Below the pieces are notes generated by a model. The model was not told the origin of the DNA. It worked only from the letters and a program-made list of their open reading frames with translations, and made no database searches. From a virus (taxonomy: Duplodnaviria > Heunggongvirae > Uroviricota > Caudoviricetes): a DNA stretch of 64,000 bases. The stretch lies in IMG/VR virus record IMGVR_UViG_3300027007_000013; one strand, 5' to 3'. Made by a program: the position numbers and the translations under genes. Below are positions 1 to 64,000 of this stretch, piece after piece (the stretch's first letter is position 1; each line of letters opens with the position of its first letter).

Positions 1-171
1 CCCGACGACTGGTACTCGCACCACTACCTCGACAGTGACCGTCAGCGCGAGATCGTCGAATCGCACTGCGACCAGGCGAGCCTCAGTGAGGGAGAGCGAA
101 CGCCCGTGTTCATGACCGCGATACTCCACTACGGACCCGCCTCGATACCACCAGAAGGGGTGGATGTATGA
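1..171 (+). CDS. hypothetical protein, C-terminal fragment (5' end lies outside the window)
   Basis: open frame from the window edge to TGA at 169-171; acidic composition like its neighbours. Confidence 0.3.
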   Translation, partial: PDDWYSHHYLDSDRQREIVESHCDQASLSEGERTPVFMTAILHYGPASIPPEGVDV

Positions 172-683
172 GCGAGTTCGTCCACGACCTGAATCGGTAC
201 GAGTTCCGGAGTGGGAAAGTCAGCCTGGACTTCCGACTGGACGTCCCGAAGGCGCCTCACGAGGACCTGAAAAGCAGTGTGACCATCGAGGAGGGGCTGG
301 TCGACTGCTTCGAGCTCAGGCTTGGCCTGTTGTCACGGGACCAGTACGAACCCGACGAGATACGTGAGGAGATGAACGCCATCGTCGGTGAGATGGACCT
401 CCCGCGGACTCGCTATCGAGCGCAGCGAGAGGAAATCATCGAGATGGAGGTCGAAGAACACGGACTCGATCCGGAGCGCATCCCCGACAAAGACCCCGAC
501 GATGAAATCAACCCCAAGATCTCGTACGATCCACACTGGGGAGAACTCGGGTTCTACCAGATACACCTCGAGTGCCACTCGTTCTGGCCGCCGATCTGGC
601 ACGAGGACGAGTTCATGGAGTTCGTAGAGGCGTACACCGCCGAGTTCGTGGAGCGGTTCGACTGGGATGATCTCGATGACTAA
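168..683 (+). CDS. hypothetical acidic protein
   Basis: 171-aa ORF, D/E-rich; start overlaps the upstream stop (ATGA). Confidence 0.5.
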   Translation: MSEFVHDLNRYEFRSGKVSLDFRLDVPKAPHEDLKSSVTIEEGLVDCFELRLGLLSRDQYEPDEIREEMNAIVGEMDLPRTRYRAQREEIIEMEVEEHGLDPERIPDKDPDDEINPKISYDPHWGELGFYQIHLECHSFWPPIWHEDEFMEFVEAYTAEFVERFDWDDLDD

Positions 684-1302
684 GAACACAGACTATCTGC
701 AACAGCACGGTCCCGTGGCGCCCACTGAGCTCCCCGTTCGAGGTGTCTCGTCAATTGATAAGATGAGCGGGCTCTGGAAGTTCAAGGTGAGTACCGGTAC
801 GGTCTCACGTGTCGGCGGGAGCCTGACACCGGTGTACTACCTCCGTGACATTCACCCACCCGAGCTCGTCGTGCAGCGGTGGTTAGAAGTGAACGAGCGT
901 GCTGTCGAGATGACTCCACGACACGGATTGCGGATGATATTGCGCCGTACTGGGAGCGAGTTCCACGACGCTATCGACGACCTACTCCCCATGGACGATT
1001 CCATGAAGGGGAGGGATCGGGTGGCCAGTGACGGTCAGAACAACCAGCGGATTCAACAGATAATGAGTAAAGTAGAACCACAGACAGCGGTAGGTATAGA
1101 GGAGTATCGAGTCCCGACCCCCGACGAGCTGAGAGAGCTCCGTCGTGATCTCGGCGTCACGCAATCGCAACTGGCGAGCGCGATCGGCTCGCAACAGACG
1201 ACGATCAGCCAGTTCGAGGTTGGGAACACGGACATGATGTCGTCAACGCTCCGAAAAGCCGTTGACTACCTGCGGGAGGTCGGTGATGTCGACGAGAGAT
1301 GA
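667..1302 (+). CDS. XRE-family helix-turn-helix transcriptional regulator
   Basis: C-terminal segment LRELRRDLGVTQSQLASAIGSQQTTISQFEVG matches the Cro/C1-type HTH pattern. Confidence 0.6.
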   Translation: MISMTKNTDYLQQHGPVAPTELPVRGVSSIDKMSGLWKFKVSTGTVSRVGGSLTPVYYLRDIHPPELVVQRWLEVNERAVEMTPRHGLRMILRRTGSEFHDAIDDLLPMDDSMKGRDRVASDGQNNQRIQQIMSKVEPQTAVGIEEYRVPTPDELRELRRDLGVTQSQLASAIGSQQTTISQFEVGNTDMMSSTLRKAVDYLREVGDVDER

Positions 1303-1756
1303 TCCCCACTTCATGGACGAAGTCGCGGGGAAGTTGGACGACCAGGGAACGTGCATCCTCTGCACCAAACCCACGCAGTCACACGCAGTCCTGATCAAAC
1401 CGAACCCCGAGTCGCACTCGTTCGACGTTGGTACGGTCGAAGATATGGAGGAGACGCTTGTCTCGCCACTATCGCTCTGTCACTCGTGCTACGTCGAGTT
1501 CGAGGGTGACGCGGAGTTGATCGCAGAAGCATACGAGATCAAGTTCCGCGAGATGAACGATGCGGCCGGGCTCGACTTCGAGAACCAGCTGGAGACCATG
1601 TTCGAGATGATCGAGAACGACGAGTACATGCTCTGTGTCGAATGTGGCTGGCTCGCCAGCTCAGAGTTCGACAAGGACGAGTGTCCAGAGTGTGGTGGGG
1701 ATGTCGTTCTGGAACGGGGGCGAGATGCACTGGAGGGTAACGAGTACACGCTATGA
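1286..1756 (+). CDS. zinc-finger protein (CxxC pairs)
   Basis: ILCTKP...CHSC and CVECG...CPECGG cysteine pairs; start uncertain (alternative ATG at 1309). Confidence 0.45.
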   Translation: MSTRDDPHFMDEVAGKLDDQGTCILCTKPTQSHAVLIKPNPESHSFDVGTVEDMEETLVSPLSLCHSCYVEFEGDAELIAEAYEIKFREMNDAAGLDFENQLETMFEMIENDEYMLCVECGWLASSEFDKDECPECGGDVVLERGRDALEGNEYTL

Positions 1757-2049
1757 CAGACATAGAGATCGAGACGAGAGAAGTGACCCGAACCGAGCAC
1801 TACGTCGAGCTCGGTGGAGAGAAGTTAGGTGTCGCCGAAGTGCTGGACTTCCTCGACGCTATCGAGGGGACGGATGGGTTCGCCCCGCTCCGGTGGAGCA
1901 GAGAGTATGACCACGTCGCTGAGGCCCTGATGGACGAAGGGATCGTCTCACGAACGGCCCGAGGAAGTTGGTACGAAGCAGATCTCGTTGCCCGGACTGA
2001 GCTCTACGACCAGCTACTTGAGCAGTACATCGAGGCCACCGATGGGTAA
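1753..2049 (+). CDS. hypothetical protein
   Basis: 98-aa ORF, start overlaps the upstream stop, acidic. Confidence 0.45.
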   Translation: MTDIEIETREVTRTEHYVELGGEKLGVAEVLDFLDAIEGTDGFAPLRWSREYDHVAEALMDEGIVSRTARGSWYEADLVARTELYDQLLEQYIEATDG

Positions 2050-2311
2050 GATGTACGACGAACACGGAGAGGTGCTGGAGTTCGTCGGCCACGAACAGAC
2101 ACGAACGCGGGGCGTTCTCCGGACCGATGGGATGGGACGATGGAGCATCGGACCCGAGACGCTCCATTCGCTCCTCCCAGACGGTATCGAGGAGGTTCAG
2201 GACGGCGACGACCTGGACGAGGAGCCCGAGTACGTGTTCCTGTTCAACATCACGGCCTATCGGCCGACGGGAGAGTTCCGCGAAGATGACCCCCACCCCG
2301 AAGACGCATGA
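2044..2311 (+). CDS. hypothetical protein
   Basis: ATG overlaps the stop of the previous gene (ATGGGTAAG); acidic C-terminus. Confidence 0.4.
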
Positions 2312-2525
2312 TGAGCACCTCCGACGCCTGTGTCCTCAAGCACCAATGACCGACCACCACCTACCACCAGAAACGGTTGAGATGACCCTCCCCAGATGGA
2401 TGGTCAAATGGCTCCGTGGCTCTGCGAGACACGAGAAACACACCGCTGTAACACCTGAAGGAGAAGCAGACGCGGAACGGATCGAGCAGATGCTGACCTA
2501 CTACCTGGAGATAGACGATGAGTGA
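2286..2525 (+). CDS. hypothetical protein
   Basis: in-frame ATG inside ORF 2127..2525, chosen to minimise overlap. Confidence 0.3.
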   Translation: MTPTPKTHDEHLRRLCPQAPMTDHHLPPETVEMTLPRWMVKWLRGSARHEKHTAVTPEGEADAERIEQMLTYYLEIDDE

Positions 2526-2892
2526 GTTCGACGACAGCGAGTTCGACGTCAGTGCGTTCGACCCTGATGTCGAATCCATCGACGAAATATTCCAAAGCGA
2601 CCGGGTAGACGTCGAAACATCACTCGGGACCGCGACCTGTGTAGTCACCAGGTACGTCGGCCCAGACGACGACACGGTGTTAGCCTCCCCGCAGAGCATG
2701 ACAGTACGAGACGAGACGATTAGAGACGGTACGATGATCCGGTCGATCCAGGTGGGTGCACAGCTCCCCATCGACATCGGTGGACAGACAGTCGTCGCGA
2801 GGCTGGGCTCGAAGACCTACACTGGCTGGCGGAAAGTCCACTTCGACGGCGCAGTGGTTGATGTCCCGCGTGGGGAGGTCGATCGTGCTTGA
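2518..2892 (+). CDS. hypothetical acidic protein
   Basis: 124-aa ORF, overlaps the upstream stop. Confidence 0.45.
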   Translation: MSEFDDSEFDVSAFDPDVESIDEIFQSDRVDVETSLGTATCVVTRYVGPDDDTVLASPQSMTVRDETIRDGTMIRSIQVGAQLPIDIGGQTVVARLGSKTYTGWRKVHFDGAVVDVPRGEVDRA

Positions 2893-2910
2893 GCTGAAAG
2901 GGAAGTATCG

Positions 2911-3312
2911 GTGCTTCATATGGGGGCACCGGAACAACCTGGAGATCACCGACACCAGAAAGAAAATCACCGTCAAGCGGTGCAGCGAGTGTGGGCGCAT
3001 CAAGTACAAGCGTTGGGGCTAATGGTCGACTACGGCCCACACTGGGATGCAGCGAGAACAGAGGAGCTCGAACGGAGTGACTACACCTGTCAGGGCTGCG
3101 GGCGAGAACACGACCCGAAGACACTGAAAGACGAGACAGGAATTGGTCTGCACGTCCACCACAAGGCGAAGTTCAGATTATTTGACACCGCCGAGGACGC
3201 ACACCGGCCCGAGAATCTTATCGCACTATGTAGTAGATGTCACGGACGAGTTGAGTCCGGGAAGTTGCCCGATTCAAGACCGGATGTGCGAGATGACGTG
3301 AGTATGCGCTAA
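2911..3312 (+). CDS. HNH endonuclease
   Basis: CQGCG...HVHHK...N...LCSRCH motif typical of the HNH nuclease fold; start may instead be ATG 3022. Confidence 0.6.
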   Translation: MLHMGAPEQPGDHRHQKENHRQAVQRVWAHQVQALGLMVDYGPHWDAARTEELERSDYTCQGCGREHDPKTLKDETGIGLHVHHKAKFRLFDTAEDAHRPENLIALCSRCHGRVESGKLPDSRPDVRDDVSMR

Positions 3313-6300
3313 TCGTCTGCGAACACCCGGCTGTAGGTGAGGTCGCTATCCTTGGTGCCAGCCCGGCCACTGTTATCGCCCAGATCAGTAAGATAGTTTT
3401 GTGTGTACTCGACCTGCTCGTCACTCAGGTCGTACAGCTCGCCCATCAGAACGTCCACGTCGTTGATGATCGGTCGTAGCGACCCCATGAAGAAGTCGCC
3501 TCGGCTTTCGCGGGACTTGCTGAACGTCCCCTTCATACGATCCCATAGAGTGTCGGCCATCTCGATGATCCTGTCTTCGCGTGCCTCGATAACGTCTTCA
3601 TCTGGCCACGGGAACGCAGACAGTTGAGTCCAGTTGTGGTGGTGCTGGTTCCCATAGGTGAGCCAGTAGATGTAGTAGAGAGATGAGTTGAGGACCAAGA
3701 ACGCAGCTTTCTGTTCAACCTCGGAATCGAAGTACAGGGGCTGTACCTCTCGTGCTGAGTAGAGCTCCTCCAGCATCGGGTTGATCCAGTACAGAACCCC
3801 CTCTCGACGCCACACCGGAAACACATCGTCGTCCGGCTTGTCCTTGGTGTACCTGTCACGGAACACTGTGTCCGAGTGATCTTCCAAGGTTGTCAGTACC
3901 CCCCGCTTCGTCTCTGGCCCAACCTTCGGGAGGATCGGCCCGTTAGTCCCACCTCCTCCAATCGAATCTCTCAGGATAAGACCGTCTGTCGAAGCATACT
4001 GAATGTCTTTGAACCGTTGCTGTCGGTTATCCTGATTGAATAGAATCAGATCACTTGTGAGGATATCGCCGTTGTCATCTGCTGTTTTCTGACCCGTGAT
4101 GATAGCGACACGGACGTGTGCGTTTTCGAACACACGAGACGGCCGGAATCCGAAGCATGCTATCTGTGCCGGGTCGAGGTTGTCGCGGAGGAGGTCGTGG
4201 AACTCACCGAGCGAAGATTGGTAGATGAGACGGAGCGTGGTGATGTTCCCGAAGTACCCGTTCTCATCCGTCAGCTGGAGCTGTCTCTCGACGAACGGGG
4301 CGGACACGTCGTTGATCGACTCTGTTTCGTACGGGGCGATGAACGTGTCCTCGTTCTGGTTCAGGATGTCCCCGTAGGGCGGGTTTCCGACCACGATGTC
4401 GAACGAAACACTCGATGACAGACCATTCGACTCGTCAAGGGGGAGTAGTTCCGGGAACTCGATGTCCCAGTGGAGAGGCGTCCCCGTGATGTTGTTCAGG
4501 TCGTAGCGCGTGGGCTGGCGCTCGACGTCAGGAAACACGAATCCATCTTCGAGCAAGTCGCGCAGGTCCTCGACGATCGACTCGTGCTCACCAACGGTAC
4601 CTGCATCGAGATGAGTCGTTGGGGCGCTATCTATCCTGTTCTCGATATCGAATGTGGCGCTCTTGTTCGTATCACGCCACTCTTGCCACTCGAACCCGAC
4701 GCTGCTCAGTGCATCTTTATCACTGGCTGTTAAAGCGACTGTGTCGCCATCCTCGTCCAGGCGTTGCGCCTTTACAGACTCGATGACCGGATAGAGGTCG
4801 CCCTCTGGGATCGACTCTACCAGTTCATCGAGCTCGTCGACGCTATTGATCTCCGTGCTTACCGTGTACGTGAGACTACTGAGATACCTCTCGTCCCGGG
4901 CATCACGAATCTCCGACTCTAACTCCATAATGTCTCGGCGCGACCCTTCGTTCTCGAACTTGTAGTCCCGACGCATCTCGGCGAGACCGGGAAGTCTGTC
5001 GTCGATCGCTTTCAGCTGTGTCTGGACGTTGCCCCTGATGGGGAAGCCGACGAGAGAGTTGCCGGACACGATGTTTACGTCGATGTTCGGGAGTGGTCCG
5101 TACCCCGATTCCCACCCGTTATCCTCGACGATCTTCAGCCAGACACGGAGCTTCGCGATCTCGACGCCGACCTTGTCCACGTCCACACCATAGACGACGT
5201 TCAGAGCCAGTTCCTGCTTGGCATCGAACTTTTCCCTATCGGAGGGTTCGTCGCCACCATTCAGCCCGCGCATGATAGATAGCTGGACCTGGTGTATTTC
5301 TTCCATCGCCGTTGTCAGGAAGTGGCCAGACCCACACGCTGGGTCGAGGATCGTCAAGTCGGTTAGCTGTGAGCGGATGTCCTTTAGTGCCTCCGGGTTA
5401 GCACCGTACATGGCGACACCGTCCTCGATGTAGCGTAGTACCTCAGAGAGATCAGTGCCGCTGAGTTCGTTACGGACGTACTCCTCGGAATCGTCGCTCG
5501 AATGTTCGATGAACGCCTCGGTCACGATGTCCATGATCTTCGGGTCCACCGTGTGTTCCGAGATGTGCCGGGTCACGTCGTTTGGCGTGTAGTACGCCCC
5601 GATCTCCTTCTGGCGACCCTCCTCGCCGCCAATGTGGTTGATCGTCTTCTCGAACACACTCCCGAGGATCGCGGGGTCGAAACTCCGGCCGTTCAGCTCC
5701 AACCGATGGCCCTCGATCAGATCGTCGATGATAGTCGGAAGTGTCCGGTCCAGTAAGTTGTACTGTGCCTCGTTTGGAATATTCTCGCGGAACAGACCAC
5801 CGTTCAGGTATGGGATGTCATCGTAGCGCCCTGTGCGCAGTTTTGGGTTCCGCTGGTCCTTGGGGGCGTTGAACAGGTCGTAGAAAAGCGGCTTGATGAA
5901 CGTCTCGTAGAGTGTGCCTGGGACAGTGTCCTTGTTTTCCTCATAGTCCCTGACGAGCGTTCGTAGGAATCCATCTGGGAGGACATCGCGTGTTTCGAGG
6001 AACTTGATGAACAGGAGACGGTTCATCAACGTGACTGCGAACAGGTCCTTCTCTTTGTCGGTCGCTCCACGCGGGGCGACTATGTCATCGCGGAGGCTGG
6101 TCTCGTAGTCGTGCTCGCTACTCTCGCCGAACAGTAGCTCGATGTAGAGTTCGTAAAACTCCTCGACATTGGCGCTCCGCGTGTCACGGAACTCCCTCGG
6201 TGCCGTTTGCGTCAGGAGGGTATGGAGGTTGTCGGGTTCGAAAACGGAGCTGAACGCGTCCAACTCCTCATCAACGTCGACGTCACCAAGCTGTCCCGAC

Positions 6301-6827
6301 CCGATGTGTCCAAGATCGCGAGCAATAGCGTTGATGGCTGGACGGAGATCGACCCGTTCGACCTCGTTAAACTCGAGGAAGTCGCCACCGTGCTCGGCGC
6401 GGTAGACGACCCACTCAAGACCGTCCGTTGCGATCCCATAGTCCGGCCACGCTTTGTTCGAGAGATAATCCTCGACGAGCTCCTGTTCGGCCTGCTCGAT
6501 TTTGTTCGGTGATTTGTTCTCCCCGATCAGAATAAACTCCCCACCCCTCTCGACTATCCGAAAGTCGGGTGCCTCGCGCTGTGTCGTCCCCGCAACGGCA
6601 CGCTGGCTGGCCGGTCGACCAGGTTGGCGGTTGAGTCCGACAGCCTCGATGAGTGGCCATATGAGATGTCCCTCAGTCCACTCCTCTGGCTGATTGTCAA
6701 GATCGGTTATTGTGAGCGTTTCGTCTCTCGCGATCACTCGCTCCACCTTGTGTACATCGTCTACGGTGCTGACGAGTTCGTCGAGAAAGTCTTCGATGAC
6801 TGGTCGAAGATAATGGTCACCTGACAT
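3309..6827 (-). CDS. N6-adenine DNA methyltransferase, large type IIG restriction-modification / BREX PglX-like protein
   Basis: 1172-aa minus-strand ORF with methyltransferase motif X (AYYTPNDV), motif I (ILDPACGSGHFL) and NPPY (IVVGNPPYGD); the only long minus-strand gene. Confidence 0.75.
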   Translation of the reverse strand: MSGDHYLRPVIEDFLDELVSTVDDVHKVERVIARDETLTITDLDNQPEEWTEGHLIWPLIEAVGLNRQPGRPASQRAVAGTTQREAPDFRIVERGGEFILIGENKSPNKIEQAEQELVEDYLSNKAWPDYGIATDGLEWVVYRAEHGGDFLEFNEVERVDLRPAINAIARDLGHIGSGQLGDVDVDEELDAFSSVFEPDNLHTLLTQTAPREFRDTRSANVEEFYELYIELLFGESSEHDYETSLRDDIVAPRGATDKEKDLFAVTLMNRLLFIKFLETRDVLPDGFLRTLVRDYEENKDTVPGTLYETFIKPLFYDLFNAPKDQRNPKLRTGRYDDIPYLNGGLFRENIPNEAQYNLLDRTLPTIIDDLIEGHRLELNGRSFDPAILGSVFEKTINHIGGEEGRQKEIGAYYTPNDVTRHISEHTVDPKIMDIVTEAFIEHSSDDSEEYVRNELSGTDLSEVLRYIEDGVAMYGANPEALKDIRSQLTDLTILDPACGSGHFLTTAMEEIHQVQLSIMRGLNGGDEPSDREKFDAKQELALNVVYGVDVDKVGVEIAKLRVWLKIVEDNGWESGYGPLPNIDVNIVSGNSLVGFPIRGNVQTQLKAIDDRLPGLAEMRRDYKFENEGSRRDIMELESEIRDARDERYLSSLTYTVSTEINSVDELDELVESIPEGDLYPVIESVKAQRLDEDGDTVALTASDKDALSSVGFEWQEWRDTNKSATFDIENRIDSAPTTHLDAGTVGEHESIVEDLRDLLEDGFVFPDVERQPTRYDLNNITGTPLHWDIEFPELLPLDESNGLSSSVSFDIVVGNPPYGDILNQNEDTFIAPYETESINDVSAPFVERQLQLTDENGYFGNITTLRLIYQSSLGEFHDLLRDNLDPAQIACFGFRPSRVFENAHVRVAIITGQKTADDNGDILTSDLILFNQDNRQQRFKDIQYASTDGLILRDSIGGGGTNGPILPKVGPETKRGVLTTLEDHSDTVFRDRYTKDKPDDDVFPVWRREGVLYWINPMLEELYSAREVQPLYFDSEVEQKAAFLVLNSSLYYIYWLTYGNQHHHNWTQLSAFPWPDEDVIEAREDRIIEMADTLWDRMKGTFSKSRESRGDFFMGSLRPIINDVDVLMGELYDLSDEQVEYTQNYLTDLGDNSGRAGTKDSDLTYSRVFADD

Positions 6828-6937
6828 AGATCCTGAACCCAGAGTCTATCGTCGCATCGTACCCCAGTATGTAGTAGTTACGCATCGCACATCGGTACCA
6901 CCAGCAACGACCGTACGTACACACTTTCGACGCTTAA

Positions 6938-7252
6938 GTGGGTAGCGGCCCATATAGGACTATGATTCGCATCGAGTGCGACGAGGCGTACCCATTCCTG
7001 ATGGGGTATCTCACACGTAGTTTCGAGAAAGAGATCGACGGTCAGCGGTGTGGTCCCGAAACGATCATGGCGGCGATGGACGCCGAAGGGGACGAACTGG
7101 TTATGACCGAGCTCCAGGCCAAGTGTGTGGTGGCGCTGTTAGAAGATGGATACGATGTCGAGGAATTGGACAACACGAAGGAAGCCATCGAGAAGTTAGA
7201 ACAGTTGAAAGATGACCTAACCACTGCACTCACTACCACCAGCAGCGGGTGA
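6938..7252 (+). CDS. hypothetical acidic protein
   Basis: 104-aa ORF diverging from the methyltransferase promoter region; ends in the ACCACCAG motif. Confidence 0.5.
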   Translation: MGSGPYRTMIRIECDEAYPFLMGYLTRSFEKEIDGQRCGPETIMAAMDAEGDELVMTELQAKCVVALLEDGYDVEELDNTKEAIEKLEQLKDDLTTALTTTSSG

Positions 7253-7273
7253 TTGAACATGTCAAGAAGGGCT

Positions 7274-7307
7274 GCACGTACATATACACACGCACATATG
7301 TACGTGC
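7274..7307. repeat. 34-bp palindrome GCACGTACATAT-ACACACGCAC-ATATGTACGTGC, copy 1 of 3 identical
   Basis: perfect 12-bp inverted arms; identical copies at 42371 and 63133. Confidence 0.9.
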
Positions 7308-7641
7308 ACTAATCCATGACATGTTTGGGGGTAAATCGGCATGACCCAAATATACCCTTAGAACAAAACGCGATCGGGGGACGGCGACGGGGTCGATTGA
7401 GACTAAGATACCTATACACAGGCAAAGCTTAAGTATGATTAGCGGTTTTTTCACCTCTCACGATCCTTACATCGTGGTACTGGGTACGAAAGTGTTATAT
7501 AGTACGAGAGGTTACTTTTAGGTACATCGAGTTCGGGTTCCTCCGCCCGCTTGATGCATCCCAACGTAAGTTGGACCGACACTCCGTTCCACGCCAAACC
7601 GGGCCCCCCGGTTTCCGCCCTTCCTCAAGGGCTTTTCAGAC

Positions 7642-7791
7642 ATGCCAATCATCCCCGAAGACTGTCCGCGTTGCGACGAAACCCTCGATGTTCAGATATC
7701 ACCAGCTGAGTGTGTACACTGCGGGTTCTTGCTTTATCGCATGAAGTGGAGCGAAAACCTGTATGAGTGAGTGATGGCGTAGCGATATGTA
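7642..7791 (+). CDS. small zinc-ribbon protein
   Basis: 49-aa ORF MPIIPEDCPRCDE...CVHCG with two CxxC pairs; below the ORF-track size cut-off. Confidence 0.3.
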
Positions 7792-8070
7792 ATGCCAGTC
7801 TGTGAGCTGTGCGGGAGAATACGCGCGTCCTGTGTGCTTGGGTTGACCCAGGAGCTACAGGACGACGACTGGCTCCGCCTGGACGTGAGACAGGTGAAGC
7901 TATCGTGCAACCAGTGTGCCGACACGCTGGTGAGTAAAGGGAAAGCAAGGGAAATGCCGTTAGAGGACGGGGATGCGCACGACATCTGGTACAAGAACTG
8001 TCTCGAAATCACAGACGGGAAGCAGTCGATCTGGGCCGGGTGGGTGCCCGATATGCGGAAGATGGTCTGA
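7792..8070 (+). CDS. hypothetical Cys-rich protein
   Basis: 92-aa ORF with CELCG and CNQC pairs. Confidence 0.4.
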   Translation: MPVCELCGRIRASCVLGLTQELQDDDWLRLDVRQVKLSCNQCADTLVSKGKAREMPLEDGDAHDIWYKNCLEITDGKQSIWAGWVPDMRKMV

Positions 8071-8519
8071 AAGTTTTCTGTAGTTGTGTCCAAGTTTAGT
8101 TGTGAAAGTGGGTTTGGACTGAGTGCAAGCTGGGTTGCGTTTGTGTATGGAAAGTGTCTCGTTTTGCTGAGGGGGGTGAAATCGCTATAGGGGAGTGGAT
8201 TTTGGATAGGGAGATTTTCGGACAAAATCGAGAGATGCTCGTTTAGAGACGCCGCTATTCGGTGGATACAGGCCTCCTACGGGCCTTCTGTGGGCACTTC
8301 AGATCGTCTACGAAGGGCACTCTCGGGGCTTCTCGGGCCTGTTTAGAGGCCGACGAAGCACTATGCGTGGATTCTGTGGCGCGGTATTTGGACGTTTGTC
8401 TATATATTCGCCCAGGACGCGATCTGCGACGTCGTCGGTGCGCCCAGGCGCTCCTGGTGGTAGCACGACGGGTGCGCGCGAACTGTCGATGGAGGGTCCA
8501 GAGTGCTCGTTCTCGCAAA

Positions 8520-8705
8520 AACGCTATCCCAGAGGCGCGTGCCGGCTTCGCGCCGCACCCCGCCGACTGTCGCCGTTGGCTCCTGTCGCCTATCCCTGAG
8601 CTCGTTATTGTCGGCGCGCTATCCCTGTGTCGTGCCGTTCTCGTTATCCTGCTCGCGCTATCCCTGCGCCGAGTGTGCTCGTTGGCGTGAAATGCATATC
8701 CCTTG
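8520..8705. repeat. iteron cluster 1: six copies of CGCTATCCC(TG) interleaved with GCTCGTT
   Basis: direct repeats at about 8522, 8588, 8618, 8643, 8658 and 8695, in a non-coding stretch upstream of the cassette array. Confidence 0.8.
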
Positions 8706-8908
8706 CTATGCGATGTGGAGACATTCCCAGTGCGACGTCGTCGTCTTCCTGTCCACACTCTATCACTATGCCTCACGATGATTGAACGCGCCCCAGCGCC
8801 GGAAACCGGCAACGGCGTGACACCCATCGAACCATGCTACGTCTGTCGATTACCAGCAGTCCTATCAGATATACATATATTTAATACCTTACCAGTCCAA
8901 GGATAAGT

Positions 8909-9277
8909 ATGGCAAGAAAAAGCCACCCGGCGGAGCAGACGTGGGACGAGCGGGTCGTCGAGCAGCTGGAGTCGCTCGAGTACGTCGAGCACGTGCACCT
9001 GGACGGCGGCGAGCGCGACTACATCGCGGGACAGCGCGACGTCGACCGCATGACGTGGGTCGTGAAGCTGGACGAGTCGACGATCCAGCAGATCGAGTTC
9101 GTGGAGGGCGCCGACGAGTTCAGCGAGACGCTGCGGGGCGTGCGCAACGACCTGGAGCTGGAGCTGGGCCTGGCGCCGGGCGACTCGTGGATGGAGTGGG
9201 ACGAGATGGCACGCGGGACGATCTACGTGACGGGCACGCACGACAACCGCCCGGGCGGGAGCGACGTCTTCCGCTGA
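8909..9277 (+). CDS. cassette protein with MARKSHP N-terminus, acidic
   Basis: ATG lies inside the conserved 5' hairpin; 122 aa. Confidence 0.55.
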   Translation: MARKSHPAEQTWDERVVEQLESLEYVEHVHLDGGERDYIAGQRDVDRMTWVVKLDESTIQQIEFVEGADEFSETLRGVRNDLELELGLAPGDSWMEWDEMARGTIYVTGTHDNRPGGSDVFR

Positions 9278-9397
9278 GCGCGGCGTGGCGCGGTTACCCG
9301 GCAACGGTTGGCGTCGAGGGACGTCGGTGGTTCGAGTCCACCGCCGGGCGTTGGGCCGAAAAGACCCGGGACTGGCCCGCCCGAACGGAGCGACAGA

Positions 9398-9702
9398 TGA
9401 GTGAAGAACTCGCGCCCGCGGCGGAGCGGGCACTGGCGGAGGAGCACAGGGACGAAATCGCGCTGACGATCATCGACGACGCCGTCGAGCTGTACGAGCT
9501 CGTGTCGCGTGTCGGCCTCATCGCCGAGGATGCAGCCGCCGAGCTCGAGTTCGTCGACGAGCAGGAGGGCTCGATCGACGACGTCCACATGGCGGTCGAC
9601 ATCCTGAACGAGCTCGACGACAAGCTCGTGTACATGAACCGACAGAAGCGTCATGTCGAGAGCCTGCTGAACGAGCTGGAGCTCGTCGAGGAGGACCTGT
9701 AG
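9398..9702 (+). CDS. hypothetical acidic protein
   Basis: internal ATG of ORF 8941..9702; the upstream part of that ORF is a GC-frame artifact overlapping 8909..9277. Confidence 0.5.
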
Positions 9703-9703
9703 A

Positions 9704-9871
9704 TGCCCGAGATCGAGGTGTCGGGCGACGTCGTCAAGGCGCGCCACTTCGGCGAGGTTGATGGCGAGTACGCGAAGCTCGTTGTCCACCGCGACCTGCT
9801 GGCTGACGACGAGAAGGCGACCGTCATCCTCGACGAGATGCGTGACGCGATCGCGCAGGAGGGCCGCTGAT
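9704..9871 (+). CDS. hypothetical small protein
   Basis: 55-aa ORF MPEIEVSGDVVKARHFGE..., tightly packed in the operon. Confidence 0.4.
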
Positions 9872-10067
9872 GCACGACACGTGTCAGTGTGAGGCGTGCA
9901 AGCTGGAGCGCCAGCGCGAGTACGAAGCGTCGTACCCCGAGCAGGCGCGGCGGGACAAGCTGGAACTGGGCGCTGAGGCGACGACCGAGTTCGCCCGCGA
10001 GGAGGCGCTGCTGCTGAAGACGGGGATGACCGAGCGCGACGCGCGGGCCCGGGGGCTGATCGACTGA
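9870..10067 (+). CDS. hypothetical small protein
   Basis: 65-aa ORF overlapping the upstream stop. Confidence 0.45.
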   Translation: MHDTCQCEACKLERQREYEASYPEQARRDKLELGAEATTEFAREEALLLKTGMTERDARARGLID

Positions 10068-10233
10068 TGACCGCGATGGACGACCTGCGCGTCGAGCGAC
10101 AGCACTCGCGCTACGCGGTCGCGTTGGAGAACATCGAGGCGCTCGCGCACGACGGGCTCGAGCAGATGAGCGTCGAGGAGAAAGACGCGATCCTGCGTGA
10201 GATCGAGACGGTCGCGACGGAGGCGTTCGAATG
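10066..10233 (+). CDS. hypothetical small protein
   Basis: 55-aa ORF MTAMDDLRVERQH... Confidence 0.4.
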
Positions 10234-10662
10234 AGCCGTCCGGCGGAGAAACGCGCGGCCGCGATGATGGAGTTGCTGGAGGAGGACGGGACGATGAGCG
10301 AGGGACACGACGACTCGACCGACCCGGAGTGTTGGCGGGAGTCGTTCCTGGAGAGTGCGTTCGAGGAGGCGTCGACGATGGTGACCCGCGCTTCGATGGC
10401 GTACGACGAGGAGCACGGTGAGATGAACGACGAGATGCACCCGATGGACGTCATCCGCGGGGAGAACCTGCTCCGCGTCTACGCGACGAGTCGGCCGTGG
10501 GCGATCCCGGTCGTGGTGGTCGAGGTCGCAGAGGCGCCGGCGTACTTCGACGAGCACAGCATGCTGACCGACGTTCGGGAAGTGTACGCCCGACGAAAGC
10601 CGGGGCTGTCGGAGGACCCGACGCACGTGAAGATCCAGATTCGTCCCGGGAGGCCACGGTGA
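10231..10662 (+). CDS. hypothetical acidic protein
   Basis: 143-aa ORF. Confidence 0.5.
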   Translation: MSRPAEKRAAAMMELLEEDGTMSEGHDDSTDPECWRESFLESAFEEASTMVTRASMAYDEEHGEMNDEMHPMDVIRGENLLRVYATSRPWAIPVVVVEVAEAPAYFDEHSMLTDVREVYARRKPGLSEDPTHVKIQIRPGRPR

Positions 10663-10835
10663 GCGACGTGGCGCGCGAACCCGGTGAGTCGTCGGTGGCC
10701 GAGATGTCGACGGAGTCGCTGCTGTTCCAGACGGCGATGAACGATCGCTATGGTGGCGAGGTCGCCGACCTGATCGACTGGGATCTCGACGTGGAGATGC
10801 GTCGCGAGCTCGCGTCGCGAGGTGTCGAATGGTAG
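10659..10835 (+). CDS. hypothetical small protein (GTG start)
   Basis: in-frame GTG abutting the upstream stop. Confidence 0.35.
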   Translation: MSDVAREPGESSVAEMSTESLLFQTAMNDRYGGEVADLIDWDLDVEMRRELASRGVEW

Positions 10836-10940
10836 TGTACGCCGCGACAGCCCTGGTCGTCTGGCTCGGTGGCCTGTTCGTCCTGTGGCTCGTGTTCATG
10901 GGGACGAAGCAGACAATCGAGCACAGGAGGGCCGAGTGAT
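10832..10940 (+). CDS. small hydrophobic single-pass membrane peptide
   Basis: MVVYAATALVVWLGGLFVLWLVFMG..., 36 aa. Confidence 0.3.
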
Positions 10941-11199
10941 GGCGAACTTCGGATGGTCGTACCCACCGGGCGCGGCGAACGACCCGGCGGCGCCGTACAA
11001 CGAGCCCGAGCGACCCGAGCCCGGGACTGTGATCACGCACGACGTCGCGGAGGCGTACTGCTCGACCTGTGACGAGACGATCGGGCCGCAATCACCGGAC
11101 GTCGTCGCGGACATGCTCGTCGCAGAGCACGAGGGGCACCTCGTCGAGGTGGAGTCGTGGACGGAGGAGGAAGTGTGGGAGGGTGACGATGCCCGGTAG
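10939..11199 (+). CDS. hypothetical protein with CxxC
   Basis: 86-aa ORF containing CSTCDE. Confidence 0.45.
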   Translation: MANFGWSYPPGAANDPAAPYNEPERPEPGTVITHDVAEAYCSTCDETIGPQSPDVVADMLVAEHEGHLVEVESWTEEEVWEGDDAR

Positions 11200-11353
11200 C
11201 TACGAGCGCCACCTGGACGAGTTCGGCATCTGTCGCTGCGGGGCGTCCCGCTCGGGAACGGAGCCGATGTCGCTGGAGTACCAGGACGACATGACCGGGC
11301 GATGGGTAATCGAGCAGGTGCCGGCGTGCGCTGACTGTTTCGGGCTGCTGTAG
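11189..11353 (+). CDS. hypothetical Cys-rich small protein
   Basis: 54 aa, with CRCG...CADC. Confidence 0.4.
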   Translation: MPGSYERHLDEFGICRCGASRSGTEPMSLEYQDDMTGRWVIEQVPACADCFGLL

Positions 11354-11762
11354 CCCAGCGCCCTTTCCGCTTTCGCGCGCCGCCCCGCGCCCGCCCTGTC
11401 TGGTCCGTCAACTCCGCGAGGTGATAGTAGAGGATCTGATTAAATGCAGGAATCGTGATGTGAATACAACCCATCTACCCCCACCGCCGTGGGCCCTACT
11501 CGGCGACGCCTTCTGACGGCCGTAGCCCCTACCCTCCAGGGTTGGCTCACGGCCCCCCACGCCCCGTGTACCGGGATTCATGCGCCTGTCTACGCCTGTC
11601 TCATTTCATACTCTCCGATGATACGACCCCCTCTGTTTCATCTCCGCGACCCGTCGCGTCAAACCGGCGGTGTATCAGATAGTAGAAACATTTAATATCG
11701 TATCACTCCAAGGATAAGATAGGACACCGGTCAAAACCGGTGGCCAACTGGAGTGACCAGAG

Positions 11763-12221
11763 ATGGCAAACGAGACCCAGGCGACTGAGGCACAGCAGAC
11801 GACCATCGCGGGCGACGTCGACGTCGTCGACCCAACGCAGCACGTCGTGGGCTTCAACGCGAAGACGATGAAGCGCGCGAAGTGGGAGGAGTACGACTTC
11901 GTGGTGACGGAGTCCGGCAACGTCGAGGTGCGCAACGCGTCCTACGGGGACGACGCGGACGAGCACACGTACCACGTGGTGACTGACGCCGCGGGCATCC
12001 CGAAGTGGTGCCTGCACGCGCTGAGCGACGCGCACGAGGACGACTGGAAGCCGTGCCCGGCGATGGCCTACCACGCGGCGAAGAAGAACAAGGCGACGGG
12101 CCTCGAGACCGACGAGCTCGTGGCGCGGGGCGAGTACAGAGTGTGCAAGCACGCTCTCGCCTACGCGCGCAACGAGGCGATCGTTCAGGCGGTCCGCCGC
12201 GTCAAGCAGGGTGACAACTGA
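11763..12221 (+). CDS. SWIM-type zinc-finger-like protein
   Basis: C..H...C..CKH pattern (KWCLHALSDAHEDDWKPCPAMAYH...CKHALAY); preceded by a 5'-hairpin variant and a GGAGTGA Shine-Dalgarno-like element. Confidence 0.5.
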   Translation: MANETQATEAQQTTIAGDVDVVDPTQHVVGFNAKTMKRAKWEEYDFVVTESGNVEVRNASYGDDADEHTYHVVTDAAGIPKWCLHALSDAHEDDWKPCPAMAYHAAKKNKATGLETDELVARGEYRVCKHALAYARNEAIVQAVRRVKQGDN

Positions 12222-12412
12222 TGTCGTGCCCGAATTGCGGCGGGGAGACCGGGCCGAACCCGGTGCGCGACGACCCGCGGACGCCGGCGATGGGCGGGCA
12301 CGATCCGGGACCGACCGTCGTGTTCTGCTCGGCGGAGTGTGTCGAAACGTATGACGGCGACCCCGTGCCGGCCACGTGGGGCATCGCTATCAGCAGCCCG
12401 GAGGGACAGTGA
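12221..12412 (+). CDS. small zinc-ribbon protein
   Basis: MSCPNCGG...CSAEC. Confidence 0.45.
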   Translation: MSCPNCGGETGPNPVRDDPRTPAMGGHDPGPTVVFCSAECVETYDGDPVPATWGIAISSPEGQ

Positions 12413-12639
12413 TGTTCCTGTTGGATGTCTACGCGGACGCTCACGACGAGTACCCGGTGCGGACGCTCGAGGCGACTGGTGTGGGGACGGCGGTGCTGAC
12501 GGCGGCCCGGACGGCCGAGTCCCTCGCGGACGAAGCGTGCCGGCTCCAGGTCGGCGCTGCTGGCGAGGATGAACTGTTCGAGATGTTCCCCGACCCGGGG
12601 CATGGGACCGTGGTGGTCCGGGAGGTCGGTCGCCGATGA
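12412..12639 (+). CDS. hypothetical protein
   Basis: ATG overlapping the upstream TGA. Confidence 0.4.
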   Translation: MFLLDVYADAHDEYPVRTLEATGVGTAVLTAARTAESLADEACRLQVGAAGEDELFEMFPDPGHGTVVVREVGRR

Positions 12640-12830
12640 ACGACGTCGAGTACGCGCTCTCCTGTGTCGAGATCGTGCACGGCTACCGCGATTACGTTCC
12701 GGAGGAGGTGCTGATGGGCGAGCCCGAGGTCGAACGGTTCGACAGTGCAGTGGCGAAGCTCGAACGCGCGATCGAGATGATCGATCCCGACGACCTCGCA
12801 GCCTACCACCAGCAGCGGGAGGCCGAGTGA
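12636..12830 (+). CDS. hypothetical acidic protein
   Basis: 64-aa ORF. Confidence 0.45.
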   Translation: MNDVEYALSCVEIVHGYRDYVPEEVLMGEPEVERFDSAVAKLERAIEMIDPDDLAAYHQQREAE

Positions 12831-13009
12831 TGGTGGCCCGGCCGCGGCGCTGGATGGTGGTGACCGACGCCTGGACTGACGCTGAGTCGCCCGTGTTCCG
12901 TCGCATCCGGTCGAAGTTGGAGGCGCACAAGCTGGCACAGTTAACCGTGCGAGCGTACGACGATGGACGCCCGGTCGATGTCGTGGAGGACCTGAGCGAT
13001 GAGCGGTAA
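12830..13009 (+). CDS. hypothetical protein
   Basis: internal ATG of ORF 12569..13009. Confidence 0.4.
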   Translation: MVARPRRWMVVTDAWTDAESPVFRRIRSKLEAHKLAQLTVRAYDDGRPVDVVEDLSDER

Positions 13010-13124
13010 CGTGCGCTGGCGGGGCCAGGAGTTCGGCGACGGCCAGTTCATCGTCTGGGAGGGTGACCCGAACACGTCGAAGGCGTACGTGGCCGGGACG
13101 CCAGTCCCGAACGAGCCCTGAGCT
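13002..13124 (+). CDS. hypothetical small protein
   Basis: 40-aa ORF followed by the conserved 3' boundary element. Confidence 0.3.
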
Positions 13125-13333
13125 GTTCCGCTTTTGCGCCGCGCCCCGCCGCTCGCCGACCCTGTCGTGTTTTCCTGTCGCCCCCTCGCGCGGCGTGGTG
13201 CGGCAACCCGGTGCCCTTGCGATGTCTCGGGTTTACCAGCAGTATCAAGTTATTAACATATCTTTATACTCGCTCCTCTCTTAGGTTAGGATAGGCACTG
13301 GGGAAACCCGGTGGCCATCTGGAGTGAAATCGA

Positions 13334-14998
13334 ATGGCAAGCAGTGACAACGACGTGGAGTACAGCACGGGACAGATCGGCGTCGACGAGGAGCGTATCA
13401 TCGACGAGCTGATCTTCAGCCAGGCGGAGGGCATCGTCGACGGCATCCGCGAGCTGGCGCAAAACGGCGTCGACGCACCCGGCTCGACGAAGGTCGAGAT
13501 CAACGTGACCCCGGAGCGGACGGTCGTGGTCGACGACGGAGACGGGATGGACCTGAGCGACGAGTCGGTCCGGGAGTTCCTGACGAACCTGGGCCAGTCG
13601 ACGAAGATCGACGATGAGGAGACGATTGGCCAGTTCGGCATCGGCTTCGGTCAGGCGCTGGCGGTCGGGAAAGTGATAGTGCACAGCCAGGACTCGAAGG
13701 TCGAGTTCGACGCGAAGAACTGGTTCCGCGACTACCGGCTGTACGAGGCCGAGGAGCACTTCGACGGCACGAAAGTGACGATCGAGCACTACGAGGACGA
13801 GGTGCCCGAGGCGGGCGCGAGTGAGTGGTCCGACCACCTCGCCGACATCCGCACCCGGTTCCAGTACATGGAGCTGGTCAAGGGCGTTGAGGTGTGGCTG
13901 AACGACGAGCAAGTATCCGGATACGACCCGGCTGAGGACGATGAGAACGCCACCGTCTACGACTCGGAACTGGCGTACATGGTCCTGAAGCACGAGAGTT
14001 ACGACTGGATAACGGTGTACTCGGCGGGCCTGAAAGTCACGGACGTCCGCGGCCACGGCATCGGGGGCACCGTGATCACGAAGCGCAACCTCGAGCTGAA
14101 CACGGCGCGGAACAGCATCCGGTCTGGGTGCGAGGTCTGGCCCGAGGTCGAGGCCGAGATCGAGGAGGCACGTGTCGAGCTCCTGGACGCCGTCTCTGAT
14201 TCGAAGCTGACGAACAGTGGTCGCGCGGCCGTGGGCCGCCTGGCCGCCCAGGGACACGAGGGGTTCGAGGACCGCGAAGTGTTCAAGCTGGCGAACGGTG
14301 AGATGACCACCCTCGAGACGATCCAGAGCCGAGACAGCATCATGTTCGCTGACCAGACGGACAAGGCCGGGGGCAAGCTGGCTGACCACGGGAAGACCGT
14401 CCTGATGCGCAGCGATGGCGCGGTTCAGGCGATTCGGGAAGCGGTGAACCTCGGTCAGCTGAGCATCCCGGAGACGAAAGACGTCCAGGCGTCGGCGGCC
14501 GCGATGGGCATCGCGAACGGCTACGAGATCCTCGAGCCCGAGGAGTTCCACAGCAAGCCCCTGGCGATGGCCCGCATCCTGCGGGAGAAGATGGAGCAGT
14601 ACAGCCCCTACGCGCTGGACCGGGAGATCGTGGCCGGAGCGGATAGCGGGGCCAACGCGTGGACGAAGCCGGACCCGTCGACCCTGAACCCGGTGGAGAC
14701 GGCGGCGATCGCCGACTCTGAGTTCGAGTCGTTCGTCGCGATCACGGACACCGCCTACAGCCAGTTGGCGAGCGAGGTCCTCGTGCTCGAGCTGTGGCGC
14801 ATCCTGGCTCACGAGTTCGCCCACACGGAGGATTCGACGGGTGAGCCGTCCCACGGGTCGGGCTTCGCGATGCGCTTCCGCAAGATCCTCGACAAGACCC
14901 AGCCGGCGGCCGTCGAGCTCCTGAACGAGATTCGCCAGGATGGTGTCACGGCAACGTTCGAGCGATACGACCACGGCGTCCCACACGCCCGCGCCTAA
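13334..14998 (+). CDS. GHKL-family (Bergerat-fold) ATPase with a C-terminal HExxH motif
   Basis: N-box ELAQNGVDA, G1 VVDDGDGM and G2 GQFGIGFGQA resemble Hsp90/MutL/MORC-type HATPase motifs; C-terminal LAHEFAHTED. Preceded by the cassette promoter and hairpin. Confidence 0.7.
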   Translation: MASSDNDVEYSTGQIGVDEERIIDELIFSQAEGIVDGIRELAQNGVDAPGSTKVEINVTPERTVVVDDGDGMDLSDESVREFLTNLGQSTKIDDEETIGQFGIGFGQALAVGKVIVHSQDSKVEFDAKNWFRDYRLYEAEEHFDGTKVTIEHYEDEVPEAGASEWSDHLADIRTRFQYMELVKGVEVWLNDEQVSGYDPAEDDENATVYDSELAYMVLKHESYDWITVYSAGLKVTDVRGHGIGGTVITKRNLELNTARNSIRSGCEVWPEVEAEIEEARVELLDAVSDSKLTNSGRAAVGRLAAQGHEGFEDREVFKLANGEMTTLETIQSRDSIMFADQTDKAGGKLADHGKTVLMRSDGAVQAIREAVNLGQLSIPETKDVQASAAAMGIANGYEILEPEEFHSKPLAMARILREKMEQYSPYALDREIVAGADSGANAWTKPDPSTLNPVETAAIADSEFESFVAITDTAYSQLASEVLVLELWRILAHEFAHTEDSTGEPSHGSGFAMRFRKILDKTQPAAVELLNEIRQDGVTATFERYDHGVPHARA

Positions 14999-15280
14999 GC
15001 GGGCCGTGGCGCGGCAACCCGGCGTCGGACCGGCGTGATGCTGCGGATCGAATCCGCCCGACGTCCTGGCGGCCTTCGCTACTGTCAAGTGAAGTGACCG
15101 CCTACACCCGCCTGGATGGGTCGGAGCCGTTTGTGGTAGGCTCATAGGCGGTGCGCCCGACCCGTCCCACTCCAGGTGGCCACGGCGTTTGCGATCGGGC
15201 TGGCTCCCTCGGGAGCTAAGTGGTCGCGACCGCGGGGTATCGCTCCCCGTGTCACCTTTCGTACTGATTGCTCTGATACC

Positions 15281-15318
15281 GTGTACGTACGTACAGACGC
15301 GTGTGTACGTACATACAG
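15281..15318. repeat. GTACGTAC-containing palindromic element (variant of the 34-bp palindrome family)
   Basis: GTGTACGTACGTACAGACGCGTGTGTACGTACATACA, downstream of the GHKL gene. Confidence 0.6.
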
Positions 15319-15416
15319 CCTTTCGGAATCCTGACTTGTCAGAACCCTTTATTACCGTATCCTGAGAAGGATTACATGGACCTCGAGAAAGCCGAGGCCA
15401 GCTGGAGTGACCAGAG

Positions 15417-15728
15417 ATGACAGATACAGCACGACTTGTCGTGAATGGCTATGTGGAACCGAGCGAGCGAGATACCCGAATTGTGTCGATCCTGGGGAGT
15501 CTGGCCGGCGTCCCGGACGGCCACCAGTTCGACTATCGCGGGATGACGATCGAAAAGCGCGTGACGACCGAGCGAGCGCGGCGCGAACCCGAGATCGCTG
15601 TCTACGACCCTGACGGCGAGTACGTCGACCAGTTCCAACCGCTCCTGTTCTCGTCGTACGAGATCGTGGAGATGCTCGACGAGATGCGAGCCTACTGGGT
15701 CGAGGAGAGTCGCGCCACGGCACTGTGA
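15417..15728 (+). CDS. hypothetical acidic protein
   Basis: preceded by a 14-codon upstream ORF (15376..15420) inside the hairpin module and a GGAGTGA element. Confidence 0.5.
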   Translation: MTDTARLVVNGYVEPSERDTRIVSILGSLAGVPDGHQFDYRGMTIEKRVTTERARREPEIAVYDPDGEYVDQFQPLLFSSYEIVEMLDEMRAYWVEESRATAL

Positions 15729-15860
15729 TCGTGGCCGCGACAGCGGTCGCAGTCGTGGTCGTCGGCCTGTGGCTGTTCTACGCCCTGGTCGTCTACCTCG
15801 AGTTGTGACCGAAAACTGGTATTTACCGCGTGGGGCCTACCGTGACATGGAGTACCAGAG

Positions 15861-16181
15861 ATGCCCCGACCGATCGAACGGATGGGTTGTGTTGCCGACC
15901 GACTGAGCGACGAGTGGGAGCTCGATGACATCGTGATCGAGCCGTCGGCGACCGTGACAGCAATCTACCGTCACGTATCCGGGGCGTACGTCATGTGGTC
16001 GGCCGACCCGGGACACACGGTACAGTTGTGGGAGGCCGACGGATCGGTCGAGACGTGGCTCGATGACGACGAGTTCGCTGACCTGGATTCGGCGACCGAA
16101 ACTGTCCAGACCTGCGTGGAAGTCATCGAACATGCGACCAACCGCGCCCTACCACCAGCAGCGTCGACCCCGCGCCCGTAA
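15861..16181 (+). CDS. hypothetical acidic protein
   Basis: 106 aa, with the GGAGTACCAGAG leader. Confidence 0.5.
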   Translation: MPRPIERMGCVADRLSDEWELDDIVIEPSATVTAIYRHVSGAYVMWSADPGHTVQLWEADGSVETWLDDDEFADLDSATETVQTCVEVIEHATNRALPPAASTPRP

Positions 16182-16356
16182 CGTTCCGCTTTTCCGCACC
16201 GCCTGCGCCAACCTGTCGACTTCCCGATTCAGTCTGACCTTGCTACGTTGTGTGATTACGGGCAAACACCTCAGATATACATATATTAATATTCACTCCA
16301 CCCTTAGGTAGAAGTAGGCCAGGAAAACTGGCCCACCCGAACGGAGATAGAGAAAG

Positions 16357-16506
16357 ATGCGATACAGAGTCTACGGTACGCACAGTGGCAACGAGTTTCA
16401 GGCACCTGTCGACGCAGTCGATGCGAGTGACGCGGTCGACGAGTTCCTCGAGTCGGTCGAGGACCCGACCGAGTTCAGCGACGTCGAGGCCGAGGTCTGG
16501 GGGTAG
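16357..16506 (+). CDS. hypothetical small acidic protein
   Basis: 50-aa ORF 10 nt after the GGAG that follows a hairpin variant lacking an ATG. Confidence 0.4.
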   Translation: MRYRVYGTHSGNEFQAPVDAVDASDAVDEFLESVEDPTEFSDVEAEVWG

Positions 16507-16509
16507 CCG

Positions 16510-16680
16510 ATGTCTGGCGAACCCCACACGGGCCCGATCGACGCACACGTGTGCGAGCTCGAACCGCTCGATGGCGACGAGTTCGCGACCGTCCACAGCA
16601 AGGGCCAGTGCACGATCTGCGGGACCGTGACGACGCCGGCCCGGGGCGTGAAGAACGCGAAGCGACAGCGGATGTGGTAG
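16510..16680 (+). CDS. small zinc-ribbon protein
   Basis: CELEP...CTICG. Confidence 0.35.
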   Translation: MSGEPHTGPIDAHVCELEPLDGDEFATVHSKGQCTICGTVTTPARGVKNAKRQRMW

Positions 16681-16682
16681 CG

Positions 16683-16991
16683 ATGGAGACAGAGAACGTC
16701 GCGATCGTCTCGCTGGAGGCGGCTGAAGTTGCCCGACGCGAGTTGGACATCCTGATTGAACAGACTGGCGGCCCGAACGCCGGGATCGATGAGTCGTGCT
16801 CGCCGATGGCCCTCGCGCGCCAACGCATCGAGCGCCTGGAAGGCGAAGGGATAGACCCGTTCACCGTGGCGACTGTGCTGCAAGTCATGTACGGCGTCGC
16901 GGAGGAGCGTGGTGTCGAGATCAGTAGCGCCGACCCGTTGCAGGACGACGTCTTCCGGGCACGAAGCGAGTTCGAGTCGGATCTCGAGTAG
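16683..16991 (+). CDS. hypothetical acidic protein
   Basis: internal ATG of ORF 16551..16991. Confidence 0.45.
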   Translation: METENVAIVSLEAAEVARRELDILIEQTGGPNAGIDESCSPMALARQRIERLEGEGIDPFTVATVLQVMYGVAEERGVEISSADPLQDDVFRARSEFESDLE

Positions 16992-17398
16992 TCTCGACCC
17001 TGCTGCGGTTTGCATCGTTCCTGGTGGTAGTGAGCGGTTCGATTCCGTGACGATGCCTGGCCCCCGAGCCCTCAGACGATACGTTGATAGGTTCGCGGGG
17101 CCTATGCTCACGCGGCATCCGTTAGTGATGCCGTTCCGTTCGGGTGGGATAGCACGCGTCGGGCTGTCTCGGCAAGGGCAACCACGTCAGTCGAGATCAG
17201 AGGCTCGTGCAAACCCGTTGCCCGGGGCATTTGTCCCCGGGCGCCCTTTGGTACCGCCTCGAGCGAGAGCTCTTGTTCTCTGACATCGCGTATCCGCGCC
17301 CGAGCGCGCAAACCCGGTGTGATCATGCTACGATCCTGTTCTATCAGCAATATTATCTGACAAAGATATTATTATATCAGCTCCAGCCTAAGGTAAAG

Positions 17399-17520
17399 TA
17401 TGGCACGAAAAAGCCACTCGAGCGGAGATAGCGTGAACAAGCAGCGGTACCGCGGCAACGAGTCGACCGCCGACTTCGACCTGGGCGACGCACTGAGCCA
17501 GATCTCGGAGAGCCGCGAGG
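17399..17520 (+). CDS. small acidic protein, MARKSH start
   Basis: 40-aa ORF beginning inside the hairpin element. Confidence 0.35.
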
Positions 17521-17532
17521 AGGACGAGGACG

Positions 17533-17742
17533 ATGAGTGAGCGCATGCACCGGGAGCCGAGCAAGTTCTCGGCTGACGAACTGTCAATCGGCGACGAGAT
17601 CGTGGTCGCTGGCCTCGTCCACGAGGTCATGTCGGTGGGAGAGCCCGGGAAGCAGTGCCTCGTGCGGACGGACCGGGGCGCGTTCTCGAAAGACGGCCTG
17701 AGTAGCGGGATCGACGACGGCTCCGTGGAGGTGCGCGACTGA
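17533..17742 (+). CDS. hypothetical protein
   Basis: 69-aa ORF. Confidence 0.45.
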   Translation: MSERMHREPSKFSADELSIGDEIVVAGLVHEVMSVGEPGKQCLVRTDRGAFSKDGLSSGIDDGSVEVRD

Positions 17743-17942
17743 TGCCGATGGCATGGGGCCTCGACGAGTCGTGCCCAGACTGTGGCGAGGACGAACTGAT
17801 CTGGTGGACGAAAGACGAGACTGAACGTGTCGACGAGGTGAAGGTGGACTGCACCGCCTGCGGGATGGCGTTCCCGAAGGAGATCGTCGAGAAGACTGAC
17901 GACACTCCTCGCGAGGAGATTGCACGGGGGATCGTCGCATGA
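17742..17942 (+). CDS. zinc-ribbon protein
   Basis: CPDCGEDE...CTACG. Confidence 0.45.
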   Translation: MPMAWGLDESCPDCGEDELIWWTKDETERVDEVKVDCTACGMAFPKEIVEKTDDTPREEIARGIVA

Positions 17943-18565
17943 GCTTCGAGTTCGACGAGGACTACGAGCTCGATGCGATGTTCGAGGGCGCGACCGAGTT
18001 CGACCCCGAGTACCAGCGCGAGCGGATGCGCGAACAGCTGGAGATCGCGGCCTGGGACATCCGTGAGGGACACGTCGAGGACGGCGAGACTTGGACGATC
18101 GAGGAGCCCAGCGTGCTGACGCCGGACCCGCTCGACGACACCGACTTCGAATGGACGCTGCGCTTCGACGACATCGACGTGCTCGGTGACGAGAGTGTTC
18201 CCGGTGTGTTCGAAGTGATGGACCCGGAGGGAGAGTACGCCGGTCAGTTCGGTGCGTACGAGGATGGCGAGGAGCTGTTGAACGCGCTGGGCCACATCGC
18301 CCAGACGTTCCACCGCGACCGGGAGATCGCGAAGTTCCACGCCCGCGTCGACGAGATGGAGCCCGGCGACAGTCACCTGCTCCCGAGTGGGAAGATCGAG
18401 CTGCGCGATGCCGAGAAGGCCGCGATCTTCGGCCCGGGTTACGAGGAGCGGGTCGTGACCAACGCCGACAAAGTGACGCCGAAACTCGTCAAGCGCGTCG
18501 AGGGCGACTGGCGGGCTGAGATGCGCGAGAAGTACCGCGGGACCCCGATGGAGGAGGAGTTCTGA
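17939..18565 (+). CDS. hypothetical acidic protein
   Basis: 208-aa ORF. Confidence 0.55.
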   Translation: MSFEFDEDYELDAMFEGATEFDPEYQRERMREQLEIAAWDIREGHVEDGETWTIEEPSVLTPDPLDDTDFEWTLRFDDIDVLGDESVPGVFEVMDPEGEYAGQFGAYEDGEELLNALGHIAQTFHRDREIAKFHARVDEMEPGDSHLLPSGKIELRDAEKAAIFGPGYEERVVTNADKVTPKLVKRVEGDWRAEMREKYRGTPMEEEF

Positions 18566-18741
18566 ATGACCTACGAGATTCCGGCCAACGCAAGTGACAG
18601 AGACGAACGTATCGCCGAGCGGATGAACGAGATGCTGTTCAACGAGTTCGACATCCCGCTCGATGATTTCGAGATCCTGAGTGAAGAAGCAGGCTCGTTC
18701 GAGATCACGATCGAACCAGGTGTCGGGACGGTGGACTGATG
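18566..18741 (+). CDS. hypothetical small protein
   Basis: 58-aa ORF. Confidence 0.4.
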
Positions 18742-18879
18742 GGCGTCCCCGTGGGTGAGGCTGATGGTGAGTTCGCTGTGGAGCTGACGTGCGTCGCCTG
18801 TGAGGGCACGTTCGAGACCGATGAGACGATGCCCAACGATTGCCCCGAGTGTGGGCGGCTGAGCTACACCGCGGCCTGA
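18739..18879 (+). CDS. small zinc-ribbon protein
   Basis: CVACEG...CPECG. Confidence 0.35.
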   Translation: MGVPVGEADGEFAVELTCVACEGTFETDETMPNDCPECGRLSYTAA

Positions 18880-18947
18880 CCGCGCTCCGCTTTTGCGCAC
18901 CGCCCCGTCGAATGAGTTATCAGTTTTGCGGTAGTATCGCCGAATAG

Positions 18948-19460
18948 ATGAGTGACGATCGCAAGCCGTGGGAGAACCCCGTGACGCTGGCGCGGGCCTA
19001 CGCCGAGTACGGCTCGGCTGAAGGCGTCGCTGACGCCTGGGGCTGTTCCGAACGGACGATCCGAACGTGGCTGCACGAGCACGACGAGATCCGCGTCAAG
19101 CGACAGGGTCGACGGCCGAGCTGGGAAGACACCGAGCCCCCGAACCACGTCCTCGAAGACGACGAGGGCTACGAGATCGTCGAGGCGTTCGTTCCCGTCC
19201 GCGACGACCGTGGCGAGCTCGTGAAGATCGAACGCAAAGCCGTCCGCATGCACCGGCTGATGTGTGTCCTCGAGTGGGGGTTCGACGCCGTCTGCGACAT
19301 GGAAGTGCATCACCAGGATGGAATGAAGTTGCATAACTTGCCGCGGAACCTGGTGCCGCTCGATCACCTGACGCACGCGAACATGCAGACGCATCGGCGC
19401 TGGCGGATGCCCTGGGTCGGTGACTACGAACAGGGCGACCCCGGCCCAGTGGACGCGTAG
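18948..19460 (+). CDS. HNH endonuclease with N-terminal HTH
   Basis: HTH-like GVADAWGCSERTIRTWL; HNH core EVHHQDGMKLHNLPRNLVPLDHLTHANMQTH. Confidence 0.6.
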   Translation: MSDDRKPWENPVTLARAYAEYGSAEGVADAWGCSERTIRTWLHEHDEIRVKRQGRRPSWEDTEPPNHVLEDDEGYEIVEAFVPVRDDRGELVKIERKAVRMHRLMCVLEWGFDAVCDMEVHHQDGMKLHNLPRNLVPLDHLTHANMQTHRRWRMPWVGDYEQGDPGPVDA

Positions 19461-19474
19461 TGGGTTACGTCTGG

Positions 19475-19620
19475 TGCGTATCCCACGTGTCGCGCGCGTT
19501 TCACGGGTCGCGTATCCCGCGCGCGTTATCCCAGGTGCGTATCCCGGGCCCTCGTTCTCGTGTACAGCGTATCCCTTGTGAGAGCACGCGAGAGCCCTCT
19601 CCCCCAGTAGAGATACGCAC
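19475..19620. repeat. iteron cluster 2: five direct copies of GCGTATCCC plus one inverted copy
   Basis: copies at about 19477, 19510, 19523, 19537, 19567, with an inverted copy at 19611; immediately 3' of the HTH-HNH gene. Confidence 0.8.
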
Positions 19621-19761
19621 CCTTCGCATATCAATCGAGTTACGTAAGCAGCTATTGCCGATTCGGCGCCCCAGCGCGGCAACCCGGTGATTGCCAACCC
19701 CTAATCTATGACTCATGTTGATAAAGAAACACTTAATATCCCTCCACTCTTAGGTTAAGAT

Positions 19762-19923
19762 ATGGGACAAAAATCCCAACTCGGGCGGAACGAGGTACAG
19801 AGCGTCAAAATTGAAACGCAGGGCTCCCATGCTACGCTCTCACACATCGAGGGCGTGTGGATCGAGGATGGAGAGCTGGTCATCCGCACCCTCGAGGACT
19901 TGCCAATTCACGGAGAAATCTGA
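19762..19923 (+). CDS. small cassette protein, MGQKSQ start
   Basis: 53-aa ORF starting in the hairpin. Confidence 0.4.
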   Translation: MGQKSQLGRNEVQSVKIETQGSHATLSHIEGVWIEDGELVIRTLEDLPIHGEI

Positions 19924-20111
19924 GGCACGTCCTCCCACGGGACGCGCCCCCATGTCAAGCCTTCGTCCACGCGCAGCGGAGAGTGGCGGCGCCGACGGCT
20001 CGCCCTCGCGGGCCCGAGCGCGGCAAACCGGCACCATGCGACGCCCGCGGAATCCCCGCAGTATCAGCCGTCTTACATATATTAAATACCCTACCCTGAG
20101 TAGGAAGAAGT

Positions 20112-20447
20112 ATGGGACAAAAATCCCACCCCCGACCGGAGCAGTGTGAAGTGCCAGGGTACTACTGGACCGCCCCCGAAGTCGTCGAGTGCTGGCGCGA
20201 CCCCGAGGACGTGCTGATCGCGTGGGACGACGGTGTGTACGTGCTGTGTGTCGGCGAGCCGGCCGAGCATGCGAGTGAGTCAGGGCGACCGCTGTGGTAC
20301 GCGCCCGAAGTGCGAGTGCACGACGTGTTCGTCGACGGCGAGCGATTCGAGCTGATCGAGCGCGACGACGAGCGCCTGCGCAACGTGCGGGAAGTGAGAG
20401 TGACGCACGGGACTGCAAGCGCCGTCGCCGAGCTCGAGTCAGCGTGA
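20112..20447 (+). CDS. cassette protein, MGQKSHP start
   Basis: 111 aa. Confidence 0.55.
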   Translation: MGQKSHPRPEQCEVPGYYWTAPEVVECWRDPEDVLIAWDDGVYVLCVGEPAEHASESGRPLWYAPEVRVHDVFVDGERFELIERDDERLRNVREVRVTHGTASAVAELESA

Positions 20448-20527
20448 TCGTCGCCGTCGTCGCGCTGCTGGTGGTGCTGATAGGGCTCGCCGTGTTCTGG
20501 GCTGTCGTGCGGGCGATGGCGTCGTAG
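20444..20527 (+). CDS. small hydrophobic peptide
   Basis: VIVAVVALLVVLIGLAVFWAVV..., 27 aa. Confidence 0.3.
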   Translation: MIVAVVALLVVLIGLAVFWAVVRAMAS

Positions 20528-20711
20528 GGCCCTGTCGCGTGCCGCTTTCCCGCCGCGCCCCGTCGACCGCCGTCTGTCGTTTCCCCTCCGTCCACTCCGT
20601 CACCTCCGCGCGCCGCGTCACTGAAACCCGGTGTCCATGCCACGATCCGTACCCGACGACAATATCAGCCGATTAACATATCTATATACTTGCCCCAGAC
20701 GAAGGTTAAGT

Positions 20712-20915
20712 ATGGCACGAAAATGCCTCCCGGACGGGTACAGCTGGACAGTCGACGGTGAAGACGCGCAGACGACCGAGATCTACGTCGAGAACGCAGA
20801 GGGTGAGCTGATCGGCAAAGACCACGTGGCGTCGCAGTTCGTGCGAACCGACGCCGAGCGCGAGGAAGTTGCGGCGCAGATCGCCGCGGGTGAGCGGGGG
20901 CGTCAGTTCCAGTAG
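20712..20915 (+). CDS. cassette protein, MARKCLP start
   Basis: 67 aa. Confidence 0.5.
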   Translation: MARKCLPDGYSWTVDGEDAQTTEIYVENAEGELIGKDHVASQFVRTDAEREEVAAQIAAGERGRQFQ

Positions 20916-21029
20916 AGCGGCGCCGACTGTCGGTTTTACGCCGTGCCCCGTCGACCATGCGACGTTCAGCGGAAGTCGACAATATCAGCTGTCATACATA
21001 TATTCATATTCGCTCCCGACCAAGATAAG

Positions 21030-21146
21030 ATGGGGAGAAAAGCCCCACCCGACGGAACCATGAGCTACGCGACCCACGTCCAGATCCGGAAGTTGCAGAG
21101 AGCGAGAGACAAGAGCCGCTGGCCGAGCGACGAGGACGACGAGTAG
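21030..21146 (+). CDS. small cassette protein, MGRKAPP start
   Basis: 38 aa. Confidence 0.4.
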   Translation: MGRKAPPDGTMSYATHVQIRKLQRARDKSRWPSDEDDE

Positions 21147-21179
21147 CGGGGCCGCCGCGGCCCCCTCGCCGACGCGTGT

Positions 21180-21209
21180 GTACGTACATACGCGCCCATA
21201 TGTACGTAC
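21180..21209. repeat. palindrome GTACGTACATA-CGCGCCCA-TATGTACGTAC (family variant)
   Basis: perfect 11-bp arms. Confidence 0.8.
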
Positions 21210-21330
21210 GCCCATCTCGAACCCTCACGTGCCCGAGCGCGGCAAACCGGCACCCTGCGACGTCCGTCACAAGTCGACACATATCAGCCGCTTTACGTGT
21301 CTTTAATACCCTACCAGCCCAAGGTATAGT

Positions 21331-21693
21331 ATGGAAGCCAAAAACTTCCCACCGCGAACGGTGCAGAGCGCAGAGCCAACCGACGTCGTCGAAGAAGACG
21401 GCTACCGAGTCCTGACGTACGAGGACGTCGACGTCGACATTCGGATCTCGCGGACGATCAGCCCCGAGACGCCGAAAATCTGGGTCGCCGGCGACCGACT
21501 CGACACGCAAGTGGAGACGGTGACCGACGTCGAGTTCCTCGGCTTCGAGCTCTGGCGATACACCTACCTCGAGGGTAAGCCGACCCATGCCGGTGAGGGT
21601 CGACACCGAGGCCGATTCGCCGAGGTCGAGATCGAGGAGAATCACTACGGCGAAGACGAAGTCCACGAGTTCAGCCTCAGGGTCAAGCGGTAG
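21331..21693 (+). CDS. cassette protein, MEAKNFP start
   Basis: 120 aa. Confidence 0.55.
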   Translation: MEAKNFPPRTVQSAEPTDVVEEDGYRVLTYEDVDVDIRISRTISPETPKIWVAGDRLDTQVETVTDVEFLGFELWRYTYLEGKPTHAGEGRHRGRFAEVEIEENHYGEDEVHEFSLRVKR

Positions 21694-22100
21694 ACGGGGC
21701 TGACGCCCGGTTTCGCGCGCCGCCCCGCCGCCCGACGACCCCTGTTTCCACTCCGTCTGGTCCAACGCGGAATAGTAGAGGAAATTATTATTTGCAGAGA
21801 TCGAGCCCTGAATACAACCCGCCTCAGCGAGGTTCATGGGCGCTACACGTCGGCGAGTTTTGTGAGGCATGGCTCCTACCCCTTCGAGTTGGCTCACGGC
21901 ATTCCGAGCGTCGTGTGGACGGTGTCTCCGCGAGGTTCGTGGGCATCTCAGGAAATGCCCCCTGATGATACGAGAACCCCTGTTTCCCTTCCGCGTGCCG
22001 CGTCACGCGAATCCGGCACGCGCCATGCGACGTCGACGTCCATCCAGCAGTAACAGCCGTCTTACATATCTATATACCTGCACCACTCTTAGGATAAGAT

Positions 22101-22478
22101 ATGGGAACCAAAAACCCATCCGAAGCGGAACAGAGCGACGAGATCCTCCCGGCCCTCGACCACCGCGGACTGACGGGCCACGGCAAGGCCCGACTCGAGG
22201 AGAGCGAGCTCGTGACCCCGTACCTCGTGCGGACCCTCCAGGAGGCGGACCCGGCCATCCTCCGGGCCCTCTCGCAAGTGGCTGACGCCGCCGCCTCGGC
22301 CCGGTACGGCCCCATCCAGGCCCAGCTGGCCAAGGACGAAAGCGCGAGCCGCGAGATCCAGCAGCAGTACTGGAACCAGCTGGACGACGTGAAGGGCCTG
22401 TCCCTCCTCTGCACGGAAATCCTGCGCGACGAGCGTGACGGCGTGCCCAGCGAGGACGACCCGAGACTCGGCTTCTAA
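22101..22478 (+). CDS. cassette protein, MGTKNPS start
   Basis: 125 aa. Confidence 0.55.
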   Translation: MGTKNPSEAEQSDEILPALDHRGLTGHGKARLEESELVTPYLVRTLQEADPAILRALSQVADAAASARYGPIQAQLAKDESASREIQQQYWNQLDDVKGLSLLCTEILRDERDGVPSEDDPRLGF

Positions 22479-22844
22479 CGCCGACCAGCGCACTACCACC
22501 AGCAGCGGCTGGCCTGCGCACCGGTTTTCCGCCGTGCCCCGTCGCCCACGTGACCCTCGTTTCCGCTCCGCCCGCGACTGTCTCGTGCGATCGTCGCGCC
22601 CTGCTTGCGTACGTGTCCCCCCACTGTTACGCTCGTCACGCCTGCGTTCGCGGCCTGTGCTATCCGCGTCCGACCCCTGTTTCATCTCCGCGTGCCAAGG
22701 CGCGGCAACCCGGTGGCGTCCCCGTCAGCAAACGGGCCCTTTCTGCAAGCAATCCGACACTGAAATCTATAAAACGCTGTCTCAAGCCCTCTACACGAGG
22801 ATTTAGACCAGAACCTTTATATCAAATCAAGTTCAAGAAGAAGT

Positions 22845-23084
22845 ATGGAATCAAAAATTCCATCCCGGACGGAGAGTGGCGAGAGTGTCGAAATCGCAGT
22901 CGGTCACCGAGCGGAGAGCGACGTCATCGCGCGGGCGCTCAACGAGAAGGCGCGGGAAGCCGAGCTCGAAGCGGAGCGGGCCGGGCCGAAAACGCAGCCC
23001 GTGCACGAGCTCGACGCCGCCGTGCTGCGAAGCGCCGCCGCCGAGTTCGAGCGCGAGTACGCCGAGTGGCGCGAGGAGCGATAG
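22845..23084 (+). CDS. cassette protein, MESKIPS start
   Basis: 79 aa. Confidence 0.5.
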   Translation: MESKIPSRTESGESVEIAVGHRAESDVIARALNEKAREAELEAERAGPKTQPVHELDAAVLRSAAAEFEREYAEWREER

Positions 23085-23086
23085 AG

Positions 23087-23248
23087 ATGCGCCCCGACGT
23101 GATCGAGTGGACGGGCGAGGCGCACCTGGTGACGACGGGCTGTGACGAGTGCGGGCGATCGTTCTCGATCGACGAGGACAGCGTGCGGTGGGCGGACGAG
23201 CGCGGACGACCCGTGTTCTGCGACTCGTGCGGGTCGGGAGGGCTGTGA
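23087..23248 (+). CDS. small zinc-ribbon protein
   Basis: CDECG...CDSCG. Confidence 0.45.
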   Translation: MRPDVIEWTGEAHLVTTGCDECGRSFSIDEDSVRWADERGRPVFCDSCGSGGL

Positions 23249-23353
23249 GATGCGGCGGCTGCGGACGGCGCTGCTGGCGGCGAGCGTCGTGACGCGGATC
23301 GTCGCGTTCCCGGCGGTGTTGGCTGTCGCGCGGGCCCGAGCGAGGGTCGTGCG

Positions 23354-23569
23354 GTGAGTTCCGTGCAGCGGCGGTTGTTCGAGGAGTCGGCGGTCGGGGC
23401 GGTCTGGGTCGAAGACAGTGACGGGGGTCGCGCGCTGGTGACCGTCGAGCGGCACCCGACGGTGTCGATGGGACGTCTGCTCGAGGCGCTCCGGGGACGT
23501 GACGACGTCGAGACGGTGCGCCAGACGACAGCGACGCACGTCGAGGCGATCGTGCGAGGTGACGCCTGA
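23354..23569 (+). CDS. hypothetical protein
   Basis: 71 aa; followed by a 27-aa hydrophobic peptide ORF at 23569..23649. Confidence 0.4.
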   Translation: MSSVQRRLFEESAVGAVWVEDSDGGRALVTVERHPTVSMGRLLEALRGRDDVETVRQTTATHVEAIVRGDA

Positions 23570-23746
23570 TGCTGGTGGTACTGCTCGTTGCCCTGCTCGT
23601 GGTGCTGTTCGGCGTCTGGCTCGTGCTGGCCGCGGCTACCGCGTTCTAACCTCGCGCGACGCGCCGCGGCAACCCGGTGAATCGGTCTAAGGGCTGTTAC
23701 TACCGCATCACTGATATTTAATACCTCATGCGTCGAAGATGAAGAT

Positions 23747-24208
23747 ATGGGACCAAAATCCCACCCAACGGGCGATGAAGCGAGCGATGAAGCGAGCGAC
23801 GACGTCGTTGTCGTCGATGAGTGTGCGACGTGGGTCGGGCGACGCGAAGACGTGAGTGAAGACGAAGCCGTCGCCGCGATGAGCGATGTCGAGCGGGCCG
23901 TGAAGCGGGTCGCAGACGAGCGATGGGTCGACGTCGTGCGGGTCGCGATGTGCGACGACGAAGTGCGGGCCGTCGTGAAGATGAAGCAGTGTGAAGGGCC
24001 GGGTGCGGGCGCGACGACGTGGGCGAGCGCGTTGTGCGACGTCGAGTTGGGCGACGGGCGCGAGCGCGAAGTCGATGTGAGCGTGACGTTGCCGGGCCGT
24101 GAAGGGATGTCGGGCGATGTGATGGGCGAAGTCGAAGTCGACGGGCGCGAGTGGGAAGTGCGACGTGAAGTGTGGGTCGACGAAGACGGGCGCGAAGTCG
24201 GGCCGTAG
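23747..24208 (+). CDS. cassette protein, MGPKSHP start
   Basis: 153 aa, extremely acidic. Confidence 0.5.
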   Translation: MGPKSHPTGDEASDEASDDVVVVDECATWVGRREDVSEDEAVAAMSDVERAVKRVADERWVDVVRVAMCDDEVRAVVKMKQCEGPGAGATTWASALCDVELGDGREREVDVSVTLPGREGMSGDVMGEVEVDGREWEVRREVWVDEDGREVGP

Positions 24209-24335
24209 CGCGAGCGTGGGCGACGTCGCCGCCGGGCGATGTCGTCGCGTGTCGGTTTCGCGCCGCGCCACCGCCCAACCAGCAGTTACAGCCGGAACAC
24301 GTGCCTATATATCAGTATCATGAGAAGTAAGAAGT

Positions 24336-24674
24336 ATGGAACCGAAAAGTTCCCACCGAGCGGAGTACAGTGAGCCGCCCATCGAGCTGGCGAATGCCGT
24401 GCGACGCGGCGAGCACTACCTGCTGGGCGACGTTGGAGAGTTCGTGGTCGACGAGATCGCTGTTGGGTACCCAGTCGAGGAGCGAGACGGCGTGGTCGCC
24501 CCGAACCGCGAGGCGTTCGTCACGCGTATCGAGTTTGTGGCGCCGGGCGAGTGTATCGTGATGGGTCTTGCCGAGCTCGAGGACCGCATCGATCGAACCG
24601 ATGTGTTGCCCCTGACCGTGCGCGAACGCGATGAGGAGCTGCACGCGGAGTGGGAGAGCCACGGGCTGCTGTAG
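24336..24674 (+). CDS. cassette protein, MEPKSSH start
   Basis: 112 aa. Confidence 0.55.
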   Translation: MEPKSSHRAEYSEPPIELANAVRRGEHYLLGDVGEFVVDEIAVGYPVEERDGVVAPNREAFVTRIEFVAPGECIVMGLAELEDRIDRTDVLPLTVRERDEELHAEWESHGLL

Positions 24675-24778
24675 TCGAGGCGCACCGCTGCGGTCCGCTT
24701 TTGCGCCGTGCCCCGCCGCTCGTCGCTGCTATTACCGGTACGCTGACACTTATACTTGCACGAGTGGTAGGTAGAAGT

Positions 24779-24970
24779 ATGGTCAGAAACGACCACCCGA
24801 ACGGAGAGCTGAGCGAGTACCAGAAGGCGAACGAGCTGAGCGACGACGAGTTGCGACAGCGCGTGATCGAGCTGCGGAGCGAGCCCGCGCCGCTGGTGGG
24901 AGTGGACAGCGAGTTGGAAGCCGCCGAGGAGGTCGCGCGAGACCGCGGGCTCGGGCTGGGGATGAGCTGA
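24779..24970 (+). CDS. cassette protein, MVRNDHP start
   Basis: 64 aa; the ATG lies in the hairpin, slightly upstream of the ORF-track start. Confidence 0.45.
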   Translation: MVRNDHPNGELSEYQKANELSDDELRQRVIELRSEPAPLVGVDSELEAAEEVARDRGLGLGMS

Positions 24971-25117
24971 TGCTGGGCCACAGCGGGCCGTTCTGTCCGG
25001 ACTGCGGTGCAGAGGGACTGAGCGATGAGTGGGTCGAGGGCGGGCGACGGATGGTGGCGCGACAGTGCCCAGAGCCGAGATGTAGCTCGTACTGGGAGTA
25101 CGAGGTGGGCTGCTGAT
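24969..25117 (+). CDS. small zinc-ribbon protein
   Basis: CPDCG...CPEPRC. Confidence 0.35.
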
Positions 25118-25346
25118 GCAGCGACGGATCGACGCGACCGTGGTGATCGGGAGCGACCGAAAGACGGTGTCGGTGTGGGTCGACGAAGACGCGTCCGATG
25201 CGACCCGCGAGGCCGCGGTCGAGGAGATTGTCGGCGACGTCCGGTCGTGGGAGAGTGAGCCGGTCGAGCTCGAGGGATGGGGCGAGACGGGCTGGGTCCA
25301 GGGCGATGGCCGGGACGCGATGCCCCGCCGCGAGCCCGGCTGGTAG
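25116..25346 (+). CDS. hypothetical protein
   Basis: 76 aa. Confidence 0.45.
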   Translation: MQRRIDATVVIGSDRKTVSVWVDEDASDATREAAVEEIVGDVRSWESEPVELEGWGETGWVQGDGRDAMPRREPGW

Positions 25347-25718
25347 CCCCGCCTCGCGATTGTGGCCAGTGTCGGTTTTGCGCCGTGCCCCGCCGACCCC
25401 TGCTTCCGGTCCAACGACGCTGTCCAGCGGATTGAGCCGACTGTGCGCCCGCATCTGACTGTCTCCGGAGGGTCCAAGGGCGTCTCACGTCGGCGTGTTT
25501 CTGACGCTGTGACTCCTACCCTGTAGGGCCTGCTCACGGCGTTTTGACGCCTGTGCGGACACTGTCTCCCGGCGTTCTGTGAGCGTCTCAGGCTGTCGCT
25601 TGCCGTGATGTCGTACGCATGTCATGACCCCTGTTTCCACTCCGCGCCACGTCGCGTCAAACCAGCAGTATCAGCCGCCAAACATATCTATATACTTGTA
25701 CCCTGAGAAGCATAAGAT

Positions 25719-25961
25719 ATGGGAAAGAAAAGTCCCACCCGAGCAGAACTGGCACAGAAACGCCGCGGCATCGTCAGCGCGCTCCCGTTCACGTGCCCGA
25801 CCGAGCGAGGCGACCAGATCGTGGTGCACGTGCAAGACCGCAAGCTGGAGAAGTTCGAGCGCGTCGCGAAGCAGCTCGAGCTCGAAATCGTCGACCGCGA
25901 AGACGGCGGGAGTTCGCAGCAGGGCCGGCGCCTGCGCATGACGCTGGAGACGGCCTCGTGA
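25719..25961 (+). CDS. cassette protein, MGKKSPT start
   Basis: 80 aa. Confidence 0.5.
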   Translation: MGKKSPTRAELAQKRRGIVSALPFTCPTERGDQIVVHVQDRKLEKFERVAKQLELEIVDREDGGSSQQGRRLRMTLETAS

Positions 25962-26111
25962 GCCGCGTCGTCCGGGTCCCGCGTCTCGGCGACCGCCGTA
26001 ACCCGTGCACCGTCATGCACGAGACGCACACGGGTCGCCTGAAAGTGCGCGACCGCTACGGCTACGCCCTGCGGGTCGACCCCGAGGAGGTCGTCGAGTA
26101 GCGCAACCGCC

Positions 26112-26633
26112 ATGTATCGCGACTACGAGATTCGATTCGAGCCGATGGACTGGCCGACGCCCGTGTACGTCAGCGAGGACGAACCCAGCCCCGACGCGGT
26201 CGACCCGATCGAGAACTGGAACGTGAAGCCGGTCGGTGGGCTGTGGACAGCACCGCTGCTCGATGACAGCGACGGCCTCGCGACCGCCTGGACAGAGTGG
26301 ATGAACGCCGAGCAGTACGTCCCGTATGGCGAGAACGCTCGCCTGTACGCCCTCGAACCGCGTGACGACGTCGACCTGTTCGTGGTCGACAGCCTCGATG
26401 CCGCGAAGGAGCTGTACGCGTTCGGCGACAGCGGACCGGCCGAGGTGCTCTCGAGCGCGGTCGACTACGAGGCGATCGTCGACGAGTACGACGGCGTCCG
26501 CCTGACGCATGAGGGCCAGATCGACACGCGCCTGTCGTGGGAGGCGAATCTGAACGGCTGGGATTGTGCGTCGACGGTGTGGTTCGACTGGTGCTTCGAG
26601 TCGGTCGAAGACCTGGGCCCGCTGGAGTTGTAG
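26112..26633 (+). CDS. hypothetical acidic protein
   Basis: 173 aa. Confidence 0.55.
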   Translation: MYRDYEIRFEPMDWPTPVYVSEDEPSPDAVDPIENWNVKPVGGLWTAPLLDDSDGLATAWTEWMNAEQYVPYGENARLYALEPRDDVDLFVVDSLDAAKELYAFGDSGPAEVLSSAVDYEAIVDEYDGVRLTHEGQIDTRLSWEANLNGWDCASTVWFDWCFESVEDLGPLEL

Positions 26634-26793
26634 CCGGGCCCGCTTTTGCGCCGTGCCCCGCCGTCAGCCGACAGCAAACGGGCCTGTTCTGTGGACCGTT
26701 CCGTCCTGTTTTCGCGGATTCGGGCGTCTCAGGCCGTCTACGCGCGGAATGGTGTGGGAAAACTATATACCTGTAAGTGTCCAAGTATAAGAT

Positions 26794-26991
26794 ATGGGAC
26801 AAAAAATCCCAACCCGACGGAGAGCGACGCCGGCGAACCTCGAGCAGAGACTCGCCGAGATCGAGCGAGAGCTGCGGGCGATGAGCCGGGGCGACGTCGA
26901 CGCAGGGACGTGCCGCTGGCTGCTGGAGGAGAAAGCCGAGCTGCGAGCCGAGCGCAACCGCCTGTTCGCGGCGACGGGGCGGTGGTCGTGA
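26794..26991 (+). CDS. cassette protein, MGQKIPT start
   Basis: 65 aa. Confidence 0.5.
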   Translation: MGQKIPTRRRATPANLEQRLAEIERELRAMSRGDVDAGTCRWLLEEKAELRAERNRLFAATGRWS

Positions 26992-27129
26992 TGAGCGACG
27001 ACGAGTTCCCGGGACCCGCGCCGATGGGCGCACGACCGCCGGACGTCGTCGAGCGGGCGAAGGAGATCGCGTACGGCGAGGTGTCGGCGACGTCCGAAGA
27101 AGTCGCCTGGGCGCTGGAGGTGATCGCGG

Positions 27130-27369
27130 ATGAGCGATGAGTTGCTGGGCGTGATCGAGGTCGAGAGCAGCAAGCCGTACGTGAAAGACGTGTACGACGT
27201 GGTCCGCGTCGATGGGCCCGATCTCGAGACGGTCTGCGTCGAAGCTGGCGAGCGCCACGAGCTGGGCGACCGCGTCCGCTGGCCGAACGAGCTCGTGACG
27301 GTGATGTCCCGGGCGACGCTGTACGACCCCGACGGCAACGAGATCGAGATGGCTGAGCTCGGCCGATAG
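27130..27369 (+). CDS. hypothetical protein
   Basis: 79 aa. Confidence 0.45.
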   Translation: MSDELLGVIEVESSKPYVKDVYDVVRVDGPDLETVCVEAGERHELGDRVRWPNELVTVMSRATLYDPDGNEIEMAELGR

Positions 27370-27645
27370 GGCCCCGGCTCCCGCCTCGGCCTACGCGCGC
27401 CAAGGCGCCGCAACCCGGCAACGCGTGTGGGTACGTACCGACGTGTGTGTATGTACAGACGCCGACCCCGAACCCCGATTCGCCCGACCGGCTGCACTAC
27501 CACCAGCAGCGACCGGCTCAGCCGACAAAAAACGGGCCCACATCACGACGGTTTTCACGCGCGGAATCCAAAACGAACGCCTCAGGGCTCCTACGCGCGG
27601 AATGTGACCAGAAACTATATACCTGTCAAAGTACAAGTATGTAAT

Positions 27646-27882
27646 ATGGAATCAAAAATTCCATCCCGACGGAGCAGCGAAGCGTGCGAGAACGGTGTCG
27701 AGAACGCGATCAGTGAGCGAGAACGTCGCCTCGTGCGGGACGTGACGGCCATCGTCAACGAGCTCGAGACGATCTCGCAGCACGACGAGATGCTGAGCGG
27801 GCGAATGACGAAGCAGTGGGCCGAGGGGCTGTGCGACGCAGTCGACGAGTTCGCCGAGTCGGACCCGCACGCGCAGGAGTAG
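27646..27882 (+). CDS. cassette protein, MESKIPS start (last cassette of the array)
   Basis: 78 aa. Confidence 0.5.
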   Translation: MESKIPSRRSSEACENGVENAISERERRLVRDVTAIVNELETISQHDEMLSGRMTKQWAEGLCDAVDEFAESDPHAQE

Positions 27883-28473
27883 GGCGGGCGAGCGGGCTTT
27901 TTTGTGGGCGCTGATGTCGCGTGCCGATTTTCCGCCGTGCCCCGCGCCGCGTCGTCCAGCCGAACGGTGGGTGTCGTTCCCGTGGGCGCTCGAGCTGACG
28001 CCGTGTCGTACGGTGACGCTCTGACCCGTGCAGTCGGTCGCGTCGTACGGCGGGCCCCCTGAACGGCGCCCCACTAAAGTCAAATTTTAGATATATCCTC
28101 GTTTCGACCTACTTTTCAGGGCACACCGCTGTGAGAGGTGCGTATCGACAATAATCTATCATAACCCCTCCCGAATAGCTCCCCATAACCCTGTCTTCAA
28201 CGATGTCGCCCGTCCACGTCCCCATTTGTCGGGCACACCGATTTTCAGGCACTCGCCTCTGGTGGTAGTGAGTTTCGGTGACATGAACCATATCGATTGA
28301 CCTGTATGTACCCATATTTCGAATCATAACGAAAATTATATATCCGCTTACTGACTATCTTAGAATGTCCCTCCCGTGGAACGGAGTGACGCATTGCATG
28401 AAGCGAACGCACGACCGGCCTGGAGACCCGGTCACGTACCCGAGTAGCACCGCACTCACTACCACCAGGGACG

Positions 28474-28788
28474 GTGATTCTGGTGAGTGAAGCTGACCAG
28501 TTCACGCCTGAGATGGTGGAACGTATCGAGGAGTTGCAAGATGATGAGTCGGTCGACTCGCGTAACACGAACCGCCACGAGGATGGTTGGGTTCGATTCT
28601 ACGTCGAGTGCCCTGACTGTCACGTCCCGATGGCCCGAACGACGGTCGAAGCCAAAGACGTCGACGAGACCCACTCGCGATCGACGCACCGATGCATTTG
28701 TCCCGAGTGTCACGCAGTCCAGACGAACCTGACTGTCTACCGCGAGACCTACAACTTCGACGAGAAGCACCGGAGGAGTGATGAGTAA
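28474..28788 (+). CDS. zinc-binding protein
   Basis: CPDCH...CICPECH. Confidence 0.45.
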   Translation: MILVSEADQFTPEMVERIEELQDDESVDSRNTNRHEDGWVRFYVECPDCHVPMARTTVEAKDVDETHSRSTHRCICPECHAVQTNLTVYRETYNFDEKHRRSDE

Positions 28789-29083
28789 CACGTACTTCGT
28801 GAACGACGTCTCTCGACAGCAGGCCGGTGACCTGTGGCACGTTGCCGAACAGAGTACCGACCCGTACTCGAACTGGGTTGCCCGAGCGGCCCGGAGTTTG
28901 TACGAGGAACTGGACATCGATGATCGTGGGCGGATTCGACTCGATGGCAACCAGACGTACCATCGAGCGCGCAAGTTGGTCGAAGCCCATGCCTCCGGAA
29001 TAGGTTATGTCAACCGTCCTGAATTAGCCCAGTCGTGGGAAGACATGCTCGACCGCGTCTTGAACGCACAGGTGGTGCCCTGA
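28778..29083 (+). CDS. hypothetical protein
   Basis: 101 aa. Confidence 0.45.
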   Translation: MMSNTYFVNDVSRQQAGDLWHVAEQSTDPYSNWVARAARSLYEELDIDDRGRIRLDGNQTYHRARKLVEAHASGIGYVNRPELAQSWEDMLDRVLNAQVVP

Positions 29084-29331
29084 TGTCGAGTGATCCGCGG
29101 ATGCTCCAACTGCTCCAGAGTCAGAACGAACTGCTTCGTCAGCAGAACGCGTTTGTCGCCGATCTCGCGAAGACGCAGAACGACCTGCTGCGATTCCAGT
29201 ACCTGGAGCGTCTTGGTCGGATGCCAGAGGTCGAGATGGCCGAGGAGTACGTCCACTCGGACAAGGTCGAGCGACTCCGCATCACTGTAGTCAAAGGCTC
29301 TGATGGGGACACCCCAAAACTTCACGATTAA
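29083..29331 (+). CDS. hypothetical coiled-coil protein
   Basis: Q/L-rich heptad-like N-terminus. Confidence 0.45.
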   Translation: MSSDPRMLQLLQSQNELLRQQNAFVADLAKTQNDLLRFQYLERLGRMPEVEMAEEYVHSDKVERLRITVVKGSDGDTPKLHD

Positions 29332-29333
29332 AG

Positions 29334-29762
29334 ATGACATTAGCAAGTGGAGCGGAAGACTTGCCGAAACGACTCGGAGAACTGTTCGACGACCCACGTC
29401 TCGGGCTGGTCAGTGTCCGGCATGGGTCGGGGCGCGACGGCGTCCTCCCGTACAAGTCGGTTTCTCAACTCCCGAACGAGAAGCCGGCCATCGAGATCGC
29501 ACACGAAGATCCGTATCTCACAGAGACGACGCTCACGTTCGACGCACTACTGGCTGAGTACGGTTGCACGTACACGACGGTTGGCGAGAACACCTACGTC
29601 TACGAGGTGACCAGTCTCGGCGAGGACGCGATGAAGGACATGGACGTCGTCCGCGGCCTTGCAGACGCTGGGTTGTCGGCACTGGCCGCTGGTGACATAG
29701 ACGGTGTGGAGGACGTGCTCAGGGAGATAGAGGACATCGCTGTTCAGTGGGAGGACCCGTGA
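29334..29762 (+). CDS. hypothetical protein
   Basis: 142 aa. Confidence 0.5.
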   Translation: MTLASGAEDLPKRLGELFDDPRLGLVSVRHGSGRDGVLPYKSVSQLPNEKPAIEIAHEDPYLTETTLTFDALLAEYGCTYTTVGENTYVYEVTSLGEDAMKDMDVVRGLADAGLSALAAGDIDGVEDVLREIEDIAVQWEDP

Positions 29763-30013
29763 CGGGCGACGACGGATACGTACCACCAGGAGCGATGCCC
29801 CGAAACGCGAATCGGATGAAAGAGGCTGTCAGACAGTGGAACGCTGCGGTCGAAGGGCTCCAGGAGCTCGTCGACGATCTCGATGATCTCGACATCCCCG
29901 ACCGACACGACATGCGGGAAGCTGAGGAGACCATCATGCACGACCTTCCGGACGCGGAGCTGTTCCTGCGCGATGCGTGGGATGACCTAACAACGGTATT
30001 CGATGATGAGTGA
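29747..30013 (+). CDS. hypothetical protein (GTG start)
   Basis: 88 aa. Confidence 0.4.
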   Translation: MGGPVTGDDGYVPPGAMPRNANRMKEAVRQWNAAVEGLQELVDDLDDLDIPDRHDMREAEETIMHDLPDAELFLRDAWDDLTTVFDDE

Positions 30014-30209
30014 CGACGAAACAATCACGGTAGAAACGGACGGAGAAACGTACGCAGACATCCGCGTCGACGGCGAGGTGGCTGCATCGGTCGATGTTGT
30101 CGACAAGGACCAGGTGAAAGCAAAGCTCTACGAGCTGACGAACGCGGCTGACCGAGACGCGATAGACGTCTGGTTCCTGGACCGGCCGACGGAGGGCGAC
30201 GATGAGTGA
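30003..30209 (+). CDS. hypothetical protein
   Basis: 68 aa. Confidence 0.45.
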   Translation: MMSDDETITVETDGETYADIRVDGEVAASVDVVDKDQVKAKLYELTNAADRDAIDVWFLDRPTEGDDE

Positions 30210-30645
30210 GCAGGAGGAACCGATCACGTTGGCCGAGCTCCTGGGAGACGAGGAGGTCGAGTTCGTCGTGTTCAAAGACGGCGACGAGGTGACCACATTC
30301 GAGGACTTCGGTGCAGCTGTCGACCGTGTGCTCGAGACTGTGGGCCTCGATGTTGGCGTGGTCCAGAACGTCGGTGGCCCGCGGCGCCCGGTGTACCTCT
30401 CGATGGCGGGTGTCGTTGAGACACTGCTCGCCGACGTGCCCGACGATGTCCACTTACAGCTGCGAGAAAAGTACAGCGAGTTGATCGACCGACATGGTAA
30501 GCTCAAGGACGCTGCTCGTGAGGCCGACGTGACCGACGACCCGATGCACGCACCCGGTGAGATCCGGGCCGAGGCGGATGGTGTGCTCTACGGCATCCAG
30601 GCTATCGAGGAGGTTCTGAACGACATCGAGGGAAACGATGAGTGA
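30202..30645 (+). CDS. hypothetical acidic protein
   Basis: 147 aa. Confidence 0.5.
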   Translation: MSEQEEPITLAELLGDEEVEFVVFKDGDEVTTFEDFGAAVDRVLETVGLDVGVVQNVGGPRRPVYLSMAGVVETLLADVPDDVHLQLREKYSELIDRHGKLKDAAREADVTDDPMHAPGEIRAEADGVLYGIQAIEEVLNDIEGNDE

Positions 30646-31060
30646 ACACGTCGCGACGTACGCACTGGAGCTCAAGCGCGACGTTGGGGGGATGACAGTC
30701 TGGTATCAGGTCGAGGCCGAGGGCGATGTCGATCTCGACGAGGACGAGCTACGTGAGATGGGTGTCGACGCTGTCGAGGCGAACCTCCCTGACGCCCCTG
30801 TCGGCGACCTGGTCCTCGCGTTTGCCGAGATGACCGAGCTGGAGACGTCGGCGTACACGTTCGAGTTCTCTGAGACGGTAAACTACCACGCAGATGGCAC
30901 CGACTGTCAGGGCCTCGCTGCTGGTGGTAGTCTCGACGAGGATGGTGAGCTACGTCTCACGGTCTACCGGACGGAGATGGACGGCGTAGACGTGAGCAAA
31001 CCGACGAAGGTGGACCGGGTGGCCATCGACGACGTGAAGGCGGTAGTGGACGATGAGTAG
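30638..31060 (+). CDS. hypothetical acidic protein
   Basis: 140 aa. Confidence 0.5.
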   Translation: MSEHVATYALELKRDVGGMTVWYQVEAEGDVDLDEDELREMGVDAVEANLPDAPVGDLVLAFAEMTELETSAYTFEFSETVNYHADGTDCQGLAAGGSLDEDGELRLTVYRTEMDGVDVSKPTKVDRVAIDDVKAVVDDE

Positions 31061-31394
31061 CACCGTCCAGGGACAGGTGTCGAAAGCCTCCTCGTCGTTT
31101 TCGAGCTGGTGGGAGATCGAGCTCGAGATACCGTTCGAGATGGCGATGGATGCGTACTTCGTCTACCGCGAGTCGAGCCACAAGTGCTCTGACCGTATGG
31201 CGAACGCCCTGTACTACGGCATGAAGCTCGCTAACCACGAGCGGTCGGATATGGTCGAGGTCGAAGTCACTTACTACGACCAGGGGTGGCGGACCTGGTT
31301 GCTGAAGACCGTCAACATGCGCCCGTACTTTGCGTCCGACCCGGAGCAGGTGAAGCATCTGGAGGAGTTGGCCGACCTGTTGGAAAACATCTGA
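31053..31394 (+). CDS. hypothetical protein
   Basis: 113 aa. Confidence 0.5.
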   Translation: MSSTVQGQVSKASSSFSSWWEIELEIPFEMAMDAYFVYRESSHKCSDRMANALYYGMKLANHERSDMVEVEVTYYDQGWRTWLLKTVNMRPYFASDPEQVKHLEELADLLENI

Positions 31395-31585
31395 TGTCAG
31401 TCGAGGAGACCGGCGTGTGCCCCCACTGTGAGATCAACCTCAAGCAGACGGGGACAGCCTTCGGGAAGTACGACAGCGCACTCCTGTTCACGTACGAGGG
31501 TCACCTGGTGTTCGAGTGCCCTGATGTCCCCCCACAGACACGAGCGCACCTCAATGAGGGAAAGGGTCATACTTCCCTGAAGTGA
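31394..31585 (+). CDS. small Cys-rich protein
   Basis: CPHCE...FECPD. Confidence 0.4.
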   Translation: MSVEETGVCPHCEINLKQTGTAFGKYDSALLFTYEGHLVFECPDVPPQTRAHLNEGKGHTSLK

Positions 31586-31595
31586 AATGTCAGGT

Positions 31596-31973
31596 ATGAG
31601 TTTCGAAAAGTACCAGGGGTCGAGCCGTGGTCGGAAAACGATCAGTCACCCATGTGTTAAAATCTGGTCGTCCGGTAAGATCGCCTTCAACGACGTGGCT
31701 GTCGAGGAGTGGCTGGATAATGCAGAGTACGTCGGGATCTGGACGCACAGTGAGATTCCACAGGTGGCCATCGCTCCGTCGACGAAGTCAAACTCGGGTC
31801 TCCCACACGTCTATGCGCTCCATACGCAGGGGACGTACAACGGCAAGCTCCTCCAGGTACGCAAGTTGCTCCGCGATTTCGGATGTTCCCGACCGGACGA
31901 ATCTCTCGAGCTCGACGCCTGGTACGACGACGATCGGGAGATGATGGTTGTCGACCTGGACCCACTGACGTGA
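31596..31973 (+). CDS. hypothetical protein
   Basis: about 125 aa. Confidence 0.45.
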   Translation: MSFEKYQGSSRGRKTISHPCVKIWSSGKIAFNDVAVEEWLDNAEYVGIWTHSEIPQVAIAPSTKSNSGLPHVYALHTQGTYNGKLLQVRKLLRDFGCSRPDESLELDAWYDDDREMMVVDLDPLT

Positions 31974-32014
31974 CCCCCACCCCCGGGACACCGATATAGC
32001 CTGTCCGAGCGGTG

Positions 32015-32057
32015 AGCCCTATTGGTACGGCGAGTCGGTTCGATTCCGACCAGGGCC
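32015..32057 (+). ncRNA. tRNA-like acceptor/T-arm minihelix (not a complete tRNA)
   Basis: GCCCT..(13 nt)..GTCGG-TTCGATT-CCGAC-CC-AGGGC: a canonical T-loop with a 5-bp acceptor-like stem; no D or anticodon arms. Confidence 0.5.
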
Positions 32058-32091
32058 GTGTGCGCCCACACGCTGGCGCCCAAGAAGTAGC

Positions 32092-32520
32092 GTGGAACGG
32101 AACCATGACGCAGATAACCCAGGAGGTGGCGCAACGATGGAGGTAATCGTTACGCCGTACGGCAACGAACCGAAGTTAGTGACGAAGGCGGAAAGTCTGG
32201 TGCGCGACGGCTACGCTGCTGATGTGTGGGTACTATGCGAACGCATCCTCGCCTCGAATGGGGCTGATATGCTGGTCCAGTTGCGAAACGAGGATGGGGA
32301 CAACTGGCTCATCGAGGAGAAGGGGCTCGGGACAGCTGTGCTCCAGCAGGACTGCATCGCGATCGAGGCCGAACACCAGACGGAGAACGCGGTCCTCGTT
32401 GGTCGATACGCGACACCTGGCGGTCAGGGGACGGAGTCCGGGCTCCACCTCCGTGATACGCTCGGAGACATATGGCTTCCGAAAAGCCAGATCACCTCGT
32501 TTGAACTGAAGTCTGACTGA
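32092..32520 (+). CDS. hypothetical protein
   Basis: 142 aa; alternative ATG at 32137. Confidence 0.45.
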   Translation: MERNHDADNPGGGATMEVIVTPYGNEPKLVTKAESLVRDGYAADVWVLCERILASNGADMLVQLRNEDGDNWLIEEKGLGTAVLQQDCIAIEAEHQTENAVLVGRYATPGGQGTESGLHLRDTLGDIWLPKSQITSFELKSD

Positions 32521-32540
32521 CACCACCCCAACGATAGACC

Positions 32541-33074
32541 ATGCGACAAGATACCACAACGGAAGACGTGAACACACTGGAGCTGACGGTGAACGATGGC
32601 CACCCGCTCGACGCGGTCGCTGCGGCGCTTGATGCGCTGGACGTGACTGAGGACCGTATCCAGACAGCACAGATCGCAGTCACCTACGAACCCGACCACT
32701 CGGTACCACCAGAACCGGCTGTCGAAGATGAGCCAGTGCAGGACGAGGAAGAAACCGTCGAGCTCGACATCAACGTGGTCGATACCTGCTCCGTTTCGTA
32801 CGGGAGTCAAGCGCACGCGATCCTCAAACACCTCGAGGAGATCACGGACGAGAACGAGTGGGCAACCCCACTTGGGGTCGCAGAGCGACTCGGTGATGAA
32901 AGCAAAGCGACGACCGTGAGCGCGCAGATCTCGAAGTACCACGATCGTGAGTTGGTAGAGAGAGCGCCACGAGACGACATCCCGCAAACGGCATACAAGT
33001 ACAAGATCACGCTTCTTGGGCGGGAGGCGTTGCGTCGGTGCGAGTTCGAGGAGGACCAGAGCATCCCTGCATGA
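32541..33074 (+). CDS. putative winged-helix DNA-binding protein
   Basis: acidic N-terminal half; the C-terminal region is weakly reminiscent of a winged-helix domain (inference only). Confidence 0.4.
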   Translation: MRQDTTTEDVNTLELTVNDGHPLDAVAAALDALDVTEDRIQTAQIAVTYEPDHSVPPEPAVEDEPVQDEEETVELDINVVDTCSVSYGSQAHAILKHLEEITDENEWATPLGVAERLGDESKATTVSAQISKYHDRELVERAPRDDIPQTAYKYKITLLGREALRRCEFEEDQSIPA

Positions 33075-33352
33075 GTCGAAAACGGGCGGGACTCTCGCCG
33101 CGACAACTCGGTGCGTTGACTCGCGGTGGGTTGGTCGAGGTAGACGATGGGACGCGACGCTCCGTCGAGCTGTACTGTGTACAGGACGATGCAGAGGTGT
33201 GGACGAGAATCGCGACGACAGACGATGGGGAGGAGTTGACCGTACTTTCGTTCCCCGAGAGTACGTGGGAGGACGTCCTCGATGTCCTCGGTATCGACGA
33301 TGGACGCGATAAGGTCAAGGTCGGCTCGATGGTGTGGGTGTGTCGAGACTGA
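33071..33352 (+). CDS. hypothetical protein
   Basis: internal ATG of ORF 33038..33352. Confidence 0.4.
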   Translation: MSRKRAGLSPRQLGALTRGGLVEVDDGTRRSVELYCVQDDAEVWTRIATTDDGEELTVLSFPESTWEDVLDVLGIDDGRDKVKVGSMVWVCRD

Positions 33353-34051
33353 CGCTGCTGGTGGTAGTGGTGACAGGTCGATATTAAATATTCTTATACT
33401 TGCCACTGTATCGGGATGAGTGATCGGCGTAGATCAGGGTTAAAACTGTCTGATGGGCTTATCTGTGGGACAACCCGAAAGTTATAATGAGTTGGGGAGC
33501 AGAGTGTATGATACCGGATATGGATAGCCACATCGGGGTGGTAGACACGATGTTGATCACCCCAGACCCACACGAGCTGCACACGCACTACGAACTACTG
33601 GAGCTTGGGCGCGAGGAGTTCCACGGGACAGTCACTGTCGTTGGACTGGCATCGTAGCCTGACGAGACGATCTTCGAGATATGACCCCCACACTCGGGAC
33701 GCGGTTTACTGGTGTCCACCGTGAGTCCGATGTGTTGGTTCCATTGGTCAAAAACTCGGCCGTATGGCCCGTTAGGGCGGGATTATCGTACTATGTAGGG
33801 TCTGTATCTAAATACTTGCACGCCGTAGTGTATGCTACGGGAAAGTGCCCTGTCCTCTCAACAGTGCAGAGCACAGACCCGTTCAACTGGGTAGCTGCGA
33901 GCGACCCCCTTTCGGAACGTGAGCGATCCACCTGGGGAGGTGTCGCCTCACGTCGCTCTCAGTTTTACGTACTCACGCCCGTGAGACTGGTGTCTCTCAT
34001 TCCGTTCGATTCGGGACACGGGAATCACCCATCTGGGTGAGGTTTCAAACG

Positions 34052-34459
34052 ATGGAAGAACTACCGCCGACAGCTGAGCCGGCGCACGAACAGGAGTATA
34101 ATGTGACGATGCCGCGCGAGATGGTCGTCTACTACGACACGGTGCTGGACCAGACGATCACGGTCCGTGACGTCGACGACTCGGACGACGGGTTCGTCAC
34201 GTACCACCCTGACGGTGACCCGGAGGGGATGCAGAGCGATCCCATGAATCGCTTCTTGGCGTGGTTGGCCGCTGGCCGCTTCGTCAAGCTGGGCGACCGA
34301 ATGGAAGCACATGGGCTCGACGCGAGTGACAAGGAGGTAGCCCGAGTCTTCGCCGAGGCGTACGGATACGACCCGCGCGAGTTCCGACCGATGGAGCTCG
34401 CTCGGTTCCTCCTATCCGAGCGGCTCGACGAAACGTTGATCATGGAGGAAGATGGATAG
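34052..34459 (+). CDS. hypothetical acidic protein
   Basis: 135 aa. Confidence 0.45.
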   Translation: MEELPPTAEPAHEQEYNVTMPREMVVYYDTVLDQTITVRDVDDSDDGFVTYHPDGDPEGMQSDPMNRFLAWLAAGRFVKLGDRMEAHGLDASDKEVARVFAEAYGYDPREFRPMELARFLLSERLDETLIMEEDG

Positions 34460-34785
34460 CGCGCTGCAAGACTTCGACGAAATAGAGGTGTCGGACGACG
34501 ACTGGCACCACCTGGAGGTCACGATGTGCGGCGCGGAGGTCGAGGGGATCGTCTTCGACGGCGACATCGTCTTCGCCACGGAGCAGTACATGTCGGGGCG
34601 AACCGACCTGGACGACGTCGACGTGGGTCGCTAACTGGGTACGACCCATGTATCTTCCCCATTACCGGTCTATTCACTCCTGCTGACTATTCGATATAGA
34701 TTGTACGGCATCAACCCCGAAACGGGTATTTGTATATAAAATCACCGCAACACTTTTCTGATACTAAAGACCAACTATCACATAG

Positions 34786-35460
34786 ATGAGTGGTGGACGC
34801 CGCCCGGACATTGACAGGTCCCCGTTCCGGGACGAGATCCGTATGCTCCTCAAGAGCAAGGGTCGTGCGCATAGCCCGACCTACGAGGAGCTGCAAGAGA
34901 CGATCGAAGAACGGTACGGAGAGGAACTCACTGTCCGACAACTCCGCGACTACATGAACAAGGAGTTGCTCCCCGAGGAGCTCATGCCCGCCAAGGAGGC
35001 GCAGGAGGAGTTAGAGCGCCGGAAGGAAACGGTCGATATCGCCGCCAAGCGACAGGAACTGGTCGAGCTACAAGAGTCGCGACTGGGGAAAGCAGTCGAC
35101 ACGGAGGAGCAGATGGGTGGGATGCTCCTCGACCAGGTGAATGAACAGATCGAGCTGAAAGACAAACTGCTCGAATCCCTGTCGAAAGACTACGAACGGC
35201 TTGGTGTCCTCCAGTCCACGTCGGACATCGATATCGACGTCAACCAGATTCAGGCCGACCCGTTCAGTCAGATGCTCGCCGAGTCCCTCCAGATCGAGCT
35301 CGAGGAAGATACTGACGACGAGCATGCTGACTACCGCGACCCGGAGGACATCCGCAACGAAGCTGAGTCTGACGAGGAGTTCGAGGAAGGTGAGTCCGAG
35401 GACGCCTGGATGGACAAAGACCCCGACGAGATCAGCCTCGACGACCTCCCCGACGAGTAG
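34786..35460 (+). CDS. putative terminase small subunit (coiled-coil, acidic C-terminus)
   Basis: immediately upstream of the terminase large subunit; basic N-terminus, coiled-coil middle, very acidic tail. Assignment by position only. Confidence 0.4.
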   Translation: MSGGRRPDIDRSPFRDEIRMLLKSKGRAHSPTYEELQETIEERYGEELTVRQLRDYMNKELLPEELMPAKEAQEELERRKETVDIAAKRQELVELQESRLGKAVDTEEQMGGMLLDQVNEQIELKDKLLESLSKDYERLGVLQSTSDIDIDVNQIQADPFSQMLAESLQIELEEDTDDEHADYRDPEDIRNEAESDEEFEEGESEDAWMDKDPDEISLDDLPDE

Positions 35461-35477
35461 CCACTACCACCAGAAGC

Positions 35478-35514
35478 GTGTGTACGTACATACGCGCCCA
35501 TACGTACATACACC
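35478..35514. repeat. GTACGTACATAC repeat element (palindrome-family variant)
   Basis: GTGTGTACGTACATACGCGCCCATACGTACATACAC, directly after an ACCACCAG motif. Confidence 0.6.
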
Positions 35515-35532
35515 CCCTGAAGCCCTCCCCAA

Positions 35533-37176
35533 ATGCCCACAGCGAACCTCCTGAACACGAAGGCCGGCAAGTTCGGCCAGGTCCCCGGCGCCGCCTCTCG
35601 CGCTCGCATGTCCGAGCTCGTCGAGGGGAAAGGTGCGATCGACCTTCGCGACTACCAGTCCCACTTCGAGCAAGCGTTCGACGATCCCGTCGAAGCACAG
35701 ATCAAGTTCGAGAACTGGTGTTGCCGAGTCAAAGACACGCTGATCTCGTCGTCGGGTATCGATCTCCGACCATACCAGAAGGAGTTCTCCGATCGCATCA
35801 TCAAGTCCGTCGTTCGGAATGATGGACAGACGTTCTTCGCCGAATGGGCTCGTCAGAGTGGAAAAACGGAGACACTGGCCTCGACGGCCTACGCGGTGTC
35901 TGTCCTGTTTGCCCCGATCCGCATCGGTATTTTCGGTCCGAAGCAGCGACAGGCGCAGATCATGTGGGACCGCGTGAAAGAGCGGTACAACCAGGAGGTT
36001 CTCGACGGACTTGGGCTCGAGATCGAGAAGTATGGGGGAAACACGTTCAAGCTCTCCTCTGGGTCCGTGGTTCAGGCGATCACGGCTGGCTCGGGGAACA
36101 TTGAGGGGGAGACATTCGACCTGATCCTCATCGACGAGACGCAGAAGATCAGCCGCCGGATGCTCCTTGCGGAGATCTGGCCGATGGGGGCGGAGACCAA
36201 CGCGACGAAGTGTTGTATCGGAACGCCGCACTTCCAGGACTGCTGGTTCCGAGAGCAGCTGGAGCGGCTGAAGGGCACGCCGTTCTGTATGATATACGAC
36301 TGGCGGACGCCGGCGAAATACTCGAAGAACTACCGGAAATCGATCGCCCGCCAGCTGGAGCAGATGAGTCCGGAGTCCGAGGAGTTCCGCACACAGTACG
36401 AGCTCGAGTGGATTCTGGAGTCGGGGATGTTCATCACGATAGAGGACTGGCGCCGGATGAACCCGCCGCCGCTCATGACCCCGGTCGTGACGAAAGAGGA
36501 GCTGTACGACAGCGAGATCAACTCGAAGTGGCAAGTGAGAGCGGGCGTCGACCTCGCGAAAGAACACGACTCGACTGTTCTGACGGTCACTGGCAAATAC
36601 TTCGGGTCGTGGGAGCCATACTGGGATGGCTTCTCGGAGGAGACGATCGTACTCCTCGACGTGGTCGAATTGGAGGGCCTCGAGTACCCGGACCAGATAG
36701 ACATCATTCAGGAGGAACTGGACCGATGGCACGCCGACGTGCTTGGAGTGGACTCGACTGGTGTCGGCGACCCGGTGACAGATATCCTGAAGCGAGAGCT
36801 GAACCAGCACGTCGAGGGCATCAAGTTCACGTCATCGAGCAAGCACGACCTGTACAAACACGTCGAGCGGAAGGTGAAGGTCGAGGAGGAATGGGACTAC
36901 TGCAACTTCGTGATCCCAAAGAAGGTCCGCTCCTACCCACACCTGGAGGTGTCGATGCGGAAGATGGAAGAACAGTGGTTGGAGCTGACGAAAGAGTACA
37001 AAGGGTCACGCATGAGTGTTGAGGGACCGGATAGCGGGCACGACGACTACCCGGACAGTGCAGCCCTCTCCATGTGGGTGCAGGACGCCGACTACAACAT
37101 CGACGAGAAGCACATGACCTCGCCAACCCCAGTCCTGGGGACGATGAACGGCATCGGGGCGAAGATCGGGTACTGA
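35533..37176 (+). CDS. terminase large subunit
   Basis: Walker A FAEWARQSGKT, Walker B DLILIDETQ, C-terminal RNaseH-like nuclease region; 547 aa. Confidence 0.8.
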   Translation: MPTANLLNTKAGKFGQVPGAASRARMSELVEGKGAIDLRDYQSHFEQAFDDPVEAQIKFENWCCRVKDTLISSSGIDLRPYQKEFSDRIIKSVVRNDGQTFFAEWARQSGKTETLASTAYAVSVLFAPIRIGIFGPKQRQAQIMWDRVKERYNQEVLDGLGLEIEKYGGNTFKLSSGSVVQAITAGSGNIEGETFDLILIDETQKISRRMLLAEIWPMGAETNATKCCIGTPHFQDCWFREQLERLKGTPFCMIYDWRTPAKYSKNYRKSIARQLEQMSPESEEFRTQYELEWILESGMFITIEDWRRMNPPPLMTPVVTKEELYDSEINSKWQVRAGVDLAKEHDSTVLTVTGKYFGSWEPYWDGFSEETIVLLDVVELEGLEYPDQIDIIQEELDRWHADVLGVDSTGVGDPVTDILKRELNQHVEGIKFTSSSKHDLYKHVERKVKVEEEWDYCNFVIPKKVRSYPHLEVSMRKMEEQWLELTKEYKGSRMSVEGPDSGHDDYPDSAALSMWVQDADYNIDEKHMTSPTPVLGTMNGIGAKIGY

Positions 37177-37256
37177 ACCCCTCTGACAACCTAACATTTT
37201 TCTGGTAATACCACATTAGCAATACACTTAAGCGTAGGTAGTACCAGATTTGTGAT

Positions 37257-37397
37257 ATGGGAAGAACAGTCGAGACGGGCGCCGTGAACGAGCGTCCTGA
37301 AGATATTCGGGAAGAAGGACAGTGTCCGTGCTGCGGGACCGAAGTATCCGCAGAAGACCACGACCACGAGTGCAGCTGCTCGGACGAGAGCGAGTAA
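37257..37397 (+). CDS. small zinc-ribbon protein
   Basis: CPCCG...CSCSD. Confidence 0.3.
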   Translation: MGRTVETGAVNERPEDIREEGQCPCCGTEVSAEDHDHECSCSDESE

Positions 37398-37413
37398 CCT
37401 GGAGTCGCCCTGA

Positions 37414-39147
37414 ATGAGTGACGCAGAAACACCGACAGACGACGCGAACGATCCAGTCGAGATCACCGCCGAGGTCGAGTCGGCTGACGGCACAACGGCA
37501 ACGGTCACCCGATCGGCATCGCTGGCCGAAGTTGTCTCTGAGCCCCGCGAGATCCTCGAGAAAGATCAGTTCGAGACTGACTTCGACCTGTATGAACGGC
37601 TCATAGAGATCGACCCCGAACTGGCTGGGACGATCCGCGCACAGGCACAGCTGGCCTCTGGCTTCGAACTAATCCACCCCACTACAGAAGGAGACAGTGA
37701 GGAGCCGACGGACGCAGATGTGACCGCACATAACGACTGCATGGAGCTGGTCCAGGCCCTGGACCTCGACCTGTCCCAGCCGTCGATGTTCAAGCACATG
37801 ATCGGGATGGGTAACGACATCTCGAAGATCATCTATTCGGATGGCGTTGGCGTGACTGGTCTCCAGTCGCTCCCCCTCCGGTCGGTGACGATCATCGACG
37901 AGGACACACAGCCGGGTGTGCAGAACGCAATTGCTGAAGCGAAAAAGCAGGCGCAGGACGACGAGGAGATCGAGCTCACGACGTACACCGATAACCTCCC
38001 GGACGCAGTCGTACAGGATGCCGACTTCTACGTCCTGAACGAGGGCAAGAAGGACATGAAGATGATCGAGTCGTGGAAGATCCTTCACCTCGCTGTCGAG
38101 CGCCGTGGCAACTGGTTCACCGACAAGTTCGACCGCAAGACCTACGGGGTGTGGGGTGCCCCGCGAATCGAGCCGACAAAGTTCGCCCTCCAGGCCAAGC
38201 ACAACACGCTCACGAACAAGGTGTCGATGGATGACTCACTGATCGCCCGTGAGATCTACCACATCGACGTCGCCACGCTATTCGGCCACATCAATAACGA
38301 CGACAAACGAGAGAAGAAAGCGAAAAAGTACGCCTCCGACCTCAAGGAGACACTCGAGGGACTGGGTCCCGACGAGAAGCCGATCCTCCCGGACGAAGTG
38401 AGCGTCGACGTTCAGGGACCCGAGGGGAAGGCCAAAGAGCACGGTGACTTCCTCGACCTGATGAACGATTCCATCATGCACGCACTGACGTTCAACGTCT
38501 CTGGCGTCGGGCGTGACGCTGGTGGACCGTACATTGGGAACCGGCCGGCGAAGGATACGTCGCTGAACAACGTCCGGCACCTTCGCGAGACGATGGGTCG
38601 ACAACTCCGGAAGCTGTTCAAGATCCACCTGCTCCTCAAGCACCCCGAGTGGCGCGAGGATATGGCCGACCCCGAGGACGTCTCGACATGGAAGCTCCGC
38701 GATGACATCACGCTCCCCAAAGTCGAGTGGGCGCAGATGGAAGACGGAGACCTCGAGCGCATCGTCAACGCGGCGACGAAAGCGTACGGGTCGAAGCTGA
38801 TCACGCGTAACGAGGCCCGAGAGATGTTCGGCCTCGACCCGATCCCCGACGACGAGATCGACCGCCTGTTCCAGGACCAGTTCATGAACATGGAGATTCA
38901 GGACGAGTTCAACCGACGCCAGCAAGAGCGTCAACAGGAGGATGCCCCCGAACGGGATCAGGATACTGAGGAAGAAGACGAGGAGGATGCAAGTGTTGCT
39001 CAGACCGCCTCCACCTCACTACCACCAGAAGCGCAAGAAACAGTCGCGAATGAATCGTTCCGATCGGCGCTGGCCACAGGGTTCGATGACGCTGTGTCGA
39101 ACATGAACGTCGCGCTGAGTCAGGGGGATGCTGATGACACTGAGTGA
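37414..39147 (+). CDS. portal protein
   Basis: 577-aa gene immediately after the terminase with an acidic C-terminal tail; assignment by synteny and size. Confidence 0.6.
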   Translation: MSDAETPTDDANDPVEITAEVESADGTTATVTRSASLAEVVSEPREILEKDQFETDFDLYERLIEIDPELAGTIRAQAQLASGFELIHPTTEGDSEEPTDADVTAHNDCMELVQALDLDLSQPSMFKHMIGMGNDISKIIYSDGVGVTGLQSLPLRSVTIIDEDTQPGVQNAIAEAKKQAQDDEEIELTTYTDNLPDAVVQDADFYVLNEGKKDMKMIESWKILHLAVERRGNWFTDKFDRKTYGVWGAPRIEPTKFALQAKHNTLTNKVSMDDSLIAREIYHIDVATLFGHINNDDKREKKAKKYASDLKETLEGLGPDEKPILPDEVSVDVQGPEGKAKEHGDFLDLMNDSIMHALTFNVSGVGRDAGGPYIGNRPAKDTSLNNVRHLRETMGRQLRKLFKIHLLLKHPEWREDMADPEDVSTWKLRDDITLPKVEWAQMEDGDLERIVNAATKAYGSKLITRNEAREMFGLDPIPDDEIDRLFQDQFMNMEIQDEFNRRQQERQQEDAPERDQDTEEEDEEDASVAQTASTSLPPEAQETVANESFRSALATGFDDAVSNMNVALSQGDADDTE

Positions 39148-39994
39148 CCAACTCATGGAGCACGTAGACACACTCCGTTCGGAGCACGAAGAAGCGACCG
39201 AGACACACATGCGCGACGCATACGATGATGGGGCGTACCAGGAAGCAAAGTGGCTTCGTAACCTGGGCGTCCAGGTCACTACCCCCGACCCTGAGCCGGG
39301 GGACGAGCTCGATGAAATCCGAGAGCGAGCTGCGTCTCGCACCCGGTGGTACGACGATGCGCTGGAAAATGCCGTATTCTCAAGTCTCGAAGAATCGAAG
39401 GGTAGCGTCTATGAGACGCTTGCTCGCGTGTTCGACGATGGGTTCACGATCACTCCCGGAGAAGCGCCGGTCAAGTGGGTCAGTCCCGATGGTTCGGCGT
39501 CGTTTGACGACCGCACGGTCGCCTCGATAACGCTCGATCCTGAGACCTACTTCGAATGGGTGACGGCGGTGGCTATTGTCGAAGCACGGAGTGCCGGCCG
39601 CGTATCCGTTCAGCTCGAACTGGGCGAAGTCATGGGTCACGTGTGGGTCGACCCGCTCGACGAACAGACGACCCCCATGGCCGCTCGCCTCCACGGTGAA
39701 ACGTACGGCCGAGACGGCTTCCCGTTTTACCCACCTGTCGCATACGGCGGGCGGTCGCGTGTGTGGCCGGTGTTCGAAGCATCGTCGACGCCGGCGGCAC
39801 GGCTCCCGTCGGTAGATACGCTCGTGGGCCAGCGAGAACGCTGGTTCATCAACTACTCGCGGATGCAGAACGGGGAGCTCCCGGAAGACGACTGGGCGAG
39901 CGAGCCTGTGGTCGAGGGAGAATACAACCTGGCGTTCATCTACACGCAGTTACTCCCGCGAGACCCTGCACAGTACCTCCCCACCAACGAATAA
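39128..39994 (+). CDS. head morphogenesis protein (MuF/SPP1 gp7-like)
   Basis: position after the portal and size of 288 aa; by synteny. Confidence 0.45.
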   Translation: MLMTLSDQLMEHVDTLRSEHEEATETHMRDAYDDGAYQEAKWLRNLGVQVTTPDPEPGDELDEIRERAASRTRWYDDALENAVFSSLEESKGSVYETLARVFDDGFTITPGEAPVKWVSPDGSASFDDRTVASITLDPETYFEWVTAVAIVEARSAGRVSVQLELGEVMGHVWVDPLDEQTTPMAARLHGETYGRDGFPFYPPVAYGGRSRVWPVFEASSTPAARLPSVDTLVGQRERWFINYSRMQNGELPEDDWASEPVVEGEYNLAFIYTQLLPRDPAQYLPTNE

Positions 39995-40260
39995 TGTCCC
40001 CCAACAAACCACTCGCAGACTGGCAAAAGCTGACGATCATGGCCCAGGCCCCGTTCCGGGGCAACCGGACTATCGCAAAGCGCGCGGAATGCTCTGTCTG
40101 GGCTGTTAGGAAGTACCGCTCGATGATGAAGGAGAACGGCCACGCCCTCGACGTCGGAGTGACCGAGGAGTACGATGAAGCCCTCGTCTCAGAGGAAGCG
40201 ATGGAGATTTTCGACACGATCGTCGACGAAGGGCTGAACCAGGAGCGCGGGAGGATATGA
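39994..40260 (+). CDS. hypothetical HTH-like protein
   Basis: NRTIAKRAECSVWAVRKYR. Confidence 0.4.
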   Translation: MSPNKPLADWQKLTIMAQAPFRGNRTIAKRAECSVWAVRKYRSMMKENGHALDVGVTEEYDEALVSEEAMEIFDTIVDEGLNQERGRI

Positions 40261-40487
40261 TGCCCCGGGCGAAGGACGTGGTGAGCGTCCTCCTGGTCGG
40301 CGCTGTCACGAGCGTGTGGCTCTACCAGACGCTCGACCCGGCGCTGGCTGAGGACTTCGCTATTAAAGCCCTCGCACTCACGTTCGCGGCTGCTGGTGGT
40401 ATCACACTGTTCGGTCGTGGGACGATGAGAGCTGCAAAGAGGGTGGCTGAATCGACACTCCGCCCGCGAGAAAAGACCGAGGAATGA
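40257..40487 (+). CDS. small membrane protein
   Basis: two hydrophobic segments. Confidence 0.4.
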   Translation: MMPRAKDVVSVLLVGAVTSVWLYQTLDPALAEDFAIKALALTFAAAGGITLFGRGTMRAAKRVAESTLRPREKTEE

Positions 40488-40885
40488 GACTCGTCAAACA
40501 GGAGAACTGGAACGATTGTGCGCCAGCATGTTTGGCCATGGTCACTGGCGTACCGATTACCGAAGTCAAAGGGTTCGTTCACGTCCCGACGACACACGCG
40601 GAGATGTATGCGTTTCTGTATCATCGGGTCGACGAAGTGAATCTGATCCCGATTCTCGACGAGATGAAATTTCGCGACGTGAGAAGGAGAGATGAGCTGT
40701 TCCGCGACAATCGCCCGTTCGATGAGCGGACGGTGATCCTGACCGTGTCTGCGCCGTATCCAGAAGTCTCCTGGCACGCCCTCGTCATCCACGACGGAGA
40801 GGTACTGGACCCGAAGCAGGAGTGGAACGACGTTGACGGACTCACAGACGTAAGTTGCGTATGGGGATTCGACATCAAGCCCTGA
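40484..40885 (+). CDS. papain-like (C39-type) cysteine peptidase domain protein
   Basis: NWNDCAPACLAMV supplies the catalytic Cys; WHALVIHDGEV supplies the His. Confidence 0.5.
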   Translation: MRLVKQENWNDCAPACLAMVTGVPITEVKGFVHVPTTHAEMYAFLYHRVDEVNLIPILDEMKFRDVRRRDELFRDNRPFDERTVILTVSAPYPEVSWHALVIHDGEVLDPKQEWNDVDGLTDVSCVWGFDIKP

Positions 40886-40974
40886 GCCTGTCGACTTCCC
40901 AGACAGGTGGGAGATAGAAGGGTCGAATCACCAGACAAGTAAGCTTTTTATCAATGTAACGTATTTGGTAATAT

Positions 40975-41994
40975 ATGCAAGCTGTTGTAGATGCAACTGG
41001 AAACGCACCCAGCCTCGCACCCCTGAACGCGCGCCGCTCTCGATTCAGCCTCCCAGTCGCTGGAGAGACGATCATCGAGCGCGTCGTAAGCGGGCTCGTC
41101 GATATCGGTGTTGAACGGATCGCGATTGTCACGGACGAAGACTCCATCCGGACGATCTTCGGCGCTGAGCGCGGTGTCGATCGGCTCGGCATGGAGGACG
41201 TCGAACTGTGTTTCATCCCGCACTACTACGGCGACACAGCGTCGAAGACACGCGGTCTGGCGGAAGACACTGGCTTCCTGTGGGTCCGTGGCGATACACT
41301 CTACGACTGGGAGACGATTGCCCAACTCGCCGAGCACGATGCGGCACTCGGATACGTCCCTCACCCGCACGAGGCGGCCCACGGGAAGCTCCAGATCAAC
41401 GGTGACGACCTGCGCGCATCGCCCGGCGAATACACACACTCTGGGGCACACCTGGCCTACGCGTACAAGTTCCCACCCCGAGCTCACGAGTGGGACTACG
41501 GAATCGATCCGATGACAGAGGAACTCGCCACGGAGCCCGGCACAGAGGAGGTCTCGATTCGCTGGACGCCGATCACGAACCCGAGAGACTATCTGCAAGC
41601 GAACCTCGAGCGGGCCGGTGCTGGTGGTAGTGAGATGTCGGTCGATGGAACACTGGTCGGACCCTGCGTGATCGGAGAGGACGTGACCGTCGGACCGGGT
41701 GCTGTGGTCGAATCGTCTGTGCTCCTGGACGGTGCGACTATCGGTGCCGGATCGTACGTTGGATACTCAGTGGTCGACGAGGGCGTCACTATCGAACAGA
41801 ACGTGACGACGAATACGCGAGCAGCCAGTGGGGAAACGGTCGTCGCAGAGTTCGGCGGCGAACGGGTAGACACTGGGATGACGGAGTTCGGGACAGTCTT
41901 CGGCCCAGGGGTGACGGTTCAGGCCGGGGCGACGGTCATGCGCGGGACCACGATCGACACGGGACTGACTGTTGATCCTGGGGAAGTTCGCTGA
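40975..41994 (+). CDS. sugar-phosphate nucleotidyltransferase fused to a left-handed beta-helix (GlmU-like)
   Basis: N-terminal nucleotidyltransferase fold; C-terminal hexapeptide repeats VGPCVIGEDVTVGPGAVVESSVLLDGATIGAGSYVGYSVV. Confidence 0.6.
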   Translation: MQAVVDATGNAPSLAPLNARRSRFSLPVAGETIIERVVSGLVDIGVERIAIVTDEDSIRTIFGAERGVDRLGMEDVELCFIPHYYGDTASKTRGLAEDTGFLWVRGDTLYDWETIAQLAEHDAALGYVPHPHEAAHGKLQINGDDLRASPGEYTHSGAHLAYAYKFPPRAHEWDYGIDPMTEELATEPGTEEVSIRWTPITNPRDYLQANLERAGAGGSEMSVDGTLVGPCVIGEDVTVGPGAVVESSVLLDGATIGAGSYVGYSVVDEGVTIEQNVTTNTRAASGETVVAEFGGERVDTGMTEFGTVFGPGVTVQAGATVMRGTTIDTGLTVDPGEVR

Positions 41995-42038
41995 GTGCGT
42001 GAAAACCCGTATCAGAGCCTGATAGCGTAGGAGATTCA

Positions 42039-42365
42039 GTGTACGTCGAAGACCTCTCATCCGGCTACCTGCTGACGAAGCTCAGCGTCGAACTGTGGGA
42101 CGAGGACTACGGGGCGATGGACTACGCAGACCACGGAATCCTGTCTGACGTCGTCTACGACGGTGGCCGCCATCCGTTGTTGATCAAAGGACAGCGACAT
42201 CGGTCGATGTACATCCCCGTCTACCCCGAATCGTCGGTCCCACGAGATACGGTATTCGTCCCTGGTGAGGGTCGAGCACCGCAGCCGGAACAGGAACGCA
42301 TACTTGTCGCAAAACGTGCACATGCCCTCAAGCTACTCAGGCTGATGAGCCACGACCCCCTCTGA
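42039..42365 (+). CDS. hypothetical protein
   Basis: 108 aa. Confidence 0.4.
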   Translation: MYVEDLSSGYLLTKLSVELWDEDYGAMDYADHGILSDVVYDGGRHPLLIKGQRHRSMYIPVYPESSVPRDTVFVPGEGRAPQPEQERILVAKRAHALKLLRLMSHDPL

Positions 42366-42370
42366 ACCCC

Positions 42371-42404
42371 CGCACGTACATATACACACGCACATATGTA
42401 CGTG
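42371..42404. repeat. 34-bp palindrome, copy 2 of 3 identical
   Basis: identical to 7274..7307. Confidence 0.9.
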
Positions 42405-42902
42405 CAAAAGGGTAGAGAGTCTGAAAGGGATTAGGTAGGAAAGTTTTCATTCCGACGTGTGCCGACCCTGTTTCCAGACCGTAACCCCCCACCTCTCGGG
42501 CCTGTAAACCACTCTCCACGCAATCCGGCCGAAAAGGCCCTCTAAACCGCACTCTCAGAGCTTCTATCCTTTGAATATGCCATGTCTGAGCGACATTCTG
42601 GGTATCCAGACTGGTTTCCCCTCACCAACCACTCATGTCCGATACCGCAGGATAACCACCCTGACACTCGTACCACCAGGAACGAAGGCCCGTATTCCTT
42701 CAAGATATACAGAGACAAGCAGAGTGGAATCGATAGACTGCACTGACCTCCACGCATATACGAAAAACGACAGAACAGAAATCTTTAATATCACATCCCA
42801 CATATTTCTATTCACCCACAGCTACCCAGTGGGACGTGCTCCCCGAGTGCGTAGAACGGAGATATACATGAAGGAATGGCGACAGAAGTGGAGGAATAGT
42901 CT

Positions 42903-43784
42903 ATGAACGAACGTGCGCAGTCAGCGGCTGGGCCGATTGCGGTCGTGGTCCTGGTCGGTGCCGTTATCCTTGTCGGAGTTGGTCTCGCGTCGATGCAGAC
43001 AGTCGACGAGGGACACGTCAAAGTGGTCACCTACAAAGGCAACGCCGAAGGGACGTTCTACCCCGGCAACTGGTATTTCATCAACCCGATCACGCAGGGG
43101 ACCGTGTCGGTCGACGTTCGGCCACAGGTGATGCAGATGGTTGCTGCACAGGGAGAAGGCGAGCGTTCCGAGTTCGACGACTCGATCAAAGTAGTGACTA
43201 ACGACAACATGCGAGTGCCAGTTGACGTTGCGATCACCTACCAGGTCGACGACCCGGTCACCTTCTATGAGGAGTGGAAGACTCACGACCAGGCCCGACA
43301 GCGGGCGATCCGACCTGGGTCCCGGGCCGCCATCTACACCGTTGGTGGTGGGATGTCCGGTACCGAGATCACCAACGACGAGGCACGAGAGCGGATGCGC
43401 CTCGCTGTTGCTGAAGAACTGGAAGACCGGTTCGACGGGACGGGGCTCGCTCTGATCGCTGTCGACATCCGTGGCGTGTACCCACCCGACTCGTTCCTGG
43501 ATGCGGCCGAGAACGCCCAGGCCGAGCGTCAGGAGATCATCGCTGAACAGCACCGACAGGAAGTTGCCAGAGAGCACGCAGAAACGCTCCGTATCGAAGC
43601 CGAAGGTGAGCGAGACGCCCGCCTGATCCGCGCCGAAGCGTACGAGAACGACGCTGTCCTCGAAGCGATGTACATCGACGAGCTCAGCGAGTCCAACGTG
43701 ATCTACGTACCGGTCGGTAACGATGGCGTGCCACTGTTCATGGACGTCAGCGACGACGAGAACAGTACAAGCGGGAGTCCGTAA
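42903..43784 (+). CDS. SPFH/band-7 (stomatin/prohibitin-like) membrane protein
   Basis: N-terminal TM helix then a band-7-like region (VDEGHVKVV...ITYQVDDPVTFYE) and a coiled-coil tail. Confidence 0.55.
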   Translation: MNERAQSAAGPIAVVVLVGAVILVGVGLASMQTVDEGHVKVVTYKGNAEGTFYPGNWYFINPITQGTVSVDVRPQVMQMVAAQGEGERSEFDDSIKVVTNDNMRVPVDVAITYQVDDPVTFYEEWKTHDQARQRAIRPGSRAAIYTVGGGMSGTEITNDEARERMRLAVAEELEDRFDGTGLALIAVDIRGVYPPDSFLDAAENAQAERQEIIAEQHRQEVAREHAETLRIEAEGERDARLIRAEAYENDAVLEAMYIDELSESNVIYVPVGNDGVPLFMDVSDDENSTSGSP

Positions 43785-43787
43785 GTC

Positions 43788-43970
43788 ATGGCTCTCGCGG
43801 TCGTGGGCCTCCTGCTCGTGTGGGTGTCTCTGTGCATCGTTACGTTCGTCGCCTATCGGATGTACATGCGCCACCGCGACCGGAAGCACGAGGAGCGTAT
43901 CAAACAGCTGGAGACGCAGCAAACGCTGTTCGAGAACGACGAGCTGTTCGACGACGAGGACCTGTAAGAT
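43788..43970 (+). CDS. small membrane protein
   Basis: MALAVVGLLLVWVSLCIVTFVAY...; followed by another 31-aa TM peptide at 43969..44064. Confidence 0.35.
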
Positions 43971-44071
43971 GATCCCGCCCGAATCGTACTGGATGGCGGC
44001 GGGAGCGGTACTGGGCGTCGCGGGGACGCTCCTGGGACTGTACCTCGACGGGTACATCCCGTAGCGGCGAC

Positions 44072-44117
44072 TGTCGGCCCGGCTGGGTCATTCGGGGTTC
44101 GAATCCCCGACCGACAC
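44072..44117 (+). ncRNA. tRNA-like acceptor/T-arm minihelix
   Basis: TGTCGG..(15 nt)..CGGGG-TTCGAAT-CCCCG-A-CCGACA: a perfect T-arm with a 6-bp acceptor-like stem. Confidence 0.5.
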
Positions 44118-44128
44118 TGGGGTGACCA

Positions 44129-44941
44129 ATGCAAATCAAACAAATCGCAGGCACGCCGCACCCCGAGCGACTGGTGAGTCTGTGTGCACGAAACGACTAT
44201 CGAGCTGATGGCGTCATCGACCACTCATTCGCCGAGATCATGGCGGGTGTGAAAGTGGACGACGACGTCGTCGACGATCTCCGTGAGGAGTGGTTTGACG
44301 ACGACGATGTTGCACGGGACGACCCGTGGGATGCGATGCCAGCCGAGTTCAGAACAGAAGCAGAACAACGATCGCTCCTCAAGCATACCATGAACGAGGG
44401 CCACTGGGGCGTGTTCGAGCACCCACAGGCGACGCTCGCGCTCGAGGGTATCACCCGGACATCGATGGCGCAGATCACGCGCCACCGACACTTCACGTTC
44501 GACATCATGTCCCTCCGATACGTCACACTCGACTTCGACTCGGTCGAGGAGATGAAGGAGCGATTCGCCGAGCCTGATGAGATCACGGCCGAGGAGGTCG
44601 TGAGTCGGAACGGCGTCGAGACCATCGACATGGACCCCGACGAGCGCGAGGAGATCTGGTGGGAGACGATCGCCCACACCGCCCACACCTACAACACACT
44701 CGTGGACGCTGGCGTCCCTCAGGAAGAAGCGCGCAAAGTCCTCGGTATGGGAACGAAGGTCAACATCATGATGTCTGGGAACGCCCGGGCCTGGATGCAC
44801 CTTCTGAACATCAGAGGGAAAGCGAACGTCCAGGGAGAGGCCCGAAACATCGCTGACGGCGTGATGGGCGAGATGAAGGAGTGGATGCCGTACACGTTCG
44901 AGCGGTACGACGACATGCTCCCACTGAGACTGAACCCATGA
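44129..44941 (+). CDS. thyX: flavin-dependent thymidylate synthase ThyX
   Basis: ThyX signature RHRHFTFDIMSLRY (RHRX7S). Confidence 0.8.
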   Translation: MQIKQIAGTPHPERLVSLCARNDYRADGVIDHSFAEIMAGVKVDDDVVDDLREEWFDDDDVARDDPWDAMPAEFRTEAEQRSLLKHTMNEGHWGVFEHPQATLALEGITRTSMAQITRHRHFTFDIMSLRYVTLDFDSVEEMKERFAEPDEITAEEVVSRNGVETIDMDPDEREEIWWETIAHTAHTYNTLVDAGVPQEEARKVLGMGTKVNIMMSGNARAWMHLLNIRGKANVQGEARNIADGVMGEMKEWMPYTFERYDDMLPLRLNP

Positions 44942-45384
44942 GTCAGAAGAAGCTTCCACGATACCAACGGCTGACACCACCGAGAGTACACAACGATGAT
45001 TACGCCACATACAGAGGCGAATCGATCGGATGGGTTGGACGAGCGGAGAACCGTCGTGGGAATGTATTCGTCCAGTATCGACCGAAGGGGGTGAAAGAGC
45101 TCCGTAAAGAGGACGGTCGTCGAACAGTCTCGTTCACGACGGGAATCCTCGACTACGTACGCGAGCAGCTTGGTGCCAAATGGTTGCTCTCGATCATGTA
45201 CACAGGGCGCGTCCTGGAGTACGACCTTGCGCAGTTCGATGATGGATGGGTCGGTGGTAAGCACCCGGAGACGACGGAGGCGATCGTCAACCTGTACTTT
45301 GAGGACGCGCTGTACGAGTGGGAGTACGGCCAGATCAAACTGACTGAGCCGATAAACGAGCTCGAGAAGGAGTATGAACAGTGA
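44938..45384 (+). CDS. hypothetical protein
   Basis: 148 aa. Confidence 0.45.
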   Translation: MSQKKLPRYQRLTPPRVHNDDYATYRGESIGWVGRAENRRGNVFVQYRPKGVKELRKEDGRRTVSFTTGILDYVREQLGAKWLLSIMYTGRVLEYDLAQFDDGWVGGKHPETTEAIVNLYFEDALYEWEYGQIKLTEPINELEKEYEQ

Positions 45385-45549
45385 ACCCAACGGAAGCGCG
45401 ACAGCGCGTGAAGGACGAGTTCGCACTGGCGGCCGACCTGATGGCGACTGGTGACGTCGAACCAGAAGTGATGCGAGAAATGGTTGACAACGTGATCGGT
45501 CGATACAACGCCTATCTCGGCGACGAGATCGAAAACATCTACGAAGACA

Positions 45550-46008
45550 ATGAGTAACGCAAACACTACAGACGCAGACGCAACGATTCAGAGCAGAGAC
45601 GACATCCCGGACCGCGACGAGCTCGTCGAGCTTCGACGCGACCGTGGCCTCACGAACGGTGAGATCGCAGAGAATCACATCACCGAGTTCAGCTCTCGAC
45701 AGATAGGGATCTTCGCCTCGATGTACGGCATCGAGAAGGGCTGGAAGGACGCTGAGTACGTGCAGGAACAAATCGATAGAGGGGTGACCCCCGAAGAACT
45801 GGCCGAGCAGTGGCCGATCACGGCCGGCACCGTTCGCGGCTGGATGGCCGAACACGGTATCGAGGAGAACCCGATCCCTGACGCTTACGCCGACGCGGTC
45901 GAGGCGCTGGAACACCTCGCCGAGGTCGTCGACGACGACGATCTCGCGACCGAGTACGAGGAGTTCGCGAACGAGCTCGTCGACGACGAGGGTAGCCTGT
46001 TCAACTAA
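45550..46008 (+). CDS. HTH-containing protein
   Basis: EELAEQWPITAGTVRGWMAEHGI. Confidence 0.45.
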   Translation: MSNANTTDADATIQSRDDIPDRDELVELRRDRGLTNGEIAENHITEFSSRQIGIFASMYGIEKGWKDAEYVQEQIDRGVTPEELAEQWPITAGTVRGWMAEHGIEENPIPDAYADAVEALEHLAEVVDDDDLATEYEEFANELVDDEGSLFN

Positions 46009-46010
46009 CC

Positions 46011-46751
46011 ATGGCCTCGGTAAAGGAACTGTTCAGGTGGCACATGGGCCTCAAAGCAGATATCGCGGAGATGGCGGAGAGTCTGGAGGTTGAGAACCCT
46101 GACGAACTGGTGAGACAGCTGCGCGACGACGGATACCCGATTAGAGACGACGACCCAGACTACGGAACAATGGCAACCACGCAAGACACAGAAACTGACG
46201 GACAGAACGATGAACACCCCCTCGCGACGGAGAAAAACAGTCTCAAATCTGTTGACAACCTGAACGAGATCTACGCGGACCTGGAGACGAGGGACGATTA
46301 CCCATACGACGAAGTTCCATCGAAAGAGCTGTTGAAGCGACTCCTGCACTACTGGGGGTTGAAAAAGATCCATGCGGCTGGTATCCTGGAGGAGAAGTCG
46401 TCAGCAATCAGCACGTACACGGAAGCGTACGGCTTAAAGAGAGCGTGGAACGATCCTGACGCGATCCAGCGTGCGATCGACAACGGAGATACGGTTCATG
46501 AGCTCGCCGAGCGATGGGTTATCAGTGAGTCCACGTTGAGAAAAGCCATCGACAAGTACGACATCCGCACGATGTCGCTCATGGTCGCCTACTCGGAAAT
46601 CATCGAAGCAGGAGACGTGATACTCGAGCAGACGGACAACCCCGAGTTGGAAGAACAGCTTCGACAGGTGATCACGACTGTGAAAGCGGAGAGAGGGATG
46701 GAAAGTAGTGAGATCGGACAAAAGACAGTTGTAGAGGCTGAGGCCGAATGA
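46011..46751 (+). CDS. HTH-containing protein
   Basis: TVHELAERWVISESTLRKAIDKYDI; paralogous HTH to the 45550 and 18948 proteins. Confidence 0.5.
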   Translation: MASVKELFRWHMGLKADIAEMAESLEVENPDELVRQLRDDGYPIRDDDPDYGTMATTQDTETDGQNDEHPLATEKNSLKSVDNLNEIYADLETRDDYPYDEVPSKELLKRLLHYWGLKKIHAAGILEEKSSAISTYTEAYGLKRAWNDPDAIQRAIDNGDTVHELAERWVISESTLRKAIDKYDIRTMSLMVAYSEIIEAGDVILEQTDNPELEEQLRQVITTVKAERGMESSEIGQKTVVEAEAE

Positions 46752-47065
46752 GTACCGAGCGGTATGAGGAGTCTTCGGTCGGTGAGCCGAACATCCTCGA
46801 AGAAGCCAACGACACGGTCGGTCAGCGGGCCGAGGAGTACGGGCCGCCGACTGAGAACTTCCGGTGCATCGCCGACATGTGGTCTGGATACCTCGGCATC
46901 GAGGTGACGCCGTACGACTACGCGATGCTCATGCAGCTCGCGAAGATCGGGCGCACCAAGACCGGTGGACCTGACCGGGACACGCACGTCGACATCCCGG
47001 GATATGCGCTCACGGCCGATCTCGTCAATCAGGACGGGTCGGAGCCAGGGCCGTACCTCGGCTGA
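46748..47065 (+). CDS. conserved phage-like small protein
   Basis: 105 aa with the RAEEYGPPTENF...DMWSGYLG motif. Confidence 0.45.
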   Translation: MSTERYEESSVGEPNILEEANDTVGQRAEEYGPPTENFRCIADMWSGYLGIEVTPYDYAMLMQLAKIGRTKTGGPDRDTHVDIPGYALTADLVNQDGSEPGPYLG

Positions 47066-47067
47066 TG

Positions 47068-47115
47068 TCCTAACTAATCTCACCCACACGAGCCGTTCGA
47101 ATCTTAGTTAGGACA
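47068..47115. repeat. inverted repeat TGTCCTAACTAA(24 nt)TTAGTTAGGACA
   Basis: perfect 12-bp arms; the loop contains the T-loop-like GTTCGAATC. Confidence 0.8.
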
Positions 47116-47254
47116 GCGAAACGCTCAGTTCCCAAACTCGTGTTTCGAGACGACGATGGAGCTACAGTAATGCGTTTGACCGATAGTAAGAAAATAGACC
47201 TATCAGTATTAGAAAACTATATACTCGCACACTGACTACTCTTAGCAAACAAGC

Positions 47255-48217
47255 ATGCCCACCCAGTTAGCAGTTGAAGCGGACAGCAAGAACCACTGGG
47301 CGCTCCTGTGCCTCGCGCTCTACCAGGAGGAGCACGCGGCGGGAGCTACCACACGTGAGTTGTACGAAACGGCCGATGGCGTCTTCGACAACGCACAGCG
47401 CCTCTCCGGCGCGTTCCACTCCCTGTACAACAAGCGCCGCCTCCTCGAGCGTGAAGACGACCTGAGTCATCCGAGGGCGTACCGCTACTATCTGAACGAA
47501 AGCGGATGGTCGATGCTCAAGCACATCGGAAGCCCGACGCGAACGCCCGGCGGTGATCGTGTTCGGAGTATCGACATCCCTGACAAACCACCGGCTGTCA
47601 AAGCGCCAAGTGAGTACAAGCAGGTCGAGATCACCGACGATGCTGACGAAGCAGGTCAGGACCCTGGCCCGTTCGAGTCCGCCAAGTCACGGCGCCGGTA
47701 CTTTGCCCAACAGGACGAGAGTGAGTATCTCGACTGGCTGGAGAACAAGTGGGCGCCGAACCACCGCCTGACTGACGAGCAGTCTGGGATGACGGGGGAG
47801 GAGGTCGACGAGATGATCGAGCTGAACCGTCGAGCGGAGGCGAACGGCGAGGTTCGGTTCGAAGGCCACGATGAGATGATGGAGCAGGTGTTCGGCGATG
47901 ATGACGACGAGGAGGAGTCGGTGGAGACGATCGATCTCTCACCCGACTGGGACTGGCTTGGGACGCAACTCGTCAAGCTCGGATTCGTCGGTCTCGCACG
48001 GGATGCGTTCGAGGCGAAGCTCTCGCCGCGCATCGTCTACAACGACGTTCTCGACACGATTCAGGAACACGCTGGTGATCCAGATGCCGACCTGGACCTG
48101 GAGACCGGCGCAGGTGGTGCGACCATGGTTGAGGCACCGGCCGACCCGGAGCAGGTGTCCCGGTTCAAGCAGGCACTCGGCATCGACAACACGGACTCCG
48201 ACACAGCCACCGCCTAA
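47255..48217 (+). CDS. hypothetical protein with a possible N-terminal winged helix
   Basis: 320 aa; TATATAC box about 30 bp upstream. Confidence 0.5.
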   Translation: MPTQLAVEADSKNHWALLCLALYQEEHAAGATTRELYETADGVFDNAQRLSGAFHSLYNKRRLLEREDDLSHPRAYRYYLNESGWSMLKHIGSPTRTPGGDRVRSIDIPDKPPAVKAPSEYKQVEITDDADEAGQDPGPFESAKSRRRYFAQQDESEYLDWLENKWAPNHRLTDEQSGMTGEEVDEMIELNRRAEANGEVRFEGHDEMMEQVFGDDDDEEESVETIDLSPDWDWLGTQLVKLGFVGLARDAFEAKLSPRIVYNDVLDTIQEHAGDPDADLDLETGAGGATMVEAPADPEQVSRFKQALGIDNTDSDTATA

Positions 48218-48238
48218 AAAACACCTACCACCAGCAAC

Positions 48239-48278
48239 GCCCGTTTGGAGCACGGCGGTTCAACTCCGCCGGCGGGCC
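48239..48278 (+). ncRNA. tRNA-like acceptor/T-arm minihelix
   Basis: GCCCG..(9 nt)..CGGCGG-TTCAACT-CCGCCG-GG-CGGGC. Confidence 0.45.
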
Positions 48279-48326
48279 TGCGCTCCCCACCAGCGCGTTA
48301 GAAAACCGTGGGACGGAGTACAAGAA

Positions 48327-48578
48327 ATGACCGCAGATACCCAGTCTACCAGCACCGGGTCTACCGAGAACCGGGAGCTGATGAGAGTGGACGTGCTCGC
48401 TGAGGACGGGCACCTCCACGAGTTTCGCAATGTCGTCGATGCGCACGAGCGTGGCGACGGCGTCCAAGTAACGTATCTCGACGACGGTGAGGAAATCGTC
48501 GAAACCGTGGGCGAGATGGGTGGGCGCATCGTGTGCGCACTCATACCGGCCAGGTACGGGGGACAGAGCGATGATTGA
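48327..48578 (+). CDS. hypothetical protein
   Basis: 83 aa. Confidence 0.4.
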   Translation: MTADTQSTSTGSTENRELMRVDVLAEDGHLHEFRNVVDAHERGDGVQVTYLDDGEEIVETVGEMGGRIVCALIPARYGGQSDD

Positions 48579-48828
48579 CCCGGTCCACCTGGTGGTCCTC
48601 GACGGTGAGTGTGACGTGTTCGAGGACGGCTACGGGATTCAGCCGGCGCACCGCGTCGCCGTGACCGACTATTACGGTGACTTCGAGTTCCCTGGCTCGG
48701 AGGTGTATTCAACGGCCATCAAAGCGCACGGCGCCAACGGGATCGTCTACATCCGAGAGTCTGATATCAACTACATCGTCGACCTGTCTGACGACGAGTT
48801 CCGACCCGTCGGCGAGGAGAGTGCGTGA
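48571..48828 (+). CDS. hypothetical protein
   Basis: 85 aa. Confidence 0.4.
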   Translation: MIDPVHLVVLDGECDVFEDGYGIQPAHRVAVTDYYGDFEFPGSEVYSTAIKAHGANGIVYIRESDINYIVDLSDDEFRPVGEESA

Positions 48829-49349
48829 CCATGACTGATGACTTTGTCCCTGTCCGCCGCGAGGTCGCCGAGCTTGCCGCCCAGGAGCTGTTCGAACAGG
48901 CGGAGTACACAGACGTCCCAGAACAATCGGACCGCCGTGAGCGGCTGCTGGAGGCCGCAGAATCGATCACAGTATCAGTCAATGGCGACCACGATGGGAA
49001 GCTCAGTCACCCGGACAGAGAGACGTGCGTCCGAGAGGAGGTGTTTCTCGAGGAAGACCCAACTGACGAGTACCTGGACGAGGCCGGGTGGAACGTCGTC
49101 TACAACTGTCCGATGTGTGGCCGGCGTTACGAATACTTCTACGGGTTCGAGGGCATCTACGACACGGAGACGAAGCGGTACATTACGTCAGAGTCGTTCG
49201 ACCCCTCGTGGGAGTGGGACGAAGAAGACGGGTACCACGATGGACAGTGTTTCTCAATCCCCGCCACCGACGACGCCCGGTACGAACGGGTGTACATCAT
49301 GGATGGGCTGTACGACCCACTCGATCACGAACAGATCTGGAGTGCCTGA
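48825..49349 (+). CDS. hypothetical protein with CPMCG
   Basis: 174 aa. Confidence 0.45.
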   Translation: MTMTDDFVPVRREVAELAAQELFEQAEYTDVPEQSDRRERLLEAAESITVSVNGDHDGKLSHPDRETCVREEVFLEEDPTDEYLDEAGWNVVYNCPMCGRRYEYFYGFEGIYDTETKRYITSESFDPSWEWDEEDGYHDGQCFSIPATDDARYERVYIMDGLYDPLDHEQIWSA

Positions 49350-50035
49350 TGGCGGTTACGACACAGGTCCCGACAACACTCGCCGACTGGTACCACCAGC
49401 ACGACTACGGCGCCGTGCAGGACCGGCTCGCCACTGTCCGAGACGTCACGCTCGACGGTGAGATCGAGCAGGCGGCCGAGAACATCCGGCGAGCTTACCA
49501 CTTCGCCGTCCTCTCGATTCGGACGGTCAAAGACATCCACGAGCATGCGTTCGACCTATGGATGGACGGCACTGCGCTTGAGGACGCAGTACGCATCGCC
49601 GGCGTCAACTTTTACCGGAACAAAGTCGGTTGGATTCGACAGACTGAGGAGTCGGTTCACTGGAAGGGGCTTGTTCGGAGTGTTCGAGAACACGTCGCCC
49701 GTGACGAGCTCGGCTCACTCATGGACCTGAACGAACGACTGTCCGGTGTCCACTACGCGAAGTGGGGCTTCACACTCGCACTGTCCGGTGTGTGGGAAGT
49801 GATCTGTATCGATAGCAACGTCAAGAATCACTACGGGATCGACGGGCGACTCGATCTTCGGTCGAACGATGGGATCGACACCTACCGTGAGATGATCGAC
49901 CGTGTGGTGCGCGACGTGCCCGGCGACGTCCCGCCGTTTGTCGCGCAGTGGGTGGTGTACGATTACCAGCGCGGTGAACACGCCACGCACGACCCGTACT
50001 TCGAATCGGCCTACCCGTTCGCGGAGGGTGTCTGA
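49349..50035 (+). CDS. hypothetical protein, possibly DNA-modification accessory
   Basis: 228 aa directly upstream of the two TGT-like genes. Confidence 0.4.
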   Translation: MAVTTQVPTTLADWYHQHDYGAVQDRLATVRDVTLDGEIEQAAENIRRAYHFAVLSIRTVKDIHEHAFDLWMDGTALEDAVRIAGVNFYRNKVGWIRQTEESVHWKGLVRSVREHVARDELGSLMDLNERLSGVHYAKWGFTLALSGVWEVICIDSNVKNHYGIDGRLDLRSNDGIDTYREMIDRVVRDVPGDVPPFVAQWVVYDYQRGEHATHDPYFESAYPFAEGV

Positions 50036-51036
50036 TGGACATCGACGAGATCTACGAGCAAGAGATTGACGCTCGCGAAGACATCGTCGAGGCGTGTCCC
50101 ATCGACATCTACGTCGCGTCGATCAACCCCTACTGGGCATACCCGAACAAGCTGATGTCGTACTACGAGACGCGGCCCGGCGTTCGTGATTCGTGTCGCC
50201 AGGTGATCGTCGACTCTGGGAAGACGCGTATCGGTAACATGAGCGAGATCATCCAGGCGGCTATCGACATGGATGCTGACCAGGTGATACCGCCGGACCC
50301 GACGCCATACACAGACGGGTACGACGAGCTCACGCCCCACGGCCACGCCGAGGAACAGGCACAGCACTACTGGGAGTGGTATCGAGAAGACGTCGACGGG
50401 ACGATTTTGCTCCCGATCCACCCGCCGTATCAGCGGTTTATTGAGGAGCTCGGTCGGTGGGACCCTGGGCACATACTCGGGTACGAGGACGACCCGTACT
50501 TCGACTACCCGAGTACGCCTGAAGCTGAAGAACGCTACCTCGCCGGTGTCGAGCACTACTCGCTCACGTACGACCTGATCGGTGCCGCCGATGGCGTTGC
50601 GGTCGGGAGCCTCCTGGGCCTCGACGTCTTCGAGCAGATCACGGCACTCAAGCAAGTACGAGAGGCGGTCGGGCCGTACAAACACGTCCACGCACTTTCG
50701 CCGACCCCTCGGCCCGAGATGCTGCTGTTTCTCCGGCGAAACCCTGGGATTATCGACTCACTCGACCTGTCGACGCCCGAGACGGCGCCGGCTGGGAACA
50801 AGCTTCCCGACCTGCGGTTCTATCCGCAGATGAAGTACCTGTTCCCACCAGCCCATGCGAACATCAGCCCCGTCAGAGGTGCAGCGTCGACGATGATCGC
50901 GCTCATGCTCAACTTCTGGCTGAGTGAGTGGGTCAAAGAGGAGGAGTTGATGGAGATGCTCGAGGAGCACTACGACTGGGTCGAGCGTGAGCAGACCGCC
51001 CAGACCGGCCTGGAGGCGTTCGGACATGGCGACTAA
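50035..51036 (+). CDS. TGT-fold protein (DpdA-like paralogue)
   Basis: QVIVDSGK and GIIDSLD segments echo the two Asp-containing TGT motifs; weaker match than the next gene. Confidence 0.4.
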   Translation: MDIDEIYEQEIDAREDIVEACPIDIYVASINPYWAYPNKLMSYYETRPGVRDSCRQVIVDSGKTRIGNMSEIIQAAIDMDADQVIPPDPTPYTDGYDELTPHGHAEEQAQHYWEWYREDVDGTILLPIHPPYQRFIEELGRWDPGHILGYEDDPYFDYPSTPEAEERYLAGVEHYSLTYDLIGAADGVAVGSLLGLDVFEQITALKQVREAVGPYKHVHALSPTPRPEMLLFLRRNPGIIDSLDLSTPETAPAGNKLPDLRFYPQMKYLFPPAHANISPVRGAASTMIALMLNFWLSEWVKEEELMEMLEEHYDWVEREQTAQTGLEAFGHGD

Positions 51037-52255
51037 CCTCGTCGACGACGGTCATCGTCCCACGCCGGAACGAGACACGTTCCGTCACGTCTGGGCGAGA
51101 GAACGCGGGCCCTGGGTCGTCCTTGAGCGCATCAAAGGGACGCGAATGGAGAGCGGTGAGATCGTCGCTGAGTGCGATGACTACCTGGAGGCACTCGCGT
51201 TCGCTGTCGATTCCGAGACAGAGGACTGGGTTATCACGGAGATCGCTGGTCAGTGCTGCAACTGTGGACAGCTGGTTGTCGTCGACGAGCTCGCTGAGGA
51301 GCCGACGTGTCCACACTGCAACGACGTCCTCTGGCTGGCCGCCGAGCAGCGACGGTTGGCCGAGTTTGCCCGCGACCGGCTGGCGTTCGATATGTACTGG
51401 GGTGTTGCCTCTGGCGCACAGCGGAAAGCGATCCGTGTCCTTGCGCACGGATTCGACCATCGCGAGCCAGACAATCTCAACATCATGCTGAACTACGCGA
51501 CGCAGAATAATCAGCTCCTGACCGAGAAGGGACTGGAGCTCATGACGAACGTCGAGACCCTGTTTATCGACTCTGGCGGCTACTCGTTCTTCGAGCGAGA
51601 GGGTGGATACGACACTTCAGACTGCGAGTACCTGCGATACATCGCCCGCGTGCAACCTGATTACTTCGCACTCAGGGATTACCCGTGTGAGCCTGACATC
51701 CTGGATGCACGCGACACGACCGTCCAATACCACCAGCAACGGACGACAGAGAAAGCCCAGATCCTGCTCGATATGCTTGATGACTTTGCGATCACGGCCA
51801 CACCAGTTGCGGTCGTGCAGGGGTGGTCGCCCGATGATTATCGGTCACACCTCCGGCAACTCTATCGCGCTGGTGTCCTCGACGAGGTGGAGCACATCGG
51901 CATTGGGACCCTCTGTGGTCGCGAAGACGTTGCCCAGATCGCGACCATCGTCGAGGCCGTCAGAAAGAGTGTTGGACCGGACTTCAAAATACACGGGTTC
52001 GGTGTCAAGCGAGAGGCGTTAGAACGCCCGGACGTCGTCGAGTCACTCGACTCGGCCGACACACTCGCGTACAGCATGAAGCCGATGTACGATTCAATCG
52101 CTACTGGTGGTATGGTCGCGAACACGTGGAAACACGAAGCGCGAGGGTTCCTGGATTACTATGCCACGATCCACGAGTCGCTCAGACGAATCGAGCACGG
52201 GGAAGCCGACGAAGATATAGTCGCCCAACAGACGCTTGCATCATATGGTGACTGA
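51026..52255 (+). CDS. tRNA-guanine-transglycosylase-family protein, DpdA-like DNA-guanine transglycosylase
   Basis: LFIDSGGYSF matches the TGT substrate-Asp motif (bacterial FTDSGGFQ); VVESLDSAD matches the region of the second Asp; N-terminal CxxC...CxxC. Confidence 0.6.
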   Translation: MATNLVDDGHRPTPERDTFRHVWARERGPWVVLERIKGTRMESGEIVAECDDYLEALAFAVDSETEDWVITEIAGQCCNCGQLVVVDELAEEPTCPHCNDVLWLAAEQRRLAEFARDRLAFDMYWGVASGAQRKAIRVLAHGFDHREPDNLNIMLNYATQNNQLLTEKGLELMTNVETLFIDSGGYSFFEREGGYDTSDCEYLRYIARVQPDYFALRDYPCEPDILDARDTTVQYHQQRTTEKAQILLDMLDDFAITATPVAVVQGWSPDDYRSHLRQLYRAGVLDEVEHIGIGTLCGREDVAQIATIVEAVRKSVGPDFKIHGFGVKREALERPDVVESLDSADTLAYSMKPMYDSIATGGMVANTWKHEARGFLDYYATIHESLRRIEHGEADEDIVAQQTLASYGD

Positions 52256-52386
52256 AAGAAAGAGTTCTATTGGCACACAGTCTTGCGATTAGAACAGGTA
52301 AGAAAACAGAAACATATTTTACCTCCTACTGCATACATAGATTACCCACCGGGCACAGGGCCTGGTGGCGTGGAACGGAGTTACTG

Positions 52387-53439
52387 ATGGAAGACGGACC
52401 AGATACGCATGACGTCCCCGGGCACGACCGGGCGACAGGCATCGACGACCCCGTACCGGACCGCGAGTATGGGGACCAGGACCACCGGCCTGAGGACGAG
52501 GTCGATCCCGCCGAAGACGACCGCTACACGATGGAGGACGAGTACGCGGTGGATGAGGTCGGCGGATATGGTTCCAGCAAACACTACGGCACGTACTGTG
52601 CGTTCGACTTCGCACAGGCGGCGGAACAGGCTCAGGATGAGCACCCCGCTCTCGACCTGGGCCTCGTCCATGTGACTCACCTGGAAACGGGAGAGACGCA
52701 GCATGTAGAGCTCGAGCCCACGGGACAGGACCCAGACGGAACGGTCGACGTGGCCACGGACACGGTTGAGCTCGAAGGCGAGATCGGAACGCTCGAGCCC
52801 GACGTTGACGAGGAGGAGATGGAGAGAGTCAACGACTCACTCGAGGACTGGATAACGACACTGGAGCTGAACGCGTTCCTCGAGACCTACGACTACCTGT
52901 GGGCCGAGTATCCGGTCGACGATGGGGAGGACGTTGTCTACGTCGTTCCGGATGCAGAACGGTCGTTCACGAACAAGGAGGAGCTCGCATACTTCATCCA
53001 CCAGCTCGAACAGTACCCGAAGCAGGTGAGCGTCAGGGCACAGGTGCAGTGTCGCTTTGACCTGATGCTGGCGTCGCCGGATAGCGACCCGGAAACAGCC
53101 GCGAATGATCAGGTCGCATCGGCAATCGAATCAGTGGGCGTCACAGTTGACGGCGTGAACGTGATCGACGTCGAAGATGTCCCCAAGTATCCTGAGAGTG
53201 AGCAGGCCGACGTGGAAGACCCGATCCCAGACATCGGCGACACTATTCGATTCATCCTCCCCGGAGATGGTGTCGAACGCGATGGTGTTGTCAAAACGGT
53301 TCGCGGGTTCGACGGCGATATCGAGATCGAGGTGGAAACCGCGGACAAGAACAATCAGACGTACGTCTCTCCAGAGCACATCACGAGTGTCCAGCCAGCT
53401 GATGATGCTGACACGCCCGATCACGAGGTGTTCAACTGA
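52387..53439 (+). CDS. hypothetical highly acidic protein, C-terminal PDHEVFN
   Basis: 351 aa. Confidence 0.5.
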   Translation: MEDGPDTHDVPGHDRATGIDDPVPDREYGDQDHRPEDEVDPAEDDRYTMEDEYAVDEVGGYGSSKHYGTYCAFDFAQAAEQAQDEHPALDLGLVHVTHLETGETQHVELEPTGQDPDGTVDVATDTVELEGEIGTLEPDVDEEEMERVNDSLEDWITTLELNAFLETYDYLWAEYPVDDGEDVVYVVPDAERSFTNKEELAYFIHQLEQYPKQVSVRAQVQCRFDLMLASPDSDPETAANDQVASAIESVGVTVDGVNVIDVEDVPKYPESEQADVEDPIPDIGDTIRFILPGDGVERDGVVKTVRGFDGDIEIEVETADKNNQTYVSPEHITSVQPADDADTPDHEVFN

Positions 53440-53810
53440 TGTTCAACCCAGTTTCATGGGTTCGACGGTTGGTGTCGGGGTCTCCAGACCCTGACCCCTC
53501 CCCTGTGGAGGCCGACATCGAGCCTCCGGAGACTGTGGCGCGCGATGTAGCACTCTACCCGGACATCGACGACATGATCGAGTTCGCTGAACGCCGCGGT
53601 CGGGTGCTCCGATACGATGATGCAGAGACGGTGGTTGTCAAGCTCGACGAGACACAGTCGATGACGCCGGTTGCTGTCGAACAGATCGACTGCATCGTTG
53701 CTGGTGGTAGTCCGCACCTCCCCGACCATGATGTGTTCGGGACGGAGACGCCTGACCACCCAGTGTTCGAAGCCGACGAGGACCTTCCGGACCACGAGGT
53801 GTTCGCCTGA
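53439..53810 (+). CDS. hypothetical acidic protein with three C-terminal PDH(E/D/P)VF repeats
   Basis: LPDHDVFGTETPDHPVFEADEDLPDHEVFA. Confidence 0.45.
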   Translation: MFNPVSWVRRLVSGSPDPDPSPVEADIEPPETVARDVALYPDIDDMIEFAERRGRVLRYDDAETVVVKLDETQSMTPVAVEQIDCIVAGGSPHLPDHDVFGTETPDHPVFEADEDLPDHEVFA

Positions 53811-53992
53811 TGGCCGACAGAGGGCCGTGGGCGATCGTAGAACTGTCTGTCGGGGATCGAGCTGACCAGTTCTACAACGATGAGGGGGAGTTGCTGACGG
53901 TATCTCTCCCTGTCTACGGTGTGTTCGACGACGAGGAACTGGCGGAGGACAATGTCGAGGAGAACCAGACGGTGATCGAGGTGTTCCCGTGA
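53810..53992 (+). CDS. hypothetical protein
   Basis: 60 aa. Confidence 0.4.
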   Translation: MADRGPWAIVELSVGDRADQFYNDEGELLTVSLPVYGVFDDEELAEDNVEENQTVIEVFP

Positions 53993-54306
53993 TCCTCGAT
54001 GACAGGTTCCTGGAGGGGCTGTACTACGACGCCCAATACGGCGACATCGTTCGTCTCGACAGGGACGAGAAAGCAGGCGTTGTTATCATCCTCAGTCCGG
54101 ACAGAGAGGAGCTCGACCGTGTCGACCCAGTCGACTTCGACGAGGGAGACATGTACCCAGTCCCGGAACTGGCTGTCGACGACCCAGCGACGTTCATGGC
54201 CAACGTCTACGAAGACGCGCTCGAGGTCGACGCACTCGATGTTCGAGAGTGGGCCGGGTACATGTACGCCAGCGATCGCACAACACTCGTCGAGGTTGAG
54301 CCATGA
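53989..54306 (+). CDS. hypothetical protein
   Basis: 105 aa. Confidence 0.45.
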   Translation: MILDDRFLEGLYYDAQYGDIVRLDRDEKAGVVIILSPDREELDRVDPVDFDEGDMYPVPELAVDDPATFMANVYEDALEVDALDVREWAGYMYASDRTTLVEVEP

Positions 54307-54566
54307 CGGTCGTCGATGTCGTCATCTCGTTCGCAACCTCGGCGAAAGTCGAGATAGGCGATTACGACAGGGAGACCGCCTTCGGCGATGACTTCCCATG
54401 GAAGGAGTTCGACGAGGCACTGGTCGAGTATCTCGACTCACTCTCCGAGGACGAGCTTCGTGAGCTCTATCGAGAGCCAGAGGCGATCGCCATGGACGAT
54501 CCGATCTTCGGCGGCTTCGGTGACGCAGCGGCGGACGTCGAGATGGAGGTGAACGATGGCGCCTGA
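54303..54566 (+). CDS. hypothetical protein
   Basis: 87 aa. Confidence 0.45.
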   Translation: MTVVDVVISFATSAKVEIGDYDRETAFGDDFPWKEFDEALVEYLDSLSEDELRELYREPEAIAMDDPIFGGFGDAAADVEMEVNDGA

Positions 54567-54701
54567 ACGGTACGCCTCGTACATCGAGTTCGAGGATGAT
54601 GTCGACCAGGCGTTCAAGGACCTGGTACAGGAGACGCTGGAGCAGTCAGCGTTTATCGAGACGCACTGGGTCGGTGAGCATCTCGCAGTTGAGGAGGTTG
54701 A

Positions 54702-55022
54702 GTGATGTCGGGTGTCGAGTTCAGTGGAGAGACCGCTCGCATCGACGACACGGCTGACCACGACGAGACGGTCGATCACGTTCCAGACAACATGGCCGCT
54801 CACTTCGCGGGTGCCTATGAAAAGGGCGCGCTCGCGAGGCGACGCGGCGAAGACCAGTCAGCGAACCCGTACATCGCACGGTACAACCCAGACTCGGCGA
54901 TGGGGGGTGAGTGGGGTCATGTCTGGTCGAACGCCTGGCGACTCGGCTGGGAGAACGAACGCCGTGAACAAGAGGGAGAATCGATCCTGAGCTACCGGAA
55001 AGCCTGGAAGATGGGGCGATAA
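54702..55022 (+). CDS. hypothetical protein
   Basis: 106 aa. Confidence 0.45.
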   Translation: MMSGVEFSGETARIDDTADHDETVDHVPDNMAAHFAGAYEKGALARRRGEDQSANPYIARYNPDSAMGGEWGHVWSNAWRLGWENERREQEGESILSYRKAWKMGR

Positions 55023-55222
55023 TGGCGACCGCTGACGAGACGACACAGGAGACCCTCTCACCCATACCACCAGCAGCCCGGTGTGTGAACTACGCCGACT
55101 GTGGCAACGAGACGCCTGGTGGCGAGGATGCTGGGAACATGATGTGCGATGCGTGTCTCGACGCTGCACGTGCTGGTGGGACAGGACACGACCTGGCGAC
55201 GCCCGACGAAGACGACGCATAG
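55022..55222 (+). CDS. small Cys-rich protein
   Basis: CVNYADCG...CDAC. Confidence 0.4.
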   Translation: MATADETTQETLSPIPPAARCVNYADCGNETPGGEDAGNMMCDACLDAARAGGTGHDLATPDEDDA

Positions 55223-55320
55223 TACGTAGACTATCTGAATCGAATCGAATTGAAGGAATCAACCATGCCATAACTGAACGGCAAACTGAACCGAAGTGAC
55301 GTAGCAAGAGACTGAGATAG

Positions 55321-55758
55321 ATGGCACAACACACACGGCCATACCCGTACGCAGAATCGCTCAAGAACACCCAGCTGATGGCGTTGTACGACCGAGGACC
55401 GTTGTTCTCGGATGAGCTCCCCAACGGAGCCCGTTTTACACCGCGCTCTCGCCCGTATGTCGGGTCGGTACAACCGACGTGGGGGAGTGGCAAGTCAGTC
55501 TGGTATCTCTGGGGAGACGAACGGCAAGCGATCCGCCGATTCGTTAAGACGTACGAGGATGAAGTACGGGACGCTATGGTTAGCAAGAACAGCGCACTCT
55601 GTGCTCGACTGGACGACGCTCTCTGGCGGATGCTTTGCGAGGAGTTCTACTGGGGCGTTGCCACAGACGAGGAACAGAAAGAAATTGGTGCACGACAGCG
55701 GCGGGTCCGATCGCAAGCCACACAGAACGAGATCGACGCGGAGGCACAGGATGTCTGA
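55321..55758 (+). CDS. hypothetical protein
   Basis: 145 aa. Confidence 0.45.
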   Translation: MAQHTRPYPYAESLKNTQLMALYDRGPLFSDELPNGARFTPRSRPYVGSVQPTWGSGKSVWYLWGDERQAIRRFVKTYEDEVRDAMVSKNSALCARLDDALWRMLCEEFYWGVATDEEQKEIGARQRRVRSQATQNEIDAEAQDV

Positions 55759-56194
55759 AGACGACGGCTCTACTGACGCCGATACTGACGTCGACGAAAT
55801 GGGGCTGGACCCTGACAACGAAATCGTGTACTTCGAGCGACGACAGGAGGACGAAAGCGAGTTCCCTGATACGTATCGCGACGCGCAGATACGAGAACTC
55901 GCAAACTCTCGGGAGACGCTGGCGATCGAGTTGACGCTTCGCCAACTTCAGGGGTGGGCGGATACACTCGGAGCGAAACTCTCCGAACAGCGGCGTCGGG
56001 TTGGAGAAGATCTCGCGGCCGTCGACGAGGTGTACATCCTCTACCGGACGAGAGATGGAATCAAAGTCGACGCGAAGGGTGTCGCGTTCACACTCAGAGC
56101 GGCGAAAGAGGCACAAATGGAGCTGAGATCTGATCTCGACGAACCGTGGTGTGAGGAAATAGAGCTCGAAACACTCCCGTTTTTCACGGGCTAA
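55755..56194 (+). CDS. hypothetical acidic protein
   Basis: internal ATG of ORF 55412..56194. Confidence 0.45.
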
Positions 56195-56352
56195 CTACGC
56201 GCCCTCACACGCACTCTAACGGAATCCGATGCCCGGCCCATACTGGTCCTTACTATACGGATACAACAGATACAACGCCTATACAGCACCTTCTGAGCGA
56301 TCATTATGTTTAGATAATAGGGTTTTTATCCCATACCGCCATACTAACGGAG

Positions 56353-57009
56353 ATGACACTGGTGGCCGAGTTCAGTGTGACGACGCCGATTCTGGAAGAT
56401 ACTCGCTTGTCGTTCCCACATATATCACTCGAGATGGTGAGTCTCTATCTCACAGAGGACGGTCAGGTAAAGTTAGTGCTATGGGTTGAAGGAGATGGTG
56501 AGGAGGAGTTTTTTATGGAAATGCAGCACGATATGACAGTGGATGACGTGGAGGTGTTGGCACACCTCGATGATGACTCCCGAATCCTGTGCTCGGTGGT
56601 ACTGACTGAAGAAGCGTCAAAGATGACGTCATACTCACAGGTAGTCGAATCGGATGTCGTTTGGATCAGTGTGGTCATGCAGGGAGACAGGGGCCGATGG
56701 TTGGTTCGGATACACGACAGAGACCGTCTGAGCCGATTCGTTCGAGGGATACGAGACGAGAATAATGAATCGATTCAACTGGTGAGTCTGTACGACGATG
56801 CCGAGATGAAACGTGGTGAGCGAGGACGGGTAGAGGTTTCTGTGCCCCAGTTAGATGCGCTGTCTACCGCGTACGAGATGGGGTACTTCGACAATCCACG
56901 ACGAGCATCACTCGATCAGGTGGGTGATCAGCTGGGGATCTCGTCTGGAGCTGTGAGTGGACGGATCAGACGGGCTGTGAGAACATTGGTTCGAGAGACC
57001 GTAGAGTAG
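56353..57009 (+). CDS. Bat-like HTH_10-family transcriptional regulator
   Basis: C-terminal LDALSTAYEMGYFDNPRRASLDQVGDQLGISSGAVSGRIRRA is the haloarchaeal HTH_10 signature. Confidence 0.65.
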   Translation: MTLVAEFSVTTPILEDTRLSFPHISLEMVSLYLTEDGQVKLVLWVEGDGEEEFFMEMQHDMTVDDVEVLAHLDDDSRILCSVVLTEEASKMTSYSQVVESDVVWISVVMQGDRGRWLVRIHDRDRLSRFVRGIRDENNESIQLVSLYDDAEMKRGERGRVEVSVPQLDALSTAYEMGYFDNPRRASLDQVGDQLGISSGAVSGRIRRAVRTLVRETVE

Positions 57010-57099
57010 ATTGTGGGCGTGAGTAACAGATGGTTATACATAAAGTATTGATAGCGACACGGTACGTGTTATAGCCATATGCGGCGATTGATCGGTAGA

Positions 57100-57260
57100 G
57101 AGGAGTCTGGCCAAAACCACCGCCTAAACAGGTAGTATTTTATTTTTATGTAATGGTTTAATGTCCAACTCTAAATAGCTATTTCAGGCTCTCTAAGAAC
57201 TGTTTATAGTAATTCTGTCTATTTAAGAAGACTGATACAACGTAACACTTATCTCCTAAT
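57100..57260. other. AT-rich region (about 30% GC in a ~60% GC genome), candidate DNA-unwinding element / replication origin
   Basis: GTAGTATTTTATTTTTATGTAATGGTTTAATG...CTATTTAAGAAG. Confidence 0.4.
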
Positions 57261-57334
57261 CGCGACAAGGTACGAGTACCCCTCGGCGAAGGGGGTCGTC
57301 CCACGACGGGACGCGGCTACCCACACCTCCCCAG

Positions 57335-57712
57335 ATGTCGACAGCCACACGAAACCAATCGGTAGAGATTGGTACAGAAACGACGACGCTCGTCCGGGTC
57401 GCTATAGAAGATGGCGACCATGGATACGTTATCGTCCAGTTCGAAACGGACTACGAGCCCGCAACGCACTCAGAAGTACAGGAGCGAGTGCGGGCAATGT
57501 GGAACAATCTCCCCGTCCGCGAGTATCGGACACTTGCCGGCCGAGTAGTTACACAGTGGCCCGGTGCTGTCGCTGGTGTCTGTGGTGGAGTTCTTCAACA
57601 CGATCCGTCCCAAGAGACATGGCATTGCGAACATTGCGATGTCCGACTTCCCCCAGGAGTCTGGGCGGCTCATGTTGAAGGCTGCTTTCGCTCACAGTGG
57701 AGAGATCAATGA
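57335..57712 (+). CDS. Cys/His-rich protein
   Basis: WHCEHCD...EGCF. Confidence 0.45.
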   Translation: MSTATRNQSVEIGTETTTLVRVAIEDGDHGYVIVQFETDYEPATHSEVQERVRAMWNNLPVREYRTLAGRVVTQWPGAVAGVCGGVLQHDPSQETWHCEHCDVRLPPGVWAAHVEGCFRSQWRDQ

Positions 57713-58152
57713 CGACAGAACCAACTGACGTACTGGAAGAACAGAAAGCAACATTCGAAGCGAAGAATGAGGACTACTCGGACACGTGGATCGTGTCGGG
57801 TATCGCCCTCTCCTCGCTTCACGACGAGCCCGTGGTGCTCGATTCAGACATCGACCACATCGTGAACGGAAACGTTCACCGTCTCCTCGACAAGGTGCTG
57901 CGCGGCTACAGCGCAACGATCATCAACGACGACGTCAACTTCGAAGCGGCGGTTGACTCGTTCAGAGATGCAGCAACCTACGCGGCGATGCTCGCGTCGG
58001 TGCTCGAGGGAGAACCAACGGAACGGCTTCACACGGCGTACGATAACGCCCTCGCAGGCGGTATCGACGAAGGCGATCTCGATGTGCTGATCAACGCCCA
58101 CGAGAGTAGTACACCGACCAGCATCGGCTACAGCCCGGAGGACCCGCGATGA
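57697..58152 (+). CDS. hypothetical protein (possible all-alpha NTP-pyrophosphohydrolase-like)
   Basis: 151 aa. Confidence 0.4.
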   Translation: MERSMTTEPTDVLEEQKATFEAKNEDYSDTWIVSGIALSSLHDEPVVLDSDIDHIVNGNVHRLLDKVLRGYSATIINDDVNFEAAVDSFRDAATYAAMLASVLEGEPTERLHTAYDNALAGGIDEGDLDVLINAHESSTPTSIGYSPEDPR

Positions 58153-58490
58153 GCTGGGACACCGAGTTCGACGACCGCTACCAGGAGATGGCCTGGGTCG
58201 TCGCAGATGGCTGGGAGATGCGTCCGGAGTACAGTAGCGACCGAGACTACGTCGCGCAACTCGAAGCTGTCCGCGAGGAAGTGCTCGAGCTCTCGCACGC
58301 GATCCGTGGCGAGGGACGTGACGACCCGTCGATTGTCGGTGAGGAACTCGCCGACTGTCTGATCACGCTCCACCTGCTGGCTGTGCAGTTAGATGTCAAC
58401 CCCTGGCCATACTACCACGCCAAGCAAGAGTACAACATGAACAAGACGGGCACACGGACGGAGTCGGGCAAAGTCATAGACGACGCGTAA
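58149..58490 (+). CDS. MazG-like nucleoside triphosphate pyrophosphohydrolase
   Basis: EVLELSHAIRGE...VGEELADCLITLHLLA resembles the EExxE / EELxD MazG metal-binding motifs. Confidence 0.55.
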   Translation: MSWDTEFDDRYQEMAWVVADGWEMRPEYSSDRDYVAQLEAVREEVLELSHAIRGEGRDDPSIVGEELADCLITLHLLAVQLDVNPWPYYHAKQEYNMNKTGTRTESGKVIDDA

Positions 58491-58585
58491 ACCGCCATAC
58501 GGCGGCAACGTACACACTTATTATCCCCCAGCGACTACAAGATAAGCACCCACTCCTGGAGCGGAGTGTATCAGAATAGAGTAAT

Positions 58586-61576
58586 ATGAGCCAACCAGAC
58601 AGTAGTGTGCGCCTCCCGAAGAAGCAAACAACGGGAGCCACGCTCGAAGACCGACTGACAGAGAACGCGTACCAGCGGATTATTCCACAGCGATACCTCA
58701 AGAAGGACGAGAACGGTGTGCCAACGGAGGAGCCAGAAGACCTGTTCGAACGCGTGGCGAAGAACATCGCCATCGCTGAGGCGATCCACACGGACGAGAC
58801 GGTGTGGATAGAACCCAGGCACATCAAGCCCGACCACCCGCGACGCGAGGACCTGATCCGCGAGGTATTCGACGACTACGGCATCGCTGATGCCGAGGGC
58901 ATGGAGCCGACCACGGAACTGGACGAGGAGAACGCCAAGTGGGTCTCCTACGATACAATCATCGACGACCTCGACACTACCACCAGAAGCGTCGTCGAGG
59001 ACACGAAAGAGCGGTTCCAGGATCGTATGGAGCGTCTGGATTTCATCCCGAACAGCCCCACCCTCGCCAACGCCGGCGACGAGCTCCAGCAACTCAGCGC
59101 ATGTTTCGTGATGTCCCCGGAAGACGACATCGCTGACATCCACGACACGCTTCGTGATGCTGCGCTGACGTTCCAGTCGGGAGGCGGCGTTGGGTATGCG
59201 TTCAGCTACCTTCGACCCTACGGTGACCGTGTCGGCTCGACTGGTGGTATCGCATCGGGCCCGCTCACGTTCATGCGGACCTACGACCAGATGTGCCGGA
59301 CGATCGCCCAGGGCGGGATGCGCCGCGGCGCGCAGATGGGTGTGATGCGAGTCACGCACCCTGACGTGATCTTCTTCATCCACTCGAAGAACAAGGACGT
59401 CTCACTCGCGCAGGCCCTCCGTCTGAACGACCCGAAGGACTACGTAAACTCGTCGTACGGGGAAGCCCTCGAAGAAGCCCGCGACACACTCGAGCGGTTC
59501 ACTGACGACGAAGGACGTCTCGAACCACACCTCCGAAACGCTGTCGAGGCACAGCTCGCCAACTTCAACATCAGCGTGACGGTCACCGACGACTTCATGC
59601 TGGCCGTGGAGAACGACGAGCTCCACACGTTCATCAACCCGCGCACTGGACAGCCCCACATCGCGACCGAGGAGACCAAAGAGATGTACGAGTGGTTCGA
59701 CCTGGGTCACCACGTCACTGTGGGAGAGCCACTACGTGTCCCGGCTCGCGAGATCTGGGATGACATCATCGAAGGTGCGCACGAGAACGGCGAACCAGGG
59801 GTGCTGTTCATCGACAGTGCGAACGCGGACCACTCGTTCCCGACGGAATCGACGCCGACATGGCGCGACGACGATCAGTTCGAGATGTCGACGACCAACC
59901 CCTGTGGCGAGCAATGGCTCATGGAGAACGAGGCGTGCAATCTGGGCCACATAAACCTCTCGACGCTTGTGGCCGAGGATGCACCCGACTGGCGAACGTA
60001 CCTCGACACATACGGCGCCCCGAGTGGGTACGAACCCGACCGGTCTGAGATGGCATACGTCGTTGGTGATTTCCTCGAGAAAGCCATCGACTGGGAGGAG
60101 CTCGACGCCCGCGTCGACGACGGCGTTCGGTTCCTCGACAACGTCGTCACCATGTCGTCATTCCCCACCCCGGAGATCGAACAGACAGTACGGGATAACA
60201 GGAAGATAGGACTCGGGATCATGGGACTGGCCCAGATGTTCGTGCAGATCGGGACCAAGTACGGGAGCGATGTCTCGAACGAAGTGACCAGACAGGTGAT
60301 GCGCCACATCAACCAGCGGTCGAAAGACGCATCGCTACGTCTGGCTGACCAGCGTGGGTCGTTCGAAAACTGGGAGCACTCGAAGTACGCCGACCCGACC
60401 GCCCACACAGACTGGTTCGAGCGCCAGACTGGAGAGGCGGCCGACGTCTGGGAAGATGGCTACCCGATACGGAACCACAACACGACCACAGTGGCGCCGA
60501 CTGGGACAACTGGAATGATCGGAAACACGAGCGGTGGATGTGAACCGATCTTCGGTGTTGCACACTTCAAAAACGTCTCTCAGGACATCCAGGGAGACGA
60601 GCAGCTCGTTGAGTTCGACGACTATTTCCTCCGTGTCCTGGAGGCTAACGACGTCGACGTCGAAGCGGCGAAGACAGAGTGTCTCGAGCAGATGCAAGCC
60701 AACGAGTTCGAGGGTGTGAAGGGGCTCGAAACGGTCCCGGACGAGATCGGCGAGCTATTCGTCACCACGGACATGCTCAGTGGCCTCGAGCACGCGTCTG
60801 TCCAGTGTGCCGCCCAGGAGGGCGTGGACAGTGCGATCAGCAAGACCGTCAACTTCCCCAACAGCGCGACCAAACAGGACGTGCAGGAAGTGTACGCGTA
60901 CCTGTGGAGCCACGGAGCCAAGGGAGGAACGATCTACCGCGATGGGTCCCGTTCGAAGCAAGTGATCTCAACCAGAGCTGATCACGGAGACGTGGCCGGC
61001 GGAGAGCCCATGTCGCGAGAGGACGCTGAGGCTCGAATCGACGAGCTCGCAGAGGAACACGGTATCCCACTGGCCGCCGCTGAGCAACCCGCTACTGGTG
61101 GTATCGAGCTGGCTGAGCCGGGCAAGGTTCTGTCTGCTCGACGCGAGCGCATCAAGACGGGATACGGGAACATGTACGTCAACATCGGGTTCGACGACGA
61201 GGGTCGCCCCATCGAGACGATCTGCAACATCGGGAAGTCGGGCGGGTTCACCAACTCGATGGTCGAGGCCATCGGCAAACTGTCGTCGCTGGCACTCCAG
61301 GCTGGCGTTCCAGCCGAGGAAGTAGTCGAGAAACTCGACGGCATCTCCTCGCCGGACATCGGGTTCGACGATGGTGAGCAGATAGCCTCACTCCCGGACG
61401 GTATCGCCACCGCACTTCGTCGTGCGGTCGAGGCCGAGAGTGAAGCGACACTCGAGATCAAAGCCCACAACGATCACAACCCGAACGAGGAGTCCTGTCC
61501 GGACTGTGGCGGCGACGTCGTTTACGACGGTGGGTGCCCGAAGTGCGCCCTCGAGTGTGGTTGGTCGAAGTGCTGA
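58586..61576 (+). CDS. nrdJ: ribonucleoside-diphosphate reductase, adenosylcobalamin-dependent (class II)
   Basis: 996 aa; active-site NPCGEQ; C-terminal CPDCGG...CPKCALECGWSKC zinc ribbon. Confidence 0.85.
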   Translation: MSQPDSSVRLPKKQTTGATLEDRLTENAYQRIIPQRYLKKDENGVPTEEPEDLFERVAKNIAIAEAIHTDETVWIEPRHIKPDHPRREDLIREVFDDYGIADAEGMEPTTELDEENAKWVSYDTIIDDLDTTTRSVVEDTKERFQDRMERLDFIPNSPTLANAGDELQQLSACFVMSPEDDIADIHDTLRDAALTFQSGGGVGYAFSYLRPYGDRVGSTGGIASGPLTFMRTYDQMCRTIAQGGMRRGAQMGVMRVTHPDVIFFIHSKNKDVSLAQALRLNDPKDYVNSSYGEALEEARDTLERFTDDEGRLEPHLRNAVEAQLANFNISVTVTDDFMLAVENDELHTFINPRTGQPHIATEETKEMYEWFDLGHHVTVGEPLRVPAREIWDDIIEGAHENGEPGVLFIDSANADHSFPTESTPTWRDDDQFEMSTTNPCGEQWLMENEACNLGHINLSTLVAEDAPDWRTYLDTYGAPSGYEPDRSEMAYVVGDFLEKAIDWEELDARVDDGVRFLDNVVTMSSFPTPEIEQTVRDNRKIGLGIMGLAQMFVQIGTKYGSDVSNEVTRQVMRHINQRSKDASLRLADQRGSFENWEHSKYADPTAHTDWFERQTGEAADVWEDGYPIRNHNTTTVAPTGTTGMIGNTSGGCEPIFGVAHFKNVSQDIQGDEQLVEFDDYFLRVLEANDVDVEAAKTECLEQMQANEFEGVKGLETVPDEIGELFVTTDMLSGLEHASVQCAAQEGVDSAISKTVNFPNSATKQDVQEVYAYLWSHGAKGGTIYRDGSRSKQVISTRADHGDVAGGEPMSREDAEARIDELAEEHGIPLAAAEQPATGGIELAEPGKVLSARRERIKTGYGNMYVNIGFDDEGRPIETICNIGKSGGFTNSMVEAIGKLSSLALQAGVPAEEVVEKLDGISSPDIGFDDGEQIASLPDGIATALRRAVEAESEATLEIKAHNDHNPNEESCPDCGGDVVYDGGCPKCALECGWSKC

Positions 61577-61695
61577 TCGCGTAGACTCACCGTTTTTCGG
61601 ATAGCTTGAAACCAAACGAGTGGAAGCCACTCGTGTATGAAAACACTCTTAATCTGATAGTACCAAGAATGTGATAACGCCTCCCCAGGTGTCAC

Positions 61696-62505
61696 ATGGA
61701 CAAAGAAACAACGGAAGTGTCGGCCCACACCAACTGGGTCCACCCGCAGCTGCGAAACGCGGGCTTCGATATCTTCGACGTGGAGGGGTACAGTCTGGAC
61801 GAGGACGCGGATTCGGTCGAGCTGTTCATCGACCGCCGGAGAGTCCGCGACGTCCGAGGGTACAACGCTGGCCGAGTCTGGCGCGAACTACAGCAGACAG
61901 TCGACGATACAGAACTGGAGGCGAAGGAGCGGCTCGCCACGCGCGCAGGCTGTGACTACGTCGTCGCGGTCTATGACGACAAACGCGTCCGAGTGTACCG
62001 AGTAGACAGCCAGGGTGTCGAAACGATCACCGAGGAACTGTCCTTCCCCGAGTTCGGTGTCTGGGTGTTCAGCCACAACTCGACGACCGAGCTCGGTAAG
62101 GAGTTCATCCACGACGACGACTTCCCGACGCTGGACGCGGCCCTGAGACAGAACGGGACGCCGTGGCCGCCGAACCTCGATGGGTTCTGGTACGACGATG
62201 ATGGGGTGCAGTGTCTCATCGAGTATCAGACCACGAACGTCACGTCCCCGGCGAATCACTCGAACAACCGCTATTTCTCACAGGACCACGGCCGCTGGAA
62301 ACACCTCTGGGGGCTGGCACAGGCGCTCGACCTCCCGCTCGTGATCGTCGTCTGGTCGCCCAACGAGAAGTACCAGAACGAAGTGAAGGTAAAGATCGTC
62401 CACGAGGTCAACTTCAGCGGTCGTGACCGCGGCCTGTCTTACTCCAGTGTGCAGCTGCTGGAGCCAGCGCAGGTGAGTGACGAGATCCGGATGGTGGCCC
62501 AATGA
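61696..62505 (+). CDS. hypothetical protein
   Basis: 269 aa. Confidence 0.5.
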   Translation: MDKETTEVSAHTNWVHPQLRNAGFDIFDVEGYSLDEDADSVELFIDRRRVRDVRGYNAGRVWRELQQTVDDTELEAKERLATRAGCDYVVAVYDDKRVRVYRVDSQGVETITEELSFPEFGVWVFSHNSTTELGKEFIHDDDFPTLDAALRQNGTPWPPNLDGFWYDDDGVQCLIEYQTTNVTSPANHSNNRYFSQDHGRWKHLWGLAQALDLPLVIVVWSPNEKYQNEVKVKIVHEVNFSGRDRGLSYSSVQLLEPAQVSDEIRMVAQ

Positions 62506-62870
62506 CGTTCGAGTACCAGCACGCCCGGGCCGACCGGGTCGTCGACGGTGACACGATCTGGATGACAGTGGATGTTGGGTTCTACCAGTACGTGAAGATC
62601 CCGTTCCGACTCATCGACGTCGATACGCACGAGATCCACTTCGTTAGCCACGATAGCGAGGAGTACAAGCAGGGAATGGTGGAGAAACAGTTCGTCATCG
62701 ATTGGCTCACTGAAGCTGAGCTCGGTCGTGGCGACTGGCCGCTGGAGCTGATCACATACGGCACCGGAAAGTACGGTCGGTGGTTGGCCTACGTCAAGCG
62801 CAAGAGTGACGGCGCGATCCTGAACGAGGACCTGCTCGACGCGTTCGACGACATTCGGTACGGTGAGTGA
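62502..62870 (+). CDS. staphylococcal-nuclease-like thermonuclease
   Basis: RVVDGDTI, RLIDVDTHE and GKYGRWLAYV match the SNase catalytic and calcium-site motifs. Confidence 0.65.
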   Translation: MTFEYQHARADRVVDGDTIWMTVDVGFYQYVKIPFRLIDVDTHEIHFVSHDSEEYKQGMVEKQFVIDWLTEAELGRGDWPLELITYGTGKYGRWLAYVKRKSDGAILNEDLLDAFDDIRYGE

Positions 62871-63129
62871 GATGGGGCGTGAGAGCGTACCGGTCAGTCG
62901 TCGCGACCTGCTGATCGCCCTGGGCGCCGGGTCCGTAACACTGGCTGGCGACTTCGTCAGAACGAGAACGACAGTCGTTGGGGACGAGTGTGAGCCAGTG
63001 ACGGTGTGTACACCCACCGGATACGGTGACTGTGGCTACGGTGAGGGTCCCTTTGGCGGAACCGACCCGAGCGCCGACTTGCTCGGCTACAGTGAGGGTG
63101 GGTACGGGACCGGAGGATACGGCGGATAG
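62863..63129 (+). CDS. Gly/Tyr-rich secreted protein with a twin-arginine signal
   Basis: SRRDLLIALGAGSVTLAG is a Tat-type motif. Confidence 0.45.
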   Translation: MSEMGRESVPVSRRDLLIALGAGSVTLAGDFVRTRTTVVGDECEPVTVCTPTGYGDCGYGEGPFGGTDPSADLLGYSEGGYGTGGYGG

Positions 63130-63132
63130 GCG

Positions 63133-63166
63133 CACGTACATATACACACGCACATATGTACGTGCA
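63133..63166. repeat. 34-bp palindrome, copy 3 of 3 identical, between convergent genes
   Basis: identical to 7274..7307. Confidence 0.9.
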
Positions 63167-63171
63167 GGGTT

Positions 63172-63726
63172 TTAGAGCAGGTTGTCGACGACAGTTAGTG
63201 TTCGGGTGGTGAGTTCGTCGAGCCCACGATTGTTTTGTACGACGGCGTCTGCACGCTGGAAGTAGTCCCTGACCCCCGCATCGTGCTCGCGATCGGTCCG
63301 TTCGCGCAAATATCGAGCACTGTCGATGGGGTCCTCGCCCCCTTTCCCCCTACCCTCACGGGTTGCAAACCACCTAACACGGTCGCCGAAGGTCGCGTCG
63401 ACCCACACAACGTGTGCCTCAATGTCTAACTCGGCCGCGAGGTAGTCAACTTCGGCGGGATTCCGGGTCCCTTCCAGGACAACGACATCGGACTCGTCGA
63501 GATGCTCGCGGATGGGGCCGGTGCAGGGAACGGCCACTCCATACTCACCATGCTCCTCTCTGAGAGCTTCGGCGTAGGCCCACACTTCATCCTCGTCGCT
63601 CGACTCCATGGCTTCTCTGAGCGTCTCACCCATGCTCACGACTGGAAACCCCTGTTCTCCCAGGAGTTGAGCGGCTGTGCTTTTCCCACTTGCCGGATAT
63701 CCCGCGAGTGCTATGATAGTCATCAT
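63172..63726 (-). CDS. P-loop nucleoside/nucleotide kinase-like protein
   Basis: Walker A IALAGYPASGKST; likely start at the internal MM rather than at 63771. Confidence 0.55.
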   Translation of the reverse strand: MMTIIALAGYPASGKSTAAQLLGEQGFPVVSMGETLREAMESSDEDEVWAYAEALREEHGEYGVAVPCTGPIREHLDESDVVVLEGTRNPAEVDYLAAELDIEAHVVWVDATFGDRVRWFATREGRGKGGEDPIDSARYLRERTDREHDAGVRDYFQRADAVVQNNRGLDELTTRTLTVVDNLL

Positions 63727-63902
63727 GATATGTAATATATCCCGAAACAAGAACATTGCGCTCACTACCACCAGAAGCGTTTGATTGTGCCCCGTCTATC
63801 CGGGTGAGGTGACCCGAGTATAACAAATATATTCTCGATTGTATCTGTTCAAAGAGTAGTTACGAAAACTGGTATATATGTTCGTGCGTGTTTGACAACT
63901 TG

Positions 63903-64000
63903 ATGGGTGACCCACAGACCGCCGAAATCCTTCTCGACACCCCCGAGGTAGTCGTCGAGACGGCTGCGGACGGAGATACCGTCGAGAGCGTCAAGCTCGT
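63903..64000 (+). CDS. hypothetical protein, N-terminal fragment
   Basis: ATG after a TATATAT box; the ORF runs off the window. Confidence 0.3.
   Translation, partial: MGDPQTAEILLDTPEVVVETAADGDTVESVKL

Follow-up and report, generated by a model that had tools for sequence, protein, structure and literature searches.

Modification of DNA with 7-deazaguanines is an established anti-restriction strategy, and DpdA is taken as a signature of 7-deazaguanine DNA (PMC10516641). Phage and virus DpdA proteins of the PF23859 type include those of 9g, CAjan, Rosebush and eHP-23. Viruses with DpdA only form the largest and least understood class; one of them is the halovirus HRTV-29, for which use of host preQ0 was proposed earlier (Liu et al. 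2021, PMC8651126). DpdA4 (HVTV-1 gp69, DUF6610; Hutinet et al. 2023) is an archaeal-virus-specific DNA transglycosylase of the TGT superfamily that adjoins a full preQ1 pathway, and HVTV-1 DNA contains dPreQ1 at ~30% of G (PMC10516641). In the Salmonella Montevideo Dpd system, DpdA exchanges G for preQ0 with an Asp nucleophile and an Asp general acid/base; Ala in place of either residue abolishes the exchange, three Asp residues are called invariant in TGT and DpdA, and bacterial DpdA requires DpdB, a ParB-like ATPase (PMC10164549).

The window, the whole 64,000-nucleotide stretch analysed here, is part of the presumed ~89-kb genome of a tailed virus of haloarchaea. It carries three adjoining genes that, judging from their sequences, most likely make up a module for DNA base modification; the strategy is known, but this grouping of three genes is unusual. 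All three lie on the + strand, at 49349-50035 (ORF1, 228 aa), 50035-51036 (ORF2, 333 aa) and 51026-52255 (ORF3, 409 aa), and the positions in the initial annotation hold. So does its proposal of two tandem TGT-superfamily genes: ORF3 is a canonical DpdA (PF23859) and ORF2 a divergent homologue of the HRTV-29 gp33 type. ORF1 is an HhH-GPD (Ogg2/EndoIII-like) DNA-glycosylase-fold protein. The stop of ORF1 and the start of ORF2 overlap in TGATG (50033-50037), and ORF2 and ORF3 overlap by 11 nt, with the ATG of ORF3 at 51026 and the TAA of ORF2 at 51034-51036. Translation of the three genes would be coupled.

Profile searches identify ORF3 as a true DpdA. It scores 71.7 bits against Pfam DpdA PF23859 (gathering score 27) and matches PHROG 1279 at 2e-28 and the PADLOC DpdA model at 1.3e-8. 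Its DpdA domain covers aa 174-352 (51545-52081), and none of the predicted active-site aspartates D182 (51569-51571), D218 (51677-51679) and D345 (52058-52060) varies in an alignment of 24 family sequences. ORF3 keeps all family invariants and, like the phage and virus proteins named above, lies above the model cut-off. The peptides LFIDSGGYSF and ESLDSAD, first quoted as TGT motifs, contain D182-S183-G184 and D345, respectively, and are not chance resemblances. Roles for the three aspartates, in turn general acid/base, base recognition and nucleophile, are taken from Asp95, Asp130 and Asp256 of Salmonella DpdA, a correspondence inferred from motif order. By this analogy, ORF3 is predicted to exchange G for a 7-deazaguanine, with the same chemistry expected as in the Salmonella Montevideo system.

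ORF3 has 94 homologues, nearly all of ~260-290 aa and without an N-terminal extension, and shares ~40-46% identity with many DpdA proteins of hypersaline metagenomes and haloarchaea. It differs from other PF23859 members in an N-terminal extension (aa 1 to ~150, 51026 to ~51475) with a CCNC...CPHC zinc ribbon and a weak zf-C2HC5 match at aa 70-111, a feature common only to ORF3 and a Halorarum plasmid homologue. It also differs in having no preQ0 genes alongside and in a start overlapped by a transglycosylase gene of a different type. Compared with the Dpd system, ORF3 reaches only 36.5 bits against the NCBIfam bacterial DpdA equivalog, below the cut-off of 200, and neither DpdB (ParB-like) nor DpdC or DpdD-K was found in the window by Pfam or by PADLOC on seven window proteins. 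That no DpdB-like partner was identified in the window counts against the main reading of the locus given below.

ORF2 is matched by no model in Pfam (E up to 1), PHROG or NCBIfam, and it has no sequence-level match in the PDB. BLASTP aligns it with ORF3 over a single 58-aa match (E 3e-4). Its homology to DpdA and TGT follows from four kinds of comparison: hhalign of ORF2 against the DpdA alignment (92.9%, E 3.8e-7); reciprocal HMM matches, in which the DpdA HMM matches the ORF2-family member P0006 (E 1.2e-7) and the ORF2-family HMM matches a canonical DpdA (E 2.3e-14); weak matches to Pfam TGT (PF01702) in nine of 72 family members, none of which matches PF23859; and Foldseek. The AF2 model used for the last has a pLDDT of 75.7 and a pTM of 0.77, with residues 248-276 poorly predicted, and among the PDB matches listed for it, all 50 are tRNA-guanine transglycosylases (E ~4e-6, TM low at ~0.40). 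Profile-profile comparison and structure prediction, both named at the outset as checks on a TGT fold in ORF2, agree with such a fold, and the low TM of the model against TGT and its poorly predicted stretch count against the main reading.

By sequence and model, ORF2 is a distant DpdA/TGT homologue from a separate, old family for which no model exists. An exhaustive profile search places 182 cluster representatives in this family. Across 72 diverse members, D60, H219 and D244 never vary, and conservation of D88 is 90% or more. The putative catalytic residues D60 (50212-50214), D88 (50296-50298) and D244 (50764-50766) follow the order and spacing of D182, D218 and D345 in DpdA, and the invariants of the two families pair one-to-one (D60/D182, D88/D218, Q129/Q265, G191/G294, H219/H323 and D244/D345). 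The register of the last pair rests on the DSxD motif, as the hhalign alignment stops just short of it. The quoted ORF2 peptides VIVDSGK and IIDSLD are likewise present and hold invariant residues. The initial annotation had described ORF2 as a paralogue with weaker motifs, a description that does not fit a separate, old family keeping all catalytic residues. A degenerate, inactive paralogue is ruled out by the family-wide conservation of D60, D88, H219 and D244.

The sole isolate-virus member found for the ORF2 family is gp33 of Halorubrum virus HRTV-29, annotated as 'DpdA' (genus Dpdavirus), which matches the family profile by hhalign at 100% (E 1e-39). HRTV-29 is likewise DpdA-only and a proposed hijacker of host preQ0 (PMC8651126). 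The two proteins share ~25% identity and differ in length, ORF2 having 333 aa and a lineage-specific insert of ~35 aa (residues ~140-185) against 243 aa in gp33. In HRTV-29, one transglycosylase gene follows a DUF6884 protein; here, two follow an Ogg2-like protein. DpdA4 belongs to the same superfamily as ORF2 and ORF3 and is distinct from both: hhalign gives E 0.026 (probability 1.9%) against ORF2 and E 0.59 against ORF3, phmmer with HVTV-1 gp69 finds no match in the window, and there is none to PF20314. An assignment of ORF2 to DpdA4/DUF6610 is ruled out on these grounds.

Members of the ORF2 family occur in several settings. The ORF1-ORF2-DpdA trio is also found, with 85-95% identity, in the IMG/VR contig IMGVR_UViG_3300027007_000012 (88.7 kb), the single contig returned by an IMG/VR search for wider genomic contexts of the family. 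A Halorarum/Halobaculum halophilum plasmid keeps the ORF2-DpdA pair at 71-77% identity, and one contig with these genes is listed at 320 kb, a length at odds with the ~89-kb replicon presumed here. ORF2-type genes also stand alone, without a canonical DpdA, in other viruses and plasmids, and on haloarchaeal plasmids they lie among Dam and Dcm methyltransferases in DNA-modification islands. No match to sequenced phages was obtained by megablast with the locus or tblastn with ORF2 against 50,697 phage records. The family (~180 clusters) is missed by Pfam, PHROG and NCBIfam, so surveys that use the DpdA signature would undercount such viruses.

The base itself probably comes from the host. The initial annotation saw no Que or FolE gene in the window, and three lines of search agree. 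A Pfam sweep of 79 further window ORFs and 10 large ones found no Que/FolE family; phmmer with HVTV-1 FolE, QueC, QueD, QueE and QueF found nothing at E <0.2 among all six-frame ORFs 50 aa or longer; and precomputed Pfam matches for genes up to ~10 kb past either window end include no Que/FolE family. FolE, QueC, QueD, QueE and QueF are thus missing from the window and ~10 kb of flank per side, ~84 kb of the ~89-kb genome. Over the same ~84 kb, no virus-encoded preQ0/G+ pathway in the style of the Druskaviridae, 9g or CAjan, with FolE, QueD, QueE and QueC and optionally QueF, ArcS or Gat-QueC, accompanies DpdA, and the full preQ1 pathway that adjoins DpdA4 in HVTV-1 is absent here. Because the preQ0-pathway genes are absent, the virus would depend on a 7-deazaguanine base made by the host, as first proposed. 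Archaeosine, named then as one such base, does not fit: archaea produce free preQ0 for arcTGT, and archaeosine is formed on tRNA once preQ0 has been inserted (PMC10516641). The most likely base is therefore preQ0 from the host archaeosine pathway, and the default expectation for the viral DNA is dPreQ0 and not dG+.

Modification of this virus's DNA is predicted from its genes and from analogy with characterized enzymes. In the main reading, to which we give a probability of roughly 0.6, the three-gene module would supply two independent DNA-guanine transglycosylases that exchange G for host preQ0 after replication. If they work like TGT and Salmonella DpdA, ORF2 and ORF3 would each flip a target G from the DNA duplex. 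General acid/base catalysis would fall to the Asp of the DSG motif (D182 in ORF3, D60 in ORF2) and reading of the base edge to the third Asp (D218 in ORF3, D88 in ORF2), and a free 7-deazaguanine base would resolve the intermediate. Use of host preQ0 would leave dPreQ0 in replicated viral DNA and block G-dependent restriction enzymes. The two enzymes may cover different sequence contexts, and possibly different bases, to give a higher density of modification. Independent action is the most economical arrangement, since each family is also found alone and both proteins keep their catalytic residues. With transglycosylases of two subfamilies in one operon, subfamily differences in sequence context or base substrate become testable.

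The role of ORF1 in such a module is less clear. The two-lobe HhH-GPD fold was found in ORF1, which has no sequence-level match in the PDB. K138 (49760-49762) and D155 (49811-49813), both invariant, lie in the motif GVHYAKWGF...CIDSNVK. In the sole alignment with MjOgg, which is weak and not significant (E 0.015), D155 aligns with MjOgg D147 and K138 falls one residue past K129, the residue replaced by Gln in 3knt. Compared with the Ogg2 family (MjOgg, SsOgg and Tm1821) and other HhH-GPD proteins, ORF1 is virus-encoded, adjoins transglycosylase genes, lacks a sequence-level match and has its Lys off by one in that alignment. By default, it is read as a virus-encoded base-excision enzyme of EndoIII/Ogg type, its activity being predicted. 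An ORF1-type gene beside ORF2 is recurrent but not constant, and distant ORF1 homologues are solitary in haloviruses that gave no match to either DpdA-type query. This solitary occurrence makes a tie between ORF1 and base modification uncertain. Three apparent leads in the neighbourhood were followed and dropped: ORF1 has no similarity to HRTV-29 gp32 ('YaaA'/DUF6884); the gene upstream of the ORF2 homologue in locus L027 is not ORF1-like on comparison; and in L010, where the unknown proteins have no Pfam match, the 313-aa protein encoded beside ORF1 shows no similarity that would make it a hidden TGT.

ORF1 may still take part in making a 7-deazaguanine derivative, as was first suggested for the gene adjoining the pair. 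The fold has precedents, as Qng1/DUF2419 and Dag1/Dag2 are HhH-fold N-glycosylases that handle 7-deazaguanines. Qng1 supplies queuine to eukaryotic TGT (PMC9881137), and the anti-phage glycosylases Dag1/Dag2 cut 7-deazaguanine out of phage DNA. We consider it unlikely that ORF1 is integral to modification, in any of three versions. As a Qng1-like salvage N-glycosylase, it would free preQ0 or the archaeosine base from nucleotides of host tRNA turnover and feed the transglycosylases. As a restriction arm, it would attack host or competitor DNA that is unmodified (G-containing) or differently modified, while ORF2 and ORF3 shield the viral DNA. As a partner, it would flip bases or tailor the inserted dPreQ0. 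A narrower and still less likely proposal is that ORF1 is the working partner of the transglycosylases, as Qng1-like salvage enzyme or restriction half and not in repair; the ORF2 family would in that case count as a sixth subfamily of DpdA, having partners of its own (Ogg2-like here, DUF6884 in HRTV-29). If ORF1 acts in salvage, a virus without biosynthetic genes could still hypermodify its DNA; if it is a restriction half, a glycosylase would destroy DNA that lacks 7-deazaguanine protection. Either role would be a new way to run a 7-deazaguanine DNA system, and glycosylase-fold proteins, now known to attack 7-deazaguanine DNA on behalf of the host and to salvage queuine, may also serve the viral side.

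We also judge it improbable that the viral DNA is essentially unmodified, that the enzymes act on another substrate such as host tRNA, or that the inserted base is other than preQ0. DpdA-only phages tested so far have no modification or a trace, Orion having none and 7-11 having 0.02% of G (PMC6884629), a record that also counts against the main reading. The activity of DpdA3 and DpdA4 could not be demonstrated in E. coli, and the promiscuity of DpdA2 enzymes, which accept preQ0, preQ1 and CDG, would allow another base (PMC10516641). However, the Orion case was put down to a host without preQ0 (PMC6884629), whereas archaeal hosts make preQ0 (PMC10516641). A further argument for function is that selection has kept both transglycosylase genes intact and conserved in several related viruses.

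It is very improbable that ORF2 and ORF3 form one heteromeric enzyme like QTRT1/QTRT2, in which one subunit would carry out catalysis and its partner would bind DNA or regulate: every catalytic residue is kept in both, whereas the catalytic Asp is lost in QTRT2; each family occurs alone in many genomes; and the two families are remotely related. These points outweigh the tandem genes with their 11-nt overlap, the conservation of the ORF2-DpdA pair in three related elements and the dimeric working form of TGTs, which in eukaryotes is a heterodimer of paralogues (PMC10164549, PMC9881137).

The dispersed motif ACCACCAG was raised in the initial annotation as a possible sequence context for modification. 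Its over-representation is plain, with 34 copies against 1.76 expected, but its role as a target context gained no support, as nothing found ties ACCACCAG to DpdA. An RNA or DNA hairpin is ruled out by a mean z of -0.1 against shuffles, and the window contains no Rfam family match and no tRNAs. The extended repeat TACCACCAGNAGCG does not occur in 13 related loci (L001-L013), and those of them that are distantly related have almost no copies of the ACCACCAG core.

Two ORFs on the + strand, at 48487-48828 and 48825-49349, precede the module. The second has no match in Pfam or PADLOC. The genes upstream of ORF1 differ in the related loci L002 and L010, where this pair is not kept. In the present virus, the two ORFs share an overlap, and a further overlap of 1 nt joins the second to the start of ORF1, so both may be co-transcribed with ORF1.

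The locus is a chain of three plus-strand genes, ORF1 (49349-50035, 228 aa), ORF2 (50035-51036, 333 aa) and ORF3 (51026-52255, 409 aa), which lie exactly where the initial annotation placed them and contain the peptide motifs it quoted. The stop codon of the preceding ORF (48825-49349) overlaps the ATG of ORF1, ORF1 and ORF2 share a TGATG overlap of TGA and ATG (50033-50037), and the ATG of ORF3 (51026) starts 11 nt ahead of the ORF2 TAA. The earlier identification of tandem TGT-superfamily genes is borne out by profile searches for both genes and, for ORF2, by an AF2 model compared with Foldseek. A DpdA-only halovirus, Halorubrum tailed virus 29 (HRTV-29), is already known. New here are two DpdA subfamilies in tandem, one of them unseen by current profile libraries, and a neighbor with a predicted glycosylase fold. 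The initial observation is thus confirmed, and its interpretation is largely right, with corrections needed.

Profile matches and conserved motifs identify ORF3 as a canonical DpdA. It matches Pfam PF23859 at 71.7 bits (gathering score 27) over residues 174-352, PHROG 1279 at 2e-28, and PADLOC DpdA at 1.3e-8. Its score against the bacterial DpdA equivalog of NCBIfam, 36.5 bits, is far under the cut-off of 200, making ORF3 a viral-type enzyme that lies outside the Dpd restriction-modification system. Nearly all of its 94 homologues are DpdA proteins of 260-290 aa with 35-46% identity, and their sources are haloarchaeal genomes, metagenomes of hypersaline sites, and eHP-23, an environmental halophage. 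A 24-sequence alignment places all DpdA invariants in ORF3 (D182-S183-G184, D218, Q265-G266, G294, H323, G326, and D345). In Salmonella DpdA, Asp95 is the general acid/base, Asp130 the base reader, and Asp256 the nucleophile; the three are called invariant across TGT and DpdA, and alanine at the general acid/base or nucleophile position abolishes exchange (PMC10164549). Judged by motif order, D182, D218, and D345 are their probable counterparts. ORF3 is extended at its N-terminus by ~150 residues, which include a CCNC...CPHC zinc ribbon (weak zf-C2HC5 match); in the same alignment, only the Halorarum homologue shares this feature.

ORF2 is, by profile and model comparisons, a distant DpdA/TGT homologue in a separate family, with no match in Pfam, PHROGs, or NCBIfam. 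BLASTP aligns only 58 of its residues with ORF3 (E 3e-4). When six family members are compared profile to profile with a DpdA alignment, the probability is 92.9% (E 3.8e-7), and the match covers the C-terminal half of the barrel. A DpdA HMM retrieves the ORF2-family database record P0006 (E 1.2e-7), and an HMM of 72 family members retrieves canonical DpdA (E 2.3e-14). The AF2 model (pLDDT 75.7, pTM 0.77) returns TGT structures for 50/50 of the Foldseek PDB matches listed, at E ~4e-6 and a TM of only ~0.40. Weak Pfam TGT matches occur in nine of the 72 members, and PF23859 or DUF6610 matches in none. The family is sizeable and lacks a curated model: an exhaustive profile search retrieved 182 relatives (132 at E <1e-10) from 1.84 billion cluster representatives. 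DpdA4 (HVTV-1 gp69, DUF6610), an archaeal-virus subfamily (PMC10516641), is unrelated at the level of the profile and phmmer comparisons made.

D60, H219, and D244 are invariant across the 72 diverse ORF2-family members, and conservation reaches at least 90% at S61, D88, P127, Q129, G191, and S242. The pairs D60/D182, D88/D218, Q129/Q265, G191/G294, H219/H323, and D244/D345 map ORF2 one-to-one, in order, onto the DpdA invariants, and ORF2 therefore looks catalytically competent. A decayed DpdA copy was considered and is ruled out by the conserved D60, D88, H219, and D244. The only isolate member found is HRTV-29 gp33 (annotated 'DpdA', genus Dpdavirus), which matches the ORF2-family profile with 100% probability (E 1e-39) and the canonical DpdA profile at only E 3.6e-4. 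Upstream of gp33 lies gp32 (L019:5607-6008), annotated 'YaaA', which matches DUF6884 strongly (3e-31). This domain also occurs in one ORF2-family protein, from protein alignment A5, and DUF6884 may be a partner of the ORF2-type transglycosylase family.

[quoted passage not shown] It has no match in the Pfam, PHROG, NCBIfam, or PADLOC libraries and only seven close homologues. Its confident, all-helical AF2 model (pLDDT 86.3, pTM 0.84) best matches the Ogg2-family structures MjOgg (3knt) and SsOgg (3fhg) in Foldseek (TM 0.59-0.69). The family-invariant GVHYAKWGF...CIDSNVK aligns with GIGYKEASHF...IIDRHIL of MjOgg, in an alignment that alone is not significant; there, D155 falls on D147 and K138 one residue past K129, the residue mutated in 3knt. 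The label 'endonuclease III' is given to distant homologues that two isolates, HATV-2 and HGTV-1, encode at 27-28% identity (88% length coverage); in both, the gene stands solitary amid small unknown genes.

The ORF1-ORF2-DpdA trio recurs in an 88.7-kb IMG/VR viral contig at 85-95% protein identity. The Halorarum plasmid has ORF2 and DpdA without ORF1, two loci (L002 and L003) have ORF1 and ORF2 with no DpdA nearby, the ORF2 type is alone in L004-L007 and HRTV-29, and the ORF1 type is alone in L010, L012, HATV-2, and HGTV-1. These varied combinations indicate that the three genes are modular. ORF1 is a recurrent, non-obligatory neighbor of ORF2. That it is a functional partner, with a salvage, weapon, or tailoring role, has precedents in Qng1 with eukaryotic TGT, Dag1/Dag2, and aGPT-Pplases, and is unlikely overall. 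The two loci with ORF1-family genes and no TGT-like gene (L010:1-16681 and L012:1-8766) also encode a ParB_N-like protein, NUDIX, phosphodiesterase, Methyltransf_21, sugar-nucleotide epimerases/dehydrogenase, and several conserved unknown proteins of 300-540 aa, and may represent a different, uncharacterised DNA-modification island.

ORF2-family genes adjoin Dam and Dcm methyltransferases on haloarchaeal plasmids, which fits a DNA-modification role for the family. One lies beside four methyltransferases within 6 kb on a Salinibaculum plasmid (NZ_CP129994; L027:7875-15265), and another beside a DNA adenine/cytosine methyltransferase cluster on a Halosolutus plasmid (L028:6062-8762). Both clusters look like anti-restriction modification islands.

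As first noted, the window contains no recognisable pathway for the base. Across 79 further and 10 large window ORFs, a Pfam sweep detected neither GTP cyclohydrolase I nor PTPS/QueD, radical-SAM QueE, QueC, or QueF, and phmmer queries with HVTV-1 FolE, QueE, QueD, QueC, QueF, and DpdA4 gave nothing below E 0.2 in six-frame ORFs of at least 50 aa from the window and comparison loci. Precomputed Pfam matches for the ~10-kb flank on each side hold no FolE/Que families. The proposed host supply fits these absences; archaeosine as the supplied base does not stand. Archaea make free preQ0, arcTGT puts it into tRNA, and archaeosine is then formed on the tRNA (PMC10516641), so preQ0 is the base on offer. 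HRTV-29 likewise lacks a preQ0/G+ pathway, and hijacking of host preQ0 has been proposed for it by Liu et al. (PMC8651126).

In the favored reading, with a probability of about 60%, ORF2 and ORF3 would act on replicated viral DNA, replacing G with preQ0 from the host through the TGT double-displacement mechanism; they would do so independently and probably in different sequence contexts, and the exchange would shield the DNA from restriction. With 76 of 182 viruses, DpdA-only phages form the largest known class, and host preQ0 or uptake is their suggested source of the base; of the two tested, Orion, whose host lacks preQ0, was for that reason unmodified, and phage 7-11 carried dADG at 0.02% of G (PMC6884629). 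Modification that is absent or only trace in this virus, or a different substrate, is a quite unlikely but precedented outcome. A QTRT1/QTRT2-like heteromer of ORF2 and ORF3 would suit their tandem arrangement and is very unlikely, each transglycosylase type being able to stand alone.

The dispersed repeat that the initial annotation suggested as a modification context is real, with 34 copies of the 8-mer ACCACCAG where 1.76 are expected, distributed over both strands and all 64 kb (for example at 147, 6897, 28461, 35466, 48227, 49392, 51729, 52104, and 63767); this analysis found nothing linking it to the transglycosylases. The 8-mer forms a core within the longer consensus cACT-ACCACCAG-n-AGCG, in which position -1 is T in 32/34 copies and positions +9, +11, and +12 are A, C, and G in 29-30/34. 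Half of the copies are intergenic, compared with ~27% non-coding sequence in a rough gene list; genic copies, of which ORF1 contains one and ORF3 two, lie in varied reading frames. Only contigs of this virus or its nearest relatives are rich in the core; it is less prominent in the 85-95% relative and almost missing from more distant ones, and loci L001-L013 contain no copy of the extended form TACCACCAGNAGCG. The repeat shows no folding or hairpin signal and no Rfam match. Its 3' half, CAGCAG, agrees with CxGCxG, a partial recognition motif described for the Salmonella DpdA; that enzyme belongs to a different subfamily, making the agreement a lead only. The repeat may serve as a binding site for a protein or as a modification site.

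The locus is part of a tailed haloarchaeal virus of ~89 kb, as indicated by flanking tail genes, the 88.7-kb viral relative, and synteny over at least 21 kb with a 149-kb Halorarum (Halobaculum) halophilum plasmid; no close relative occurs among 50,697 deposited phage genomes. Identical contigs extend the window by ~10 kb on each side, with beta-helix genes, giant tail-fibre-like genes, and a UvrD helicase on the left (L022) and tail genes on the right (L018). Window proteins are strongly acidic and mostly plus-strand (GC 0.52-0.66), and Pfam identifies a T4-type large terminase (35533-37176) and MazG, HNH, HTH, and Band_7/SPFH proteins. A nucleotide-metabolism and accessory block surrounds the locus (40975-41994; 42921-44057, minus strand, no Pfam match; 44129-44941; 58586-61576), including an NTP-transferase/hexapeptide protein, ThyX (44129-44941), and a class II-like ribonucleotide reductase with a TSCPD domain (58586-61576), in a gene order common to the window and the Halorarum plasmid. 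The virus also encodes an 1172-aa type IIG restriction-methyltransferase fusion (3309-6827, minus strand) with Eco57I/MmeI-type methyltransferase domains (Pfam; PADLOC REase_MTase_IIG, 2e-36). The ~8000-28000 segment has a GC of 0.62-0.66 (~0.58 elsewhere), GC3 up to 0.95, and many small, densely packed ORFs, and includes a 554-aa HATPase_c_3 protein (13334-14998) resembling the N-terminus of PADLOC TmtA models; it carries the ACCACCAG repeat and is therefore part of the same replicon. Proteins identical to those of the locus (database records P0001, P0007, and P0101) are listed on a contig far longer than the 88.7-kb relative, at 320,643 bp; this contig may be a misassembly, a provirus within a larger replicon, or a larger virus.
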